A stretch of DNA of 63,281 nt from Girardia tigrina. Taxonomy: Eukaryota. A program made the position numbers and the translations under genes. The first letter of the stretch is position 1; the number at the start of each line of letters is the position of its first letter. The DNA is taken from positions 1-63,281 of the forward strand of contig MQRK01168095.1 of assembly GCA_001938485.1 (NCBI GenBank), read 5' to 3'. Positions 1 through 63,281 of this stretch are shown in pieces. Below the pieces are notes generated by a model. The model saw only the letters and a program-made list of their open reading frames with translations. It did no database searches and was not told the DNA's origin.

Positions 1-469
1 CCGCATCGCATATGATGTGTAACGAAGGTCATCATGAACCACCCGCCGGATAGTAGCTTCGTCAACCTGCAGTTCCCTGCCCAGTGACCTCATCGACTTC
101 CCAGGGTTCTCATCGATGATAGATTGGACTCGGCTTACAAATTCTTCATTTCTGATACTGTTTGAACGTCTACAAACTTGTTTCCGTTGTGAAGCTTCAG
201 CCCCATCACCCTTCGCAGCTCCTAATTCTGTACGAACTTTAAAAACAAAAGACCGGGCGACTTTCAAAAATGTAGCAATTTCTGAATCGGTGTGTCCTGC
301 AGCTAATGANNNNNNNNNNNNNNNNNNNNNNNNNNNNNNNNNNNNNNNNNNNNNNNNNNGTAAGAGTAGCTTCTGCCATGTCTACCAGCAAAAATAAAAT
401 TATGTAATTATAACACACAAAAAGATATGGTGTCTATATTACGTGTTCTCAAATAGCTGCCGCACCCTG
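1..469 (-). mobile_element. 5' part of a Tc1/mariner transposon (maT/DD37D-like), running off the window edge
   Basis: Minus strand 308->1 reads open as an HTH region (SLAAGHTDSEIATFLKVARSFV...IIDENPGKSMRSLGRELQVDEATIRRVVHDDL). Terminus CAGGGTGCGGCAGC at 469 is preceded by TA (470-471). Confidence 0.75.
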
Positions 470-478
470 TATAATATA

Positions 479-510
479 CTAGTAAAAAACCCGGGTTTTT
501 TACGGGCGAG
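479..510 (-). mobile_element. Possible Helitron-like 3' terminus
   Basis: Minus strand reads GCCCGTAAAAAACCCGGGTTTTTTA-CTAG-T, a hairpin/palindrome followed by CTAG|T. No matching 5' end found. Confidence 0.35.
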
Positions 511-1182
511 CTGAATTTTCGTCTTTGAAAGTTTATATTTTAATTTTTAAATTGTAATTTTAATTATTATAATTTATTATATTATTTCGATTAGAATATA
601 TGGCTAAAAATTTTCGGTACATCACGTTTGGCCTTCACGGTTTAGCCTCTGTCTGTTTGGCTTCCAATAAAAATTTAATCATTTTGTATAAATATTTTTT
701 TGTGTATTATTTATACCAATTCTAATCGATAACACACAAAAACGATTCCGACACGAATACATATAATATTTAAAAATTCAAAATAATTTTCTAGAATTAA
801 ATTATAATCATTTATTAAAAAATTATTAAATATAGCTAAAAAAAATTTAAATAAAGGATTTTTTCAAAACAAAACTTAAGAATTATTTTAAAATTATAAA
901 ACATTTACTGAAAGAAGTTATTAAACAAATTATTATTTTCCATTAATCAATATTCTTAAACTAGTGAGGAACCATCAACAAATACACCCAAAATAATTAT
1001 AAAATAATCAAAAATGTAAAATAAAAACATCAATTTTTTTAAATGTTCTTATTTTTTTAGTTATATTTAATAATTTTTTAATAAATGATTTTAATTAACT
1101 TAAATCATTAATTAAATGATTTAAACTTTGATATCATTAACTTTGATAATATTTGAAATAGGCCCCATCTAATAACATTAAT

Positions 1183-1531
1183 GTCAAAAAGGGGGAAAGA
1201 GTAATATTGCTGAGCATAAAATAACGTGTAAATGTAATATGAGCATAAATGATTTTAAGATTTTGTGCAAGCATTTTAAAAATTATTGGGAGAGAGTGTC
1301 ATGTGAAGCATTGTTGATAAAATCATGTGATCCTAAAATCAATGTTCAAACAACACTCTCAACTAATTTGTTAAGAGTTTTCGATTAGACTTACGTAAGT
1401 GATTGCATAATCATTCATTTTCTTATATAAAAGCAATAAAAAAGAACATAATCAGTGATCTGATGATGACGGTTAAATCGTCGAAATATATTATCCTAAA
1501 ATATATTTTTAAATGGCGTTTATTTGTTTAT
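1183..1531 (+). mobile_element. Penelope-like element 3' fragment (GIY-YIG C-terminus plus pseudo-LTR), family A
   Basis: Encodes KSNIAEHKITCKCNMSINDFKILCKHFKNYWERVSCEALLIKSCDPKINVQ...RVFD*. Nearly identical to the inverted arm at 39409-39760. Confidence 0.9.
1454..1497 (+). ncRNA. Minimal type I hammerhead ribozyme in PLE pseudo-LTR
   Basis: AGUGAU-CUGAUGA-U-GACGG(UUAAA)UCGUC-GAAA-UAUAUU-AUCCU: full core, stem II, palindromic AUAUAU helix III, helix I GAU/AUC, predicted AUU cleavage triplet. Confidence 0.8.
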
Positions 1532-1801
1532 ATAAATTATAAGTAGTTTATATTATTTTTTTATTGTTTTTTTATATTATTTTTTTAATTTAAACTTTTT
1601 TGGCAAAGTAGAGTTCTGTCTACATAAAGAATGGATATAAAAAATTTAATTTTTTGATTTACTAATTTACTATCTGACCACTTTGTTCGACAATAAAGAC
1701 TAAATGTTTCTTTATCCGCCCGTTAGGTGTTAATTATAAATAAAAATTATTTAATTATAAAAATAATTGTGCTATTGAATTGGTTTAAATTTTTCGTTCA
1801 G

Positions 1802-2073
1802 ATATTAAAAATCGCAACGATGGATGTTTCAGAAGAAAAAGATATTTCTGTATCGATTCTTTGAACGGATATTTTATCCATTTTTCGAATGTAGTTCGAA
1901 TTTACGACAGAGAGGTTATTTTTTATTGCTTTTTCAATATTATAGATATCATATAATCATATAAATATATAGTTTTTACGATAATTTTTATTCAGACAGC
2001 TCAATTTAAAGAGCTAAATGACATTTTGAGTCGTACCCTTGATCCTACCATTAACAGAAATTATAAAAAATAA
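1802..2073 (+). CDS. Two putative terminal exons (1802-1914, 1996-2073) of an unidentified gene
   Basis: ttcag acceptors and a GT donor join in phase into an open frame ending TAA. No recognisable domain. Confidence 0.3.
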
Positions 2074-4004
2074 TAATGATCTTTACATTTTGTTATCTAT
2101 TAAATGGAAGATTGTATTTTAATTTATCAATAAATTATCTCTTTTATTGTTTTTTATATTTGTGTATATTTATTATACTAATGTGAAATACATTTGGATG
2201 TATTTTCTTTAATAAAATATGCACATAACCTATATTAATTTAATAAAAATAATATATTGTAACTCTTTTAATTTGACTAAATAATAACTAAGTAATTTTA
2301 ACTATTAATACATAAAATACTTATTTCTTATTTAACATTAAACCTCCTCGTTTTCGACATCTTTAGCGATTGATTCAATTAAGTCGTCCTCAGAACCACA
2401 AACATCGGATCCTATCTTTTATTTCCATAAATAAATTAACTTTAAATAAAGTTCTGTTTTAAAATCTTACATTTTTTACAGTCTAGATTTTTTTGCGAAA
2501 ACAAATCATTTATCAATCCATTAATAATTCATTTATAACCAGGTTACTGCTCTACTTAAGTGCTGCAGTAAAAGGAGAATGGAATATGCTACTATACATC
2601 ACGGACTCGATAAATTGGGTCATGTAACAAGAGGAAGATTAAAGGCAAAAACTGCAGTCACAGTAAATAATTCAGATATACTCTAAGAATATTATAAAAA
2701 AGGATACAATATTCCTTTTCAAATAATTATAGAAGCGAAATATTCATTCTAATAGAAAATTACAATCTTATATCAATCTTTCTAATTGCTTGCGGCACTA
2801 TTAAAAGGTGTTCTACCTGTATGACTATACTCCTATAAGGGTAATTCTTGTCTGAGAAAAGAAATATGTCTAAAGTTTTGTAATCTTAATAAAATTTAAT
2901 AAGTTATGTTAATTATTTAATATTTTATCATTGTTTATTTGCAATTTCCCATTACTAAAACTATATAATGAATACAGTAGTTATTATTTAAAGTTGTTTC
3001 ATAAAGTTAATTACACTTTTCTGAACTGAAGAATATAAAAGCAAAACACAATACAGTCGAACCCCGCTTTAACGAACCCCATTTTAACGAAAACCTCGAT
3101 TTAACGAACGTTACCTGCATATTTTTCCAAGTCAAAACCCCGCCTTAATGAAAATTCACCAATGATACACTAGTTCTCTTTTATTTTTTATATGCAAATT
3201 AATAAAATTCATTAATCCTATTTTGTTTAAATATTTTAAACTGATAGTTTATTTAAATTTTTAAACTAAAATTTAGTGAAATGACATTCAGTTTTTAATG
3301 CTCGATTGACCAACATTTTAGGTGAATTTATTTAAGATAATTTTAATGGTAAATTTATGAGCTGTTGAGAGGTTTCACTTAAGCTCTATTTTAATTCTAT
3401 AAACCTAATTATGAAATAAACATATCAAATTAATATTTTTAATTCTACTTCCAAAAACGATTTTTCCTTCATTTTTGTTTAGATTTGTAATTTTTACTTG
3501 TCCTTCATTTAACACATCAACAACACAAAATTGATCATTGTAGTTCAATCCATCAAATATCCGCATTTTGTAATTGGATTACGAGTTTCAACAAAACCAA
3601 ATCATTAATGGTAAATTTTCTCATATAAACTTGAAGATTTTTTTCATTGGGAAAAAATATTTTTTGCGAATTTCTTCGTCAATCAAATAAGGAGACGAAG
3701 AATTAATGTTTTCCATGGATTCAACTGTATTTTCAACTGTATTCACGGGTGGTGCTGTCTTCTCAGTTTTCTGAACTGGAATAATTTAAATTACAGCGCT
3801 GAGAATTCACGATTTCGGAGCTCTGTTCGATTTCTTTCGAGTATTCGGCCTCATTCACGATTAAATTTAAATATTCTGAACGGGAATTAAAGGTTTTTTG
3901 GCGGACTCTAAAGGTTTTGAATGGAATTTTTCTTGTTCCCTATGAACTTCTGAGTTGATTTGCAAATTAATAAAATCTATCAAATAAATTAGTTTTTCAC
4001 CAAT

Positions 4005-4183
4005 AATGTCAGCCTGTTTTTTCTTTACCATGAAGGGACTTTGCTAATCGATTAATTAGCGTTTGATTTGTCCCTTCAATCTGCCCTTGCGATTTTGGAA
4101 CATTCCAGTTGTCATACAGGGCTTTTAAGTGGGAGTTTATAAACTATTTCCCATTGTTACTTTGAACAATAGAGTTTGCATTG
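4005..4183 (-). pseudogene. Retroviral-type integrase core fragment (Ginger/KRBA2/SCAND3-like)
   Basis: Minus strand reads IVQSNNGK*FINSHLKALYDNWNVPKSQGQIEGTNQTLINRLAK, resembling the QSDNG.EF and PQSQG..ER.N motifs. Confidence 0.5.
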
Positions 4184-4640
4184 AATTTCTAACCTAAAAA
4201 TTAATAAATTATTTTTCAATTGAAAATTTTTACTTTTTCTGAATTTTAGCACCAAAGTGTCATTTAAAAGTTCTACTGTTTCCATTAAGCAGAAGATTGA
4301 TTTGATTAATGATGCGAAAAATAATCACTTGCACAACGGTCAATTGACTATGAATTATAATCTTCCCACGAGTAGTGTAAAATCTTGAAAATGAAAGATA
4401 AAATTAAAGACGATTGGCACGCCACTGCAGCAGGTTCAACAAGAAAGCATCTAACATCGATGGTACCTCTGGATAAAGGCCTCTCAATGTATTTTAATCA
4501 ACAGTGAACCATGAATGTGCCAATTAGTACCCTTTATTGTCAGAGAAGCCCCGGCAAATTGCTCTGGAATTCGACATGGAAGCTTTAAAGCCAGTAACGG
4601 TTTCATTGACCTTTTTAAAGAGACATTGTATAGTCTTTAA

Positions 4641-4872
4641 CCCTTTCTCTCGCAGTGTTGTTTTACAAGAACATTAAGTTAACATGTTATTTTTAATTAC
4701 ACATCAAGCGTGAAAACATAAAATTAATTCATTCAAGTTTCCCTAAATCAATATAAATATTCGCAATGTTGTTGTAACACAACACTTAAATAAATAGCGG
4801 AATTTCTGTTGCTTAAAATTTATCAGCTAATAAACTCAATGTTGTTGTAAAACAACACTGAGAGAGAAAGGG
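4641..4872. mobile_element. piggyBac-type MITE (232 bp) inserted in the pogo transposase
   Basis: TTAA TSD (4637-4640, 4873-4876) and TIR CCCTTTCTCTC[G/T]CAGTGTTGTTTTACAA. Removing it restores the reading IVFKAVQGE. Confidence 0.9.
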
Positions 4873-5702
4873 TTAAAGCTGTTCAAGGAGAAGCAGGGGC
4901 CGCAGATGAATATGCGGTTTATCGATAGAAAACAATTATTCTTCCTTCTTTACTTCAGCGTTATTCTGCTGCATATGTGTACAATTCTGACGAATCGGCT
5001 CTTTTTTGAAGAATGCATGCCATATAAGACAATAGCCTTCCAAGGAGGTAAGAGGTACTACAGCTTTTAGATGAACTATAGAAGCGCCCTGATGAAGCGC
5101 CTTCTTCTTCATATTGAATTGAAGACACCATTGACAGAATTCCTCGTCAGTATTTTATATGCTATTATTCTCGCAGCAAAAGCATGAGAAAGCGTCAGTT
5201 CAGTCACTGTCACTATTTTTTTTTTGAAACGTCGGATTTCAACAAGAAATAATCATTGTTCTGCAGAATTTATTGAGCCACAGGAAAATTTGGTTTAAAT
5301 AAAGCTCATCTGGGAAGTTTTAAGGCAAGAATTTGGTTTCACCTTCGGTTTAACGTCATCTATTGAAGAATTTGTTAACATCGATGAAGACATTGCAACG
5401 GAAGGAATTCTTACTGATGAAGAGATTCTTAAACAAGCTCGAAGTGAGCATGAAGAAGGAAAAGAAGAAACAAATGAGTCTCTCTAACCACAAACAGGAT
5501 CACTATTTGAAACAATCGCTGGTCCATCAGTATTGCAATGAACAAGGAATTTTCGAAAAGCTTTCGGTCGATACTGGATAGTTTTTTTGTGTCTTGATTA
5601 ACGAAATATTTTTCAAATAAGTATATGGAATTTTATTGCTTAAATTCTAAAAATGAATAATAAATAAAATTGGGATGCATCAGCAATTACAGTCGAACCC
5701 CA

Positions 5703-6143
5703 TGCGAGGAATACTTTCAATGTTTGATGTTTTGAGTTTGAATGTTGTATGTTGATTTGGGATTGTGCCTCTCCTACCCAGATGGATGATTAATATTTTA
5801 ATTCTTATTATCTAAAAATATGTAATGTTTAAATTTATTTCTAATTTAAAATAATTTTAAAATATTAAATAAGTTAATTAATTTTATTTACAATAAATAA
5901 GATTAAATAAGATTTAAATAAGATTAATTCTTAAATAAATAAATTGAATTAATCATTTTTAAATAATTAATATTCATTTAAATTTTAACCAAAAAAATTT
6001 TGAATAAATTTGGAATTTTTACAATTTATCTAATTCTCCATTTTCTAAGATAATAAGATTAAAGTCATTAATCAATTGTCTTGAGGACAATCAAACTTAT
6101 TGTGTTAATAATAATATTAGAAGTCAAATTGGTGTTCATAATA
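5703..6143 (+). mobile_element. Solo LTR of the TGTGAGG...CCCAGATGG Gypsy family
   Basis: Homologous to 60012-60446. 5-bp TSD CCCCA/CCCCT. Inserted in the pogo 3' subterminal region. Confidence 0.75.
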
Positions 6144-6242
6144 CCCCTTTTTAACGAATATTTTCTCGACCCCCGTATTTTTCGTTAAACCGGGGTTTGA
6201 TTGTAGTTGTGAAAATTATTTTCACATAATGTTTTTATAATA

Positions 6243-7394
6243 CCGTGTTTCCCGAAAGTAAGACAGTGTCTTACTTTCTTTTTATCCCTAAAAGCCCCAC
6301 TATGTCTTACTTTCGGGGTATGTCTTATATTGGGAAAAAAATGTCGAATTTTTTGTTTTAACTATAAAATTAACATTTATTAACAATCTGAATAGTATTG
6401 TATTCACCACAAAACAGGTTAATAAAAGGAAGTGCCAAGAATGTCTTGTTACAACATTGCATAACATGTAAAACAATGAAAAATGGTAAGAACGAACAGT
6501 GGAATACTGGAAGATAAAACAGATTTATTTCATGACAACCATGTCATCATTCTCTGGGATATCATCATAAACATCCGCACTCTTAGGTTCCTGTGATTTT
6601 TTTTGGGACTCTCGGGACGACATTTCTTGCCGAATCATTGGCCCATATTTCTCATGGGTAGCAACGGCACTGTCCTGAAATGAGCAGGCTTTGTCCAGGT
6701 AGCCAGCTCTCAGTGCATTTGCAATGCAGGTGTTAGTGATATTATTCCAAGAATTCTTTACCCAGTTAACAATCTCTGGCAGTCTGGGCTTCACAAAGTT
6801 CCCACGTACATTTCTCTCCATTCGGTTTTCAATGTAGTCATTGATTTCCACACGCAGATAGTCCTTGAACGGCTTGTTAATGGCGATATCGAGAGTCTGA
6901 AGATAAGCCGTCATCCCTGCAGGAATCATGATTTGGTCAATTCTCAGCTTATGAAGGAAGTTTTTCATGGTTTTAGCGTGGTGTGTGCTGGCTGCATCCC
7001 AGATTAGCATCCCCTCTCATCTTGCGGTTACAATAAAAGCTGCAGAGAATCTCTACACACACCCCCTCCCCCTCCTTGGTCTCTCTCTGTATGACCAGCA
7101 CTGACCTTTTTCCGGGAGGACACAGAGCCAGTGACACCTGTCGGCAGACTGATCAAAACGGCGCTGTCTCTTCAGTCAGAAGGGGAGGGCACTGGCCTGG
7201 CAACCCCCCCAGGGTGCGACCCGCACCCCCAGCCCCACTCTTTGTACCGCACGTCACTGGAGGCAAATCCCCCCGTGTTTCCCTGAAAGTAAGACATATG
7301 TCTTACTTTCGGGGTACGGTTTATATTAGCTGACCCTTCTGAAACTCCCGATACGTCTTACAATCGGGGGTGTCTTACTATCGGGGAAACACGG
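6243..7394 (-). mobile_element. Internally deleted pogo-superfamily (Passer/Tc2-like) transposon
   Basis: TIRs CCGTGTTTCCC(C)GA[A/T]AGTAAGACA with TA TSDs. Open ORF 6525-7010 encodes the DDE_1 C-terminus (LIWDAASTH...IPAGMTAYLQTLDIAINKPFK). Confidence 0.9.
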
Positions 7395-7645
7395 TAGTAA
7401 CTCTTCAAAAGGAAGTTTTTTCTCACTAAACCATGGAAACAGTTTTTCAAACACGCTCCTTCTATTTTGGATTTCAGTGCATCTTGATTTTTAGCGTATC
7501 GTGTGGTTTCGGCATTGTGTAAATGTACCACTAAATTTATAACTCCGTGATCAGTTGAATATTTTAATTTTTCTTAATTATTTTTTAAGTTTTGATCAAA
7601 TTATTTATATTTTCTATAATTTCTATTAATTTTCATTTTTTTGTG

Positions 7646-8625
7646 GATGGGTAAGGTCTGTGACCGACGTCCGTAAGGCTATTTATGACATTCGTTCCGT
7701 TTGTATCTCTATTAACGAAATCTGTCATTCTCCGGAAAAAGGTTAATGTACATACTGTCTCATTACAAGTCTCACCAACACCACGAGACCATCTTCCGTT
7801 CTGGCGGCAGTGTAACACCACGCAGATAGAAGATTCTATTATCTTCCGAATGTCCAAGGACAATACTCCTCAAAATACAGTATTGATAAGGAGGAAAATG
7901 GACACCACTTACGACTTAAAGATGTCTTCATTTACTGTCCTGCGTATGTTTCGCTATACCAGACTGCTTTAGAAGACGCCAAGAAACCGTTGATTTCTTT
8001 GAAGAATCTGTTAATCAGAGTCTTATTCACCTAGATGCATTTCCTCTAGACATCCACAAACTGGAAAAGGTGCTCTTATCGGATGAATCTTCTTTTCTTC
8101 TCTGCAAATATGAAAGAATAACGTATGTGTGCTGTCTTGAGAGTTATAGATTCAATTCTCGCTATCAACGTTGCACCGTAAAACATATTGGAAACAAGCT
8201 AATTTGTAGGATTGTATCTACCTCAACGGCATCAGCCTCCTCGTCCGCAATCGTGACATCGTGGACTGTTACGCCTAAAGAAATTTCTGAAGACCCATAT
8301 TCTTCACCATACGAGGCGTGTGATGGGTCGTGGTTTGATATTCCAACAAGACAACAACCAAAAGCATATCTCTGCCTTCATCCGGTAGTGGTTCCATCAG
8401 AAAAAACTGTGAATCTCCTAGAATGGCCGACGTAGTCTACTGATCTCAGTTCTAATAAACTCTTCTTGGAGGCGATTGGAACAAAATTTCATAGACTCAA
8501 GGCATCAAATATAGACAAGAAATTCATCCGATTGGAGCAAAAGTGAAAGATATCAACCCACCTACATTCGAAAGCTAAGTGACTCAGTGCGTCAAGATGC
8601 GCAGCTTTCCAAACAAAATATTAGG
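7646..8625 (+). mobile_element. Decayed Tc1 transposase
   Basis: Frameshifted motifs WKRVLLSDES, TVKH.G, FQQDNNQKH and LLEWPT*STDL. Confidence 0.8.
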
Positions 8626-9525
8626 GGATTCTTGTTGATTTCAAACCCTGATTGTTGATTGCAAAACTGTTAATTTGGTAAAAATTAATTTTGATTTTAA
8701 TAAATACATTGAAGCTTTATGCAAAATTGTTTATTGAAAATAATGTGTTATAAAAGAAATTGTGTTTACTTCTCATATATTTGCGTTGGTTTATTGTTTA
8801 TTGGAGTTAGATAATATAATTGAATTGTTTTGAATACCCAACATTTCTAACTATTGCATTAATTAACAAAATAGAAGTATAATATAATTTTATTTGTAAT
8901 GTAATTTTATTCTTATAATTTTAGCCCCTATTATTTAGTTACTGGTTATTTTATCCCCATTTTATTGAGCCCCTTGTATTTTTGTTTCATGTAATATCGC
9001 TTTTCTAATTATATTTAAAAAATAGAAAAACAGAATGAATAATTTAAAATATCCAAAAACTTTTCTGAAAAAGTATTACATTTTTAGTAATATTTTCTTA
9101 GTTATGTATTTATTATCAAATTTATCTTTTCACAAGAAAAAAGAAATATATTTTGCAGTTCATTTATTCAATTGAAAAAAAGCCTTTTCATAATGCAACA
9201 AGTAAGGCGAATCTAGCCCCTCAGGAATGAGAACCCGCGTTTGAATTTCGAATACTCTGAGAAAAGATATTAAAAATTAGGAAATCATCTAAGAATAACT
9301 TAATAATTCATAAAAAATGTGTTTCAATGTTGTAAAATATAATTTTCATAATAAAATATAGATAAATAGAAATTTAATATTTTCCTATTTTAATGAAAAA
9401 GCAAATGATTTTTTCATACTATTATTCAGTATCATTTAATAAATATCACCTTATCACATCTAAAAGATTTTTCACCTTAATCTTTTTTATAAAGCCATAT
9501 TTCCTTTGTAAAGACTGCCGATATA

Positions 9526-10690
9526 TTAGATTGTCATGTATGTAAAAGGTGACCAGGCGTCCCGTTTTTTGCGGGACAGTTCCAATTTTCCACAATTTGT
9601 CCCGCGTCCCGCGACGTTTTTCAAAAATCCCGACTTTTAGAATTATGTTAAATTTTATATATATGAAAATCATTGTTTTGCATTCTAAGAATCCTACGGG
9701 CTATGACGACTAACATATTGATTTTGCTACCCAGTTACATTGTATTTGTCTTTCAGATGATACACTTCGTGTTTTTATTGCATGCTAGCAAACTAATTAA
9801 ACAAATAAATATTACAAATCTGTTACTTACCATAGAAAATTAAAGTGAGTAATTTATTTATATATTTCATAAATACATAAATTTTCTCAAACTTAGCTTA
9901 AAATACTCGTAATCTTCACATTTTATATTGATGACAAAAAGTATATCACAGACCTTAACATTAAAAGAAATATACGAATAATTTTGCAAATATTTGAAGT
10001 CAATCAAACTAATTTCGTTATAAACAACTATAAAATGTGTTCATGTAAATTATGTTTAGTGTAAGGTGACCTTTTGGTGGGAGAGTCCCGATTTTTACAA
10101 TTTGTCCCGCTTTGTCCATCTAAAATTCTGGTCACCTTATATATGAAATGTGTAGGTATGATTACAATGAATTCATATAGGTATAATTTGACAATGATTA
10201 AACATTTTGTTGTTCAGTTTTTGTGCTTGATTGCTACATGTCTTGGCTATTGAAAACATCAATAAAATTAATTAAAATTATTGATAACATGTTTTAATAA
10301 TCAATATTTAAAAAATTGAAAATGCAGAAATTGGAACTATTATGAAGTGAGTTCCTCCGTGTAACCTCAGCATCAGAAACCATGCGAACCACCAATGGTG
10401 TATTCAGATATAATGCTACTACGCAGCAGGCAACCTCAAATTCATTGAGAAAATTTTAAAGGTAATTTTAACCTCAATAATTAGTCTCGGAGTCGCCAAC
10501 GAACACAGGTAGACAATGACGAACTAAAGGTAATTATGGCGTCGGATCCATCACAAAGTGCACATGATTTATCGCTAACGTTTGATGCTACAAAGCAAAC
10601 AATATTGAATCACATGGCTCAAATTGGTAAAGTTAAAAATTTGGATAAGTGGATTCCATATGAGTTGAATGAAAAGCAGAAATAAAAGTG
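9526..10690 (+). mobile_element. Mariner 5' half, with its TIR interrupted by a hAT MITE
   Basis: TA-TTAGATTGTCATGTATG terminus matches the copy at 49966. Transposase N-terminus includes VDNDELKVIMASDPSQSAHDL and KWIPYELNEKQK (WVPHEL-like). Confidence 0.8.
9545..10139. mobile_element. hAT (Blackjack-like) MITE
   Basis: Termini [T/A]AAGGTGACCAG...CTGGTCACCTTA, GTCCCG subterminal repeats, degenerate 8-bp TSD TGTATGTA/TATATGAA. Confidence 0.8.
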
Positions 10691-11249
10691 TTATTAATTA
10701 TGAATAAATATTTCGCAGAAATATTTATTATAAGATTATTGATTATAAATATTCTAAATTGCATATTTTCACAAAAAATAGATATAATTGAAACGTAATT
10801 AGTTAAATCTTTTTCGAGGTTACCGTATGTTTTACGAAGTATTTACTATGTTTTCTCGGAAAATTTAAAGTTGCTGAAAAAAATATTTTCGTTTAAATTA
10901 TATTAAAAGAAGAAAAATCTTTATAACATTCTATCACCATAAAAATAATTATTATTACATTTTATAATTTATTCATGCAATTCATTTGAAATTCTACAAA
11001 TGTTTATAGCTTTCTTATAACCCATATTATTAAAGCTTGTATCTGGATATATCAATACAGTAGCGTCCCTTATTTCGCTTCCCGAACCTTTTATCGTAAT
11101 TACTTCCTTTGTTTTAAGATCGATACGTTTGCACAACTATACTGGATTTGTGTCTGAATGATGTGGTTTTCATAAAAACCATTGTTATCAAAATCTTTGT
11201 CCGAAAAACTGAATGAGACTGTTGAACCAAGAAGTGAATGTCTGAAAAT

Positions 11250-11950
11250 GCTTCAGTCTTGTATTTAGAAAGTAGGCCGTACAATTCATTTTTACTATAA
11301 AGAATTCCCTGAACTGAAGGAAATAAGAAGATGTATAATTAGTGTACATCTGAACAAGTAGCCTCAGTGACAGAGGGGTAGTGGTTGCTATATATGGTCC
11401 TTGGAAAACTCCCATAAAAGTTATAAAATCCAAGAATGGTTGCAGAGGCATATTTTGATTGATCATCGAATAAATTATAATCGTACCTACTAGTACCGTA
11501 AAAGTATAAAAAATCTCAGATAAAAGACGTATATATATATATATATATTGAATCTAATTGTAAATATTGATGTATCAATGTCTGTCGGTACTGATGATGA
11601 GGGCGATCAAGGAGTAATCCCAAACATGGTTTTGGATTTTTGGATAGATAATATAACGGATAGAAAGATAATTTAACTATCCCTTTCCCCATTCCTCTAA
11701 GTGCACGTATGTAGTCAAGGGCTTACTAAACGGCGGTACAAGAGGTCATGATTTGTTTTTAAGGAGCAAACTCAAACGTGCACGTGTCTTGAAGGCCGAC
11801 ACAGTTACATTTACAGCCGTCCGATTAGAAGCCATTGTATTTTAGAGGATTTCACCAGATACAAGGTAGATGATTTACTGCCATATGAGTCAATGTTAAG
11901 TATCGTAGTTTAAAATGTATCCACAGTCATCCATCACTGTTAGGGGAGGC
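11250..11950 (+). pseudogene. Decayed C2H2 zinc-finger coding sequence, copy 1
   Basis: Reads YKEFPELKEIRRCIISVHL, LENSHKSYKIQEWLQRHILIDH and GVIPNMVLDFWIDNITD. Collinear with 22330->21660 and interrupted by a (TA)n tract. Confidence 0.55.
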
Positions 11951-12699
11951 TTATGGCTGTTTCAAATGTCGCAGAATTTATATTTTTAACATTTTCAAGT
12001 TTAATTGAAGAGAAACAGGCCCTGCATTCAAGATATTATGTACACACTAAATATTTCCCATAATTTATTTCAAAAAAGTTTTAATATGAACAACTGAAAT
12101 AAGGTTGAATATTAAACTTGCTGAAAACATGAAACTTCTTGATTGTCTTTTTTACTAAGGAGCATACTGATATATTTCTCTTAATTTTTTGAGAAATCCG
12201 TTTTTTTACAAACGAAGGAAAACCTTATACAAATTAACTTGAATTCTTAGAACTGTACAATATTGGTAATTTTTTTACAAATTAAAGAAATCAGATTTAG
12301 TCGGAACTGATAAATATATTTTTCATAAGTTTTTGTTGTCCCAATGCATCTTATCTGACTTTCTAGCTCTCGTTAATTGAGTAAAAAATGTTTGTGTAAA
12401 AAAATACAATTTCGTAATTTTTTATACTGCATAATAATCTAATAATCTTTTTACAGATTCCTGAACTAATTGAAACCTGAAAAATCTCAATAAATATTTA
12501 TTACAAATTTCATTAACTAAAATTAAAATAAAGATTTATTTTTAAAATCTTAATTTGTTTTATTTATTTAAAAATTTAATATAAAATTTATCAAATTATT
12601 TAAAATTTTGCAATGAAATTTAAAAAAATTTAAAAATTTAAATATTATAAGTAAATTTATATCGAACTAGTTTCTGATTATAAAAATTAAAATATTAAC

Positions 12700-12784
12700 C
12701 AGCAATCTAAGAAGGAGAGACACAATCCAAATAAATATACTACATTCAAATACAAACCTTCAAACATTTCAAAAATTCCTCACA
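12700..12784 (-). mobile_element. LTR 5' end fragment (TGTGAGG family)
   Basis: Reverse complement of the TGTGAGGAAT...TGTGTCTCTCC motif. Further partial copies at ~13130-13190 (-), ~14325-14413 (-), ~18733-18830 (+) and ~32389-32500 (+). Confidence 0.6.
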
Positions 12785-13196
12785 ACTATAATATGATTTT
12801 ACTGTAAATGAAAATATACTAATGTAACATAATACTACAGTATTATTATTAAGAACACTAATATGATTTTCAATACATTTATTCATATCACAACTCAAAT
12901 CGCCTCCAGGACAATTCTCCACAAAACTTTCGTAGCTAGTCATTTTTCTTGATTAATTTTTTTATTCTATTTTTAAACCTCTAATTATTCACACAAATTT
13001 AAATTGAAATTTAATTTGTAATTTAAATAACAAAATTATTTTAAATTATTATGACTAAGATATATTAATTTAATTTTAAAACTATTATTTACATTTCTGA
13101 ATTATCCGACGGTTTAAAACATTAATAATATCAATCTTCCACCTGGGTGGGAGAAACACAGTCCTAACACAACATACCAAACACAATATAAAATAA

Positions 13197-14463
13197 GGGA
13201 GCCGAATAATTAACCTAAAACAAATTCAACCTAATCAAATTCACCTAAAAACTAATTCACCTAAAACAATTTCACCTAAAAATAAATTCCTCCAAAACAG
13301 ATTCACCTAAAATCAATGCACTTATAATTTAATTACCTAAAATTTAAATAGAAGAAACTATGACAAAAATTCTACTTTATGTTTTATTTTGATACATATT
13401 ATACATAATATGATCATTAAAAAAGAAAAACAAATATCAGAACCAAACAAATTATAATTAACTTCATTTTCTTTTCTAATTCTTGCATTTTACTAATTCA
13501 ATTCTTAATATTATGGGCCACTCCACGTAGAAAATCCATAACTTGACCATTACTCATTTCATTTTCCCAAGTTCGTACCACATATTTTAGTTTCTCTGTG
13601 TGATAAACATATTTCTTTTTTCTTACAGGTTGATAACAACAAAATAATTTTTCAATTTTTAACTCATTTAAAGATTGCTTATGTTTTATTGCTGTGATAA
13701 GCTTCCAAATATTTGGATGATTTTTAGAGATTTGGTAAAGAAAACCCCGGTGCCAAGCCTCAACAGAGTTATTTATCTTAGATAATCCTTCTAAGACACT
13801 CCCGTGACAGTTCCTCATACTGATCTCGAAATTAGGAGATAATCGTCCTTGTCTTTGAATAGGTCTTCCAATTCATACACTTTCAAAGTAATCCAAAACT
13901 GTTTGTGAGTCAGGGGGTAATAGATTGCAAACATTCAATATATCAATTGCTTGCATCACTTTATGTGGAGGAACAAAGGCAAGAGCAGAACAATAATGCA
14001 GCTTTAATGTAAAATCTGCAACTTGCTCATATTGTTTTTTGAACCGACTTGCTTGAATCTTCCTCCATATGCTTTGACACTAATGGAAGAAACAGCCTCG
14101 AATATTATAACAACGAATATTATTTCCATATAATAATATGTTAATAGTTTTTAGGTGAATTCGATTAGATGAATTTGTTTTAAGTTAAAGCATTAAAATT
14201 CAATTTAAAAATATTATTTTAATGTAAAAATAGTTTTTAAAAATATTAAAAATTAAATATTTTAAAGTTTAAAATATTTCAAAATTTTACATTAATAATT
14301 TCAGGTAAAACGAATTTCAAAATATTAATCAACCATCTGGATATGAGACACAGATCTAAAACGCATACATTATTCAAACACAAAACAGACAACATTAAAA
14401 AATATTCCTCACAATAACAATTCGATTAGATGAATTTGTTTTAGGTGAATTGACCTATTACCG
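13197..14463 (-). mobile_element. Deleted MULE (Mutator-like) element
   Basis: Inverted terminal arrays of AATTCACCTAA. Transposase remnants RGCFFH*CQSIWRKIQ, ALAFVP and NNSVEAWHRGF...HPNIWKLI (ORF 13498-13818). Confidence 0.8.
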
Positions 14464-14473
14464 TACAATAAAC

Positions 14474-15160
14474 TACGAAGCGACGATGTATCGAAAAGTC
14501 TTCATCGTTAAACGAATCATCAAAAGACTGCATTCACTTGCTGTCCACTGAATCATTGTAGTGACAACTTCCTTCTGTTGATCGTCATTCTTAGACCATG
14601 GACTTTTGATGAATACTCGCTTTGTTTTTTTACAGAACATTTTGTCTTTTCTAGACCTCTTTCTGGATGAGGTCGTGATAGTGGCTGCTCTTTATGCTCC
14701 ATCACCAGAAGAGGTTCCAACTTTAAAGTCATTATCAGAGTCAGAGTTTGTATCTACAGTTCCAACTGTTGATCTTGCTTTCTCTCTGGCCTCCCTTGCT
14801 TCTAGTGTTTCAAAGAAGGTCTTGTGCTTTGTCCTCAGATGACATCTTATCCCTTTAAATATCTTGGCTTTAAATATAAAAAATTAATAAAAATATTTAT
14901 AATAATTAGGACTTTAGGACCAAATGAAAATATAACTTTCCTTAAAAAAGGAATAAATGAAAACTACTTAAAATAGAATTTTACTCGAAAGTTCCTCGAA
15001 AATATTTGTTTAAAAAACTAAAATTGTAGTAATTATATTGTTGAATCATTGTATATGTGAATAAAGGTGTGATTTCATTATATGTTAGATAACAAAGGTA
15101 TGCAGTCTTTCGATGCATCGACCATATTTAACGATATACGATACGATGTGTCACTCCCTA
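14474..15160 (-). mobile_element. Non-autonomous hAT element with BED-finger remnant
   Basis: Exact 8-bp TSD CAATAAAC, terminus TAGGGAGTGAC, ATCG subterminal repeats, minus-strand remnant IRCHLRTKH. Confidence 0.75.
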
Positions 15161-17099
15161 CAATAAACACCATTCGAAAATATTCCTCTGAATTATTAAT
15201 GAAAATAAAATATTAATTAAAAATTTTATTTTGACGGTAAGAATAAAATTATTCATTTTTTTGTTAAAAAGAGTAATAAAATAAATTCCATTAAAATAAC
15301 TTCATTAAATAATCTTTTCCTAAAAGAAATTTGGCATTTAGCGACAGATGTTGCAGTTTCAAACCGTAATATTTTATTGTTTTCCTTATAAAAACCTATT
15401 TTATGTCAGTCATGTACAAATTGTTGAAAAATTCATTTAATATTTGATCTTTTGATAAATTTTATCATATAGTTTACTTTTCCATAATGTCTAAATTTAA
15501 AGAAAATTTATTTTCATTTGTACTTGATAACACAAAATTTGCATTTAATAATAGTTATTATTATTTGGAATAGAAATTTTATGTTTAAGTCGTATAACAA
15601 TAATAATAAGCAAAATATATAATTATAATAATATTACAAATGTTACGGTTTCAAGCTTTCAGCATAAAAAATATTTATTTTAGTTTAAAAATCAGGAAAA
15701 CATTTAACAAAATTTTTAAAGAAAATTTCGTAAAAGTTTTTGTTATATCAAAATTATTATTCCTTCGAAAAAACTGAAATAAATTCAAGAATTTTCTACT
15801 TCTTGTTTCTTTGCATCCGTTAGTAATTCAGAAATGTTACGCAAAAGTTTTGAAAGAATATTGAAATTAAATGTACAAATCAAAGCGCAGAAATTTTTTT
15901 AAATATATAATTATTTAATAATGATAATCTTTCTTTTCTTTCTTCTTGTAGATCTTAGCTGTTTGGACCTCTCTTGACATCTCTCTATTTGTAGCCTCTC
16001 TTTTCAGACTATAGAAAATATTGTATCACTTGTGTCGTATCAATACAATATTTTCTTTTTCGTATTTTGTCAACTCCTATACTTTGGAGATGACTTGGTT
16101 TAGCAATAAGAAAACAAATAATAGGGCAAACAAAATGCAAAATATGTTGATAACAATATAAGTATATCTAACAATAAGAGAAATAAGAACAATTTACTTG
16201 AGATCAACGAAATAATAGTTTATTCATCCACATAACAAATACAGCATAATAATCACGGTAATTAATTGTCATGTTTTAAATGTTTTATTAATTTCTTAAT
16301 CGATTCCTAGATTTGATGAATTAACATTTAATGAATAAGACATATTTTCAATATTATAATGTCTAAAGACAACTTTTACAAGATTAAGTTGCATATTCTT
16401 ATAAGTCAAATACATCTCTCCAGGAACTGATTTGAGGGAATAAGTTTTTAATGGACATGTAATTATGATCTCTGTATTTTCATATACATAAATCGGTTAT
16501 AGTAGATTCAGCATTGAAATTCTCAATGTGATTACAAATGATTAAATAAAAAATTAAAATCAGATCGGAATTCTGTAATTCGAGTGTCACCTCCGGTCAC
16601 TGCCACACAATGATAATGGCCTCAAATTTTTTCTTGACTTTATTCCTTTTCAACAGATTTATTTTCACTTAGATTTAACCACACAGATTAAAAATTTGGG
16701 TGTTAGGAGAATGAAAAGCTAAAACGACGGTTGACTGATCAGAAATCCTTGAGCGTCTTTTCAGTAGAACATTTGTTAGCCGATATAGTTTGCTTTAATT
16801 GACTCTATTACTGATTCTTTAAGATTCACACATGTCTTTAATTGACCAAGTAGGTCATCGGAAATATTACCAAAGGACCAATCTAATTTGTGAATGATTT
16901 CGTCCCCAAGGTGAATAAAAAAATAAAAATAAACACACATAGAATAGACAAGCATGTTTGAAGAACAACACAATCACACTCCTCACACACAGGACCAAAT
17001 ACAAAGCCACCGAAAATATACAGAACAAACAGAAGCAAATACAGACAAAAAAATCTAAATCGCCGACAATTCAGAAGGAAACTGGTGTGAGAAATTCGC

Positions 17100-17990
17100 A
17101 CTACACGGACCTTCCATGCTCAATCTATTCCATTCTTTTAAGTCCTCTGTCCACAGTCTTTTTGGTATTCCTCTGGATCTTTCTCCTTTCACTCTTCTTT
17201 CAATCATAACCTTTGCTAGTGCTTGTATTTTATCTGATGTCCGTAGATTATTAGCTTCCTTCACTTGATGGTCTCTTCTATTGAGTTCGGTCTTTTGCCT
17301 AGCATTTCTGTCACTCTCATCCAGACCAAGTCGTTTGTCTTCTTTTCTTTCCACGTGATCTTCAGCCTTCTCCTGTTGCACTTTCTTTCCAATGCTTTAA
17401 GTCTATCCATACTCTTCTGATTTATTGTTAAACTCTCGCATCCATGAAGAAGTGCTGCTCAGACAATAGTCTTAATGATTTTTATTCTGCTCTTGAGGTG
17501 AAAAACTGTACTAAGCTTAATCAATGCACTTGTTGCTATACAAATCCGATTTCTGATATCTTCTTCCTTTCCTCCATTCTCTGTGATAGTAGAGCCTAAG
17601 TATTTGAAACTCTTAACTTGTTCTAGTTTCTCCCCTTCAATGTCGATCTCCAGTTTAACCCCGCTGTTAAGGCTTCCAGAAACGATTATTTTGTTATTTT
17701 TCTCTAGAAATTTCCATTGTTAATTTCTTTGACACTTTTTGTAGTCTATACGGTAGTTCCTGAATCAGTTCTTCATGTTTACAAATTAGGTCCTGTCGTC
17801 AGCAAGTCATAGGTTGATTATTGTTCTTCCCCCGCAGCTTAATCCAACATCGTCCAGATCGGCTTATGCTCCCAAATCAATTGTCGCAAGGAAAAGTTTA
17901 AACAGTGTTGGTGACAGAACCTTGTCTTACTCCTTCTGATGATCTAAACCAGATTTGTCAACACTTTTGTCTTTGCATCTTCGTAAAGGC
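17100..17990 (-). mobile_element. RTE-clade LINE 3' fragment (RT C-terminus)
   Basis: Motifs GVRQGS, LADD, EKLEQVKSFKYLGSTI, EDIRNRI and GERSRGIPKRLWTEDLKEW, with frameshifts. Confidence 0.85.
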
Positions 17991-18089
17991 TTTCATTAAT
18001 TCTCGTAGTTTGTTTTCCCATGTTGTGTTTATTCATATTGCGGCAAAGTACATTATAGAAATTATAAAATTTGACGAAACGATTAAATA

Positions 18090-18171
18090 CTCCCTCCGTC
18101 CGGAAATATTGTATACATTTTAGTATACATTTTGGTATACAAATGTATACCATATTTCCGGACGGATGGAG
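18090..18171. mobile_element. 82-bp Stowaway-like MITE
   Basis: TA TSD, TIR CTCCCTCCGTCCGGAAATAT / ATATTTCCGGACGGATGGAG, internal GTATAC repeats. Confidence 0.85.
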
Positions 18172-19189
18172 TATTTGATAATAATAGTGTAATTTAAAAA
18201 TTTTAAAAATGTAAAACTGACATTCATAAAATGAAATTAAATCAAATATTAATATTAAAAGTATTTGTATTTATACTGGTTTAATATTTATGATAAAAAT
18301 TGTTTCAGAAAAAATATCATTTTACTTAAATACTGGTGTTTAAACATTTTTTGAAAGCATATAATATAATAAATTTTGGATCTTATGCAAAGTCAAACTG
18401 TAATAATTCTGAGGATGTTCCAACAACATCAAATGTTTTAGAAGGAATTTTCTAATTCAAATTTTATTCAATATTAATACTATTTTGAGCGAAGTGTCCA
18501 GTGGATTCTTTAAAATTCCATTTTTGAATATTGAGCCCCCTTTTCTTATTTGTTTCAGCATTATTACTCTATTATAAAACCAACAGAAGCAATTAAGAAT
18601 AGATTTCTTCATCTTCGTTCAAACGAGATTTTCTAAAGGCGAGTAAATGATCTGTGCAAATTGTACTAATTGAAATCGTAAATTTGAATTTAAAATAAAC
18701 TCGTTGAAACGATTCAAAATTGATTCATAAATCGTGAAGGTAAATTTTGAATGTTGTAAGTTTGTAGTTTGTATGCTGTTTAGATTTGTGACTCTCCTAC
18801 TCAGATGTGGTCGATGTTATTGATTAATTATTTAAATCTAATGAGATTAATTTAATGACATTAATGTTTTAAAAACTAATTAATTAAAAGTTTTATAATT
18901 TGAAATTTTGATAGTAATTTTCAGAAAATAATTTAACTTATTAAATTTAATATAATTTAAAAATCTAATGTTTATTTTTAAAATTTGCTTAATGTATTTT
19001 TACCTAATCAAATTTTTATATACTAAAAATTATTATTTTTTATATCTCATTCATTAATCAAAGATTTGAATAAATATACAAATATATCAATAAAAAACAT
19101 GCTTACCGCAGATAGTGTTACCAAAAACTGTTGTAGAGATGAATCTACTTGTGATGTTAATAAATGTTTTCTCGCAAATTCTTATGTTT

Positions 19190-19222
<33 letters not shown>

Positions 19223-19616
19223 GCTCGAAGATCTACTACTTACAAGTAAAAAATTCAAATATCAAATAAAAATACATAATATTTCTAATTATTAGACCGT
19301 GTTTATCTATTAGAATCTAATAGATAAACACTATTTAACTTCGATTCCACTGTTGAAATAAGAATAAATAAATTTTTTAAAAGATAAGATTTTAACGAGA
19401 TGTTGATTTAAAAAAGTTTAGTAATAATGAAATATTATTATTAATAAATTTAAAAGAAGAAAAAAAATAATTTTATCAAAATTTATATAGCATTATGAGA
19501 CAATCATATGAAATGAATAATCCTAGCTATTAATCTTTCCATATTGATATTTTCTTTTTTTAATTGATAAAATAAAAAGAATAAACCAGAAATCATTAAA
19601 TAATTATTTAATAATA

Positions 19617-19730
19617 ATAATTTTTTGTTACATTTTATATTTTTGAATAACGTAAACTCTGAAAAATAAATTATAATTTATTTTTCAGAGTTTACGTTAT
19701 TCAAAAATATAAAATGTAACAAAAAATTAT
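19617..19730. repeat. 114-bp perfect palindrome without spacer
   Basis: Arms match base for base around the centre 19673/19674. Confidence 0.95.
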
Positions 19731-19834
19731 AAAGTAATTATTTTCATTATTTATAAAAGAATTAAATTTATTTTTTTTTCAAATTTTACAGAAAGCTCTA
19801 GAAGAATAAAGAGGAAATTCTTAAATATTTTATT

Positions 19835-20393
19835 TTTCCAATATCAATATTGGCTACTGCTCAGAGACAAACAATGTGCTCCAAGGCTCAGGGACAAACC
19901 TACGATTCTGGCGTAGGTATTGATCTACCTCTTCATGTCTTCGGTAACGGCACTCTCAACGTTGTCTTATCCAACTCACGACGTAGTGACCGAATCAAAG
20001 TCAAAGTTGCTGAGAGCAATCAACAGGGACAGTTGCTCAAAAATGACACTCGATATTTCACGCAAAATGTCATTTTCAGGGAAATCTTCCGCATGTAAAC
20101 AATGTAAACAACTCAACAACGGGGATAAAATCCCAAACGGACAGCAGTCATATTCCTCCACGTGGTCGGTTTGGACAACTGTTTTTGAAGAGTAACGATA
20201 TGATAACAACAACTCACGATCTCAAGAGCGGCACATTAATTAAAGCACAAATTTGATGAAAATTTAAATAAATTCAAAAAGTAATTGAGGGACTTTTTAT
20301 TGCAAACTTTCAGCTGAAGTGTAAAAAACTTTTAAAAATTAGTAAATTTTAAGTTTTTTTCCAAGGGCGGCTTGCTGCCTATAAGCTTGCTAG
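19835..20393 (+). mobile_element. Helitron 3' end (Pif1 helicase C-terminus, hairpin and CTAG)
   Basis: SKAQGQTYDSGVGIDLPLHVFGNGTLNVVLS...TQNVIFREI* matches the Helitron helicase end. GGCGGC/GCTGCC hairpin at 20366-20379, then CTAG|T at 20390-20394. Confidence 0.85.
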
Positions 20394-21659
20394 TATAATA
20401 TATATATATANNNNNNNNNNNNNNNNNNNNNNNNNNNNNNNNNNNNNNNNNNNNNNNNNNNNNNNNNNNNNNNNNNNNNATATATATATATATATATATA
20501 TTGTTAGAAAAATCTTCTGACATAAATTGATTATCTGAGTAAAAGCTATACACAATTGATATATTAAAATTTGAAAAACTAATATTGATAATAATATTTT
20601 AGATAAAATAATTATGATTAATTATTATTTTGAATTAATTATATTTAATGGAAATTTAAAATTTTATTTTACGTAAATGTTTTGTATTTCCCGTGAATGT
20701 TCTTCGAAACAGAAAAAGAAACAAACAAAAATTAATTTTGTTCGCATTTAGAAGAAATAATTTTAATTTTGAATAAATTATTTCTATTTTAATTTTTTTC
20801 ATTAGTTTTAAAATTGAAATCTTTTTAATTATTTGATAGAAATAAATTCATTAAATCATTTAAATAAATATTAATTTATTCATCAAAAACGCTAAAATAA
20901 ATATTAAAAATAAAATTTTATAGTATTAGAGATATTTATTTCATTTAATTTGTATAAATCAAATAATCTTACGGATATTATTTAAATCGTCCTCCTCTTG
21001 GGAATCGGTTTCTGGATCATTGATAAATAGATCCTGGAAAGACCAAATATAAATCATTTTAATATTAATTCGATTAATTAATTAAAAGTCCAATTAGAAT
21101 GCATTAAATAGTTTATTGGAAGAATAAAAAAAGGTCGAATTGAAAAAGTTTAGCTTCAATTTTTTATTGACATTCACTGATTTAATTCACAAATGTTGGT
21201 AATCTTAAGCAATATAGGGTGCTCCAAAAGTAATTTAACTATACCATTTAAGGTTCGAATTGAGCTTAAAAAGAGTCAACTCGAAAATAATCTCAATAAC
21301 TTTGGAAACAATCATAATCCTTTCCGAAACAGTCAGGATCATTTTCGAAAATTCACATTCATTTTTCAGAATTTCTAGTATTTATGAAAGTATTTTATTA
21401 TTATTGAAAGTTTCTTAAATTTACATCTAAATTTTATTTTTTATATAAAACCTTAATCATTTTTAAATTGTTTTCATTTGCATTTGTGAATAAAGTAACT
21501 TTATTTATAATTATATTAAATTTTCAAAATTAAAAATGTGCATTGGACAAGACGTTCATCTTTCTTCATGAAAACGGAACAAAATCAATAGAATAGAAAT
21601 AATTCGATTATATACCTTATAATTAAATGTCAAGGTGATAATTACTGTTAATAAATCAT

Positions 21660-22330
21660 AATAGCCTCCTCCGACTGTAACGGATAACAGTGTATTACAA
21701 ATAATACTCAACATTGGCACACAGGGTAGTGAATCATAGACTCTGTATCGGGTAGAAACCATTTGACAAATACAAAGCTTTCTGATACTCTCCCTCGGCT
21801 TCGGATACAAGAGTGTGAACTTTGAATGCACGGGAGCGCTTTGACTTCCCTCTGAGAAATGATCAGTCATGTTCCTTCGTTTCGTGAGTCTAGCAACTTT
21901 TGGCTGTATAAACGCACTTAGTTCAACGGGGAAATAGGTTATGAAACATTCCATTATCCGTTATATTATCCAGCCGAAAATTCAGCACCTCTCTAGGGAT
22001 TACTCTTGCGCAGGCCACATCAATTACACCGACAGACCCTGGCATATCATGTTCCGCGTTCAAGTTCAAAGTTCCAGTTCATCTTTCTTTTTCTTCATTT
22101 TGTACTACTTGGATGTTCCTAGTACCATGGATTCGATGATCAATAATAAATGTCATTGTAGCCATCCATTAGTTTGATAACCTTTGGAACAGTTCTCCAT
22201 GGGACACATGAATGAACCACCACCTCTCTGTGACGTGGCCAGATGCACATTCTTAATATGTCTTGTGAGTTCGTTCTGCTCAGCAAATTATTTAAAGCAA
22301 GAAAGGAATGTGCAAGCTATTAGTTTGATG
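21660..22330 (-). pseudogene. Decayed C2H2 zinc-finger coding sequence, copy 2
   Basis: Reads CTFLSCFK*FAEQNELTRHIKNVH, FMCPMENCSKGYQTNGWLQ*HL, RVIPREVLNFRLDNITD and KCVYTAKSC*THETKEH, with in-frame stops. Confidence 0.6.
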
Positions 22331-23234
22331 CGCGGCTGAAGCATTTTCAGATATTGTTTCTCGTGCTCGACTACCTCTCATTCGATCATATGTGATTCCT
22401 TTAATCGGGTGTTTAAATTCCTCATCATTGTAAAAAACACTCTTTCGTTTAGACTTTCCCTGCATTCTGCCAAATCTGCCGGATTGTTGAATATCCAGAG
22501 CACAACGCGAGCAATGCATTTTCTCATCAATTCCTTTTTACGACCGCTGATTCTCTGAAAAAGATAACGTCCGAACAGGGACGTTATAAAACATATTAAA
22601 ATCATGCATAAACACACAAGGTGATTCATCCAATCAAATTAAAATATCTAAAAGTATTTCATAAAGTACTGAAGATAACCTGCATGTGTTTGGTATTTGA
22701 TAATCTTAACTTGTTCCCCTTCATTTTCCTTTTTGGTCTCCCGCAAACGGATTGTATCAAATCTTTATCTAATTTATTGGGATCTCTTTATTGAATCACA
22801 CTTAAGATGCCGAAATGATGAAATAGGTTCATATAAAAATTGATAGGATCGTATATTAATAAATTAATTGGGAACCCTTTGATGAAAATTTTGTGAATTT
22901 TTTAGGGTTAATGAATCTGGAGGAAAAATTGATAATTTGAAGTTTGAGTAATTTAAAAGTTTAAATTTACAATATTCTCTAAGCTTAGATAATTTAAGTA
23001 GATAATAATAAAGACAAGTTTTGATCTATACCGGTCATCTCATGATATTAGTTTATCTTTTTATTTTATTTTTTTAATTTTATACAAATAAAAAGATAAA
23101 GAAATGATAAAGAAGAAACGTGAACAAAGCGGTTGTATGAAAAAGTAAAACTTATTTTTTTTGTATTTTTTTATATTATATTTTATATTTTTTGTTCATT
23201 TTCTTTACTTTTCTCTATTTAAACAAACAATACT

Positions 23235-23617
23235 ATTGTAATTAAAATTAATTACCATACGAAACATTTGCATTGCTTTTGTTATTATATTTTTCTTTTA
23301 AACTTAAACAGTCTTTGACATTTGTTTTTATTTCAGCATTAGATTACTTAAGAAAATTGTTTTATCATCGTCTGATAATATTTTTTCTAAAGAAAAAAAT
23401 TATTTATTTATTTTTAAAAGTAAAAAGAAGAAATTATTAATATATATTTATTCTTCACAAAATATTTATCAAAAATAAATCTGATAATTATACGTACACT
23501 CCGTGTCTTGATATTTTTCCATGAAGGTCCACAGCATTTCTCATCTTTCATGATTGAGGCTGAACCCAACGAAGTATAGAATGTAGCCAGCAACAGCAAT
23601 GTTAAATAAATACGCAT
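23235..23617 (-). CDS. Possible small secreted protein (first exons), perhaps pseudogenised
   Basis: MRIYLTLLLLATFYTSLGSASIMKDEKCCGPSWK looks like a signal peptide. Followed by a GT donor and a ttctttag acceptor near 23387. The second exon appears frameshifted or stops early. Confidence 0.35.
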
Positions 23618-24199
23618 TTTTCCTATAATATAAATTATTAATATCAAACTTTAAAAAATTCTACTAATTGTTGCAAAGATGAGCTTTGTATAAACTATAT
23701 TTATGATTATTAAAAATGATGAAAAAATAATATTTAAATAAAATAATAAATAATTTCAATTAAATCCTATATAAAATAAACCTGTTTGCGGATGGGCTGA
23801 TGTTCATGTGTACAATTACGTAAATGACTAACCAGAACATTTTATCATAACGTACCTTCCATAAATCAAATGCTTTTACATTTTTTTTTAAATATGGGAG
23901 AACGCATTAGGTATTTTTGTTAAGTTTTGCATATTCGTAATCAACTTTTCAAGACGAACATGTTGATGTCGAATATGTTTGGTATTGAAATGTCACATCA
24001 TACTGCGATTATATAATAAAGGTCAAATTATTTGGTCGTCAAGTAGGAAATTTGTAGAACTAAAGTCAAAGTTTATTGATAATTTACCAATATAAATATT
24101 GTTCATTAGTTCAAAAATTCACAAATATTATCTACAAACTTTTACTATTTGAACGCGAGCTTTTGGATATCATTTGAATAAAAATATGCTCAGCCAGAA

Positions 24200-24480
24200 T
24201 CCGTAAACTCCTGAAAGGTCATTTTTAGGATATCTTCAGAATTGAATTTTTCCCTATCAAAGAGTTGTTTAAATTGAGGAAGAAATAGTAGTCAGTTCGG
24301 ACTAGGTGTGGTGAGTAGGGAGTATAATGTAGAAGCTTCAACTCAAGTTCCTCTAGTTTTCTCACATTTTTAAGTGCAGTATGTGGTTTTTCTTGGAGCA
24401 AGATGGGAGTCGACCTGTGTTTACCAAACGCGGCTGTTCTTCTTTAAGTTTCTGCATAATAACCTCCTATTGGTTAAAGT
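24200..24480 (-). mobile_element. Mariner transposase C-terminal fragment
   Basis: KLEELELKLLHYTPYSPHLVRTDYYFFLNL (YSPDLAPxDY-like). Confidence 0.75.
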
Positions 24481-25276
24481 AAATATCTGCTGGGGTACTT
24501 ATTGTTTCTTGTCCGATCGTTTCTCCTCTGACTTTCTTCCTCTAATCGTTTTTCCTACGATGTTTCTCACATTTTTGTTATGGAATAAATTCCATTATAT
24601 GATTAGTTTTCAATTAATGATTTAAAAGTTTACAGTTTCAATTTTTATTTAAAATAATTTAAGTTAAGTTTTTTCTTCATTTAATTATGAGGCATTAAAA
24701 TTAGATAATATATATGCTGAAGGAGAAACGACCAAATCAGAAACAAACGGAGGAGAAACGTATATCTTTCAACTTTATCAGATATACAGAAATCAGGACC
24801 TAATTCAGCCAAAATATTTATTGATTAAAATTTAAAAATCATATTACATTAGGAACATTTAACTCTTAAAGCATACTTTTTTGTAATTCACTAGTATACG
24901 CTCGAGTTAACTCAACTATTTATTATAGATACATTGTTAATATTTTTTGTTTATTTGCTAAGAAAAAAATTCAACTTGTTTAAGAAATTAAAAACGAAAA
25001 AAATTACGGCCAGGAAGTTTATCCGGAAAACTTATTTGCTTACGAACTAAGTTTTCTAGCACGTTTTCTTTCAGGGCATATAATGGAAAAATGTTTATGA
25101 CAGTACTTATGCAAAAATTGCACAGTTTGACATCTTTTTATTCTTATAATACATGAATTTTTTTGTAAGAAATTGCATTTTCAAAACTTGAATTTATATT
25201 AAAATAGATAAAAAATGCCTATCTCAGAGCAGCATACAAGAAAGAAACGAGAAATATATAATAACTTAACTAGGAT

Positions 25277-25604
25277 CAGTGGTGAGCAATGAAATTTTTA
25301 ACAAGGGGCTCACTCTTTTTTTTCTCGCGAATCATGTGAATTAGTACTCTAACAATGTGTCATTGCGACTGACATATAAAAAAACAAAATTATGGTTTAA
25401 TAATGGTTTATTTCAAACAAAACAAAATAATGAATAATAAAATAAAGAAAAAATCTGACATGTGTAAAAAAAACTTAAATCTTTTAAGGTAGTAAATTTT
25501 CATTTTGAAAAAAATACAAGTATTTACCAAAAAGAACAAGGGGCTCGCAAATCATAGAACCATTTAACAAAGTGCTAACGCGATCCCCTTATATCTCACC
25601 ACTG
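25277..25604. mobile_element. hAT MITE (328 bp)
   Basis: TIR CAGTGGTGAG/CTCACCACTG and exact 8-bp TSD ACTAGGAT. Confidence 0.85.
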
Positions 25605-26962
25605 ACTAGGATCAAATATTGATAGTAAAATCGTATTTATCTTCAACGTCAATACTATCTGAATCATTGTCCGATAAGTCAGAAAGAAGATTATTGCCTT
25701 TATCTTTAAGTGTTATAAAACAGTCTACTGTTTTCTAAATTGTTATTTTCAATTTTTGTGACGCTGATTGGAAAAAAATTATAAATACAATTAAACACTC
25801 ATAGGCGCTTAATGAGTGGGCGTAATCTAAGAAAACTCCGATATTCATTTTGTTCCGATTTTGTATAATGATTTTTGGATCTTATTTCCCTTTTAATGGG
25901 ATTCGGTTATGACTACTAAAACCTTTAGTGAATTAGCGGTAATTAAATACGTTTCAAATGTCGGATAATTTAAAGTTTTTGATAGTTTTTAACAAAGATT
26001 TTGTTTGTTTGGATTTTTTTATTTATTTGGTATGTCAAAAAAGGAGAGGTATTTAATAAATATTTCTTTATTATTTATAAATAAATAAAATAAATTTATG
26101 AGTGTGATACTAGAACTCGGAAGATGACATCAAAACTGTTAACCATCAAGACTTTGAAGATATAAAAACAAGAGTACCTAGATTATTTTATATTTATTGT
26201 TCATAAATTTGCATTTAAATTACAATTTTCACATAAATATATTCATATTTTACTAAAATCTTTATGTATTATGATAAAATATCCTGTAAAAAATCATTGA
26301 GTGCTAAAGTACGATGAGCAGATATGACAGTTATTAATATTATAAACTGTGTAAAATAAATAAAATTAATAAATTAATGTTTATTATAATATTTTATGCA
26401 GATGTTTTATACTTATTTAACTGCTAATAATAAAAAATCTGAATTTATTAATATATTAACGAGAAACTTATGACAGTACTTGATGAATACACTTCAGGAA
26501 TTGCTACTTATCTCTTTGCAAAAAACATTTACTTTCCAATTTTAAATACTAAATCAATAAATTAATTAAAATATATTTTTATTTTTTATTTATATTTATT
26601 ATAAAAATTTATCAAAGAATTAATTGGGAAATTAGCTCTAGGTCGAAATAATGACATAGGGTCGTGATACTCAGTCGGACTTCCTGCTTCTATCAACTAG
26701 TTTACTATTATATTTTCACGGTCTTTCTAATCCTTAAGTTGATGAATAGTTTTTGATTTTAATAAATTAATGATCTTCTACAAAATCAAAAGTAAATTTG
26801 AATAAAATGTTTAAAAAATGAGTCTAAAGTTGGCTTTGACAATATTTTTGAATGGTATCCCTTCACATAAAATATAGACTGAAAGTTATATTTGTTTCGA
26901 TTACGTGACTTAATATTCCTCCTTTTCTTTATACCTCTAAAATGTTTATTCGTCTGTTAAAG

Positions 26963-27534
26963 GGATCTACGACAAAACGCCGTGAATAAAAACGTCGCAT
27001 TTAATAATTAAATTAATATTATTAAAATTATTAAATGTCGTAAAATTTTATTTCATTAATATTAATATTATTAAAATGAATATTATTAATTGAAAATTTT
27101 TCAAAAAAGGGCCTAAATTAACCTATAAATAAGATGAAAATGTCTGGGAGTCGCATATTTGTGGCGAAAAACTAAATTATAGAAAATTTAAAAGGAGCCC
27201 AATCCGTTTTGTAGATAGAATATTTTGTTTTTATGAAAATATTTTAAATAATAAAAAATCATATAAAAATATTATTTTATTCTAAAATTTAGAATTATTT
27301 TTTATAATAATATTGAAAAATATTGTCTTTATTTTTAATTTTTTAAATTTTAAATAAATTAATACTAAAATTAAAAAATAGTAAAAATTTGAATAAACAT
27401 TCATTTTAATATTCATTTTAATAATATTAATATTAATTAAATAATATTTTACTAATTTTAATAATATTAATTTAATTATTAAATTCAACGTTTTAGTCTG
27501 CGGTGTTTTATTTGAGGCGTTTTGTAATGATACC
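26963..27534. mobile_element. Mutator-type MITE with long AT-rich TIRs
   Basis: Exact 9-bp TSD CTGTTAAAG, GG...CC termini with ACAAAACGCC/GGCGTTTTGT, long imperfect inverted arms. Confidence 0.85.
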
Positions 27535-30022
27535 CTGTTAAAGGTATCAAAATACCAAAAAAACTTTAATTATACCAGTAGTCCTTACTATAAATCAAAT
27601 CCTTTTGCGATTAATTTAAAATTTAATTATTTTAATTTTAATCTTTCTGAAAGAATTCATCAAAAAGAAAGACAACAAAAGGAGATGTACCTTTCAAACT
27701 TTTGAAATGCCAATATTTCTTCTTTACAATGTTTTACAGAAAAATATAATCATTTACAAGTTTAATTTTTCCATTTGAATGAAATAAAATTAATATTTAG
27801 TAAAATAATTGAAATATCTAAAAACAACGATTACCCCCTTAAAATACAAAACTCACATAATTTTAGTCCACAATATTTCTATTATGAAAATATAAAATAT
27901 TCAATTTACTAATATTTTTATCATTTTTATAGGTTTATTCTGTTGTTTTTTAGAATTTATTTCCTGTTAAAAAATTACTATATTATTATCAAGTCTTGTA
28001 AATGTTAGCTTAACATTATTGATAAATAACTTAATTAAAGCATTTAAAAAATGATCATATTACTTATGTCGATGCATTCTTACATAATAAGTAATAAATC
28101 GTTACAAATTAAATCAAATAAAAATGAATTCAAATAAAAATAAAATATAATATAAATAAATATAACTGTTAGGAAGAATATAAGTATTATAAAAGATTAT
28201 TATCAAATTATTGTTTAGAATTATCATTCAAATCTTTATTAATTTATTTGAAATTAATTAAATACGGTTCAAATTATTTCGTAATTAATTTTCTCGTGTT
28301 TTATGTTTTGTTTTAATCAGAATAAATTTTTGGTAACAAGTTTGAATTCGTATTGTTAATTCAATTTAGATATCGACTAACAATAACAAATTAAAATATT
28401 ATTATTTTATTTAAATTAAGATTTTAAGTATTGGAACGGCTTTACATTGTCAATTTAAATAGTGACTTTTGTGATTCGCAGAACTGCCGCTTGTAATGTA
28501 ATTAAATCTATTTACCAGATTAGCTTGAAATTCACAATCCTCTTTCAATTTTGCCCTTTGGATATGAGTGAAACCAACATGGTTCCACCCATACTTGTAA
28601 ACCATACTCTTCTAAAATCCTCTAGACCCTTCCGTATATGATTTCTTAATAATCTGTTTGTACACTTTAAATTATTCTTAAACTTCTCTTACCCTGTGTC
28701 TGTGTACTAAATTTGTCTAATATTACCATAAGGTATTATTCTATTCAATAGTTTCTGTACATTATTGTTTCTCTTGAGTTATAATTTTAAAGTTTAATTA
28801 TTTCCTATCGACAAACTTTAAAAATCGAATCTCCTTCGAATTCCGATCTTTTATTAATTATGTATCAATTTTGAAAGTGATTCCTAAAAACGAATGCTGT
28901 TTATATTTATTTCATAGCACATGAAAATAATCAATAAATATAATCTAATAAATTAAAAAAATTATATACATTAATTAAATTGATACAAAATTCCGATTAT
29001 AAATGGAAAAAAACCACAAAATAATTGGGATAACCCTCTTATTTTGGAAAAATTTTAATCATAAATAATTTGGGAAAGAAAGAGGATTCTCAAACAACAT
29101 TTGTCTGGTAAACAGACATTTTTACTGAAACTTCAACAAATTCTTCCTCTTCATCAGAAATGGTAGACTCATCATCTTCCATCAAAGTAATTTTCAGCAT
29201 TTAAAATATATATATATATATATATATATATCATAAATATAAGCTACAAAATATAATGAACTGATGATTTTGATAAATTTTCAAATAAAATATTAATTAA
29301 AAAAAGGAATAAAATTAATTTAAATCGATTGAAAAAATGTAACTCTTCGTCCTCCTCAAAGATTACTGTAAATTTCATCATTTCAATAATAATAATATAG
29401 ATGGAGTAGTATAAAATAGATATTAAATCAGGGAAAAGAAATAATAATAAAATAAATATTTAAAATATTAAATTAAAATTATTTTTTCAATAAATTATCA
29501 ACACCAACCTTACTTTAATTGAATGAATATATTTACTTTCAGCTTCCTGTTGAATTATTTATATCAACATTTCTCGATTTTATTGGATAAAATAATCATT
29601 TATTATATATTTATTCTCGAATAAAAGAAAAATGTTTTTATAATTATTATTTTTTATTGGAATTTTTTTAAGTATCCACTTTGAAATTTAATAATTTATG
29701 TTAAATTTCTAAAGATAAATATTTGTTTTTCATTAGTTTTTTTTAAATTAATTTTAATCAATTTAAGCTTCATTTATTTTTTAATACTTGAATGTAAAAT
29801 TATTTTAAATTTTCTTTTACTCATATCATAAGAACACCTTTTAATGCCTAATTGATCAGAGATAATTATTTGACCGAGACGTAACTACTTTATTTTCCGT
29901 TCATGCACGCAACTTCTTGGACGGTCAAATGGATGATCAGTATTACTAATTTTAATGATCTGTTTATAATTTTCATGAAACATTAATTTTTAATGATATA
30001 AAATTTTTTTTATCACTCTATC

Positions 30023-32166
30023 CATGGGCGCCCATAGAAGGCAGAGCAGGGCACTTGCTCCCCCTGGAAAAATAATGTTTTAAAAAAATAATTTCATTAT
30101 GAAATTGGAAAATTATAATTGGATGCTAAAGGATTTCTGCTGCTACAATCCAAAAAAAATAAATAAAATAAATAAATCATTAAAATAAATAAATAAAATA
30201 AATAAATAATTAAAAAAATAAATAAATCCAAAAAGATAAACAGGTTGAGGAAAATTACATTCCGAAAATCGATTAATAAACAAAGAAATGAATAAGAAGG
30301 AATGAAAGATTTTTATCATTAAATAAGGTGATTTTATTAGATTATTAGGTTGTTCGATATGAAACGGGTCAAAATTAAAGTAAAATGTAAATCGATTTTT
30401 TTTAAATAATAACATTTTATTTTTAATCAAAATATCCCCCCATGTTGTCAACACACNNNNNNNNNNNNNNNNNNNNNNNNNNNNNNNNNNNNNNNNNNNN
30501 NNNNNNNNNNNNNNNNNNNNNNNNNNNNNNNNNNNNNNNNNNNNNNNNNNNNNNNNNNNNNNNNNNNNNNNNNNNNNNNNNNNNNNNNNNNNNNNNNNNN
30601 NNNNNNNNNNNNNNNNNNNNNNNNNNNNNNNNNNNNNNNNNNNNNNNNNNNNNNNNNNNNNNNNNNNNNNNNNNNNNNNNNNNNNNNNNNNNNNNNNNNN
30701 NNNNNNNNNNNNNNNNNNNNNNNNNNNNNNNNNNNNNNNNNNNNNNNNNNNNNNNNNNNNNNNNNNNNNNNNNNNNNNNNNNNNNNNNNNNNNNNNNNNN
30801 NNNNNNNNNNNNNNNNNNNNNNNNNNNNNNNNNNNNNNNNNNNNNNNNNNNNNNNNNNNNNNNNNNNNNNNNNNNNNNNNNNNNNNNNNNNNNNNNNNNN
30901 NNNNNNNNNNNNNNNNNNNNNNNNNNNNNNNNNNNNNNNNNNNNNNNNNNNNNNNNNNNNNNNNNNNNNNNNNNNNNNNNNNNNNNNNNNNNNNNNNNNN
31001 NNNNNNNNNNNNNNNNNNNNNNNNNNNNNNNNNNNNNNNNNNNNNNNNNNNNNNNNNNNNNNNNNNNNNNNNNNNNNNNNNNNNNNNNNNNNNNNNNNNN
31101 NNNNNNNNNNNNNNNNNNNNNNNNNNNNNNNNNNNNNNNNNNNNNNNNNNNNNNNNNNNNNNNNNNNNNNNNNNNNNNNNNNNNNNNNNNNNNNNNNNNN
31201 NNNNNNNNNNNNNNNNNNNNNNNNNNNNNNNNNNNNNNNNNNNNNNNNNNNNNNNNNNNNNNNNNNNNNNNNNNNNNNNNNNNNNNNNNNNNNNNNNNNN
31301 NNNNNNNNNNNNNNNNNNNATATATCTGTCAAGAAATATCTTATTTATTTTCATACGATAGTTCAAAGTTAAGTTATACGCGATTGAAATGTAAGGTGTG
31401 AAGTTTGACCCGTTTCATATCGAACAACCTAATAAATACTTTGAAAATATATTTTAAAAATATATATTTAACAAAATATTTCAGTATAATATATAAATAT
31501 ATCATAAAAGATCTGTTTTATTCCATATCTGGATTTATTATTAATGTCTTTAACTGAAAGATTTTTCTTAGACAATCAACCTGCTTTTTAACGTTAATCA
31601 ACTGATTCCGAGAAATATGCACCAATTATCAAAGTCAAAGTGAATAATTTGGTTTGCGTATTGGGATGAAAAAACCAAAGAAGTTGAAAATCTTAGTATT
31701 TTGTATTTAATACAGCATACATTGGAATATCATCCTTCAGTTTCTTTTGGCACTTACTCTTTCAAAAAATATTTCTACAGTAGAAAGGAATTTCTACACC
31801 CTAAACAGGGTTAAAACTTGGTTACGAACGACCATGGAAGAGAGCACGTTGGATGGCCTATGCATGATGAGTGTTCTTCGTCATTTAATAGAAGAAATAA
31901 TTGAAATTTAAAATAATTGAAGTTATTTATCCTTTTCGATTAGAGAAACTGAAATTGCAATTTCTTTTTTCAAATAATAAATAATCTTTTTAATATTATT
32001 TAATTTATTTTTCATGTTGTTTTTATTTATGTTTGAGTTTAATAAGTGATTTTTATTTTTATAATTTTGTGATTGAAAGAAAAAGGTCAATAAATTTAAA
32101 GTATATGATTTTTTTATATTAAATATTTTATTTTGGCCCCTGGAAAAAGTCTTGTGAGTGCCCATG
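30023..32166 (+). mobile_element. Deleted hAT (Tip100-like) element
   Basis: Termini CATGGGCGC/GTGCCCATG with CCCCTGGAAAAA subterminal motifs. Dimerisation domain VERNFYTLNRVKTWLRTTMEESTLDGLCMMSV at ~31730-31880. Confidence 0.75.
30345..31432. mobile_element. Young mariner-type element nested in the hAT, interior mostly assembly gap
   Basis: Perfect 29-bp TIR TTAGGTTGTTCGATATGAAACGGGTCAAA with TA TSDs. Confidence 0.8.
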
Positions 32167-32869
32167 ACTCATTATCTAATAACTTGAAGTTCTTGACATT
32201 CTATTTTAATCAACTTATCCTAGGAAATTCTAAACAGTTTTTTGCTTCCTTAATATTTATTGAAATTAACTTTTGAATTGTAAAGAAAACCAATACATTA
32301 ATTTAAAGTTTTATTAGATAATCAATTTGGATCATTCTTGACACAATCCATAGTAGAACTTTCATTCGTGCATATTCTTATTCAAGATTGTGAGGAATAT
32401 TTTAAATTTTTTGAATGTGTAACTGTTTGGATGCTGTATGTTGATTTAAGTATGTTGAATTTAGAATGGTGATTCTCCCACCCAGATGGAAATTGGTATC
32501 TTTTATTAAATTTAAAGGATTGACTATTCGAACACAATTAAAATAATCATTTGATAAGTTCATATTCTTAATTTCCCAATTAAAATTAAGTTTAATAATT
32601 TTTAGTAAAATTTAAATTAAATGCATTTTTAATAATTGGATGACATTTTTATTATTTTGGGATTTATTGAGAAATTGTAAAAATTATTACTTTTTAATTA
32701 ATATTTTTAGAGGTTAAATATTTTAAAAAATAACTTAGAAAAATTGTTCGAATAATCATGATTAAAAACAGAAATAAGAAAACCAATTAGAACGATGGCA
32801 AACGATGAAAGGGCTTCTGAGAGTTATAATGACTCTAAATGTAATTGCAATAAAAATTCAAATGAGCCT

Positions 32870-35150
32870 TGTCTAAATGTTCTTAATAAAGATTAATAAT
32901 TTTTATCCAATCATTTAGACTAATTCAAAACTTTAAAAATCTTTTTAAAATATTTACTATGAATTTCATTGGTTAAAATTTAAAATAAATATCAATTATT
33001 TAAAAATATCAATTTGATTTTTGTGTTTAATAATTTAGAATAAAATTTATCGAATTAATTTAAATTTTACAAAAATATTAAATAAATTTAAATACTATGT
33101 TTCAATTTAAATCATTTTTAAAGATAACAAGAATAAAAATATTAATCAACCATCTGGGTAAGAGAAACACAATCCCAAATACACTCATAACATGCAAACC
33201 CAAAGCATTAAAAATTCGGAACATACCTCACAACCCCCTCGATTTAAATGTCGTTAGCCATTCCGAATTCCTGTTCAGAATTTTACAATCATCTAACCCA
33301 ATGTCATAATTTCTTTCGTACCTTCAGATTTTTACTGGGGACCAATAAGTAGATCGATCTTCTGTCTTTGCTATATTTTTTTTCTTTATACATACTTTGT
33401 CCCCATTATGAAATATCTGTTGTGTCTCTGTCGTAATTTTGCTCTTTTCCAACTACGTTTCTGGGTATATTCTCCCTTAAGTCTTAGCTTTCTACCAAAT
33501 ATCATTTCTGTTGGTGGTATTGGTAGCGTGAATTGTGCAATTCAATATGAATTCTATTTCTGAATAAATCTTTGTCCAATCTTTGTGGGTTTAATCTTTC
33601 ATCCGCCTCTAATTGTTCTAAATTATCTTTCAATTATTCTACTTGTATTGTGATGATAAGAGCTAGAGTACATTTTCTTTACTTCGAGATTCTTCAACGT
33701 GTCTTTGAAAAGTGCTTCTTTAAACGTTTTCCTCTACTGACTTGATTTTTCTTTGGTAGTTTAATTTTCATGTCCATTTCTCTAGTAATAACTTTCGGGC
33801 GTTTTTTTCCATCTTAATGCATCACTGCTCTCCAACTAATATGTCTATTAAATTCGTCAAAATTGACAAAATGTACCCGTTAATTACTCCGCACGTTTCG
33901 GTCTGTTTATCAAGAAAACAAGACTCTTCTTTTGAAAACATTTATTTAAGAACAAGAATAAAGAATCACGCTTAATTTAAATATTCGCCGAAAATCTGAA
34001 TATTAAAACAAATATATTTATTTGTCATATATTCATTTTATCATTTAATAATTCAAATTAAGATCATCGTGTTAATAATTACAATGAACGGGAGAGAACA
34101 ACACACTCAACAAATTTCAATCAACACACATTAATTATCAGACAAACCCCTCACAGTACCCATTCACATTTCTTTAGTAAAGTTCACATAAAATCTTCGA
34201 AAAGGCTCATCAACCGATTGTTTAGTGTGACTTTCTTTTGTTTTCATTTTTACAGAGTCACCCTAGTTTACAATTTTCACAGCTTTGTATATATTTTTTT
34301 TTAATTTTCACTGACATTTATATCAACATAATCATTGTCATTATGTTTGGAATCCAATATTTACTTTCTGTTGTAGAAAAAATATCATCTTTTAATATAC
34401 ATTCGTTTATTTTTCTTTCAAGAAATCTTCTCTATTTTTTCATAATTCTGCTGCTTTATAAATCCGTTTGGATTATCAACTAGTGCTAAGATTCTTATTT
34501 TTATTTTCAATTTCTTAGCTTCTTCGTGCATTTTTGACACTGACTGCCCAATTAGAAAGAGTGTCTTGGCATTGGATCAGCGTTAGAATGTTTTTACCTT
34601 TTCAATATTCTATTCGCATATCTAAATCCCTAAAACAATCTATATAAATCTGAAATTGTGGTGTTATGGGATTTTCGATATTCAAAATAAAGGGTAAAGC
34701 TTCGTGATTAGTTCTCAATAAAAATCTAATACTTTACAGGACGTGTTTAAATTTTTGAGTAAAATAAAAAACAGCAAGCAACTTTTTAATATAATCACAA
34801 TATACCAGCTTGTGTTTGTTCATTTTATGTGATTCGTACGCAATAACTCTTTCTTCCATACCTGTCGTTCTGTGATGATGTGGCCAAGATTGTTTAGTAA
34901 GTTGCATCTGTGTGGAGTATAAATTCTTTCTGATAGTCTGGTTATGCCTGAATCTGGGTTTGAATCATTGTTTCTTTCGATTTGAGAGTTTATATAATCG
35001 CATTAGGTACTTTTGATTTAGATTGGATAATAGATATTTAGGTTTGAATTGTTTACTTAGATTTGAAACTTTTAATTTATATTCGAAAATTTTTCTCTTG
35101 AAATTATTTTTTTTTGAAATTTCATTTTTATTTTACAGTGAAGAGATACA
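32870..35150 (-). mobile_element. Decayed Gypsy LTR retrotransposon (RNase H, integrase, PPT, 3' LTR)
   Basis: Remnants PDYQKEFILHTDA, RVIAYES, LLRTNHEAL and integrase YHHNTSRIIER. PPT GAGGGGG sits immediately before the LTR start TGTGAGG at 33232. Confidence 0.8.
33878..34155 (-). mobile_element. Solo LTR (278 bp) nested in the Gypsy integrase
   Basis: Starts TGTGAGGGG, ends TTAACG, exact 5-bp TSD GTACC (33873-33877, 34156-34160). Confidence 0.8.
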
Positions 35151-36354
35151 ACTAGATATTGTTATTCACTATATTCTTCATTTACATTTTGCATGTATAC
35201 TCTACACCTTTCAGTAAGAATGAGTATAGTCTAAATTATAGTTACAGAATGAAGTTTAAATTATTCATTTATAATTGTATTTTAATGCACATTTGTTTTC
35301 AAATGGGAACTTTTTTGTACTAATGTTCCCATCTGGGAACATTTTTTATCTTTTTATTTTTTGAAACTTTTTGTTTTATTTCTATTTTTCATGTTTCATT
35401 CATTATGTTATAGAAAAATTATTTATTGTGTAATTTTAGTAGTTCAAATAAATCTTATTAAACAATGTGGTGTTCTAATGTTATTTATTAGCTTTAGAAA
35501 CATTATGTTTTATCAGTTTTCCGTATTTATAAACTTTGCGTTTTAATCATTTAAAGTCTCATAAATTAAGTAATTCAATAATTTGTGGTAAAATATTCTA
35601 TTTAATAATCTAGTAGAACCACCATCCCTTAATCATCGTTTCATTGCACCATCGTGGATTAGACTAATCCAGATGTAAGTATGTAATTGCCTTGTTCTTT
35701 CTATTTCATGCGATTAAAACCTTTATCTGAAAATCCATTCGAACTTGCTCTCCGGAATTTCAAATTATGTGTCTTATCCTACTATTAATATGATATCCGA
35801 CGTTTCTTTAATTAGCTTGTCTTATCCTTCCATGTTAAAATTGACTGTGAGTGACCAAGAGTGTCTTTTCTTTACTTTTATCAACCCCTATCAATACTCA
35901 GCTGATCCGACGGGCCTTAAATTTGATACAGATTTTAGAACCCGAAGGCACTTAGACCTTTGGTCTAATCTCAGGTGTAATGGAATGAGATACGCCCTTC
36001 AGCAGCCTAATGAAGCTGTTGGGCAGTTAAGAGTCTGGTTTCCTTTTATAAACTGCTGCGAAGAGCAGCTGTTAGCTCAAAGCTAGTTTATTTCAGTTGT
36101 AGGTTCTTAAGCGTTAAGTTGCTGTTCTTTTCTTACTCATTCTTACTTAATACCACCAAACAGACCTCAAAAACTTTAGTATAAAGTATGTAAAAAATAA
36201 TGAATATATTATTGATAAAAATTTGTTTTAATTGGTAAAATAAGAATCTTTATTTATCTTTTATCGTAAATTAATTATAAAAATATATAAATTTAAAAAT
36301 AAAAAGCAATAAAAAACAATTTTATGAAGTCTCTTGCGGATAAAATCGGTTCAT

Positions 36355-36450
36355 ACCTTGGAAAAACCTGTGATACAGAAGAGGTATGTAGATGACGTCT
36401 TTCTTTTGTTAAGAAACCAATTCCTGATAAAACCATTCTTTACATTCTTA
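36355..36450 (+). mobile_element. Penelope-like RT fragment
   Basis: EKPVIQKRYVDDVFLL is homologous to KKPLLYKRYVDDIFL in the element at 40200. Confidence 0.55.
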
Positions 36451-37405
36451 AAAAGCCATCTTGATAATAAGCACAACAGACTCGGGAGTAAACAATACAC
36501 TTTATTTTCTTGATATTGGTTGGGTTTCCGAGGAAGATATAGATTTCTTCGAAGACTCAACAAAAATAATTTATTAACTGGTTCACTTTCCGAAGTGGTT
36601 TTTCTAGAAAAGCAGGTCGATGATATTTTTGTTAGAACTTTATGCGTGGTTGAATTTAACTTATGTATCAACCTAAATTATGTAAAATGTGCACTTCTTT
36701 TATATTTTATTTAATTAAACTCAATGAAGAAGAACACAACAAAGTTTGTTTTAAAAGGTTTATTTTTTATTCACAATTTACAAATAGCATCAATATTTAT
36801 ACATACAAGAAAACCTTACAAAAGTTGCCTATTCTATTCAATTTTTGACTGGGGAGTTTCACTCCCCAAGCAGAAAGGTTCACTTTGAAATATGATTTTC
36901 AAATATAGATAAATATATGATTTTAAATTTAACCGATTAAAATTAGATACTTTACTCAAAATTTATTATTACTTTAACGTTATTTTAAGAAATCACTCTC
37001 AAATTAATTTTCCTTGATCCAATTATACAGCGCCTCAATTATTTAGCTCAATGGCTTATCTTCGAAATTTAAATGTCTTCCAAATTCAAATTTGACTCGT
37101 AAGCTCAACTGGTTTGATCAAATGACATCCAATTATCTTCACTTTCTTCGGCAATAAAATAATTGTATCCTCGCATTTATGCTCGCCAATTACCTTTAAA
37201 AAATTTTAAAAATGTGTCTTTGGCTGATTCTACAATCAGCTTTTTATAGTTTTTTCAGTCCTTACGGACTTTAATTTTAAACTTAATCTTTGATTCTTGA
37301 AGAATCAACTATTTTTCAGATTTTGAATTACTTTGGCCTGCAGGACTTGAACATTTATTTAATATTTAAATTTATAATTTTTATTTTTTATAATTTGTTT
37401 AAATA

Positions 37406-38321
37406 CAGTTTTGGCTCAAAAGTTTCTGTCGATGAATAAAACTTTCTAAAATTTGTTCTATGCATTCGCGATTAATGAAATTTTTACAATGTACTCTTCA
37501 GGAGTTTTGTTAACAATATATGTTAAAATTTTCACAATTTGAACAGAATAAAATACTTAATTTGTATGAAATTAAACATTGTTTAAATCTATTACGAATG
37601 TTTTTTTTGTTTTTCTAGTGAGTATTCGTACTGAAAATTCAGTTTTCTCGAGAAGATATTAGAAAAATCATTTATTACAACTGGATGAGAGAACTGTCAA
37701 CTGCCAATAATAATACAGAAATCGACTGCATCCTTGGTGAAGGCACAGTTGGCCTCAGAACAGGCTTCGATTGGGTAGCAAAATTCAATAGTGGAAACTT
37801 TGTCTGTGGGGATGAGCCACGAAGTGGACGGCCGTCATACAATTAACTGTTCTCAAAGAAGATCCGCGAGCTACAACAAGAAAATTACATGGAAAAATTG
37901 AATGTAGCCGTTTTTGAAAAACGGTGAAGACAAATGTCTCATGGGAATATTTATATTCAACACAACAATGCGAGGCCCCACACGGCTACTATCACACAAG
38001 AGAAGATTATTCAGTTTCGTCCCCACATTCTTGAACATCCACCATATGCGCCTTGGTCCCTTTTTCGACCAATTAAATCTGCCTTGCAAGAAAAGGATTA
38101 CGCCAGTTCAACTGCTGTAATGCACGATATTCAACAATGGGCTGACTCAAAACTGCAGCAATTCTTCAAAGGATGGTATCAACAAGTTACCGGTGAGGTG
38201 GCAACAATGCACTGAGCATGATGATGAATATTTCGAAAACTTATTTGACGTTGATGATTAAATACTTTGTTTATATTCATTTGTTATTGAAATTTCGGCA
38301 GAAACTTTTGAGCCAAACCTG
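37406..38321 (+). mobile_element. Internally deleted mariner element
   Basis: TIR CAG[G/T]TTTGGCTCAAAAGTTTCTG[C/T]CGA with TA TSDs. Motifs WVAKFNSGNF..GDEPRSGRP and HNNARPHTA...LEHPPYAP. Confidence 0.9.
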
Positions 38322-39443
38322 TATAAATAATAATATTTCTACTTCTTTATTTTAAAATATAAATAATATGAATATTAATAACTCTTATTATTATTCTAAA
38401 CTTTTATTTAATTAAAACAAATTAAAAATAAAAATAAATAAACACCTTCTCAATCATATTCTTATCACTAGGATGAATAGGAAATATGTAACTGAATTAT
38501 ACAGAAAGACAACAGATAGAAGTTTCGTCAAAATGTTGAAGGAATATTTTAAAACTATATTATTGTATCTCATTTGTTTTATTTATAAAAATAAATAAAG
38601 TATAAATCGGAAGAGTTTATATTTTTAAATATTAAATTATATTTTCTATATAAATAAATAAAGCAAATAAGAAAGTTTAGATAAATAAAAGAAAAGCAAA
38701 TTTAGATTAGTTAGAAGAAATAATAAATAAAAGAATAAAAATAATAAATAAAACTAAATTAAAAAGAGAAAGTAATTAAAAAATAGATAATAAGAGGTCA
38801 TTATTAATTAAGAAGATTCAGATTTTAAGTTCAAGATCTAAGAAAAGTTTATTTTAAAAGTCTAAGAGAGTCATGATTATTAGATATAGTTTAGACGTCA
38901 TTCCAACGTCGCATAAATAAATAACGGAAACTCGAATCTAACTTAGACGTCGTTCCAAACGCCGCATAAACAAAAAATCGTATTTAAAGAACGATTAAAT
39001 TCGAGAAAAAAGAGCAATCAAATAATTGAACTGAATATAACAATATAACAGTTTATCGAGTAATTATTTTTGATAATAAATATCATTATATTATTTTATA
39101 CTTTGTGCTGGAACAATACAATTTTAAATAAAAATATCAGAAATATGAGTTGTCGTTAAGGATCTCGGTTCTCAAATATAAAATCGGCCAGGGGCCAAAT
39201 AAAATATTATTTTTCACTTTTACTTTGTAACTAATTATCGTAAAATTAAAATATATTTTTTATAAAACAAAAATGATTGTGTTCTTTTATTAATTTTTAT
39301 AAACATACCAAACACTCAACAAAAACACCACAGAGTTTTTGATGAAAAATAAAGAGAGGCTAAAATACTGTTGAGGGAATATCTCAAATTTTATAATTTA
39401 TATGTATTTAAAAACAAATACACGCCATTTAAAAATATATTTT

Positions 39444-39487
39444 AGGATAATATATTTCGACGGTTTAACCGTCATCATCAGATCACT
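39444..39487 (-). ncRNA. Minimal type I hammerhead ribozyme
   Basis: Same core as 1454-1497, with perfect stem II GACGG/CCGUC. Confidence 0.8.
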
Positions 39488-41220
39488 GATTATGTTCTTT
39501 TTTATTGCTTTTATATAAGAAATGAATCATTATGCAATCACTTACGTAAGTCTAATCGAAAACTCTTAACAAATTAGTTGAGAGTGCTGTTTGAACATTG
39601 ATTTTAGGATCACATGATCTTATCAACAATGCTTCACATGACACTCTCTCCCAATAATTTTTAAAATGCTTGCACAAAATCTTAAAATCATTTATGCTCA
39701 TATTACATTTACACGTTTTTTTATGCTCAGCAATATTACTCTTTCCCACTTTTTGACTGTGTTCTTGGACTCGTTTGCAGAGATGACGTGCAGTCTCTCC
39801 GATGTATGTGGCATTGAACCCATTACATGTGTATTGATAAACAATGTCCGAACACAATCCTAAATGAGTATGTGATTTATTGCAAAACATATTCTCAACT
39901 TTAAATGATTGAGAAATAATTTTTTTTGATGTATCGAGTCTATTTACTAATGTTCCGTTACAAGAAACCATCGAATTATGTTGTGAACTGTGGCGTAAGA
40001 ATAATCTGGACAGTTCTGATTTAGATGAAGTTGCTTTTCGAAAACTCTTAACATTTGCTACTTCAAATGTCCATTTTTTATTTAATGGTGAATGGTACAA
40101 ACAAATAGATGGGGTTGAAATGGGTTCACCATTGGCTCCGACGTTAGCCTGTATATTTCTTTCTTCCATTGAAGAAAAAATAGAATTGTTTTTGGGGAAA
40201 AAACCACTACTTTATAAGAGATATGTGGATGATATCTTTCTAGTCTATGAATCTCGAGAACATGTGTTTCCTTTTCTAGATTACATGAATTCGATTCATC
40301 CAAATATAATCTTTACAGAAGAACAGGAAATAAACGGAAAATTACCATTCCTTGATTTGTTAATTGAAAGGAAAAATGATCATTATGAAACTGAAATATA
40401 TCAAAAGAAAACTGATACTGGTTTGTACACCTCCATAAACAGCTTTTGTGAGTTTAAATATAAAAGGAATATGATCAAAGGTGTGTTATACCACTCTTGG
40501 TCTCTTTCTTCAACGTTTTCAAAATCTATTAAAAGTATTGATACATTGAGCAAGTTATTGAATAATAACGGTTACTCTAAGTCCATCATAGACAGACTCA
40601 CTCGTGAGACTGTAGATAAAATAATCGAATAAAAAAAATCAAAAATGAAAAAAATAATAGTTTAAACATTGAAAACTGCTTTACACCTGGGTATACTCTA
40701 AGCTTACCTTACTCCGAGGGTTTTAAACACCTCAAGAATTCGATCTTGAAATCAACAGATAACATTTTAAATTTAAAAATTATTTCTCAATCATTTAAAG
40801 TTGAGAATATGTTTTGCAATAGATCACATACTCATTTAGGATTGTGTTCGGACATTGTTTATCAATACACATGTAATGGGTGCAATGCCACATACATCGG
40901 AGAGACTGCCCGTCATCTCTGCAAACGAGTCCAAGAACACANNNNNNNNNNNNNNNNNNNNNNNNNNNNNNNNNNNNNNNNNNNNNNNNNNNNNNNNNNN
41001 NNNNNNNNNNNNNNNNNNNNNNNNNNNNNNNNNNNNNNNNNNNNNNNNNNNNNNNNNNNNNNNNNNNNNNNNNNNNNNNNNNNNNNNNNNNNNNNNNNNN
41101 NNNNNNNNNNNNNNNNNNNNNNNNNNNNNNNNNNNNNNNNNNNNNNNNNNNNNNNNNNNNNNGTAAGTGATTGCATAATGATTCATTTCTTATATAAAAG
41201 CAATAAAAAAGAACATAATC

Positions 41221-41264
41221 AGTGATCTGATGATGACGGTTAAACCGTCGAAATATATTATCCT
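41221..41264 (+). ncRNA. Minimal type I hammerhead ribozyme
   Basis: AGUGAU-CUGAUGA-U-GACGG(UUAAA)CCGUC-GAAA-UAUAUU-AUCCU. Confidence 0.8.
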
Positions 41265-42545
41265 AAAATATATTTTTAAATTGTGTGTATTTGTTTTTAA
41301 TAAAAAATTTCCATCTTTTTTCAAGTTTATATGCATTTGTTGTTTAAATTAATAAATATTGACAAATATTTATATTTTTCATAGATGAAATATCTATAAT
41401 AATATATATAAAATTATATTTTTTATATAAATAAATAAAGTATTAAAGAATAGTTTAAGTAAATACAAGTAAAAAAGTTTAAGTAAACTATAAAAAATAA
41501 ATGTAAAAGAAGAAAGAAAGATAAATAATTATAAGGAAAGAGTAAATAATAAATTAAAATTAAAAAATAAAATTAATTAATTGATAAAAGACCTGTATAA
41601 AGGGTCATTATTAATTAAGTTTAAAAGTCCAAAAAGTTTATAAGTTCAAAAAGAGTTAAGAGAACAAGAGATTATTTTGAAAGACGAGAAGTCAAAGAGT
41701 TATCTATTTCGAAAGACGAAACGTCTAAGAGCGTCTCATAAATTTTCTGCTCAAAATTATATTTAAGGGAGCAAGAATCAGAACGCTCATACAGTCATTC
41801 TCAATATTTTCACGGAAATAGTGCAAGATTAAAGAAAAGCTTGAAACGGCAATAACACTCGTTGAAAAACAAAGAATCATTAAAAAGTAATTGATTAAAA
41901 ATATTAAATAATTATTAAATATTATATTTTTTTATATTCACGCTGTAAAGTGTGACCTAAACATCTAAAATCTTATCGACCCGAGTTGTCTCTAAAGACT
42001 CGCGGAGTTCAAATATAAAATCGGCCAGGGGCCAAATAAACTTTGTTCTTTTTTAAACACTTTTGACTTATTGTAATAAATTTTAAATATAAAAATATAT
42101 TTTATAAATAAAACCAGACTTTTTCTTGAATAGAATAAAACACAATCAACACTCAACAATACTACAATTCCGAAACATGTACCATAATCAATTTCTTATA
42201 ATAACTTTAACCAAATTATTTTTCACAACCATCAAATTAGCGTTCAGACTCAATAATATATGTATATAATTAAAATATATTTATGAAATTTTAGATATAT
42301 TTTGAATAATTTAAAATATATGTAAGAATGACCATGTAAACAATTTTGAAATGCGTATGTTAATTCTCTTTTTACATAATTCATGATAAGAATTTTCTTT
42401 TTAAAATATTTATGTTTATTTCATGACACTAGGTTACATTAATTCAAATTAAATTTTTATGGTTATAATCATTATAAAATATTTAATGTTTGTAGTTTTA
42501 AATGTATTCATAACTTCTGGCTACTATAAAAAACAACCTACATAA

Positions 42546-44698
42546 ATGTCAAAATTTCTTGAAAATGATAATCAAACTACCAATAAAAGTGAAAAAAACT
42601 TTTTCCTAAAATACAATTCAAGAATATTTAATTATCGCTAATAATAATAAAATAATTCCCAAATAATTTCTTGTCCAAAATTGTAGAAATAAAATCGATT
42701 GTTTTAATTTTATCTTACAAATTTGGCGTCATTCAAATTGCAACTATGGTATTCGATTTGACTTGAAATATCGTGATAAAACCCGATATAGTTTCAGGAA
42801 AACGCTTCCAATATCGACATAATAATCATTCCAGGTGAATGAAAGATAAAAAATGACAACAGTAATGATTAATTAAAAAAACGTATTCTTTTCAAGGCAA
42901 CCCGGGTATTAGAGAATATTACAATGATTTTATCGATTGTTTAAGTAAAGAATTGAAATCGCATGATAAAACATATCGTATTTTCGTAAACGCGCATCTC
43001 GGTCACGATGAAACCGTTTATGGTTATTATTGATTTATCTGAATCGATGAAATTATAACAGAATAAAAACAACGCCAGTTTACATATAACACAAAATTGC
43101 GGGAAAATTAATTATGAAAAACGATATTGCCATTCAGAAAAAAATTAATTGTTGCCGTATATTTCGATGGATTTTCTATCATCTGCAGACTTAATTAACA
43201 CAATTTCGCTGTTGTAAATGTACACTCGTTATCGATTATCGATTAAATTACCATGGACACATTTAATTTGTGATTATTATGAATTAATTTGTGATTATTT
43301 ATTAATTAATTTGTGATTATTTATGAATTAATTTGTGATTATTTATGAATTAATTTGTGATTATTTATGAATTAATTTGTGATTATTTATGANNNNNNNN
43401 NNNNNNNNNNNNNNNNNNNNNNNNNNNNNNNNNNNNNNNNNNAATTAATTTGTGATTATTTATTAATTAATTTGTGATTATTTATTAATTAATTTGTGAT
43501 TATTTATTAATTAATTTGTGATTATTTATGAATTAATTTGTGATTATTATTAATTAATTTGTGATTATTTATTAATTAATTTGTGATTATTTATGAATTA
43601 ATTTGTGATTATTATTAATTAATTTGTGATTATTTATGAATTAATTTGTGATTATGAATTATTTTGTGATTATTTATGAATTAATTTGTGATTATTTATT
43701 AATTAATTTGTGATTATTTATGAATTAATTTGTGATTATTATTAATTAATTTGTGATTATTTATTAATTAATTTGTGATTATTTATTAATTAATTTTTGA
43801 TTATTTATTAATTAATTTGTGATTATTTTAAAGTATTTATGTATTACTTTGTTAACCTCTTCAAATATTTATAAATATATATTTATAATCTTTAAACATA
43901 TTTTAAAGTGGCGTTGTTTTTGTGTTCCAAAAAATGTGAATTATTTTTGAATTTATTAAAAAAGATTAAAAATCGATCAATTTAGACCGAACGTTTTCTC
44001 TCAACGACCAAATCGATTATCATCGTAATAAAATCACCCGATCGATCGAATCCAATAATAGGAAGCTCATTCTCATCGGTCATTCTATCGGTTGTTACAT
44101 CATCCTTCAATTAATGCGACATAAATCGATCAAAGCGAATCTTATTCAGTCAATTTTACTTTTTCCGACAATCGATCGAATAGGTGAATCTCCGAACGGA
44201 CGATTCTTTCGGCGTTTCGTTCATTCATCGTTCTTTCGTTGGTTGATTTATGCCGCCGTGTTTATGCTTGTGCTTTTGACGACCGCGCGAATTCGCCGAT
44301 TGATCATCGGAAAGTTCTTCCGGGCAGATATCGATTCATCGATTGTTATTGCAACCGAGATTTTGTTAAGGCCCGCCACTATTCGACAGGTGTTGTTCAT
44401 GGCGCACACCGAGCTCGAGCAAGTCGGACGGTTGAGTGAGACAGATAAGGACACGCTCGGTGAGTTTGCGGATCGTGCAATAATTTATTACGGTTGCCAT
44501 GACAACTGGTGTGTGAATGAAGCGTGTGGGGATATGCGCGACCTTTGTCATCGACGTGATTGGCCATTGACAATGGTCCGATTGGATGAGGAGGGAATGA
44601 AACATGCATTTGTTATTGACGATAGTCACAAGATGGCGGAGATTTGTGCTGAGTTTGTGTCTGTGCAGATGAATGAATCGATATTGATCGGTTATTGA
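42546..44698 (+). CDS. LDAH: Lipid droplet-associated hydrolase (alpha/beta hydrolase); exons 42546-42588, 42687-42748, 42798-42834, 42897-43022, 43986-44698
   Basis: Spliced frame gives IIPGNPGIREYYNDF, HLGH, FSLNDQI, LIGHSIGCY, LLFPTIDRIGESPNG, YYGCHDNW and HAFV. All introns are GT-AG with matching phase. The first two exons are less certain. Confidence 0.85.
43263..43828. repeat. 22-bp intronic minisatellite (TTAATTTGTGATTATTTAT[G/T]AA)n
   Basis: Direct tandem units spanning a small gap in the last LDAH intron. Confidence 0.95.
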
Positions 44699-44916
44699 GT
44701 TAAGTAATTAGGGGTATTTTGATCAATGGTATTTTTGAATCGTTGTTGAACGATTTTAGTGTTAACATATCTATTTGTCTAGATGTCGGCAACAAGCAGC
44801 TCGATCTAACTCAATCTCGTCTACCTTTATTTTACTAATAACAAAATTTTACCGATTTGGCTTCTAATAATCAATATTTGGAATATTAAAATTTTTTAAT
44901 AACGTATAAACAATAA

Positions 44917-47900
44917 GGGAGCATCCATTAAGGACGTCATATAAAAAATAAGCATATTTTGACCCCTCCTTTTGTCCCTTTATGTCCCTTTTCATGAGAC
45001 ACCCCCTCCCCGGGGGACATCCCCCCGAAAACAAATTTCCCTTATATTCAGATGAATGTATAGAACATTGAATTTCTGGCTTTAAAGATTAGCTTGTATA
45101 TAATTTTATTTCGGCTGTAATTTAAGTCACATTAAAAAATAGAATAAAATAATCAAATACTGTTAAAATAATGAAAATGTACATAATTCCTAAAGAAAAA
45201 ATAAATGACTTAATTATTATAAAAGAAAAAATCGAAAATTATTAATTTTTTTTCTTATTTATCTCGATTCCAGTTCCGATAATTAGCAGCGCCAAAGACA
45301 TCAATCATTGTGAAATTTGGGCAACGTTTGTTCAAAAATTAAATATAACATGACTGTCTTAAACTAAACAAAAAACTAAACAGCCAAAGATAAAACATTG
45401 TCTTTTAATTATTAGTACATTACTGCAGTCAGTTTATAAAAGTTACTCATCCTCCCATGGTGATTTGAAAATATCAAAGATATTTCTGTAGACAGCTGGG
45501 GACCCAGATGAACTGCTATGGCTCTCGGTAGTCTCCGGACATTCAGTTTCTGTTTCATCGTCAACATCTGATAGTTTTCCTTGACAAGTGTCTGAACATC
45601 CACCATTACGATGATGCATGATGGCAGCATGCGAGGGCATATAGATTTGGCAGGAATTGCAAACCTTTGATGCAATGTACTTTGGTGTTAAACTTGAACA
45701 GTACGAATCATATGGCATTTCACCTTTGTAACTTTTGCTGGATGCTGGCTTTACTTTAATTGTTAGCCTCTGCCAAAGTTGCATAAATTTATCTCCTGTC
45801 TTGACATCGCTAGGATCTGGAATATATGGCCCACTGGAAGTAGTTTTGACTGGAAATGATGCTGATAGAAAACGATTTGGAAATGCCTCTAACCAGTTTG
45901 ATCGCATCTTGCTGCAACATTTGACAGATTGGCATTTCACAATCATAAGCATATACTGAGAAATTCGACAGAGACGTATAATCCATCCTTCATCAACATC
46001 CTCAACGCTCAACGTTGCATTCTCTACATATTCTGCCTCAACAGGATGACCTTCTAGAGTCATGTTCCTCCAAATTTCAGATAGCACTTCACCTGCTTTT
46101 TTAAAGTTTTGTTTCTCCAAATTTTCATCAATTATACATCCTGTGGCATTCAGATGGTTACCATTTGAGTCGTGGGGAAGAATGATGCCGACAAGTTCTT
46201 TGCTGAGAGGTGCCATTCGTCTTTCAACATAGTTGAATGCCGATAAACCTGGAGCATGTGTCATTGTGATATAAACGTCAAGATTGTATTTTTTAAATTG
46301 GTGAACAGCCACTGCCAACGTTTTTGGAAATCTCGGATTCTCATCTGGTCCTCCATCTACAAACGTCATAAAAATTGGTTTAACAACGCCATTGTTCTTT
46401 GCAACCTATTGGAAGGATTTCAATTCAAGAAGGTATTCCGCATCTCTCCCATGAGTGAAAGAAGTACTGCCATCGTGTTTCGCACTTCTAATAGCTATGT
46501 ATAATGGCCCGGAATAATAAATTTCTAATGATGCATATTCACTTGGTGCTTTGATGATGCTGGCTGCATATACTGATGAAGTAAGCTTGTGTCTGCCCGC
46601 AATGACAAAATCATGATCAGGAAGGCGAACTTCGTATTCAAGACACATGAGAATTGGTGCCTGTTTACTTGCCTGCTGCAAGGCCAAGTGGAACCTTGGC
46701 TTTGTCATCTATGGAAAGAACAAAGACTGCTGATGGTCCAAACAAGGCGGCAATTGCTTTCAAATATTCCATTGTTGCAAACGTGAAATCAGCATCAACA
46801 AGTTTTTTGTGACTGTTTTCAGGGCGTCTCAGCTTCACTGGAACGACATTCACGTGTTTCTTTCCTTCATTTGAGTCGATCCTACGTGGAATTAGAGGTA
46901 AATATAGAGCTGATCTGCTCAATATATAATTCATTTTTCGAAGTTCAGAAACTAGGTGCAGCAAGCATTGAGAATTTCAATGCGTCGCTTCCTGTCAACT
47001 CCAGCACCATGAGTAACAAGAGAGATTATGGCATTATGTAAATCAGATTGAGTTTTTTCCAATGAAGGACGGCCAGTTCTATCTCGTGCAAATTTCTTGA
47101 GTTGTGGGTTCGAATCTGACAAATTTTTCATAGTTTCTCTTAATGCAGCTCGTCTTTTTATTTTTTATATGCATCTTTTTGTAATATAATTAATCGTTTT
47201 TCATCTTCACTCAGGCATTCTTTTGCTTTCTTCAGTTGAATAAAATTATCATTTTTTGCCAATCCAGATTCTTTCAGATCCTGAAGTTTCAGAATTAGAC
47301 TTTTTTGCTTTGCAATTTTCGTATTCAAATTGTCCTGTGCATATTTAATTGTTTCTTTTTTTCTTCGTTCAAAATATTTATTTCATTTGTTTTCGGCTGA
47401 TTAACCTCTGCAACCATTGTTTTAGAGTCTGTTTGTGATTCTTGTTTAATATTTGGTCCTTCAGTATCACTTAGTGTGTCTTTTACTTTTTTGAAAGTCC
47501 TGTCCAAAAAAGACAAGATTGAGCTTCATTTCGTTTTTTCAGATCTTGCAACTCCAACAGTTTTGCTTGATAGGCATCTGAACTATTTTTAATTTTTTCC
47601 ATTCGTCATTTGCATCTCTTTGTTGCTTTGCTTTGTTGATGCATTGGTATGCAGAACAATAAAGTTTGTAAAATGTTTGATAGTCAGCCGTAGGTATTTA
47701 TTACAATTAAAATAATTAATAATAATTTTGAATTGAAATTCAATACCAATGAAAATAGTAAATATTGTAACAGTAGATGAAACGTTATAATACAAAACAA
47801 AAATAGCTGAAGCCAAAAATCTCAAAAATGAAATCGCAAATTAATTTACTATTTTTCATCTAAGAATTAATATTATGTTTTATTCCAAGCTTAGTATTAA

Positions 47901-48410
47901 ACAGTCTTGATATTGATAGACACTTCTTAGATGCTGTCAGATTGATTACAGACTGCAGCAGATAGAGCTGAACACTACTGTGCTGTCAGGTTCAAGAAGT
48001 ATGTAGGTCAATGTGATAACGTACTAAGTATACATTTACTGTGGGCTAGAAGGATTAGTGAATGAGTGCTGCTATCCAGTGAATGAGTGCGGCTGCAGAT
48101 GGTATTTTCACATCCTCAGTATTCTAATAATAAAGGGATGTAGAGTTGTAGGTGGCTGCAACTCTGCTAAGAGAATTGGGAAAATAGAATTTAGATAACA
48201 GGGGTTTTGAGTATTACATCAATCTCTAACAGAAAATCTTACAAAAATGACAAGATAAACGATAGCTGAAATTTAACTTTAGATTTTAACGAAAGGCGCT
48301 GCTGGGGGATGTTCCCTTAACAATTGAACCCCCTCCCTATTGTCCCCAAATGTCCCCCTCGTCGTGACCCCCTCCCCCCTTAGAAGGGGACGTCCTTAAT
48401 GGATGCTCCC
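44917..48410 (-). mobile_element. Near full-length Zator DNA transposon with frameshifted transposase
   Basis: Perfect 22-bp TIR GGGAGCATCCATTAAGGACGTC with flanks TAA/GAA (TWA-type TSD). Motifs SIDDKAKVPLG, LPDHDF, VDGGPDENPRF and APGLSAFNYVERRM lie in ORFs 46665-46964, 46406-46708 and 45443-46369. Confidence 0.85.
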
Positions 48411-48799
48411 GAAGGTATTAATTTTTTAAGGTGTTAATTTTTGGTTGTCAAGTTTAGTTCTATATATTTCAAAGCCAAAGTTTATTGATACTCTATCAAT
48501 ACAAATTTTTGTATGGGAAAAATAAAAAGTAAAAATTATTTTAATCTTTATTGAATTAAAAAACTGCCAAAATTTTGTTTATTAAAACAAAATTGTTGAT
48601 TGAATTTCTTTTATTGCGTTTTTTGTTTAACATTTATTTTCAGCCCCTGGTTGCGAGGATTAACCAGATGGGGGACATAGAAAAATACTAATTAGATTTA
48701 AAAAAACATATATTAAAGAAAAATCATATATCAAATTCCGCCGGGTGGTATGAAGTAAATTAATTTACAATTTAAATTAAATTAAAATTTAATGTTGAA

Positions 48800-49966
48800 A
48801 TTACGTGCACTACACAAATATTTATGTTATTCATCAACGTATGTACACATATTATCGACACATTTTTGCCAATTGAGATGAAACTTGTTGAGGTCATTTG
48901 AATATAAATGTGGAATAAAAATCTATAAATTTTTCTATCAAAATTTTTTTAAAAAAGTGATTTCTCTTTTTTTTCGTCTTTTTGTTAAGTTATAGTATAG
49001 AGATTGTAAGAAAGATTTTCAATCTCCCCAACTTAACATTTACATTAAAAACATTAATGTTAAAAATAATATTAATTTTTAATGAATTTGTGTATTAAAT
49101 GAATCTTGTAATTTATGTTTTTATTTTGATCATTTTTTTAGTTTGTTTTAATACACAATTTGATAAATAATAAAAATTTTTAAAATTGGATTTCATTTCG
49201 TCATTTTTGTCTACTATATGGAATAATGCGATTTTTTTTCTGAAATTCGTGACCGTGCTCAAACAGCCGTTGATTGTTCAAAAATCTGGGCGAACTTCTC
49301 CCGTTATTACCACTCAGATTGAGGTAACACCTCAGGAAACATTTAAAAATTTTTCACTAACATTTCCTACAACTCCACCACAAGTTGTCTAGTACAGATG
49401 GAGCCTTGGATCCGCCGATCACAACAACCGGTGACAATACTAGAATCCATCGATCTCGGGGTTACCCAGTTTGAAATAATGTCCGGGAGACTTCATTGGA
49501 CCCATCTTTCACCAATCAAGCCTAATATGATTCAATATTAGTTGCTTTGTAACAGCAAATGTTAATGATTAACCATGAGCATTTTGGGAGGGATCCGAAA
49601 TCAAGGTTACCTTTATTTGTTCATTGTCTACCTATGTTCCTGATTGACCCAGAGACTCATTATTGAGGTTAAAATTATCTTTCACAAATTTTCTGAACTA
49701 ATTTGAGACTTTTTGCTGCGTAGTAGCATTGTATCCGAATATGCTATTGGCTTTTCTCATTTTTTTCTGATGTTGACATTCCACGTAGGAACTCTTACTT
49801 AATTAAAACAATTAAATAATTTTAATTAATTTTTGTTGATGTGTTTAAGAGTCAAGATAAGTAGCAATGAAACAAAAAAACGGAGAACCAAAATGTTAAG
49901 TCTGTCAAATTATAACATTTTGAATTTATTGTAATCATACCTACAAATCCATGCCTGACAACCTAA
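48800..49966 (-). mobile_element. Decayed mariner, same family as 9526-10690, interrupted
   Basis: Terminus TTAGGTTGTCAGGCATG at 49966 with TA. N-terminus homologous to 10340-10630. C-terminal WQKCVDN near 48860. Confidence 0.7.
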
Positions 49967-50289
49967 TAATAATTTCCTTTTTAATATTCGTTACTCTGAT
50001 TTATTTCACTGAATATTTCTGTTGAGGGGCAACAGTATAAGTAGCAATCCGATTATTTTTCTAAATCATCTGAAAGCAGTGCTCTCAATTGATAACCTCT
50101 ATAATATCTTTTTTAATGCTACTCTCAAAATCATTTTATTTTTCATTTGATAGTAATCAATAATATTTGATTATACCGCTTTTGATAATTCTTTCTTATA
50201 AGACTTCTTTTCAGTTAGCTGTTTGATAATTTTATTACCTTTTTAAAGTATGATTTCTTGATCATAATCACCTTAGTGATATGGTCACG

Positions 50290-50495
50290 GTTGCTATGGA
50301 TACGGTAACCGTTACCATGGTTACAACCACCTCGAATCACTGTATCAGTTGCTAATGAAAAACGCTCTAAGTTACCGTTGCTATGGGAACCGAAACCGTT
50401 GCTAAGGAACCGGGAACCAATTAGAAGTGTTCTCAAGGTACCGGGGACCAATGAGAACCGTTGCTATGGTAACCGGACTCGTTTTCCATGGCAAC
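50290..50495. promoter_or_regulatory. Cluster of RFX X-box-like motifs with two CCAAT boxes
   Basis: GTTGCTATGGATAC (50290), GTTACCATGGTTAC (50311), GTTGCTATGGGAAC (50377), GTTGCTAAGGAAC (50398), GTTGCTATGGTAAC (50460) and GTTTTCCATGGCAAC (50481), with weaker copies at 50348 and 50429. CCAAT at 50417 and 50448. Confidence 0.6.
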
Positions 50496-50609
50496 GGGCT
50501 CCCCCCGGGAGGTGTGGGAGGAATGCCCATTTTTCCCCTACTGTCTCGACTAAACACGAGTGCTTTTTCAGAATTGCTCATCAGATGGCGATTGTCTCCT
50601 ATTAAATAA

Positions 50610-51922
50610 ATCTGTGATGACTTTAATTTAACTATTAGAGTTCGTACCAAGAAAGCTGAATAAAGCAGATGAACTGACGAGAATTCCGAAGGAGCTGACT
50701 AAAAGCGTATGCGGTGTCGCTTTGGTGAGTGAAATTGAAAGACTGAACGATCTTCATTTGAAGTGCACTTAGGAGTAAAAAGAATGAAGTTCCTTTGCAA
50801 AATTGAAAATATTAATGTCACAGATAAAGATATTTCGAACATGATTGCGAAGTGCCAGAAATACCAGTCAATTGATCCTGTACCGGTTAGATGGGATCTT
50901 GGTGGTTTATCTGTTAGGGAGACCTGGCAAAGATTAGCAATATATGTAACCAAATTCAATGGAGATAAATATTTAAGCTTCATCGATTGCGGACCATCCA
51001 GGTTTGTGATATGGAAAGAAATTCGGGATGAAAGTTCGCTTTCTATCACCGCGGCAGTAAGTTCTGTGTTTTTGGAGTGGGTAGCGCCCAGAGAACTGAT
51101 TGTGGATAATTATACGACTTTTTATTCAAACGATTTTATAGAACTTTGCAACGGTTGGAGAGTCGAGGTAATTTATTGAGCAATCAACCGACCAAGCGGG
51201 AACGGAGTCGTGGAAAGAAGTCATCGCACGATTAAACGAATTGCTACGAGATCGAATATCACAATAGGAGAAGCAGTTTGGTGGTACAACAATACTCCGT
51301 CGAGTGGTAAGGAACCACCGAGTTGGATGATTTATAATTATAGGTGTATGAAACCGGTTTATGGCGAAAGCGACAATAAGTTCGAGGTGAGGAAGAAAGG
51401 TGCGAAGTACTGTGATCATCAGTTAGTTTGGGTGAAACCAATGGGTAGTACAAGTTGCACACAGCAATGGTTAAAAGGCCAGATTTTGAAAGAACTTTCG
51501 AACTGTAAATATTTAGTGGAATGCAATGGATCGAGTTTCCCTCGGCATGTCGGTGATTTACGGCCGAGGAGAGTTGAGCCGGAGAAGGTTATTGAAAAAT
51601 CTGTATCTTGGGAAGAGGAATTCGAAGTTGATGATTCAAGGAGTATTGGCATGAAATGCCTGCAGAGAAGATTCAAATATTTAGAGAATTACGTGGTTGA
51701 TGAAGATTCTTGTTCTGATGAATCTGGTGGGCATGTTGTAGAGTTAATTAATTTATTTTTAGATAATTGTTCAGTATTTTAATTGACGAACAAAGCACGC
51801 GTTTTAAAAAGTGAAAAGTTGGAGAAAGTTTGAAGAGCAACTGAACGGGACGATTTGATAGAACAGTGTTCGTAATAAATTGTATCGTGATTCGTTTTGT
51901 ATTCAGTCTTGTCGTCACTACA
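50610..51922 (+). mobile_element. Gypsy element 3' part: RNase H end, integrase, PPT, LTR (51734-51922)
   Basis: NKADELTR, HLG...C, WQRLAI.VT, IDCGPSRF, IVDN and GNGVVERSHRTIKR motifs. TCTGGTGGGCA precedes a TG...CA LTR containing AATAAA. Confidence 0.9.
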
Positions 51923-52195
51923 CTTAATTTAATTTCGCGACGGTTACTAAAAATATTAATTGTTTGGGATAGTTTGCATTTTAATTTGCATCAATCAAGA
52001 ATACATTTACATTAAACATCTATAATTTTAGTCATACCTTACTAACGTTTAGTCAGTATGTATTTATTATGGGTATGCATCAGCTAATCATTTGAATTAT
52101 TGATTTACAAGCAAGACTATTTTACTTTTTTACATCCATTCTTATTTATTTATGGCACAAAGGTATTTATATATGACAAATATATGTATTAATTA

Positions 52196-53333
52196 TCGAT
52201 ACTGTCGTTCTCATTTAATACCGTGATATTGTCATTAATTAGCAAGTTATATAATACTGTCTTTCCCGTTTAATAAAAGAATAATGTCATTGATTAAAAA
52301 AAATCTTCTAATCAATGACTTAATTATTGATTATTTTTAATGAAATTTTATGGAAGGTATTTCGATAATGATATCAGTAGATTTTCGAGAAAATAAACTG
52401 TTTTTAAAGTAATCGACGATCGTGAAATAACCGAAAGAATGATGAAGAATAGCAAACAGAAACAATACATCAGTGTCATTCAAATAATATAAAACTACAT
52501 ATTAAAAATGATACGACGTTGGAGTCTAAAAACGTAATTTAATCCTATGCAACATATCGAAAACCCATGTCTTTCAAGACTGGTTGAATTTAACAATCAA
52601 TCTTCTCTACGAATAACCGTGTCTCGATATTGGACGATATTTTAAGATCATTTCAAAAAAGGACTAATCATTATTACGTTATTTCGTTTGAAATGAAAAC
52701 GATTCTTTAGTGTCAAAACTCGATTACATTTGAAAAAAATCGTCTTTCTTCGTTATTTCGAATAATTTTTGTGGAGCTTTTTTGTAAAACTTATTCTTGT
52801 AATAAATAAATTGATTTTTTATAGTTTTTTATGAGATTTTTGATTTTTTTTGTAAATTTAAGTATTTTCAATAAATCTGTAATGTCTTGATATTTTTGAC
52901 GTTTTTTTTGAAAAATTAAATGAAAAAATTAAACTTAATTATTCTTTTATTGAATGAAATTTCTTTTAAACATTGGAACACGAAGTTTTATATGATTCGT
53001 TAATTTTTTTAGTGTGTAATGTTATGTCTTCATGTACTAAAAATTTTTGCTAATTAATGGAGCGCTTGCTAATGAATGCAAATAAATTATGTGTGCNNNN
53101 NNNNNNNNNNNNNNNNNNNNNNNNNNNNNNNNNNNNNNNNNNNNNNNNNNNNNNNNNNNNNNNNNTGTGTCCTTATATAAAATTTGCAAATGAAAGCAAC
53201 GATGGCTATTCAATGCAAATCTTTGTGATTTTATCCAATTGGAATTAGGTCAGTCTATTTTTAGGTAAGCTTTATTATATAACTTGCTAATTAATGACAA
53301 TATCACGGTATTAAATGAGAACGACAGTATCGA
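52196..53333. repeat. 1.1-kb segment bounded by perfect 61-bp inverted repeats
   Basis: 52196-52256 is the exact reverse complement of 53273-53333. ATTA flanks both ends. Confidence 0.85.
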
Positions 53334-55519
53334 ATTAAATCTGTAATTATATAAATTGAAAATATGGCAAAAGAATGAAGCAACAGCGTTCTCGATTTCT
53401 CGCTCTGCATAATGCATAAATGCAAACTGGGACGCTCTCTCAAATGCAATTTAGATTCCGAGATTTCCGATGATTACGACAAAAACATTCATCAAAAACA
53501 TTGACTACATAAAGAAGTCAGGCAGTATCAACTCGGATTTAGGTGCATCGAAACCGCACCTCATTAATCCCTACAGAATCGTGTCGGAATTTCCTCGCGG
53601 AATCCACTTTGACTCGTTAGAGAGACTTTGGAGTTTGGTGTTTGGGGTGCCAGATATTGGCGAGTCGCATTTGGATTTTAAAATACCTATTTGGTAAAGG
53701 AAAAGATCACGTTTTGAAGTTTTGTTCAAAGAAACACATCTATGTTAATATTAAATAAAATTTGAGGAATATTTGCTTTTTATTGTATGATTTTGTTTAT
53801 TTTATATATAAAGATCTTATGTATAAATTTAATAATCTTAGAAAAACAATAAGGAGTATTCCTTGACCATCAGAATTGGATTATAGAAAATATGTGTGAT
53901 TTACTGTCTACTGATCCTATGGACCTTGAAACACTTGAAGTTAAATCAAAAAGTAGGGGATAAGTATAGAATTCTAAAGAATATTTTTATGCTTATGAAA
54001 CCGATGTAATGAAGCATTTTCAGATAAATTTCCATTTCGTCTTATCATTCGTGCACATCACGTTCTAGTGACAGATTGGCAATAGCTTAGGGATAATATT
54101 TCCCACATCCATTTTTGATGCAGTAATCTTTAAGCTACTCGTATCTGGCTATTTTGCGTTATTTTTTTAAAATTTACTTTTTCTAGTTATTTTTTAAAAT
54201 ATGAGAGCTGTCATAAGCAAATGCTTATGAATATATTTTAATGCTCCGAAATTATGTTTGTATGCTGGTGTGTATGATGTTTTGACAATGCATTGTAGGT
54301 ATGTATTGCCAATGTATGCCTTTTTTGTTTGTGCAATTTATTTTTATATTTTTTGACATTTACAAATGATGTATGATCTATATAAATGCATACAAGGTCG
54401 ATTCTAATTGGTAACTTTATTTTTTTTAATTTTAAATATATTTTAATATATATGAATATATCCAAATGCCGACACGGCATATTTAATCGAGAACAGGTGT
54501 ACTATATTTCCTTAGTTTTTGATCTCGTGATTGTAAAATCAGCAGTTAAAAAACATTATTATAAAATAGTGTTATTGCGTTATAATCACGGAAATCTCCT
54601 GTGAAAATGACGAAGAATTTCAGAGACTTGATATTTTAGTTGACCTAATAACCTTTTGAAATTTTTTATTCGTATGAATTTTTCGTACAAAAATCAATTT
54701 TTAAATTGTAAAATTCTTCGATCTAATATTTTTATTTAAATCTTGTTGGTCTCCAAATCCATATATTTACGTACAGAATGTGGAGAACATGCGGATAAGT
54801 ACTAAACAAAATGTTAGGCATCGATTCGGAATATCACATGACATTTTCTCGACGTATTTACATGATTTTGTTAGGCAGAACTCCATAAAGATCAAAGGGT
54901 TTGATTTTTAATTATTTTACGAAAGATGCTTATGACATTTAACTATTAATATTTGTATCTTGTATTACAAATTGAAACTGAGTTATTTGAATTTTACATG
55001 AATTCAAATGAATGTACGTAGATGTAAACTCGTCAATTGTAATAATATAGTAACTTAATATTAGTGTTACGTGATCAATGCATTTTAAATAAATACAAAT
55101 ATTACTTTTAGTAATATACTAAAGTAAATTTTTAATACATTCGAAATACACATTTAGTATTTTATTAATTTTTGTAGTGTTAATTTCTCTCACCAGTTTC
55201 TTCTCTGATCTATCCACTATTTGGATTTTTTTTGAGCCTATATTTGTTTTTATTTATTTTGTATATTTTTTTGGTGATGTTGTATTTAGTTTTGTGTGTG
55301 TATAGTGGTTTTCGTTCATGGTGTGTGATTCGCTTGTCGTTGTGTTTTTTTTGTTTTCGAACTCACCATCTCCTGAGAAAGAAATTATGAGATTCGAACG
55401 AATAAAAACGGGTCTAGATTATAAGCTTATTGAGAGAAACGGTCGACGCTCTAATAGCAAGTATAATAGTTCTTACTAACAGAATCAATTTTATACTTCA
55501 CAAAGACACTGATAAAAAA

Positions 55520-55780
55520 CCAATTTTTTATGTACCGTATAACTGAGAGGGTAATTCGTATAAACGTTATTGAAGCTACATCACTGAAAGCTATGGATAT
55601 TCGTATATTTGAATCAAATACATCAGATCCTTATATTATTGTTAGAGTTGGCGTTGAAAAATTTAAAAAAAAACAAAAGTTATTCACAGTAGTATAAATC
55701 CTAAACGGATTGAAACATTTGAAATTATTGTTGATTCCAATTCGTGTCAAAAAAGGTCGAGTTAAAAATTTATGTCAAAT
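55520..55780 (+). pseudogene. Extended synaptotagmin-like C2A domain fragment, frameshifted
   Basis: VIRINVIEATSLKAMDI...SDPYIIVRVG.EKFK / TKVIHSSINPKRIETFEIIV, with a frameshift in an A9 run and the conserved W replaced by R. Confidence 0.6.
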
Positions 55781-56199
55781 CCAAGAATAATTAACTAAAT
55801 AAAAAATCAATGAAAATAATTAATGATTACATTTTTTAAATTATATATATCTAATTACCGTTTATGGCTTTTGTACAGACTTTTCAACAATGAATAAATT
55901 TTTGTTAGTTACCCCGGTTATTTTTATTTTGTTTTATTTACATCTATTTGTTATTTTTTTATAGTTAAACGTTAATAACTTGTTAATTCCTTTTTTATTT
56001 ATCAGTAAAAGTAAATATTCGACAATACTCGAATATTTATTTTTACAATTTTTATAGATAAATAAAAGAACCATTTATTGTTGTAAGTACTGATTGTCTC
56101 GAGCCGATTTGGGTTATTGACTGGGCACGACTTGTAGAAAAAAATGAAGCCAATACGAGTTCCATTTACAGCTCGACTCGGCTGGGCTTGAGTCAATTC

Positions 56200-56454
56200 G
56201 TGTGTACAAATTTATGTATGAACACATTTTTATTTATTTATGTACAAATTGGTTTCAATCTTATGCTTTTTAGTTTATAGTTTCAGGATACAGCATCTTG
56301 TATCTGATCGATGTAAAATGTGACAATTGTGTCAGTGCACAAGCAAATTATTTTGAGAAATGACGCATATTTACCATGCTTTTTCTAAATACATTGTTGT
56401 GTTGATATTTTAAGTCTTTCTATATTAGTCTCACGACTTATTGGACACACCACG
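56200..56454 (-). mobile_element. Mariner-like terminus fragment
   Basis: TA-CGTGGTGTGTCCAATAAGTCGTGAGAC terminus. No partner TIR seen. Confidence 0.45.
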
Positions 56455-57413
56455 TATTTTATTTTTTGAAATTTCGCGAATGATAAATTTTACTAAAAAT
56501 GTCATTAATAATTGTAATTCACCGCAAATTTGAAAATAAAAATAAAAAAAATTTATTTTAATACATTTTCATTTCCAAAGTAAAAACAGAGCAAACAGTA
56601 AATATAAAAGAATTATTTTTGTAAAGTTACTTTTGACTAAATTGTTTGCTCTAAACGCTAAACACACTTAATCTATTAGAGTTTTTGTTATCAAGATCTT
56701 CCGGGTAACCTTCAAATGCGTATTCTAAAGGTTGATCAAGATTTAGATCATCATTGTTTAAATCATAAAATTCTTTTCTATTGTCTAGATCTTGTTTAAT
56801 ATCATTTGGAATAACTGTAACTATAAAGAATTAAATCAAAAATATTAAAAAGCATTAATAAATTTAAATTTGAAAATCTAATATTAAAAGTGTTGAGTTA
56901 CTGTTCCGTCGACGACCACCTTTTCATTAAAACGTTTTCTTTTACTAAACACTTTTAGAGATATGTTTAAAAATTGCATTTAAATAAATTAATACATTTA
57001 AAACTACACTATTTCAATTTCATTTCGTTAAAAAATAAAATAGTCATTTCATTACGAAATTGTACCAACGGAAAAGATCATATATGAATCTTTTCGACAT
57101 AATGCTTCGATTTCTTATTCATCGTCAAATAAAATCGACAGTCGAGACAATTCCAAGTCAATAATATTATTCGACAGTCAATTCCTGATCAATCTCGATC
57201 ATCGTTCCTACAGGAGGCAACACGAATCATTCGCAAATCAATAATAATTTTAAAAAATATTTGAAAGTCTTCTTTGATACATTATTGATTAAATGACATA
57301 ATTCTTTAATTAATGTCCAAACAATAATAATAATTATAATTTATATTATTATTTTTGAAAAGCTTATGGCGCATGTTCCGGATTGATTGATATATACATA
57401 TATAATCTTTAAT

Positions 57414-57428
<15 letters not shown>

Positions 57429-57472
<44 letters not shown>

Positions 57473-57481
57473 TATATATAT
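57429..57481. repeat. (TA)n microsatellite at a gap edge
   Basis: Seen directly. Similar tracts at ~11530, ~19192, ~20397-20500 and ~29207. Confidence 0.95.
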
Positions 57482-58398
57482 NNNNNNNNNNNNNNNNNNN
57501 NNNNNNNNNNNNNNNNNNNNNNNNNNNNNNNNNNNNNNNNNNNNNNNNNNNNNNNNNNNNNNNNNNNNNNNNNNNNNNNNNNNNNNNNNNNNNNNNNNNN
57601 NNNNNNNNNNNNNNNNNNNNNNNNNNNNNNNNNNNNNNNNNNNNNNNNNNNNNNNNNNNNNNNNNNNNNNNNNNNNNNNNNNNNNNNNNNNNNNNNNNNN
57701 NNNNNNNNNNNNNNNNNNNNNNNNNNNNNNNNNNNNNNNNNNNNNNNNNNNNNNNNNNNNNNNNNNNNNNNNNNNNNNNNNNNNNNNNNNNNNNNNNNNN
57801 NNNNNNNNNNNNNNNNNNNNNNNNNNNNNNNNNNNNNNNNNNNNNNNNNNNNNNNNNNNNNNNNNNNNNNNNNNNNNNNNNNNNNNNNNNNNNNNNNNNN
57901 NNNNNNNNNNNNNNNNNNNNNNNNNNNNNNNNNNNNNNNNNNNNNNNNNNNNNNNNNNNNNNNNNNNNNNNNNNNNNNNNNNNNNNNNNNNNNNNNNNNN
58001 NNNNNNNNNNNNNNNNNNNNNNNNNNNNNNNNNNNNNNNNNNNNNNNNNNNNNNNNNNNNNNNNNNNNNNNNNNNNNNNNNNNNNNNNNNNNNNNNNNNN
58101 NNNNNNNNNNNNNNNNNNNNNNNNNNNNNNNNNNNNNNNNNNNNNNNNNNNNNNNNNNNNNNNNNNNNNNNNNNNNNNNNNNNNNNNNNNNNNNNNNNNN
58201 NNNNNNNNNNNNNNNNNNNNNNNNNNNNNNNNNNNNNNNNNNNNNNNNNNNNNNNNNNNNNNNNNNNNNNNNNNNNNNNNNNNNNNNNNNNNNNNNNNNN
58301 NNNNNNNNNNNNNNNNNNNNNNNNNNNNNNNNNNNNNNNNNNNNNNNNNNNNNNNNNNNNNNNNNNNNNNNNNAGTGTACTTGCGTAGTGTAATTTGT

Positions 58399-58439
58399 GA
58401 CCTGATGATGGGATTTTTATTATCTCGAAACGCGTCGTC
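58399..58439 (+). ncRNA. Minimal type I hammerhead ribozyme (second sequence family)
   Basis: GAC-CUGAUGA-U-GGGAU(UUUUAUU)AUCUC-GAAA-CGC-GUC-GUC: intact core, palindromic ACGCGU helix III, GUC triplet, helix I GAC/GUC. Confidence 0.85.
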
Positions 58440-59466
58440 TTGTTTTTATCCCTATTATATAGATTTTACTTTGCAATGTATATATATATGTTTATAAATG
58501 TAAATTGATTTAGTACAAAAAAGTTGCTTGAGTTGATTTCTGGAAAATATTGTTATTGTTGTTTTAATAATCAAAAATTAACGAAATCGAATTTGAATTT
58601 GGAGAAATCAGTGTATTGCTTTTGTGAAAATTCAAAATAAAAATTGTGTTAAGGATTTTTTATCAAAACGATATTCGTCTTTCAATTGATTAAATTAATT
58701 TCTAATTCTCCGATTTCTAATTATTAGTAAATCTGTCGTCAAAGACATTTACGAATTTATTCAGAATCAAAATAAGCAAATTTCCGTGAAATTCAGTTTC
58801 CCTTATGGGACAAAACATCTCTCGAATGCCTCTTTGATTTATGGGGAGCGCAAATCGGATGAGACGAAATTCGCTTTAAAATCAGAGAATCGCATTGTTG
58901 AGGCGAGAATCGTTTTGTACATGACAGAAGACCAAAATGTCTTTCGGATCGATACACTCAACAACAGCGCATTCTTCAAACATGTTCGTATTGATAAAAT
59001 ATAACTATATTCTAAAACTTAGCACTTTTTTAATTTTAGAATCGCCTCACTTGAGTTTAGGTTTTTTGTATGTCCGTAAAATAGTAAAAAATTTGTAGAA
59101 AGTTAAATTTTATTACGAAAACAATCAAATAAATATCAAAACCAGGAAAGTTTCATGGAACAAGAAGTCGATAACTATTCATTCATCATTGTTACTGTTG
59201 GCTTGTTCAAGGTACTGTGAAACTATATGCAACCGGGAATGGGAGTTCCTGGGAAATTAATGTTTAGGATTTTCATTTCCCATTCCTAATCCCGGAAAAC
59301 GTATTTTTAAAATTTCATAAAATTTCACAATATAGTTTAACTATTTTTTTAGCTTAATAATGTATTATTTTTATTATTTTTTACTAACTATTCAAAAATA
59401 AATCACAAATTTTAAAAACAGAATTCCAGTTCTCGGGAATTCAATTTTAAAATTTCCATTCCATTA

Positions 59467-59777
59467 TGTTGGTACATTATCAATGATCCTGGTGTGAAGT
59501 GTCACTTCTCGTCTTCTGAAACAATCCCGGGAAACGATAATCACGACGATATGATATAAATGGGCTTAATGGCCATGTTAGTTTCAACAGTGTCGTTTAT
59601 TGCAAGTCTAAACCACACGGTGAGATAGTCATTTTGAGCATCCCTTGACTCGGACGACGGCCCCCGACGCCATTGTGCCTCGACCGTGCTGCGTCCACGT
59701 CTTTGTAATCAACAAATATTGTAAAATTATTGTATAAAAAAATAAAAACCAAATTTTTTAAGTATTGTTAATTTACA
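59467..59777 (+). mobile_element. Possible solo LTR
   Basis: TGTTGG start, TATAAAT, GC-rich middle, AATAAA and TACA end. No clean TSD. Confidence 0.35.
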
Positions 59778-60011
59778 TTAATTTACTTCCAATTTTACAA
59801 TTTATAAATCAAAATACCATTTGATTTGATTGGTTTCGGCAAACTACCATTCTTCAATATTGCGAAATTAATTGGTGGTCCTTTGTAATCTTCTTCTCCT
59901 GATCAAGAAATTTTATAATAAAAAATCGTAATTATATTTTATTATTGAATAATAAAACGAAAATTTAGAAACGTATATTAATAAATCTTTCATTTGCTAC
60001 TATAAAAATAC

Positions 60012-60446
60012 TGTGAGGAATATATGAATGTTTGATGTTTTGTGTTTGAATGTGTATGTTGATTTGGAATTGTGTCTCTCCTACCCAGATGGATGATTAA
60101 TATTTGAATTCTTATTATCTAAAAATATGTAATGTTTAAATTTAAATTTCATATAATTTTAAAATTTTAAATAAGTTAATTATTTTTTATAATATTTAAT
60201 AAATAAATCAAATTAATATTTTTTAAATAATTAATTATAATTTTAATTATTATCCAATTAGTTTTGAGTCAATATTTTATTTAAATATTTATTTCCCCAT
60301 TTTCTAAAAAAAGTAATGAGAATTAAACCATTAATCAATTTCGCTTTGAATGCAAATGTACGAAAGTTTTGACAAAGATTGTCTTGAGGACAATCAAAAT
60401 TGTTGTTTAAATAAAAATATAAAAAATCAAATTGGTGTTCTTAATT
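60012..60446 (+). mobile_element. Solo LTR of the TGTGAGG family
   Basis: Homologous to 5703-6143. Exact 5-bp TSD AATAC. Confidence 0.8.
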
Positions 60447-61015
60447 AATACAAACAGTTATTTGTCAATATCCCAATTTGTTATTGTAGTCACTTTGATC
60501 TATAATTAAAATGATCTAATAAAGTAAGCTAAATAACGCAAATACGGCGCTTTTTAAAAATGTATATTTATATCACATTCTATTTATTTAAACAAATATA
60601 TTTAATTTTAATTATTGAATTTTAATGCAATATAAAAATTAATCTATATTTGTTCGATATAAAATTTAGGCATTAGGATTATGTCTATACTTATAAATTA
60701 TGATAAGATATTTTTCAAATTTATCTTTATAAATTACATCAATATTTGAATTCATTATAAGCGCAATAATAATATTTTATTATACACAAATTTAAACTAA
60801 TTTTCAACTTCTTTATTTTAATTATTAATTTTATTGATTCCTACTACTTATGTAATATTTTATTTATCCTTATAAAAAATTTACATTTTAAAACGTTACA
60901 AACTGTTTTAAATATTGATATTAAATCATTTTGAAAAATTACAAATGTTGTGCTTCAGAAATTTCCGTTGCTAAAAACTATTAAAAAAACTATGAAAAAA
61001 TTAATGAATTTATAA

Positions 61016-63020
61016 TGTCATGTGAGGCATTAATAATTAAAGCAGTTAATATAGCAATTATTGTTCAATAAAGTGACTCATCAACTTTATTGAAAGTTTT
61101 TGCTGAAACAGTAACAGTAAGTTAAAATGATGATTACATAATCGACTATGTAGTTACTGTTTCACGCAAAAACTTTCAATAAAGTCGATGAGTCACTTTA
61201 TTGAACAATAATTGCTGGATTAACAGCTTTAATTATTAATGCCTTATACGACACTCTTTCCCAATATTTTTTAAAATTGCTGCATAATACTTAAATGTTT
61301 TATTTCAACCGACGATTTACAATGTTGTTTGCGTTCAGCAATATTACTACTACCACTTAGATGTCCATTCTCACAAACCCTTGACAGAGATGACGGACTG
61401 TCTCTGCAATGTATGTGGCGCTGCACCCATTACACTTAAATTTATACACAAGATCCGAGCATAAACTCAAATGAGTTTTTGATTTATTACTGAACATATT
61501 CTGAATTTTATATGTTTTTGATACAATTTTTAAATTTAAATTCATAGTATTAATTAATCTTAGAATAGAAGATTTGAATTTTTTAAAACCTTCAGAATAA
61601 GGAATAGTTAATGTGTAGCGGCAATTAAGTCTCTCATTCATTCCTATGTCGGGTTTCAAATCATCCTTTCCTTCAATTATTTTACTTGCACCATCTTTAA
61701 ATAATTTATCAATTGTTTCTCTAATTAATTTTCAAAGAAAAATTTCGAATATCAATTCTTATGTAAATGGTCACTCAACTTATTTAAACTTGAATTTACC
61801 TTGGGATATGTTGAAGACAAAGACCAAGAATGAAACACCAACCCTTTAATCATGTTACGATTATATTTGAGTTCACCAAAACTTTTGGGAGTTGTATACA
61901 ACCCCGTATCAGTTTTCTTTCTATATATATCTGTTCCATAATGACAACCCTTTCTTTCAATTAACAGATCAAGAAAAGATAACGAACAATTCTTTTCAGT
62001 CTCGACAGGGAAAGAAATATTGGAATGTAAGGAATTCTAATATTCCAAAAAAGGAGACATGTGATCTTTCTCAGAAAAAAATAGAAAAATGTCATCAACA
62101 TAACACTTAGAGATTAAAGGTTTAGCTCCAGTGAAAAGATTGATCTTACCTTCAGTTCTATACAGGAAAATCGAAGCAAGTGTTGTTGCTAATGGTGATC
62201 CCATGCCGCACCATCAATTTGTTTATACCAACAATCTCTGAAAATAAAATGAACATATGATGTTGCCAAAATCAATAATTCCCGAAAGGCTACTTTATCT
62301 AAATCTTTATGAAGATTTACATTATTTTTCCAGATTTCACAGCAATTGTTGATAGTCTCAGATAAAGCAACGTTCGTAAATAAACTCTCAATATCAAAAG
62401 AAACCATAAATTCATTTCTATTATTACTTGAAGGACAATTAGCAATGAATTCAGTAAATTCAAAGCTGTCACGACATTCAAATTCAAAAGAAAACAACTT
62501 TTTCAATTTATGATCCATAAACTTCGCAACATTACATTGAGACGTGTGGATCATAGATAAGACATGTCTCATTGGGATACCCTCCTTGTGAATTTTAGGT
62601 AATCCATAAAGTTTCGCCGGCTGAGAGCCTATTGGACGCAAGTCTTTTATTAAGTTTTGGTAGTAGTAATATTGCTGACCATAAAAAAAACATTGTAAAT
62701 CGTCGGTTGAAATAAATAATTTTAAAGTTTTATGCAGCAATTTTAAAAATTATTGGGAAAGAGTGTCGTGTGAGGCATTAATAATTAAAGCGGTTAATCT
62801 AGCAATTATTGTTCGATCAAGTGACTCATCAACTTTATTGAATGTTTTTACGTGAAACAGTAATTACATAACCGTTTGAATAATCGTCATTATAACATAT
62901 TTATATATGTTTCAAATCATTCTTAACAGCTACAATCAGAATCACCTTATGATGACGGATAATCCATCGAAATAAATTGCTCTAATAAAAAATGGTAATT
63001 TAAGATGGCGTCTTCTAATA
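61016..63020 (-). mobile_element. Penelope-like element (family B) with inverted segments at both ends
   Basis: Minus-strand RT (LYGLPKIHK, SFDIESLFTNV, YKQIDG) and GIY-YIG (LVYKFKCNGCSATYIAET). Plus-strand endonuclease end and pseudo-LTR at ~62658-63020 and again at 61016-61115. Confidence 0.9.
62941..62980 (+). ncRNA. Degenerate, likely inactive hammerhead motif in PLE family B pseudo-LTR
   Basis: CUUAUGA-U-GACGG(AUAAU)CCAUC-GAAA at the same relative position as in family A, with core G5->U and a stem II mismatch. Confidence 0.45.
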
Positions 63021-63028
63021 TATATATA

Positions 63029-63281
63029 CAGGGTGTCCCAAAAATATGTATACACATTAAAAATTTAATTTTATTGAATTTTATTTATGTTTAACTTTCA
63101 TTATATTTAATATAAATAGTTTTTTTTAACATAAATAGGTTTTTNNNNNNNNNNNNNNNNTATCATAGGAATGGCATGCAGGCTTAACTTCGAAGAAAGA
63201 AAATTTATTATGAAATACTACTGGAAATATGAAAATGTACATGAAGTACAAAAACAATTCAGGAAGGAATTTAAAAAAGAA
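63029..63281 (+). mobile_element. 5' end of a Tc1/mariner element (rosa/DD41D-like), running off the window
   Basis: TA-CAGGGTGTCCCA terminus. ORF from 63171 reads MACRLNFEERKFIMKYYWKYENVHEVQKQFRKEF. Confidence 0.75.

Follow-up and report, generated by a model that had tools for sequence, protein, structure and literature searches.

This locus raises the question of where a tight array of X-box-like palindromes (candidate RFX sites) came from, and what it might once have done, in DNA crowded with transposon fragments. The window, by which is meant the whole stretch of 63,281 nucleotides that was analysed, is AT-rich (mostly 17-35% GC) and contains eight N gaps. A sequence-only reading had assigned the array to a probable mobile cassette, possibly the 5' end of a Helitron; the mobile-element origin proved plausible, but the Helitron 5' end did not. 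The features on which the argument depends are collected in Table 1.

Table 1. Position and character of the main features in and around the X-box-like array.
Feature	Position	Strand	Remarks
Second mariner-family copy	10148-10615		
LDAH gene, two exons	near 42869-43030 and 43970-44698	+	PF10230; the one clear host gene
DNA transposon	44917-48410		Perfect 22-bp terminal repeats; broken minus-strand ORF without Pfam match
Decayed mariner	48434-49972	-	SETMAR transposase HTH match (E 7e-4); imperfect terminal repeats; left-hand neighbour of the block
AT-rich stretch inward of the array	49973-50274		About 300 bases; no confident protein match
X-box-like array	50275-50497		Strong pairs at 50290/50311, 50377/50398 (the latter 13 bp) and 50460/50481 (50481/2); weak sites at 50348 and 50429
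Phased core, five sites	50377-50495		Starts 21, 31, 31 and 21 bp apart; symmetric around the weak site at 50429
CCAAT box, copy 1 of the 31-bp unit	50417-50421	+	
CCAAT box, copy 2 of the 31-bp unit	50448-50452	+	Fits the extended NF-Y pattern
GC-rich terminal tract	50496-50542		64% GC
CCTACT at the junction	50537-50542	+	Candidate Maverick end motif; reads AGTAGG inward (minus strand)
Gypsy, 5'-truncated	50543-51922	+	RNase H end, integrase and purine tract; stops and a frameshift; not part of the cassette
Gypsy LTR-like end	51734-51922		TG...CA, read from the sequence; without X-boxes

The LDAH gene gave 35 protein matches of 24-46% identity, the best named of which were amphibian (about 34% identical). 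Its intron carries a 22-bp minisatellite (43263-43828), and a near-perfect X-box was seen inside its coding exon at 44493. Two other plus-strand stretches were noted: a C2-domain fragment at 55470-55760 (PF00168, E 1e-4), broken close to a run of A and presumably extended-synaptotagmin-like, and a host-exon-like ORF of 101 codons at 58699-59004, for which none of 34 candidates (query 58732) was a homologue and only weak atlas leads were obtained. The transposon between LDAH and the decayed mariner is, by its motifs, taken to be Zator-like. The terminal region of the second mariner copy is apparently interrupted by another element (about 9545-10145), and further mariner pieces were found near 24008-24188 and 37622-37843. 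The window also holds a minus-strand DDE_1 (pogo-like) element at 6250-7390, whose surviving ORF is preceded by a GC-rich stretch (about 7020-7260); a perfect 114-bp palindrome at 19617-19730, which may be either a fold-back element or an artefact of assembly; and an element at 52196-53333 that has 61-bp perfect inverted ends, contains no recognised coding sequence and spans an N gap. Fragments with reverse transcriptase and GIY-YIG domains lie in an inverted, Penelope-like arrangement at 39555-41262, 1183-1542 and 61016-62914, and pieces 96-98% identical to them occur elsewhere in the window.

The array of candidate RFX sites is a real, tightly packed cluster. At a threshold of at most two mismatches to an X-box of 13/14 bp, all six strong palindromes that had been described within about 205 bp were recovered; the two weaker ones were confirmed as weak sites, and together the eight span 206 bp. 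The six strong sites belong to a total of 17 at this threshold in the whole window, and outside the array no 300 bp held more than two. The density exceeded the shuffled background: 1000 dinucleotide shuffles of 50270-50542 gave a mean of 0.17 sites and a maximum of two, against six in the real sequence, although, as the sites are duplicates of each other, this shows non-randomness rather than eight independent sites and overstates the surprise. The GC content of the array was 48%, compared with 26% in the left flank, and the GC-rich tract expected after it was also present.

The resemblance of the sites to RFX sites was upheld in part. A perfect GTTRCY half-site was found in seven of the eight, but the strict consensus GTNRCC-N0-3-RGYAAC, as quoted in the available part of PMC3414849, fitted only two (50311 and 50460), both of them strong. 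The same source, in the part available, describes Drosophila Rfx targets as having one strong and one degenerate half-site. The asymmetry between left and right half-sites in the array (6/48 against 13/48) was not significant (p 0.12). The cores of the units varied less than their flanks (19/96 versus 39/96 differences, p 0.003), a comparison that is circular in that the sites were picked by motif.

The X-box units form duplicate families of 61-85% identity, with spacers of 13-16 bp, and the unit at 50481 is inverted relative to the others. In the five-site core, the starts correspond to 0, 2, 5, 8 and 10 helical turns and hence to one helical face. The phasing coherence of this core was 0.98, a value matched by 18 of 1000 random placements when the choice of the best window was allowed for; the eight sites taken jointly were not phased (p 0.24). 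The 31-bp tandem unit, a two-copy repeat of 74% identity starting at 50398 and 50429, was found as described, with a CCAAT box starting 19 bp after each X-box start. Both X-to-CCAAT copies derive from one 31-bp duplication, so the fixed spacing represents a single event. CCAAT occurs 129 times in the whole window. The extended NF-Y pattern is RRCCAATSR, and one of the two CCAAT boxes of the array fits it.

On the right, the block meets a 5'-truncated Gypsy element. The abrupt junction that had been placed near 50610 is indeed sharp, but it lies about 65 bp further left, at 50542/50543, and Gypsy homology is sharp from 50544. The ORF of the integrase region, used as a query, had two relatives among 225 candidates, P0036 and P0037, the second of which carries reverse transcriptase, RNase H-like and integrase domains. 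The first 32 Gypsy codons were identical to P0036 at 29 positions and to P0037 at 26, and the 18 codons upstream of the junction scored negative at all five offsets tried. These homologues have lysine immediately before the junction, which allows base 50543 (G) to be assigned to Gypsy; the flank beside the end reads TC and is part of a Gypsy serine codon. The interval 50543-50610 is thus outside the cassette, and AGATGGCG (50583-50590), which had been regarded as a cassette motif, lies in frame within the Gypsy RNase H coding stretch; a role for it as a regulatory motif or primer site was ruled out. The rve match at 50739 is the Gypsy integrase. The array was rejected as a Gypsy LTR, as the LTR-like end of this element has no match to the block. 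The missing 5' half of Gypsy had no significant match elsewhere in the window (one piece, E 0.59). CCTACT ends at 50542, exactly at the mapped junction, and the hairpins in the GC-rich tract are weak and imperfect (-7 to -9 kcal/mol).

On the left, the AT-rich stretch between the array and the mariner, which may be either interior sequence of the element or host DNA, was searched for coding remnants. One of its six frames gave no phmmer match over 1.84 billion proteins, and two frames compared with the PDB yielded nothing useful. All six frames were compared with Pfam, and a single HTH-like match was obtained on the minus strand (PF24718, E 0.03, sub-threshold). Four ORFs across the array matched no Pfam family, and no host gene start was recognised adjoining the block. 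The plus-strand ORF at 49174 was discarded as a coding sequence; it is antisense to the mariner and has no atlas match. No tRNA was found, and no Rfam family matched at its gathering score in the window; the three weak matches in 49900-50700 (E 0.013-0.94) were all far below it. A structured RNA was also rejected for the block, since the whole-block DNA fold (z -2.7) is accounted for by the palindromic sites.

The block at 50275-50542 is likely to be the surviving end of a mobile element of some kind. Our main reading, to which a probability of roughly 0.45 is given, is that it is the decayed terminal-repeat remnant of a Maverick/Polinton, carrying an inward-facing RFX/NF-Y-type promoter block and fused to the truncated Gypsy. 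Vertebrate Mavericks, according to the available part of PMC8097293, end in (AGT)2//(ACT)2, carry terminal inverted repeats (TIRs) 46-1447 bp long and are flanked by target duplications of 6 bp. In the accessible portion of its supplement, AGTAGG appears 37 times, compared with 713 times for AGTAGT; among 30 of these 37 places that were listed, at least 25 are tuatara elements, at least 20 of which end in CCTACT. AGTAGG//CCTACT is a family-level variant of the Maverick end motif, and it is this variant that was found at one end of the block, in the form of CCTACT at the junction. An exact match to any of four listed motifs, at either of two offsets, would arise by chance with a probability of about 0.001-0.002, but several transposon end rules were considered first and the true surprise is smaller. 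The motif is only 6 bp long, was noticed after the fact and, as AGTAGG or CCTACT, occurs 10 times in the window. The candidate TIR length of 270-570 bp is inside the Maverick range, and the block is a GC-rich island with internal repeats. A second AGTAGGGG start was seen at 53952-53967 (+), facing right and resembling the candidate end at 12 of 16 bases; this is probably chance.

Other observations set bounds on this assignment. The AGTAGG variant is documented in vertebrates, and the host here is probably an invertebrate. No partner end was found in the window, and accordingly neither an inverted pair nor a 6-bp target duplication was seen. There was also no second copy of the block in the 63 kb, which leaves the suggested spread around the genome unsupported so far. 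A missing partner end is what would be expected if the rest of the element had been deleted, as the 5' half of Gypsy was. No Pfam family corresponding to the Maverick core genes (pPolB, integrase, ATPase, protease and capsid) was detected in 226 ORFs chosen by length, composition and position, or in stop-read-through frames covering about 22 kb (20500-26400, 31420-37300, 48412-50543, 51923-57400 and 58380-61100). A plain deletion breakpoint would explain the junction equally well. The block is classed here only as a probable Maverick remnant and not as a Maverick member.

If the Maverick reading is correct, the history would begin with the insertion of a large mobile element, most likely a Maverick/Polinton, into the part of a Gypsy copy that encodes RNase H. 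The rest of this element and the 5' half of Gypsy would have been lost together in a later deletion, and the mariner and another DNA transposon would then have inserted into the left flank. The block itself may have been assembled through 21- and 31-bp duplications. Its end hexamer would correspond to the integrase/replication terminus, and the order inward from it on the minus strand is a 45-bp GC tract, paired X-boxes, a CCAAT box, a weak X-box, the other CCAAT box, paired X-boxes, a weak site and a further X-box pair, followed by AT-rich DNA. Recruitment of host factors is a property of viral terminal repeats, and both RFX and NF-Y have roles in ciliated cells and in the sperm lineage. In the living element, host RFX might have occupied the phased pairs of X-boxes and NF-Y the two CCAAT boxes interspersed among them, on one helix face, and the block could have driven the genes at the end of the element in cells rich in RFX, namely ciliated cells and the sperm lineage. 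At this locus the element would now be no more than a fossil, with at most incidental consequences for host genes nearby. The broader proposal, of a host Maverick/Polinton family with a functional, helically phased RFX and NF-Y block in its terminal repeats and activated by the ciliogenesis or spermiogenesis programme of the host, is doubtful. RFX can also repress, as stated in the available part of PMC13216069, so binding need not mean activation.

The alternative that survives best, which is nevertheless rather unlikely, is that the block is the end of a cut-and-paste DNA transposon, of Tc1/mariner-pogo type (CAGTAG) or hAT type (TAGGG). The 21-bp units would then be subterminal repeats, serving transposase binding or as a transposase promoter, and their X-box likeness would be partly incidental. 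The end can also be read as CAGTAG, with which the TIRs of lizard Tc1/mariner families start (PMC3014272, in the part available); ACCG occurs 10 times in the block, the sub-threshold HTH-like match lies just inward on the minus strand, and the window is rich in DNA transposons. However, CAGTAG families need a TA target, whereas the flank here is the TC of the Gypsy serine codon. No partner TIR was found within three mismatches of 18 bases, relaxing the search to four mismatches of 16 returned AT-rich look-alikes only, and the phmmer and PDB searches of the inward stretch, in the frames given above, lend this transposon no transposase.

Next in order, and unlikely, is that an RFX/NF-Y promoter or enhancer belonging to a ciliary or sperm gene of the host was left stranded among transposon insertions and cut at the Gypsy side by an ordinary deletion. 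The good half-sites in seven of eight units, the helical phasing, the (circular) excess of flank over core differences and the single copy of the block in the window would all be consistent with this, and the distance from the LDAH stop to the array downstream is about 560 bp once both inserted transposons are discounted. Against it, the array has eight X-boxes, compared with the typically single X-box near the start site of Rfx targets in the available text of PMC3414849. A host exon next to the array was not recognised, the closest host-like sequences being the 3' end of LDAH, the C2 fragment at 55470 and the ORF at 58699, and the end hexamer is left unexplained.

A decayed 21-bp minisatellite, with a founding unit that resembled an X-box by chance and no selected protein binding, is improbable. 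It would account for the sites being duplicates, and hence not independent, and periods of 21 and 31 bp yield phasing automatically; minisatellites are also common in the window. This explanation is at odds with the inversion of one unit (50481), with a half-site that is perfect in seven of eight sites despite variable spacers, and with flanks that diverge more than cores. A Helitron end is very improbable: the sole defined end reads AGTAG/CAGTAG inward and not TC after A, which does not support the proposed 5' end under the rule in PMC8969392, and a 3' end on the plus strand (a GC-rich hairpin followed by CTRR), although it would suit the GC-rich tract with a possible imperfect hairpin just before the junction and the fact that Helitrons leave no target duplications (PMC8969392), would have to accommodate weak, imperfect hairpins, CTAC in place of CTRR, a Gypsy reading without an A|T target and no Rep/helicase Pfam match in the ORFs and frames scanned.

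The Maverick/Polinton reading was also set against the literature and sequence collections. No paper describing RFX arrays in Maverick ends was found in literature searches, as judged from the search listings. X-box words were absent from the supplements of PMC8097293, PMC11414722, PMC8502044, PMC10748475 and PMC11131425, but these texts showed no usable terminal-repeat DNA, and the absence is therefore not informative. The paired-X-box pattern and the end sequence each gave no match in bacterial and archaeal genomes, relatives of the block were absent from phages, and plasmids yielded a single match of 47 bp at chance level; none of these collections is eukaryotic, and they carry little weight. 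Mavericks encode capsid genes, while particles have not been observed, according to the accessible parts of PMC8097293 and PMC10748475. If true, an RFX/NF-Y terminal block would single out ciliated epithelia and the male germ line as the cells of interest, as well as a host factor. Elements for which particles have yet to be observed would thereby gain a concrete cell tropism, and RFX-responsive modules would be dispersed across the genome by orphan ends. Should the block instead prove to be a host promoter or a minisatellite, its interest would be purely local.

Four known systems resemble the block in part. With the TIRs of Mavericks/Polintons (PMC8097293), and specifically the tuatara family, it shares the exact end hexamer at a sharp junction and a length in the TIR range; it differs in having a single end, in that neither a target duplication nor, in the ORFs and frames scanned, a core gene was seen, and in its invertebrate-like host. 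With the ciliary X-box promoters of Drosophila Rfx/Fd3F targets, as presented in the available part of PMC3414849, the array shares the strong plus degenerate half-site, and two of its sites are strict. It has eight sites, however, where those promoters typically have one, it is without an adjacent gene start, and its sites are predicted. The likeness to RFX/NF-Y X-Y modules that the sequence-only reading had drawn was not sustained: the array does share an X-box and a CCAAT box at fixed, helically related spacing with the X1-X2-Y module of MHC class II genes (RFX/CREB/NF-Y), but that module spans 47-49 bp including a CRE site in the part of PMC4381081 available, whereas the unit here spans 24 bp, has no CRE site, owes its spacing to one duplication and has no MHC or CIITA context. 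The presence of host factor sites in mobile-element terminal regions is already known. NF-Y sites are reported in the ERV-9 LTR and in PERV, and a predicted RFX1 site in the simian Cer-SERV-2 LTR (PMC10968565, available part), and putative factor sites are described in a C. elegans Polinton repeat (bioRxiv 2024.01.15.575659, available part). Like these LTR enhancers, the block would be a mobile-element terminal region with host factor sites; those enhancers are retroviral LTRs, whereas here the Gypsy LTR is without the array and the dominant site is that of RFX. If the Maverick/Polinton reading is true, such ends would provide a DNA-virus-like source of ready-made ciliary enhancers beside the LTR examples.
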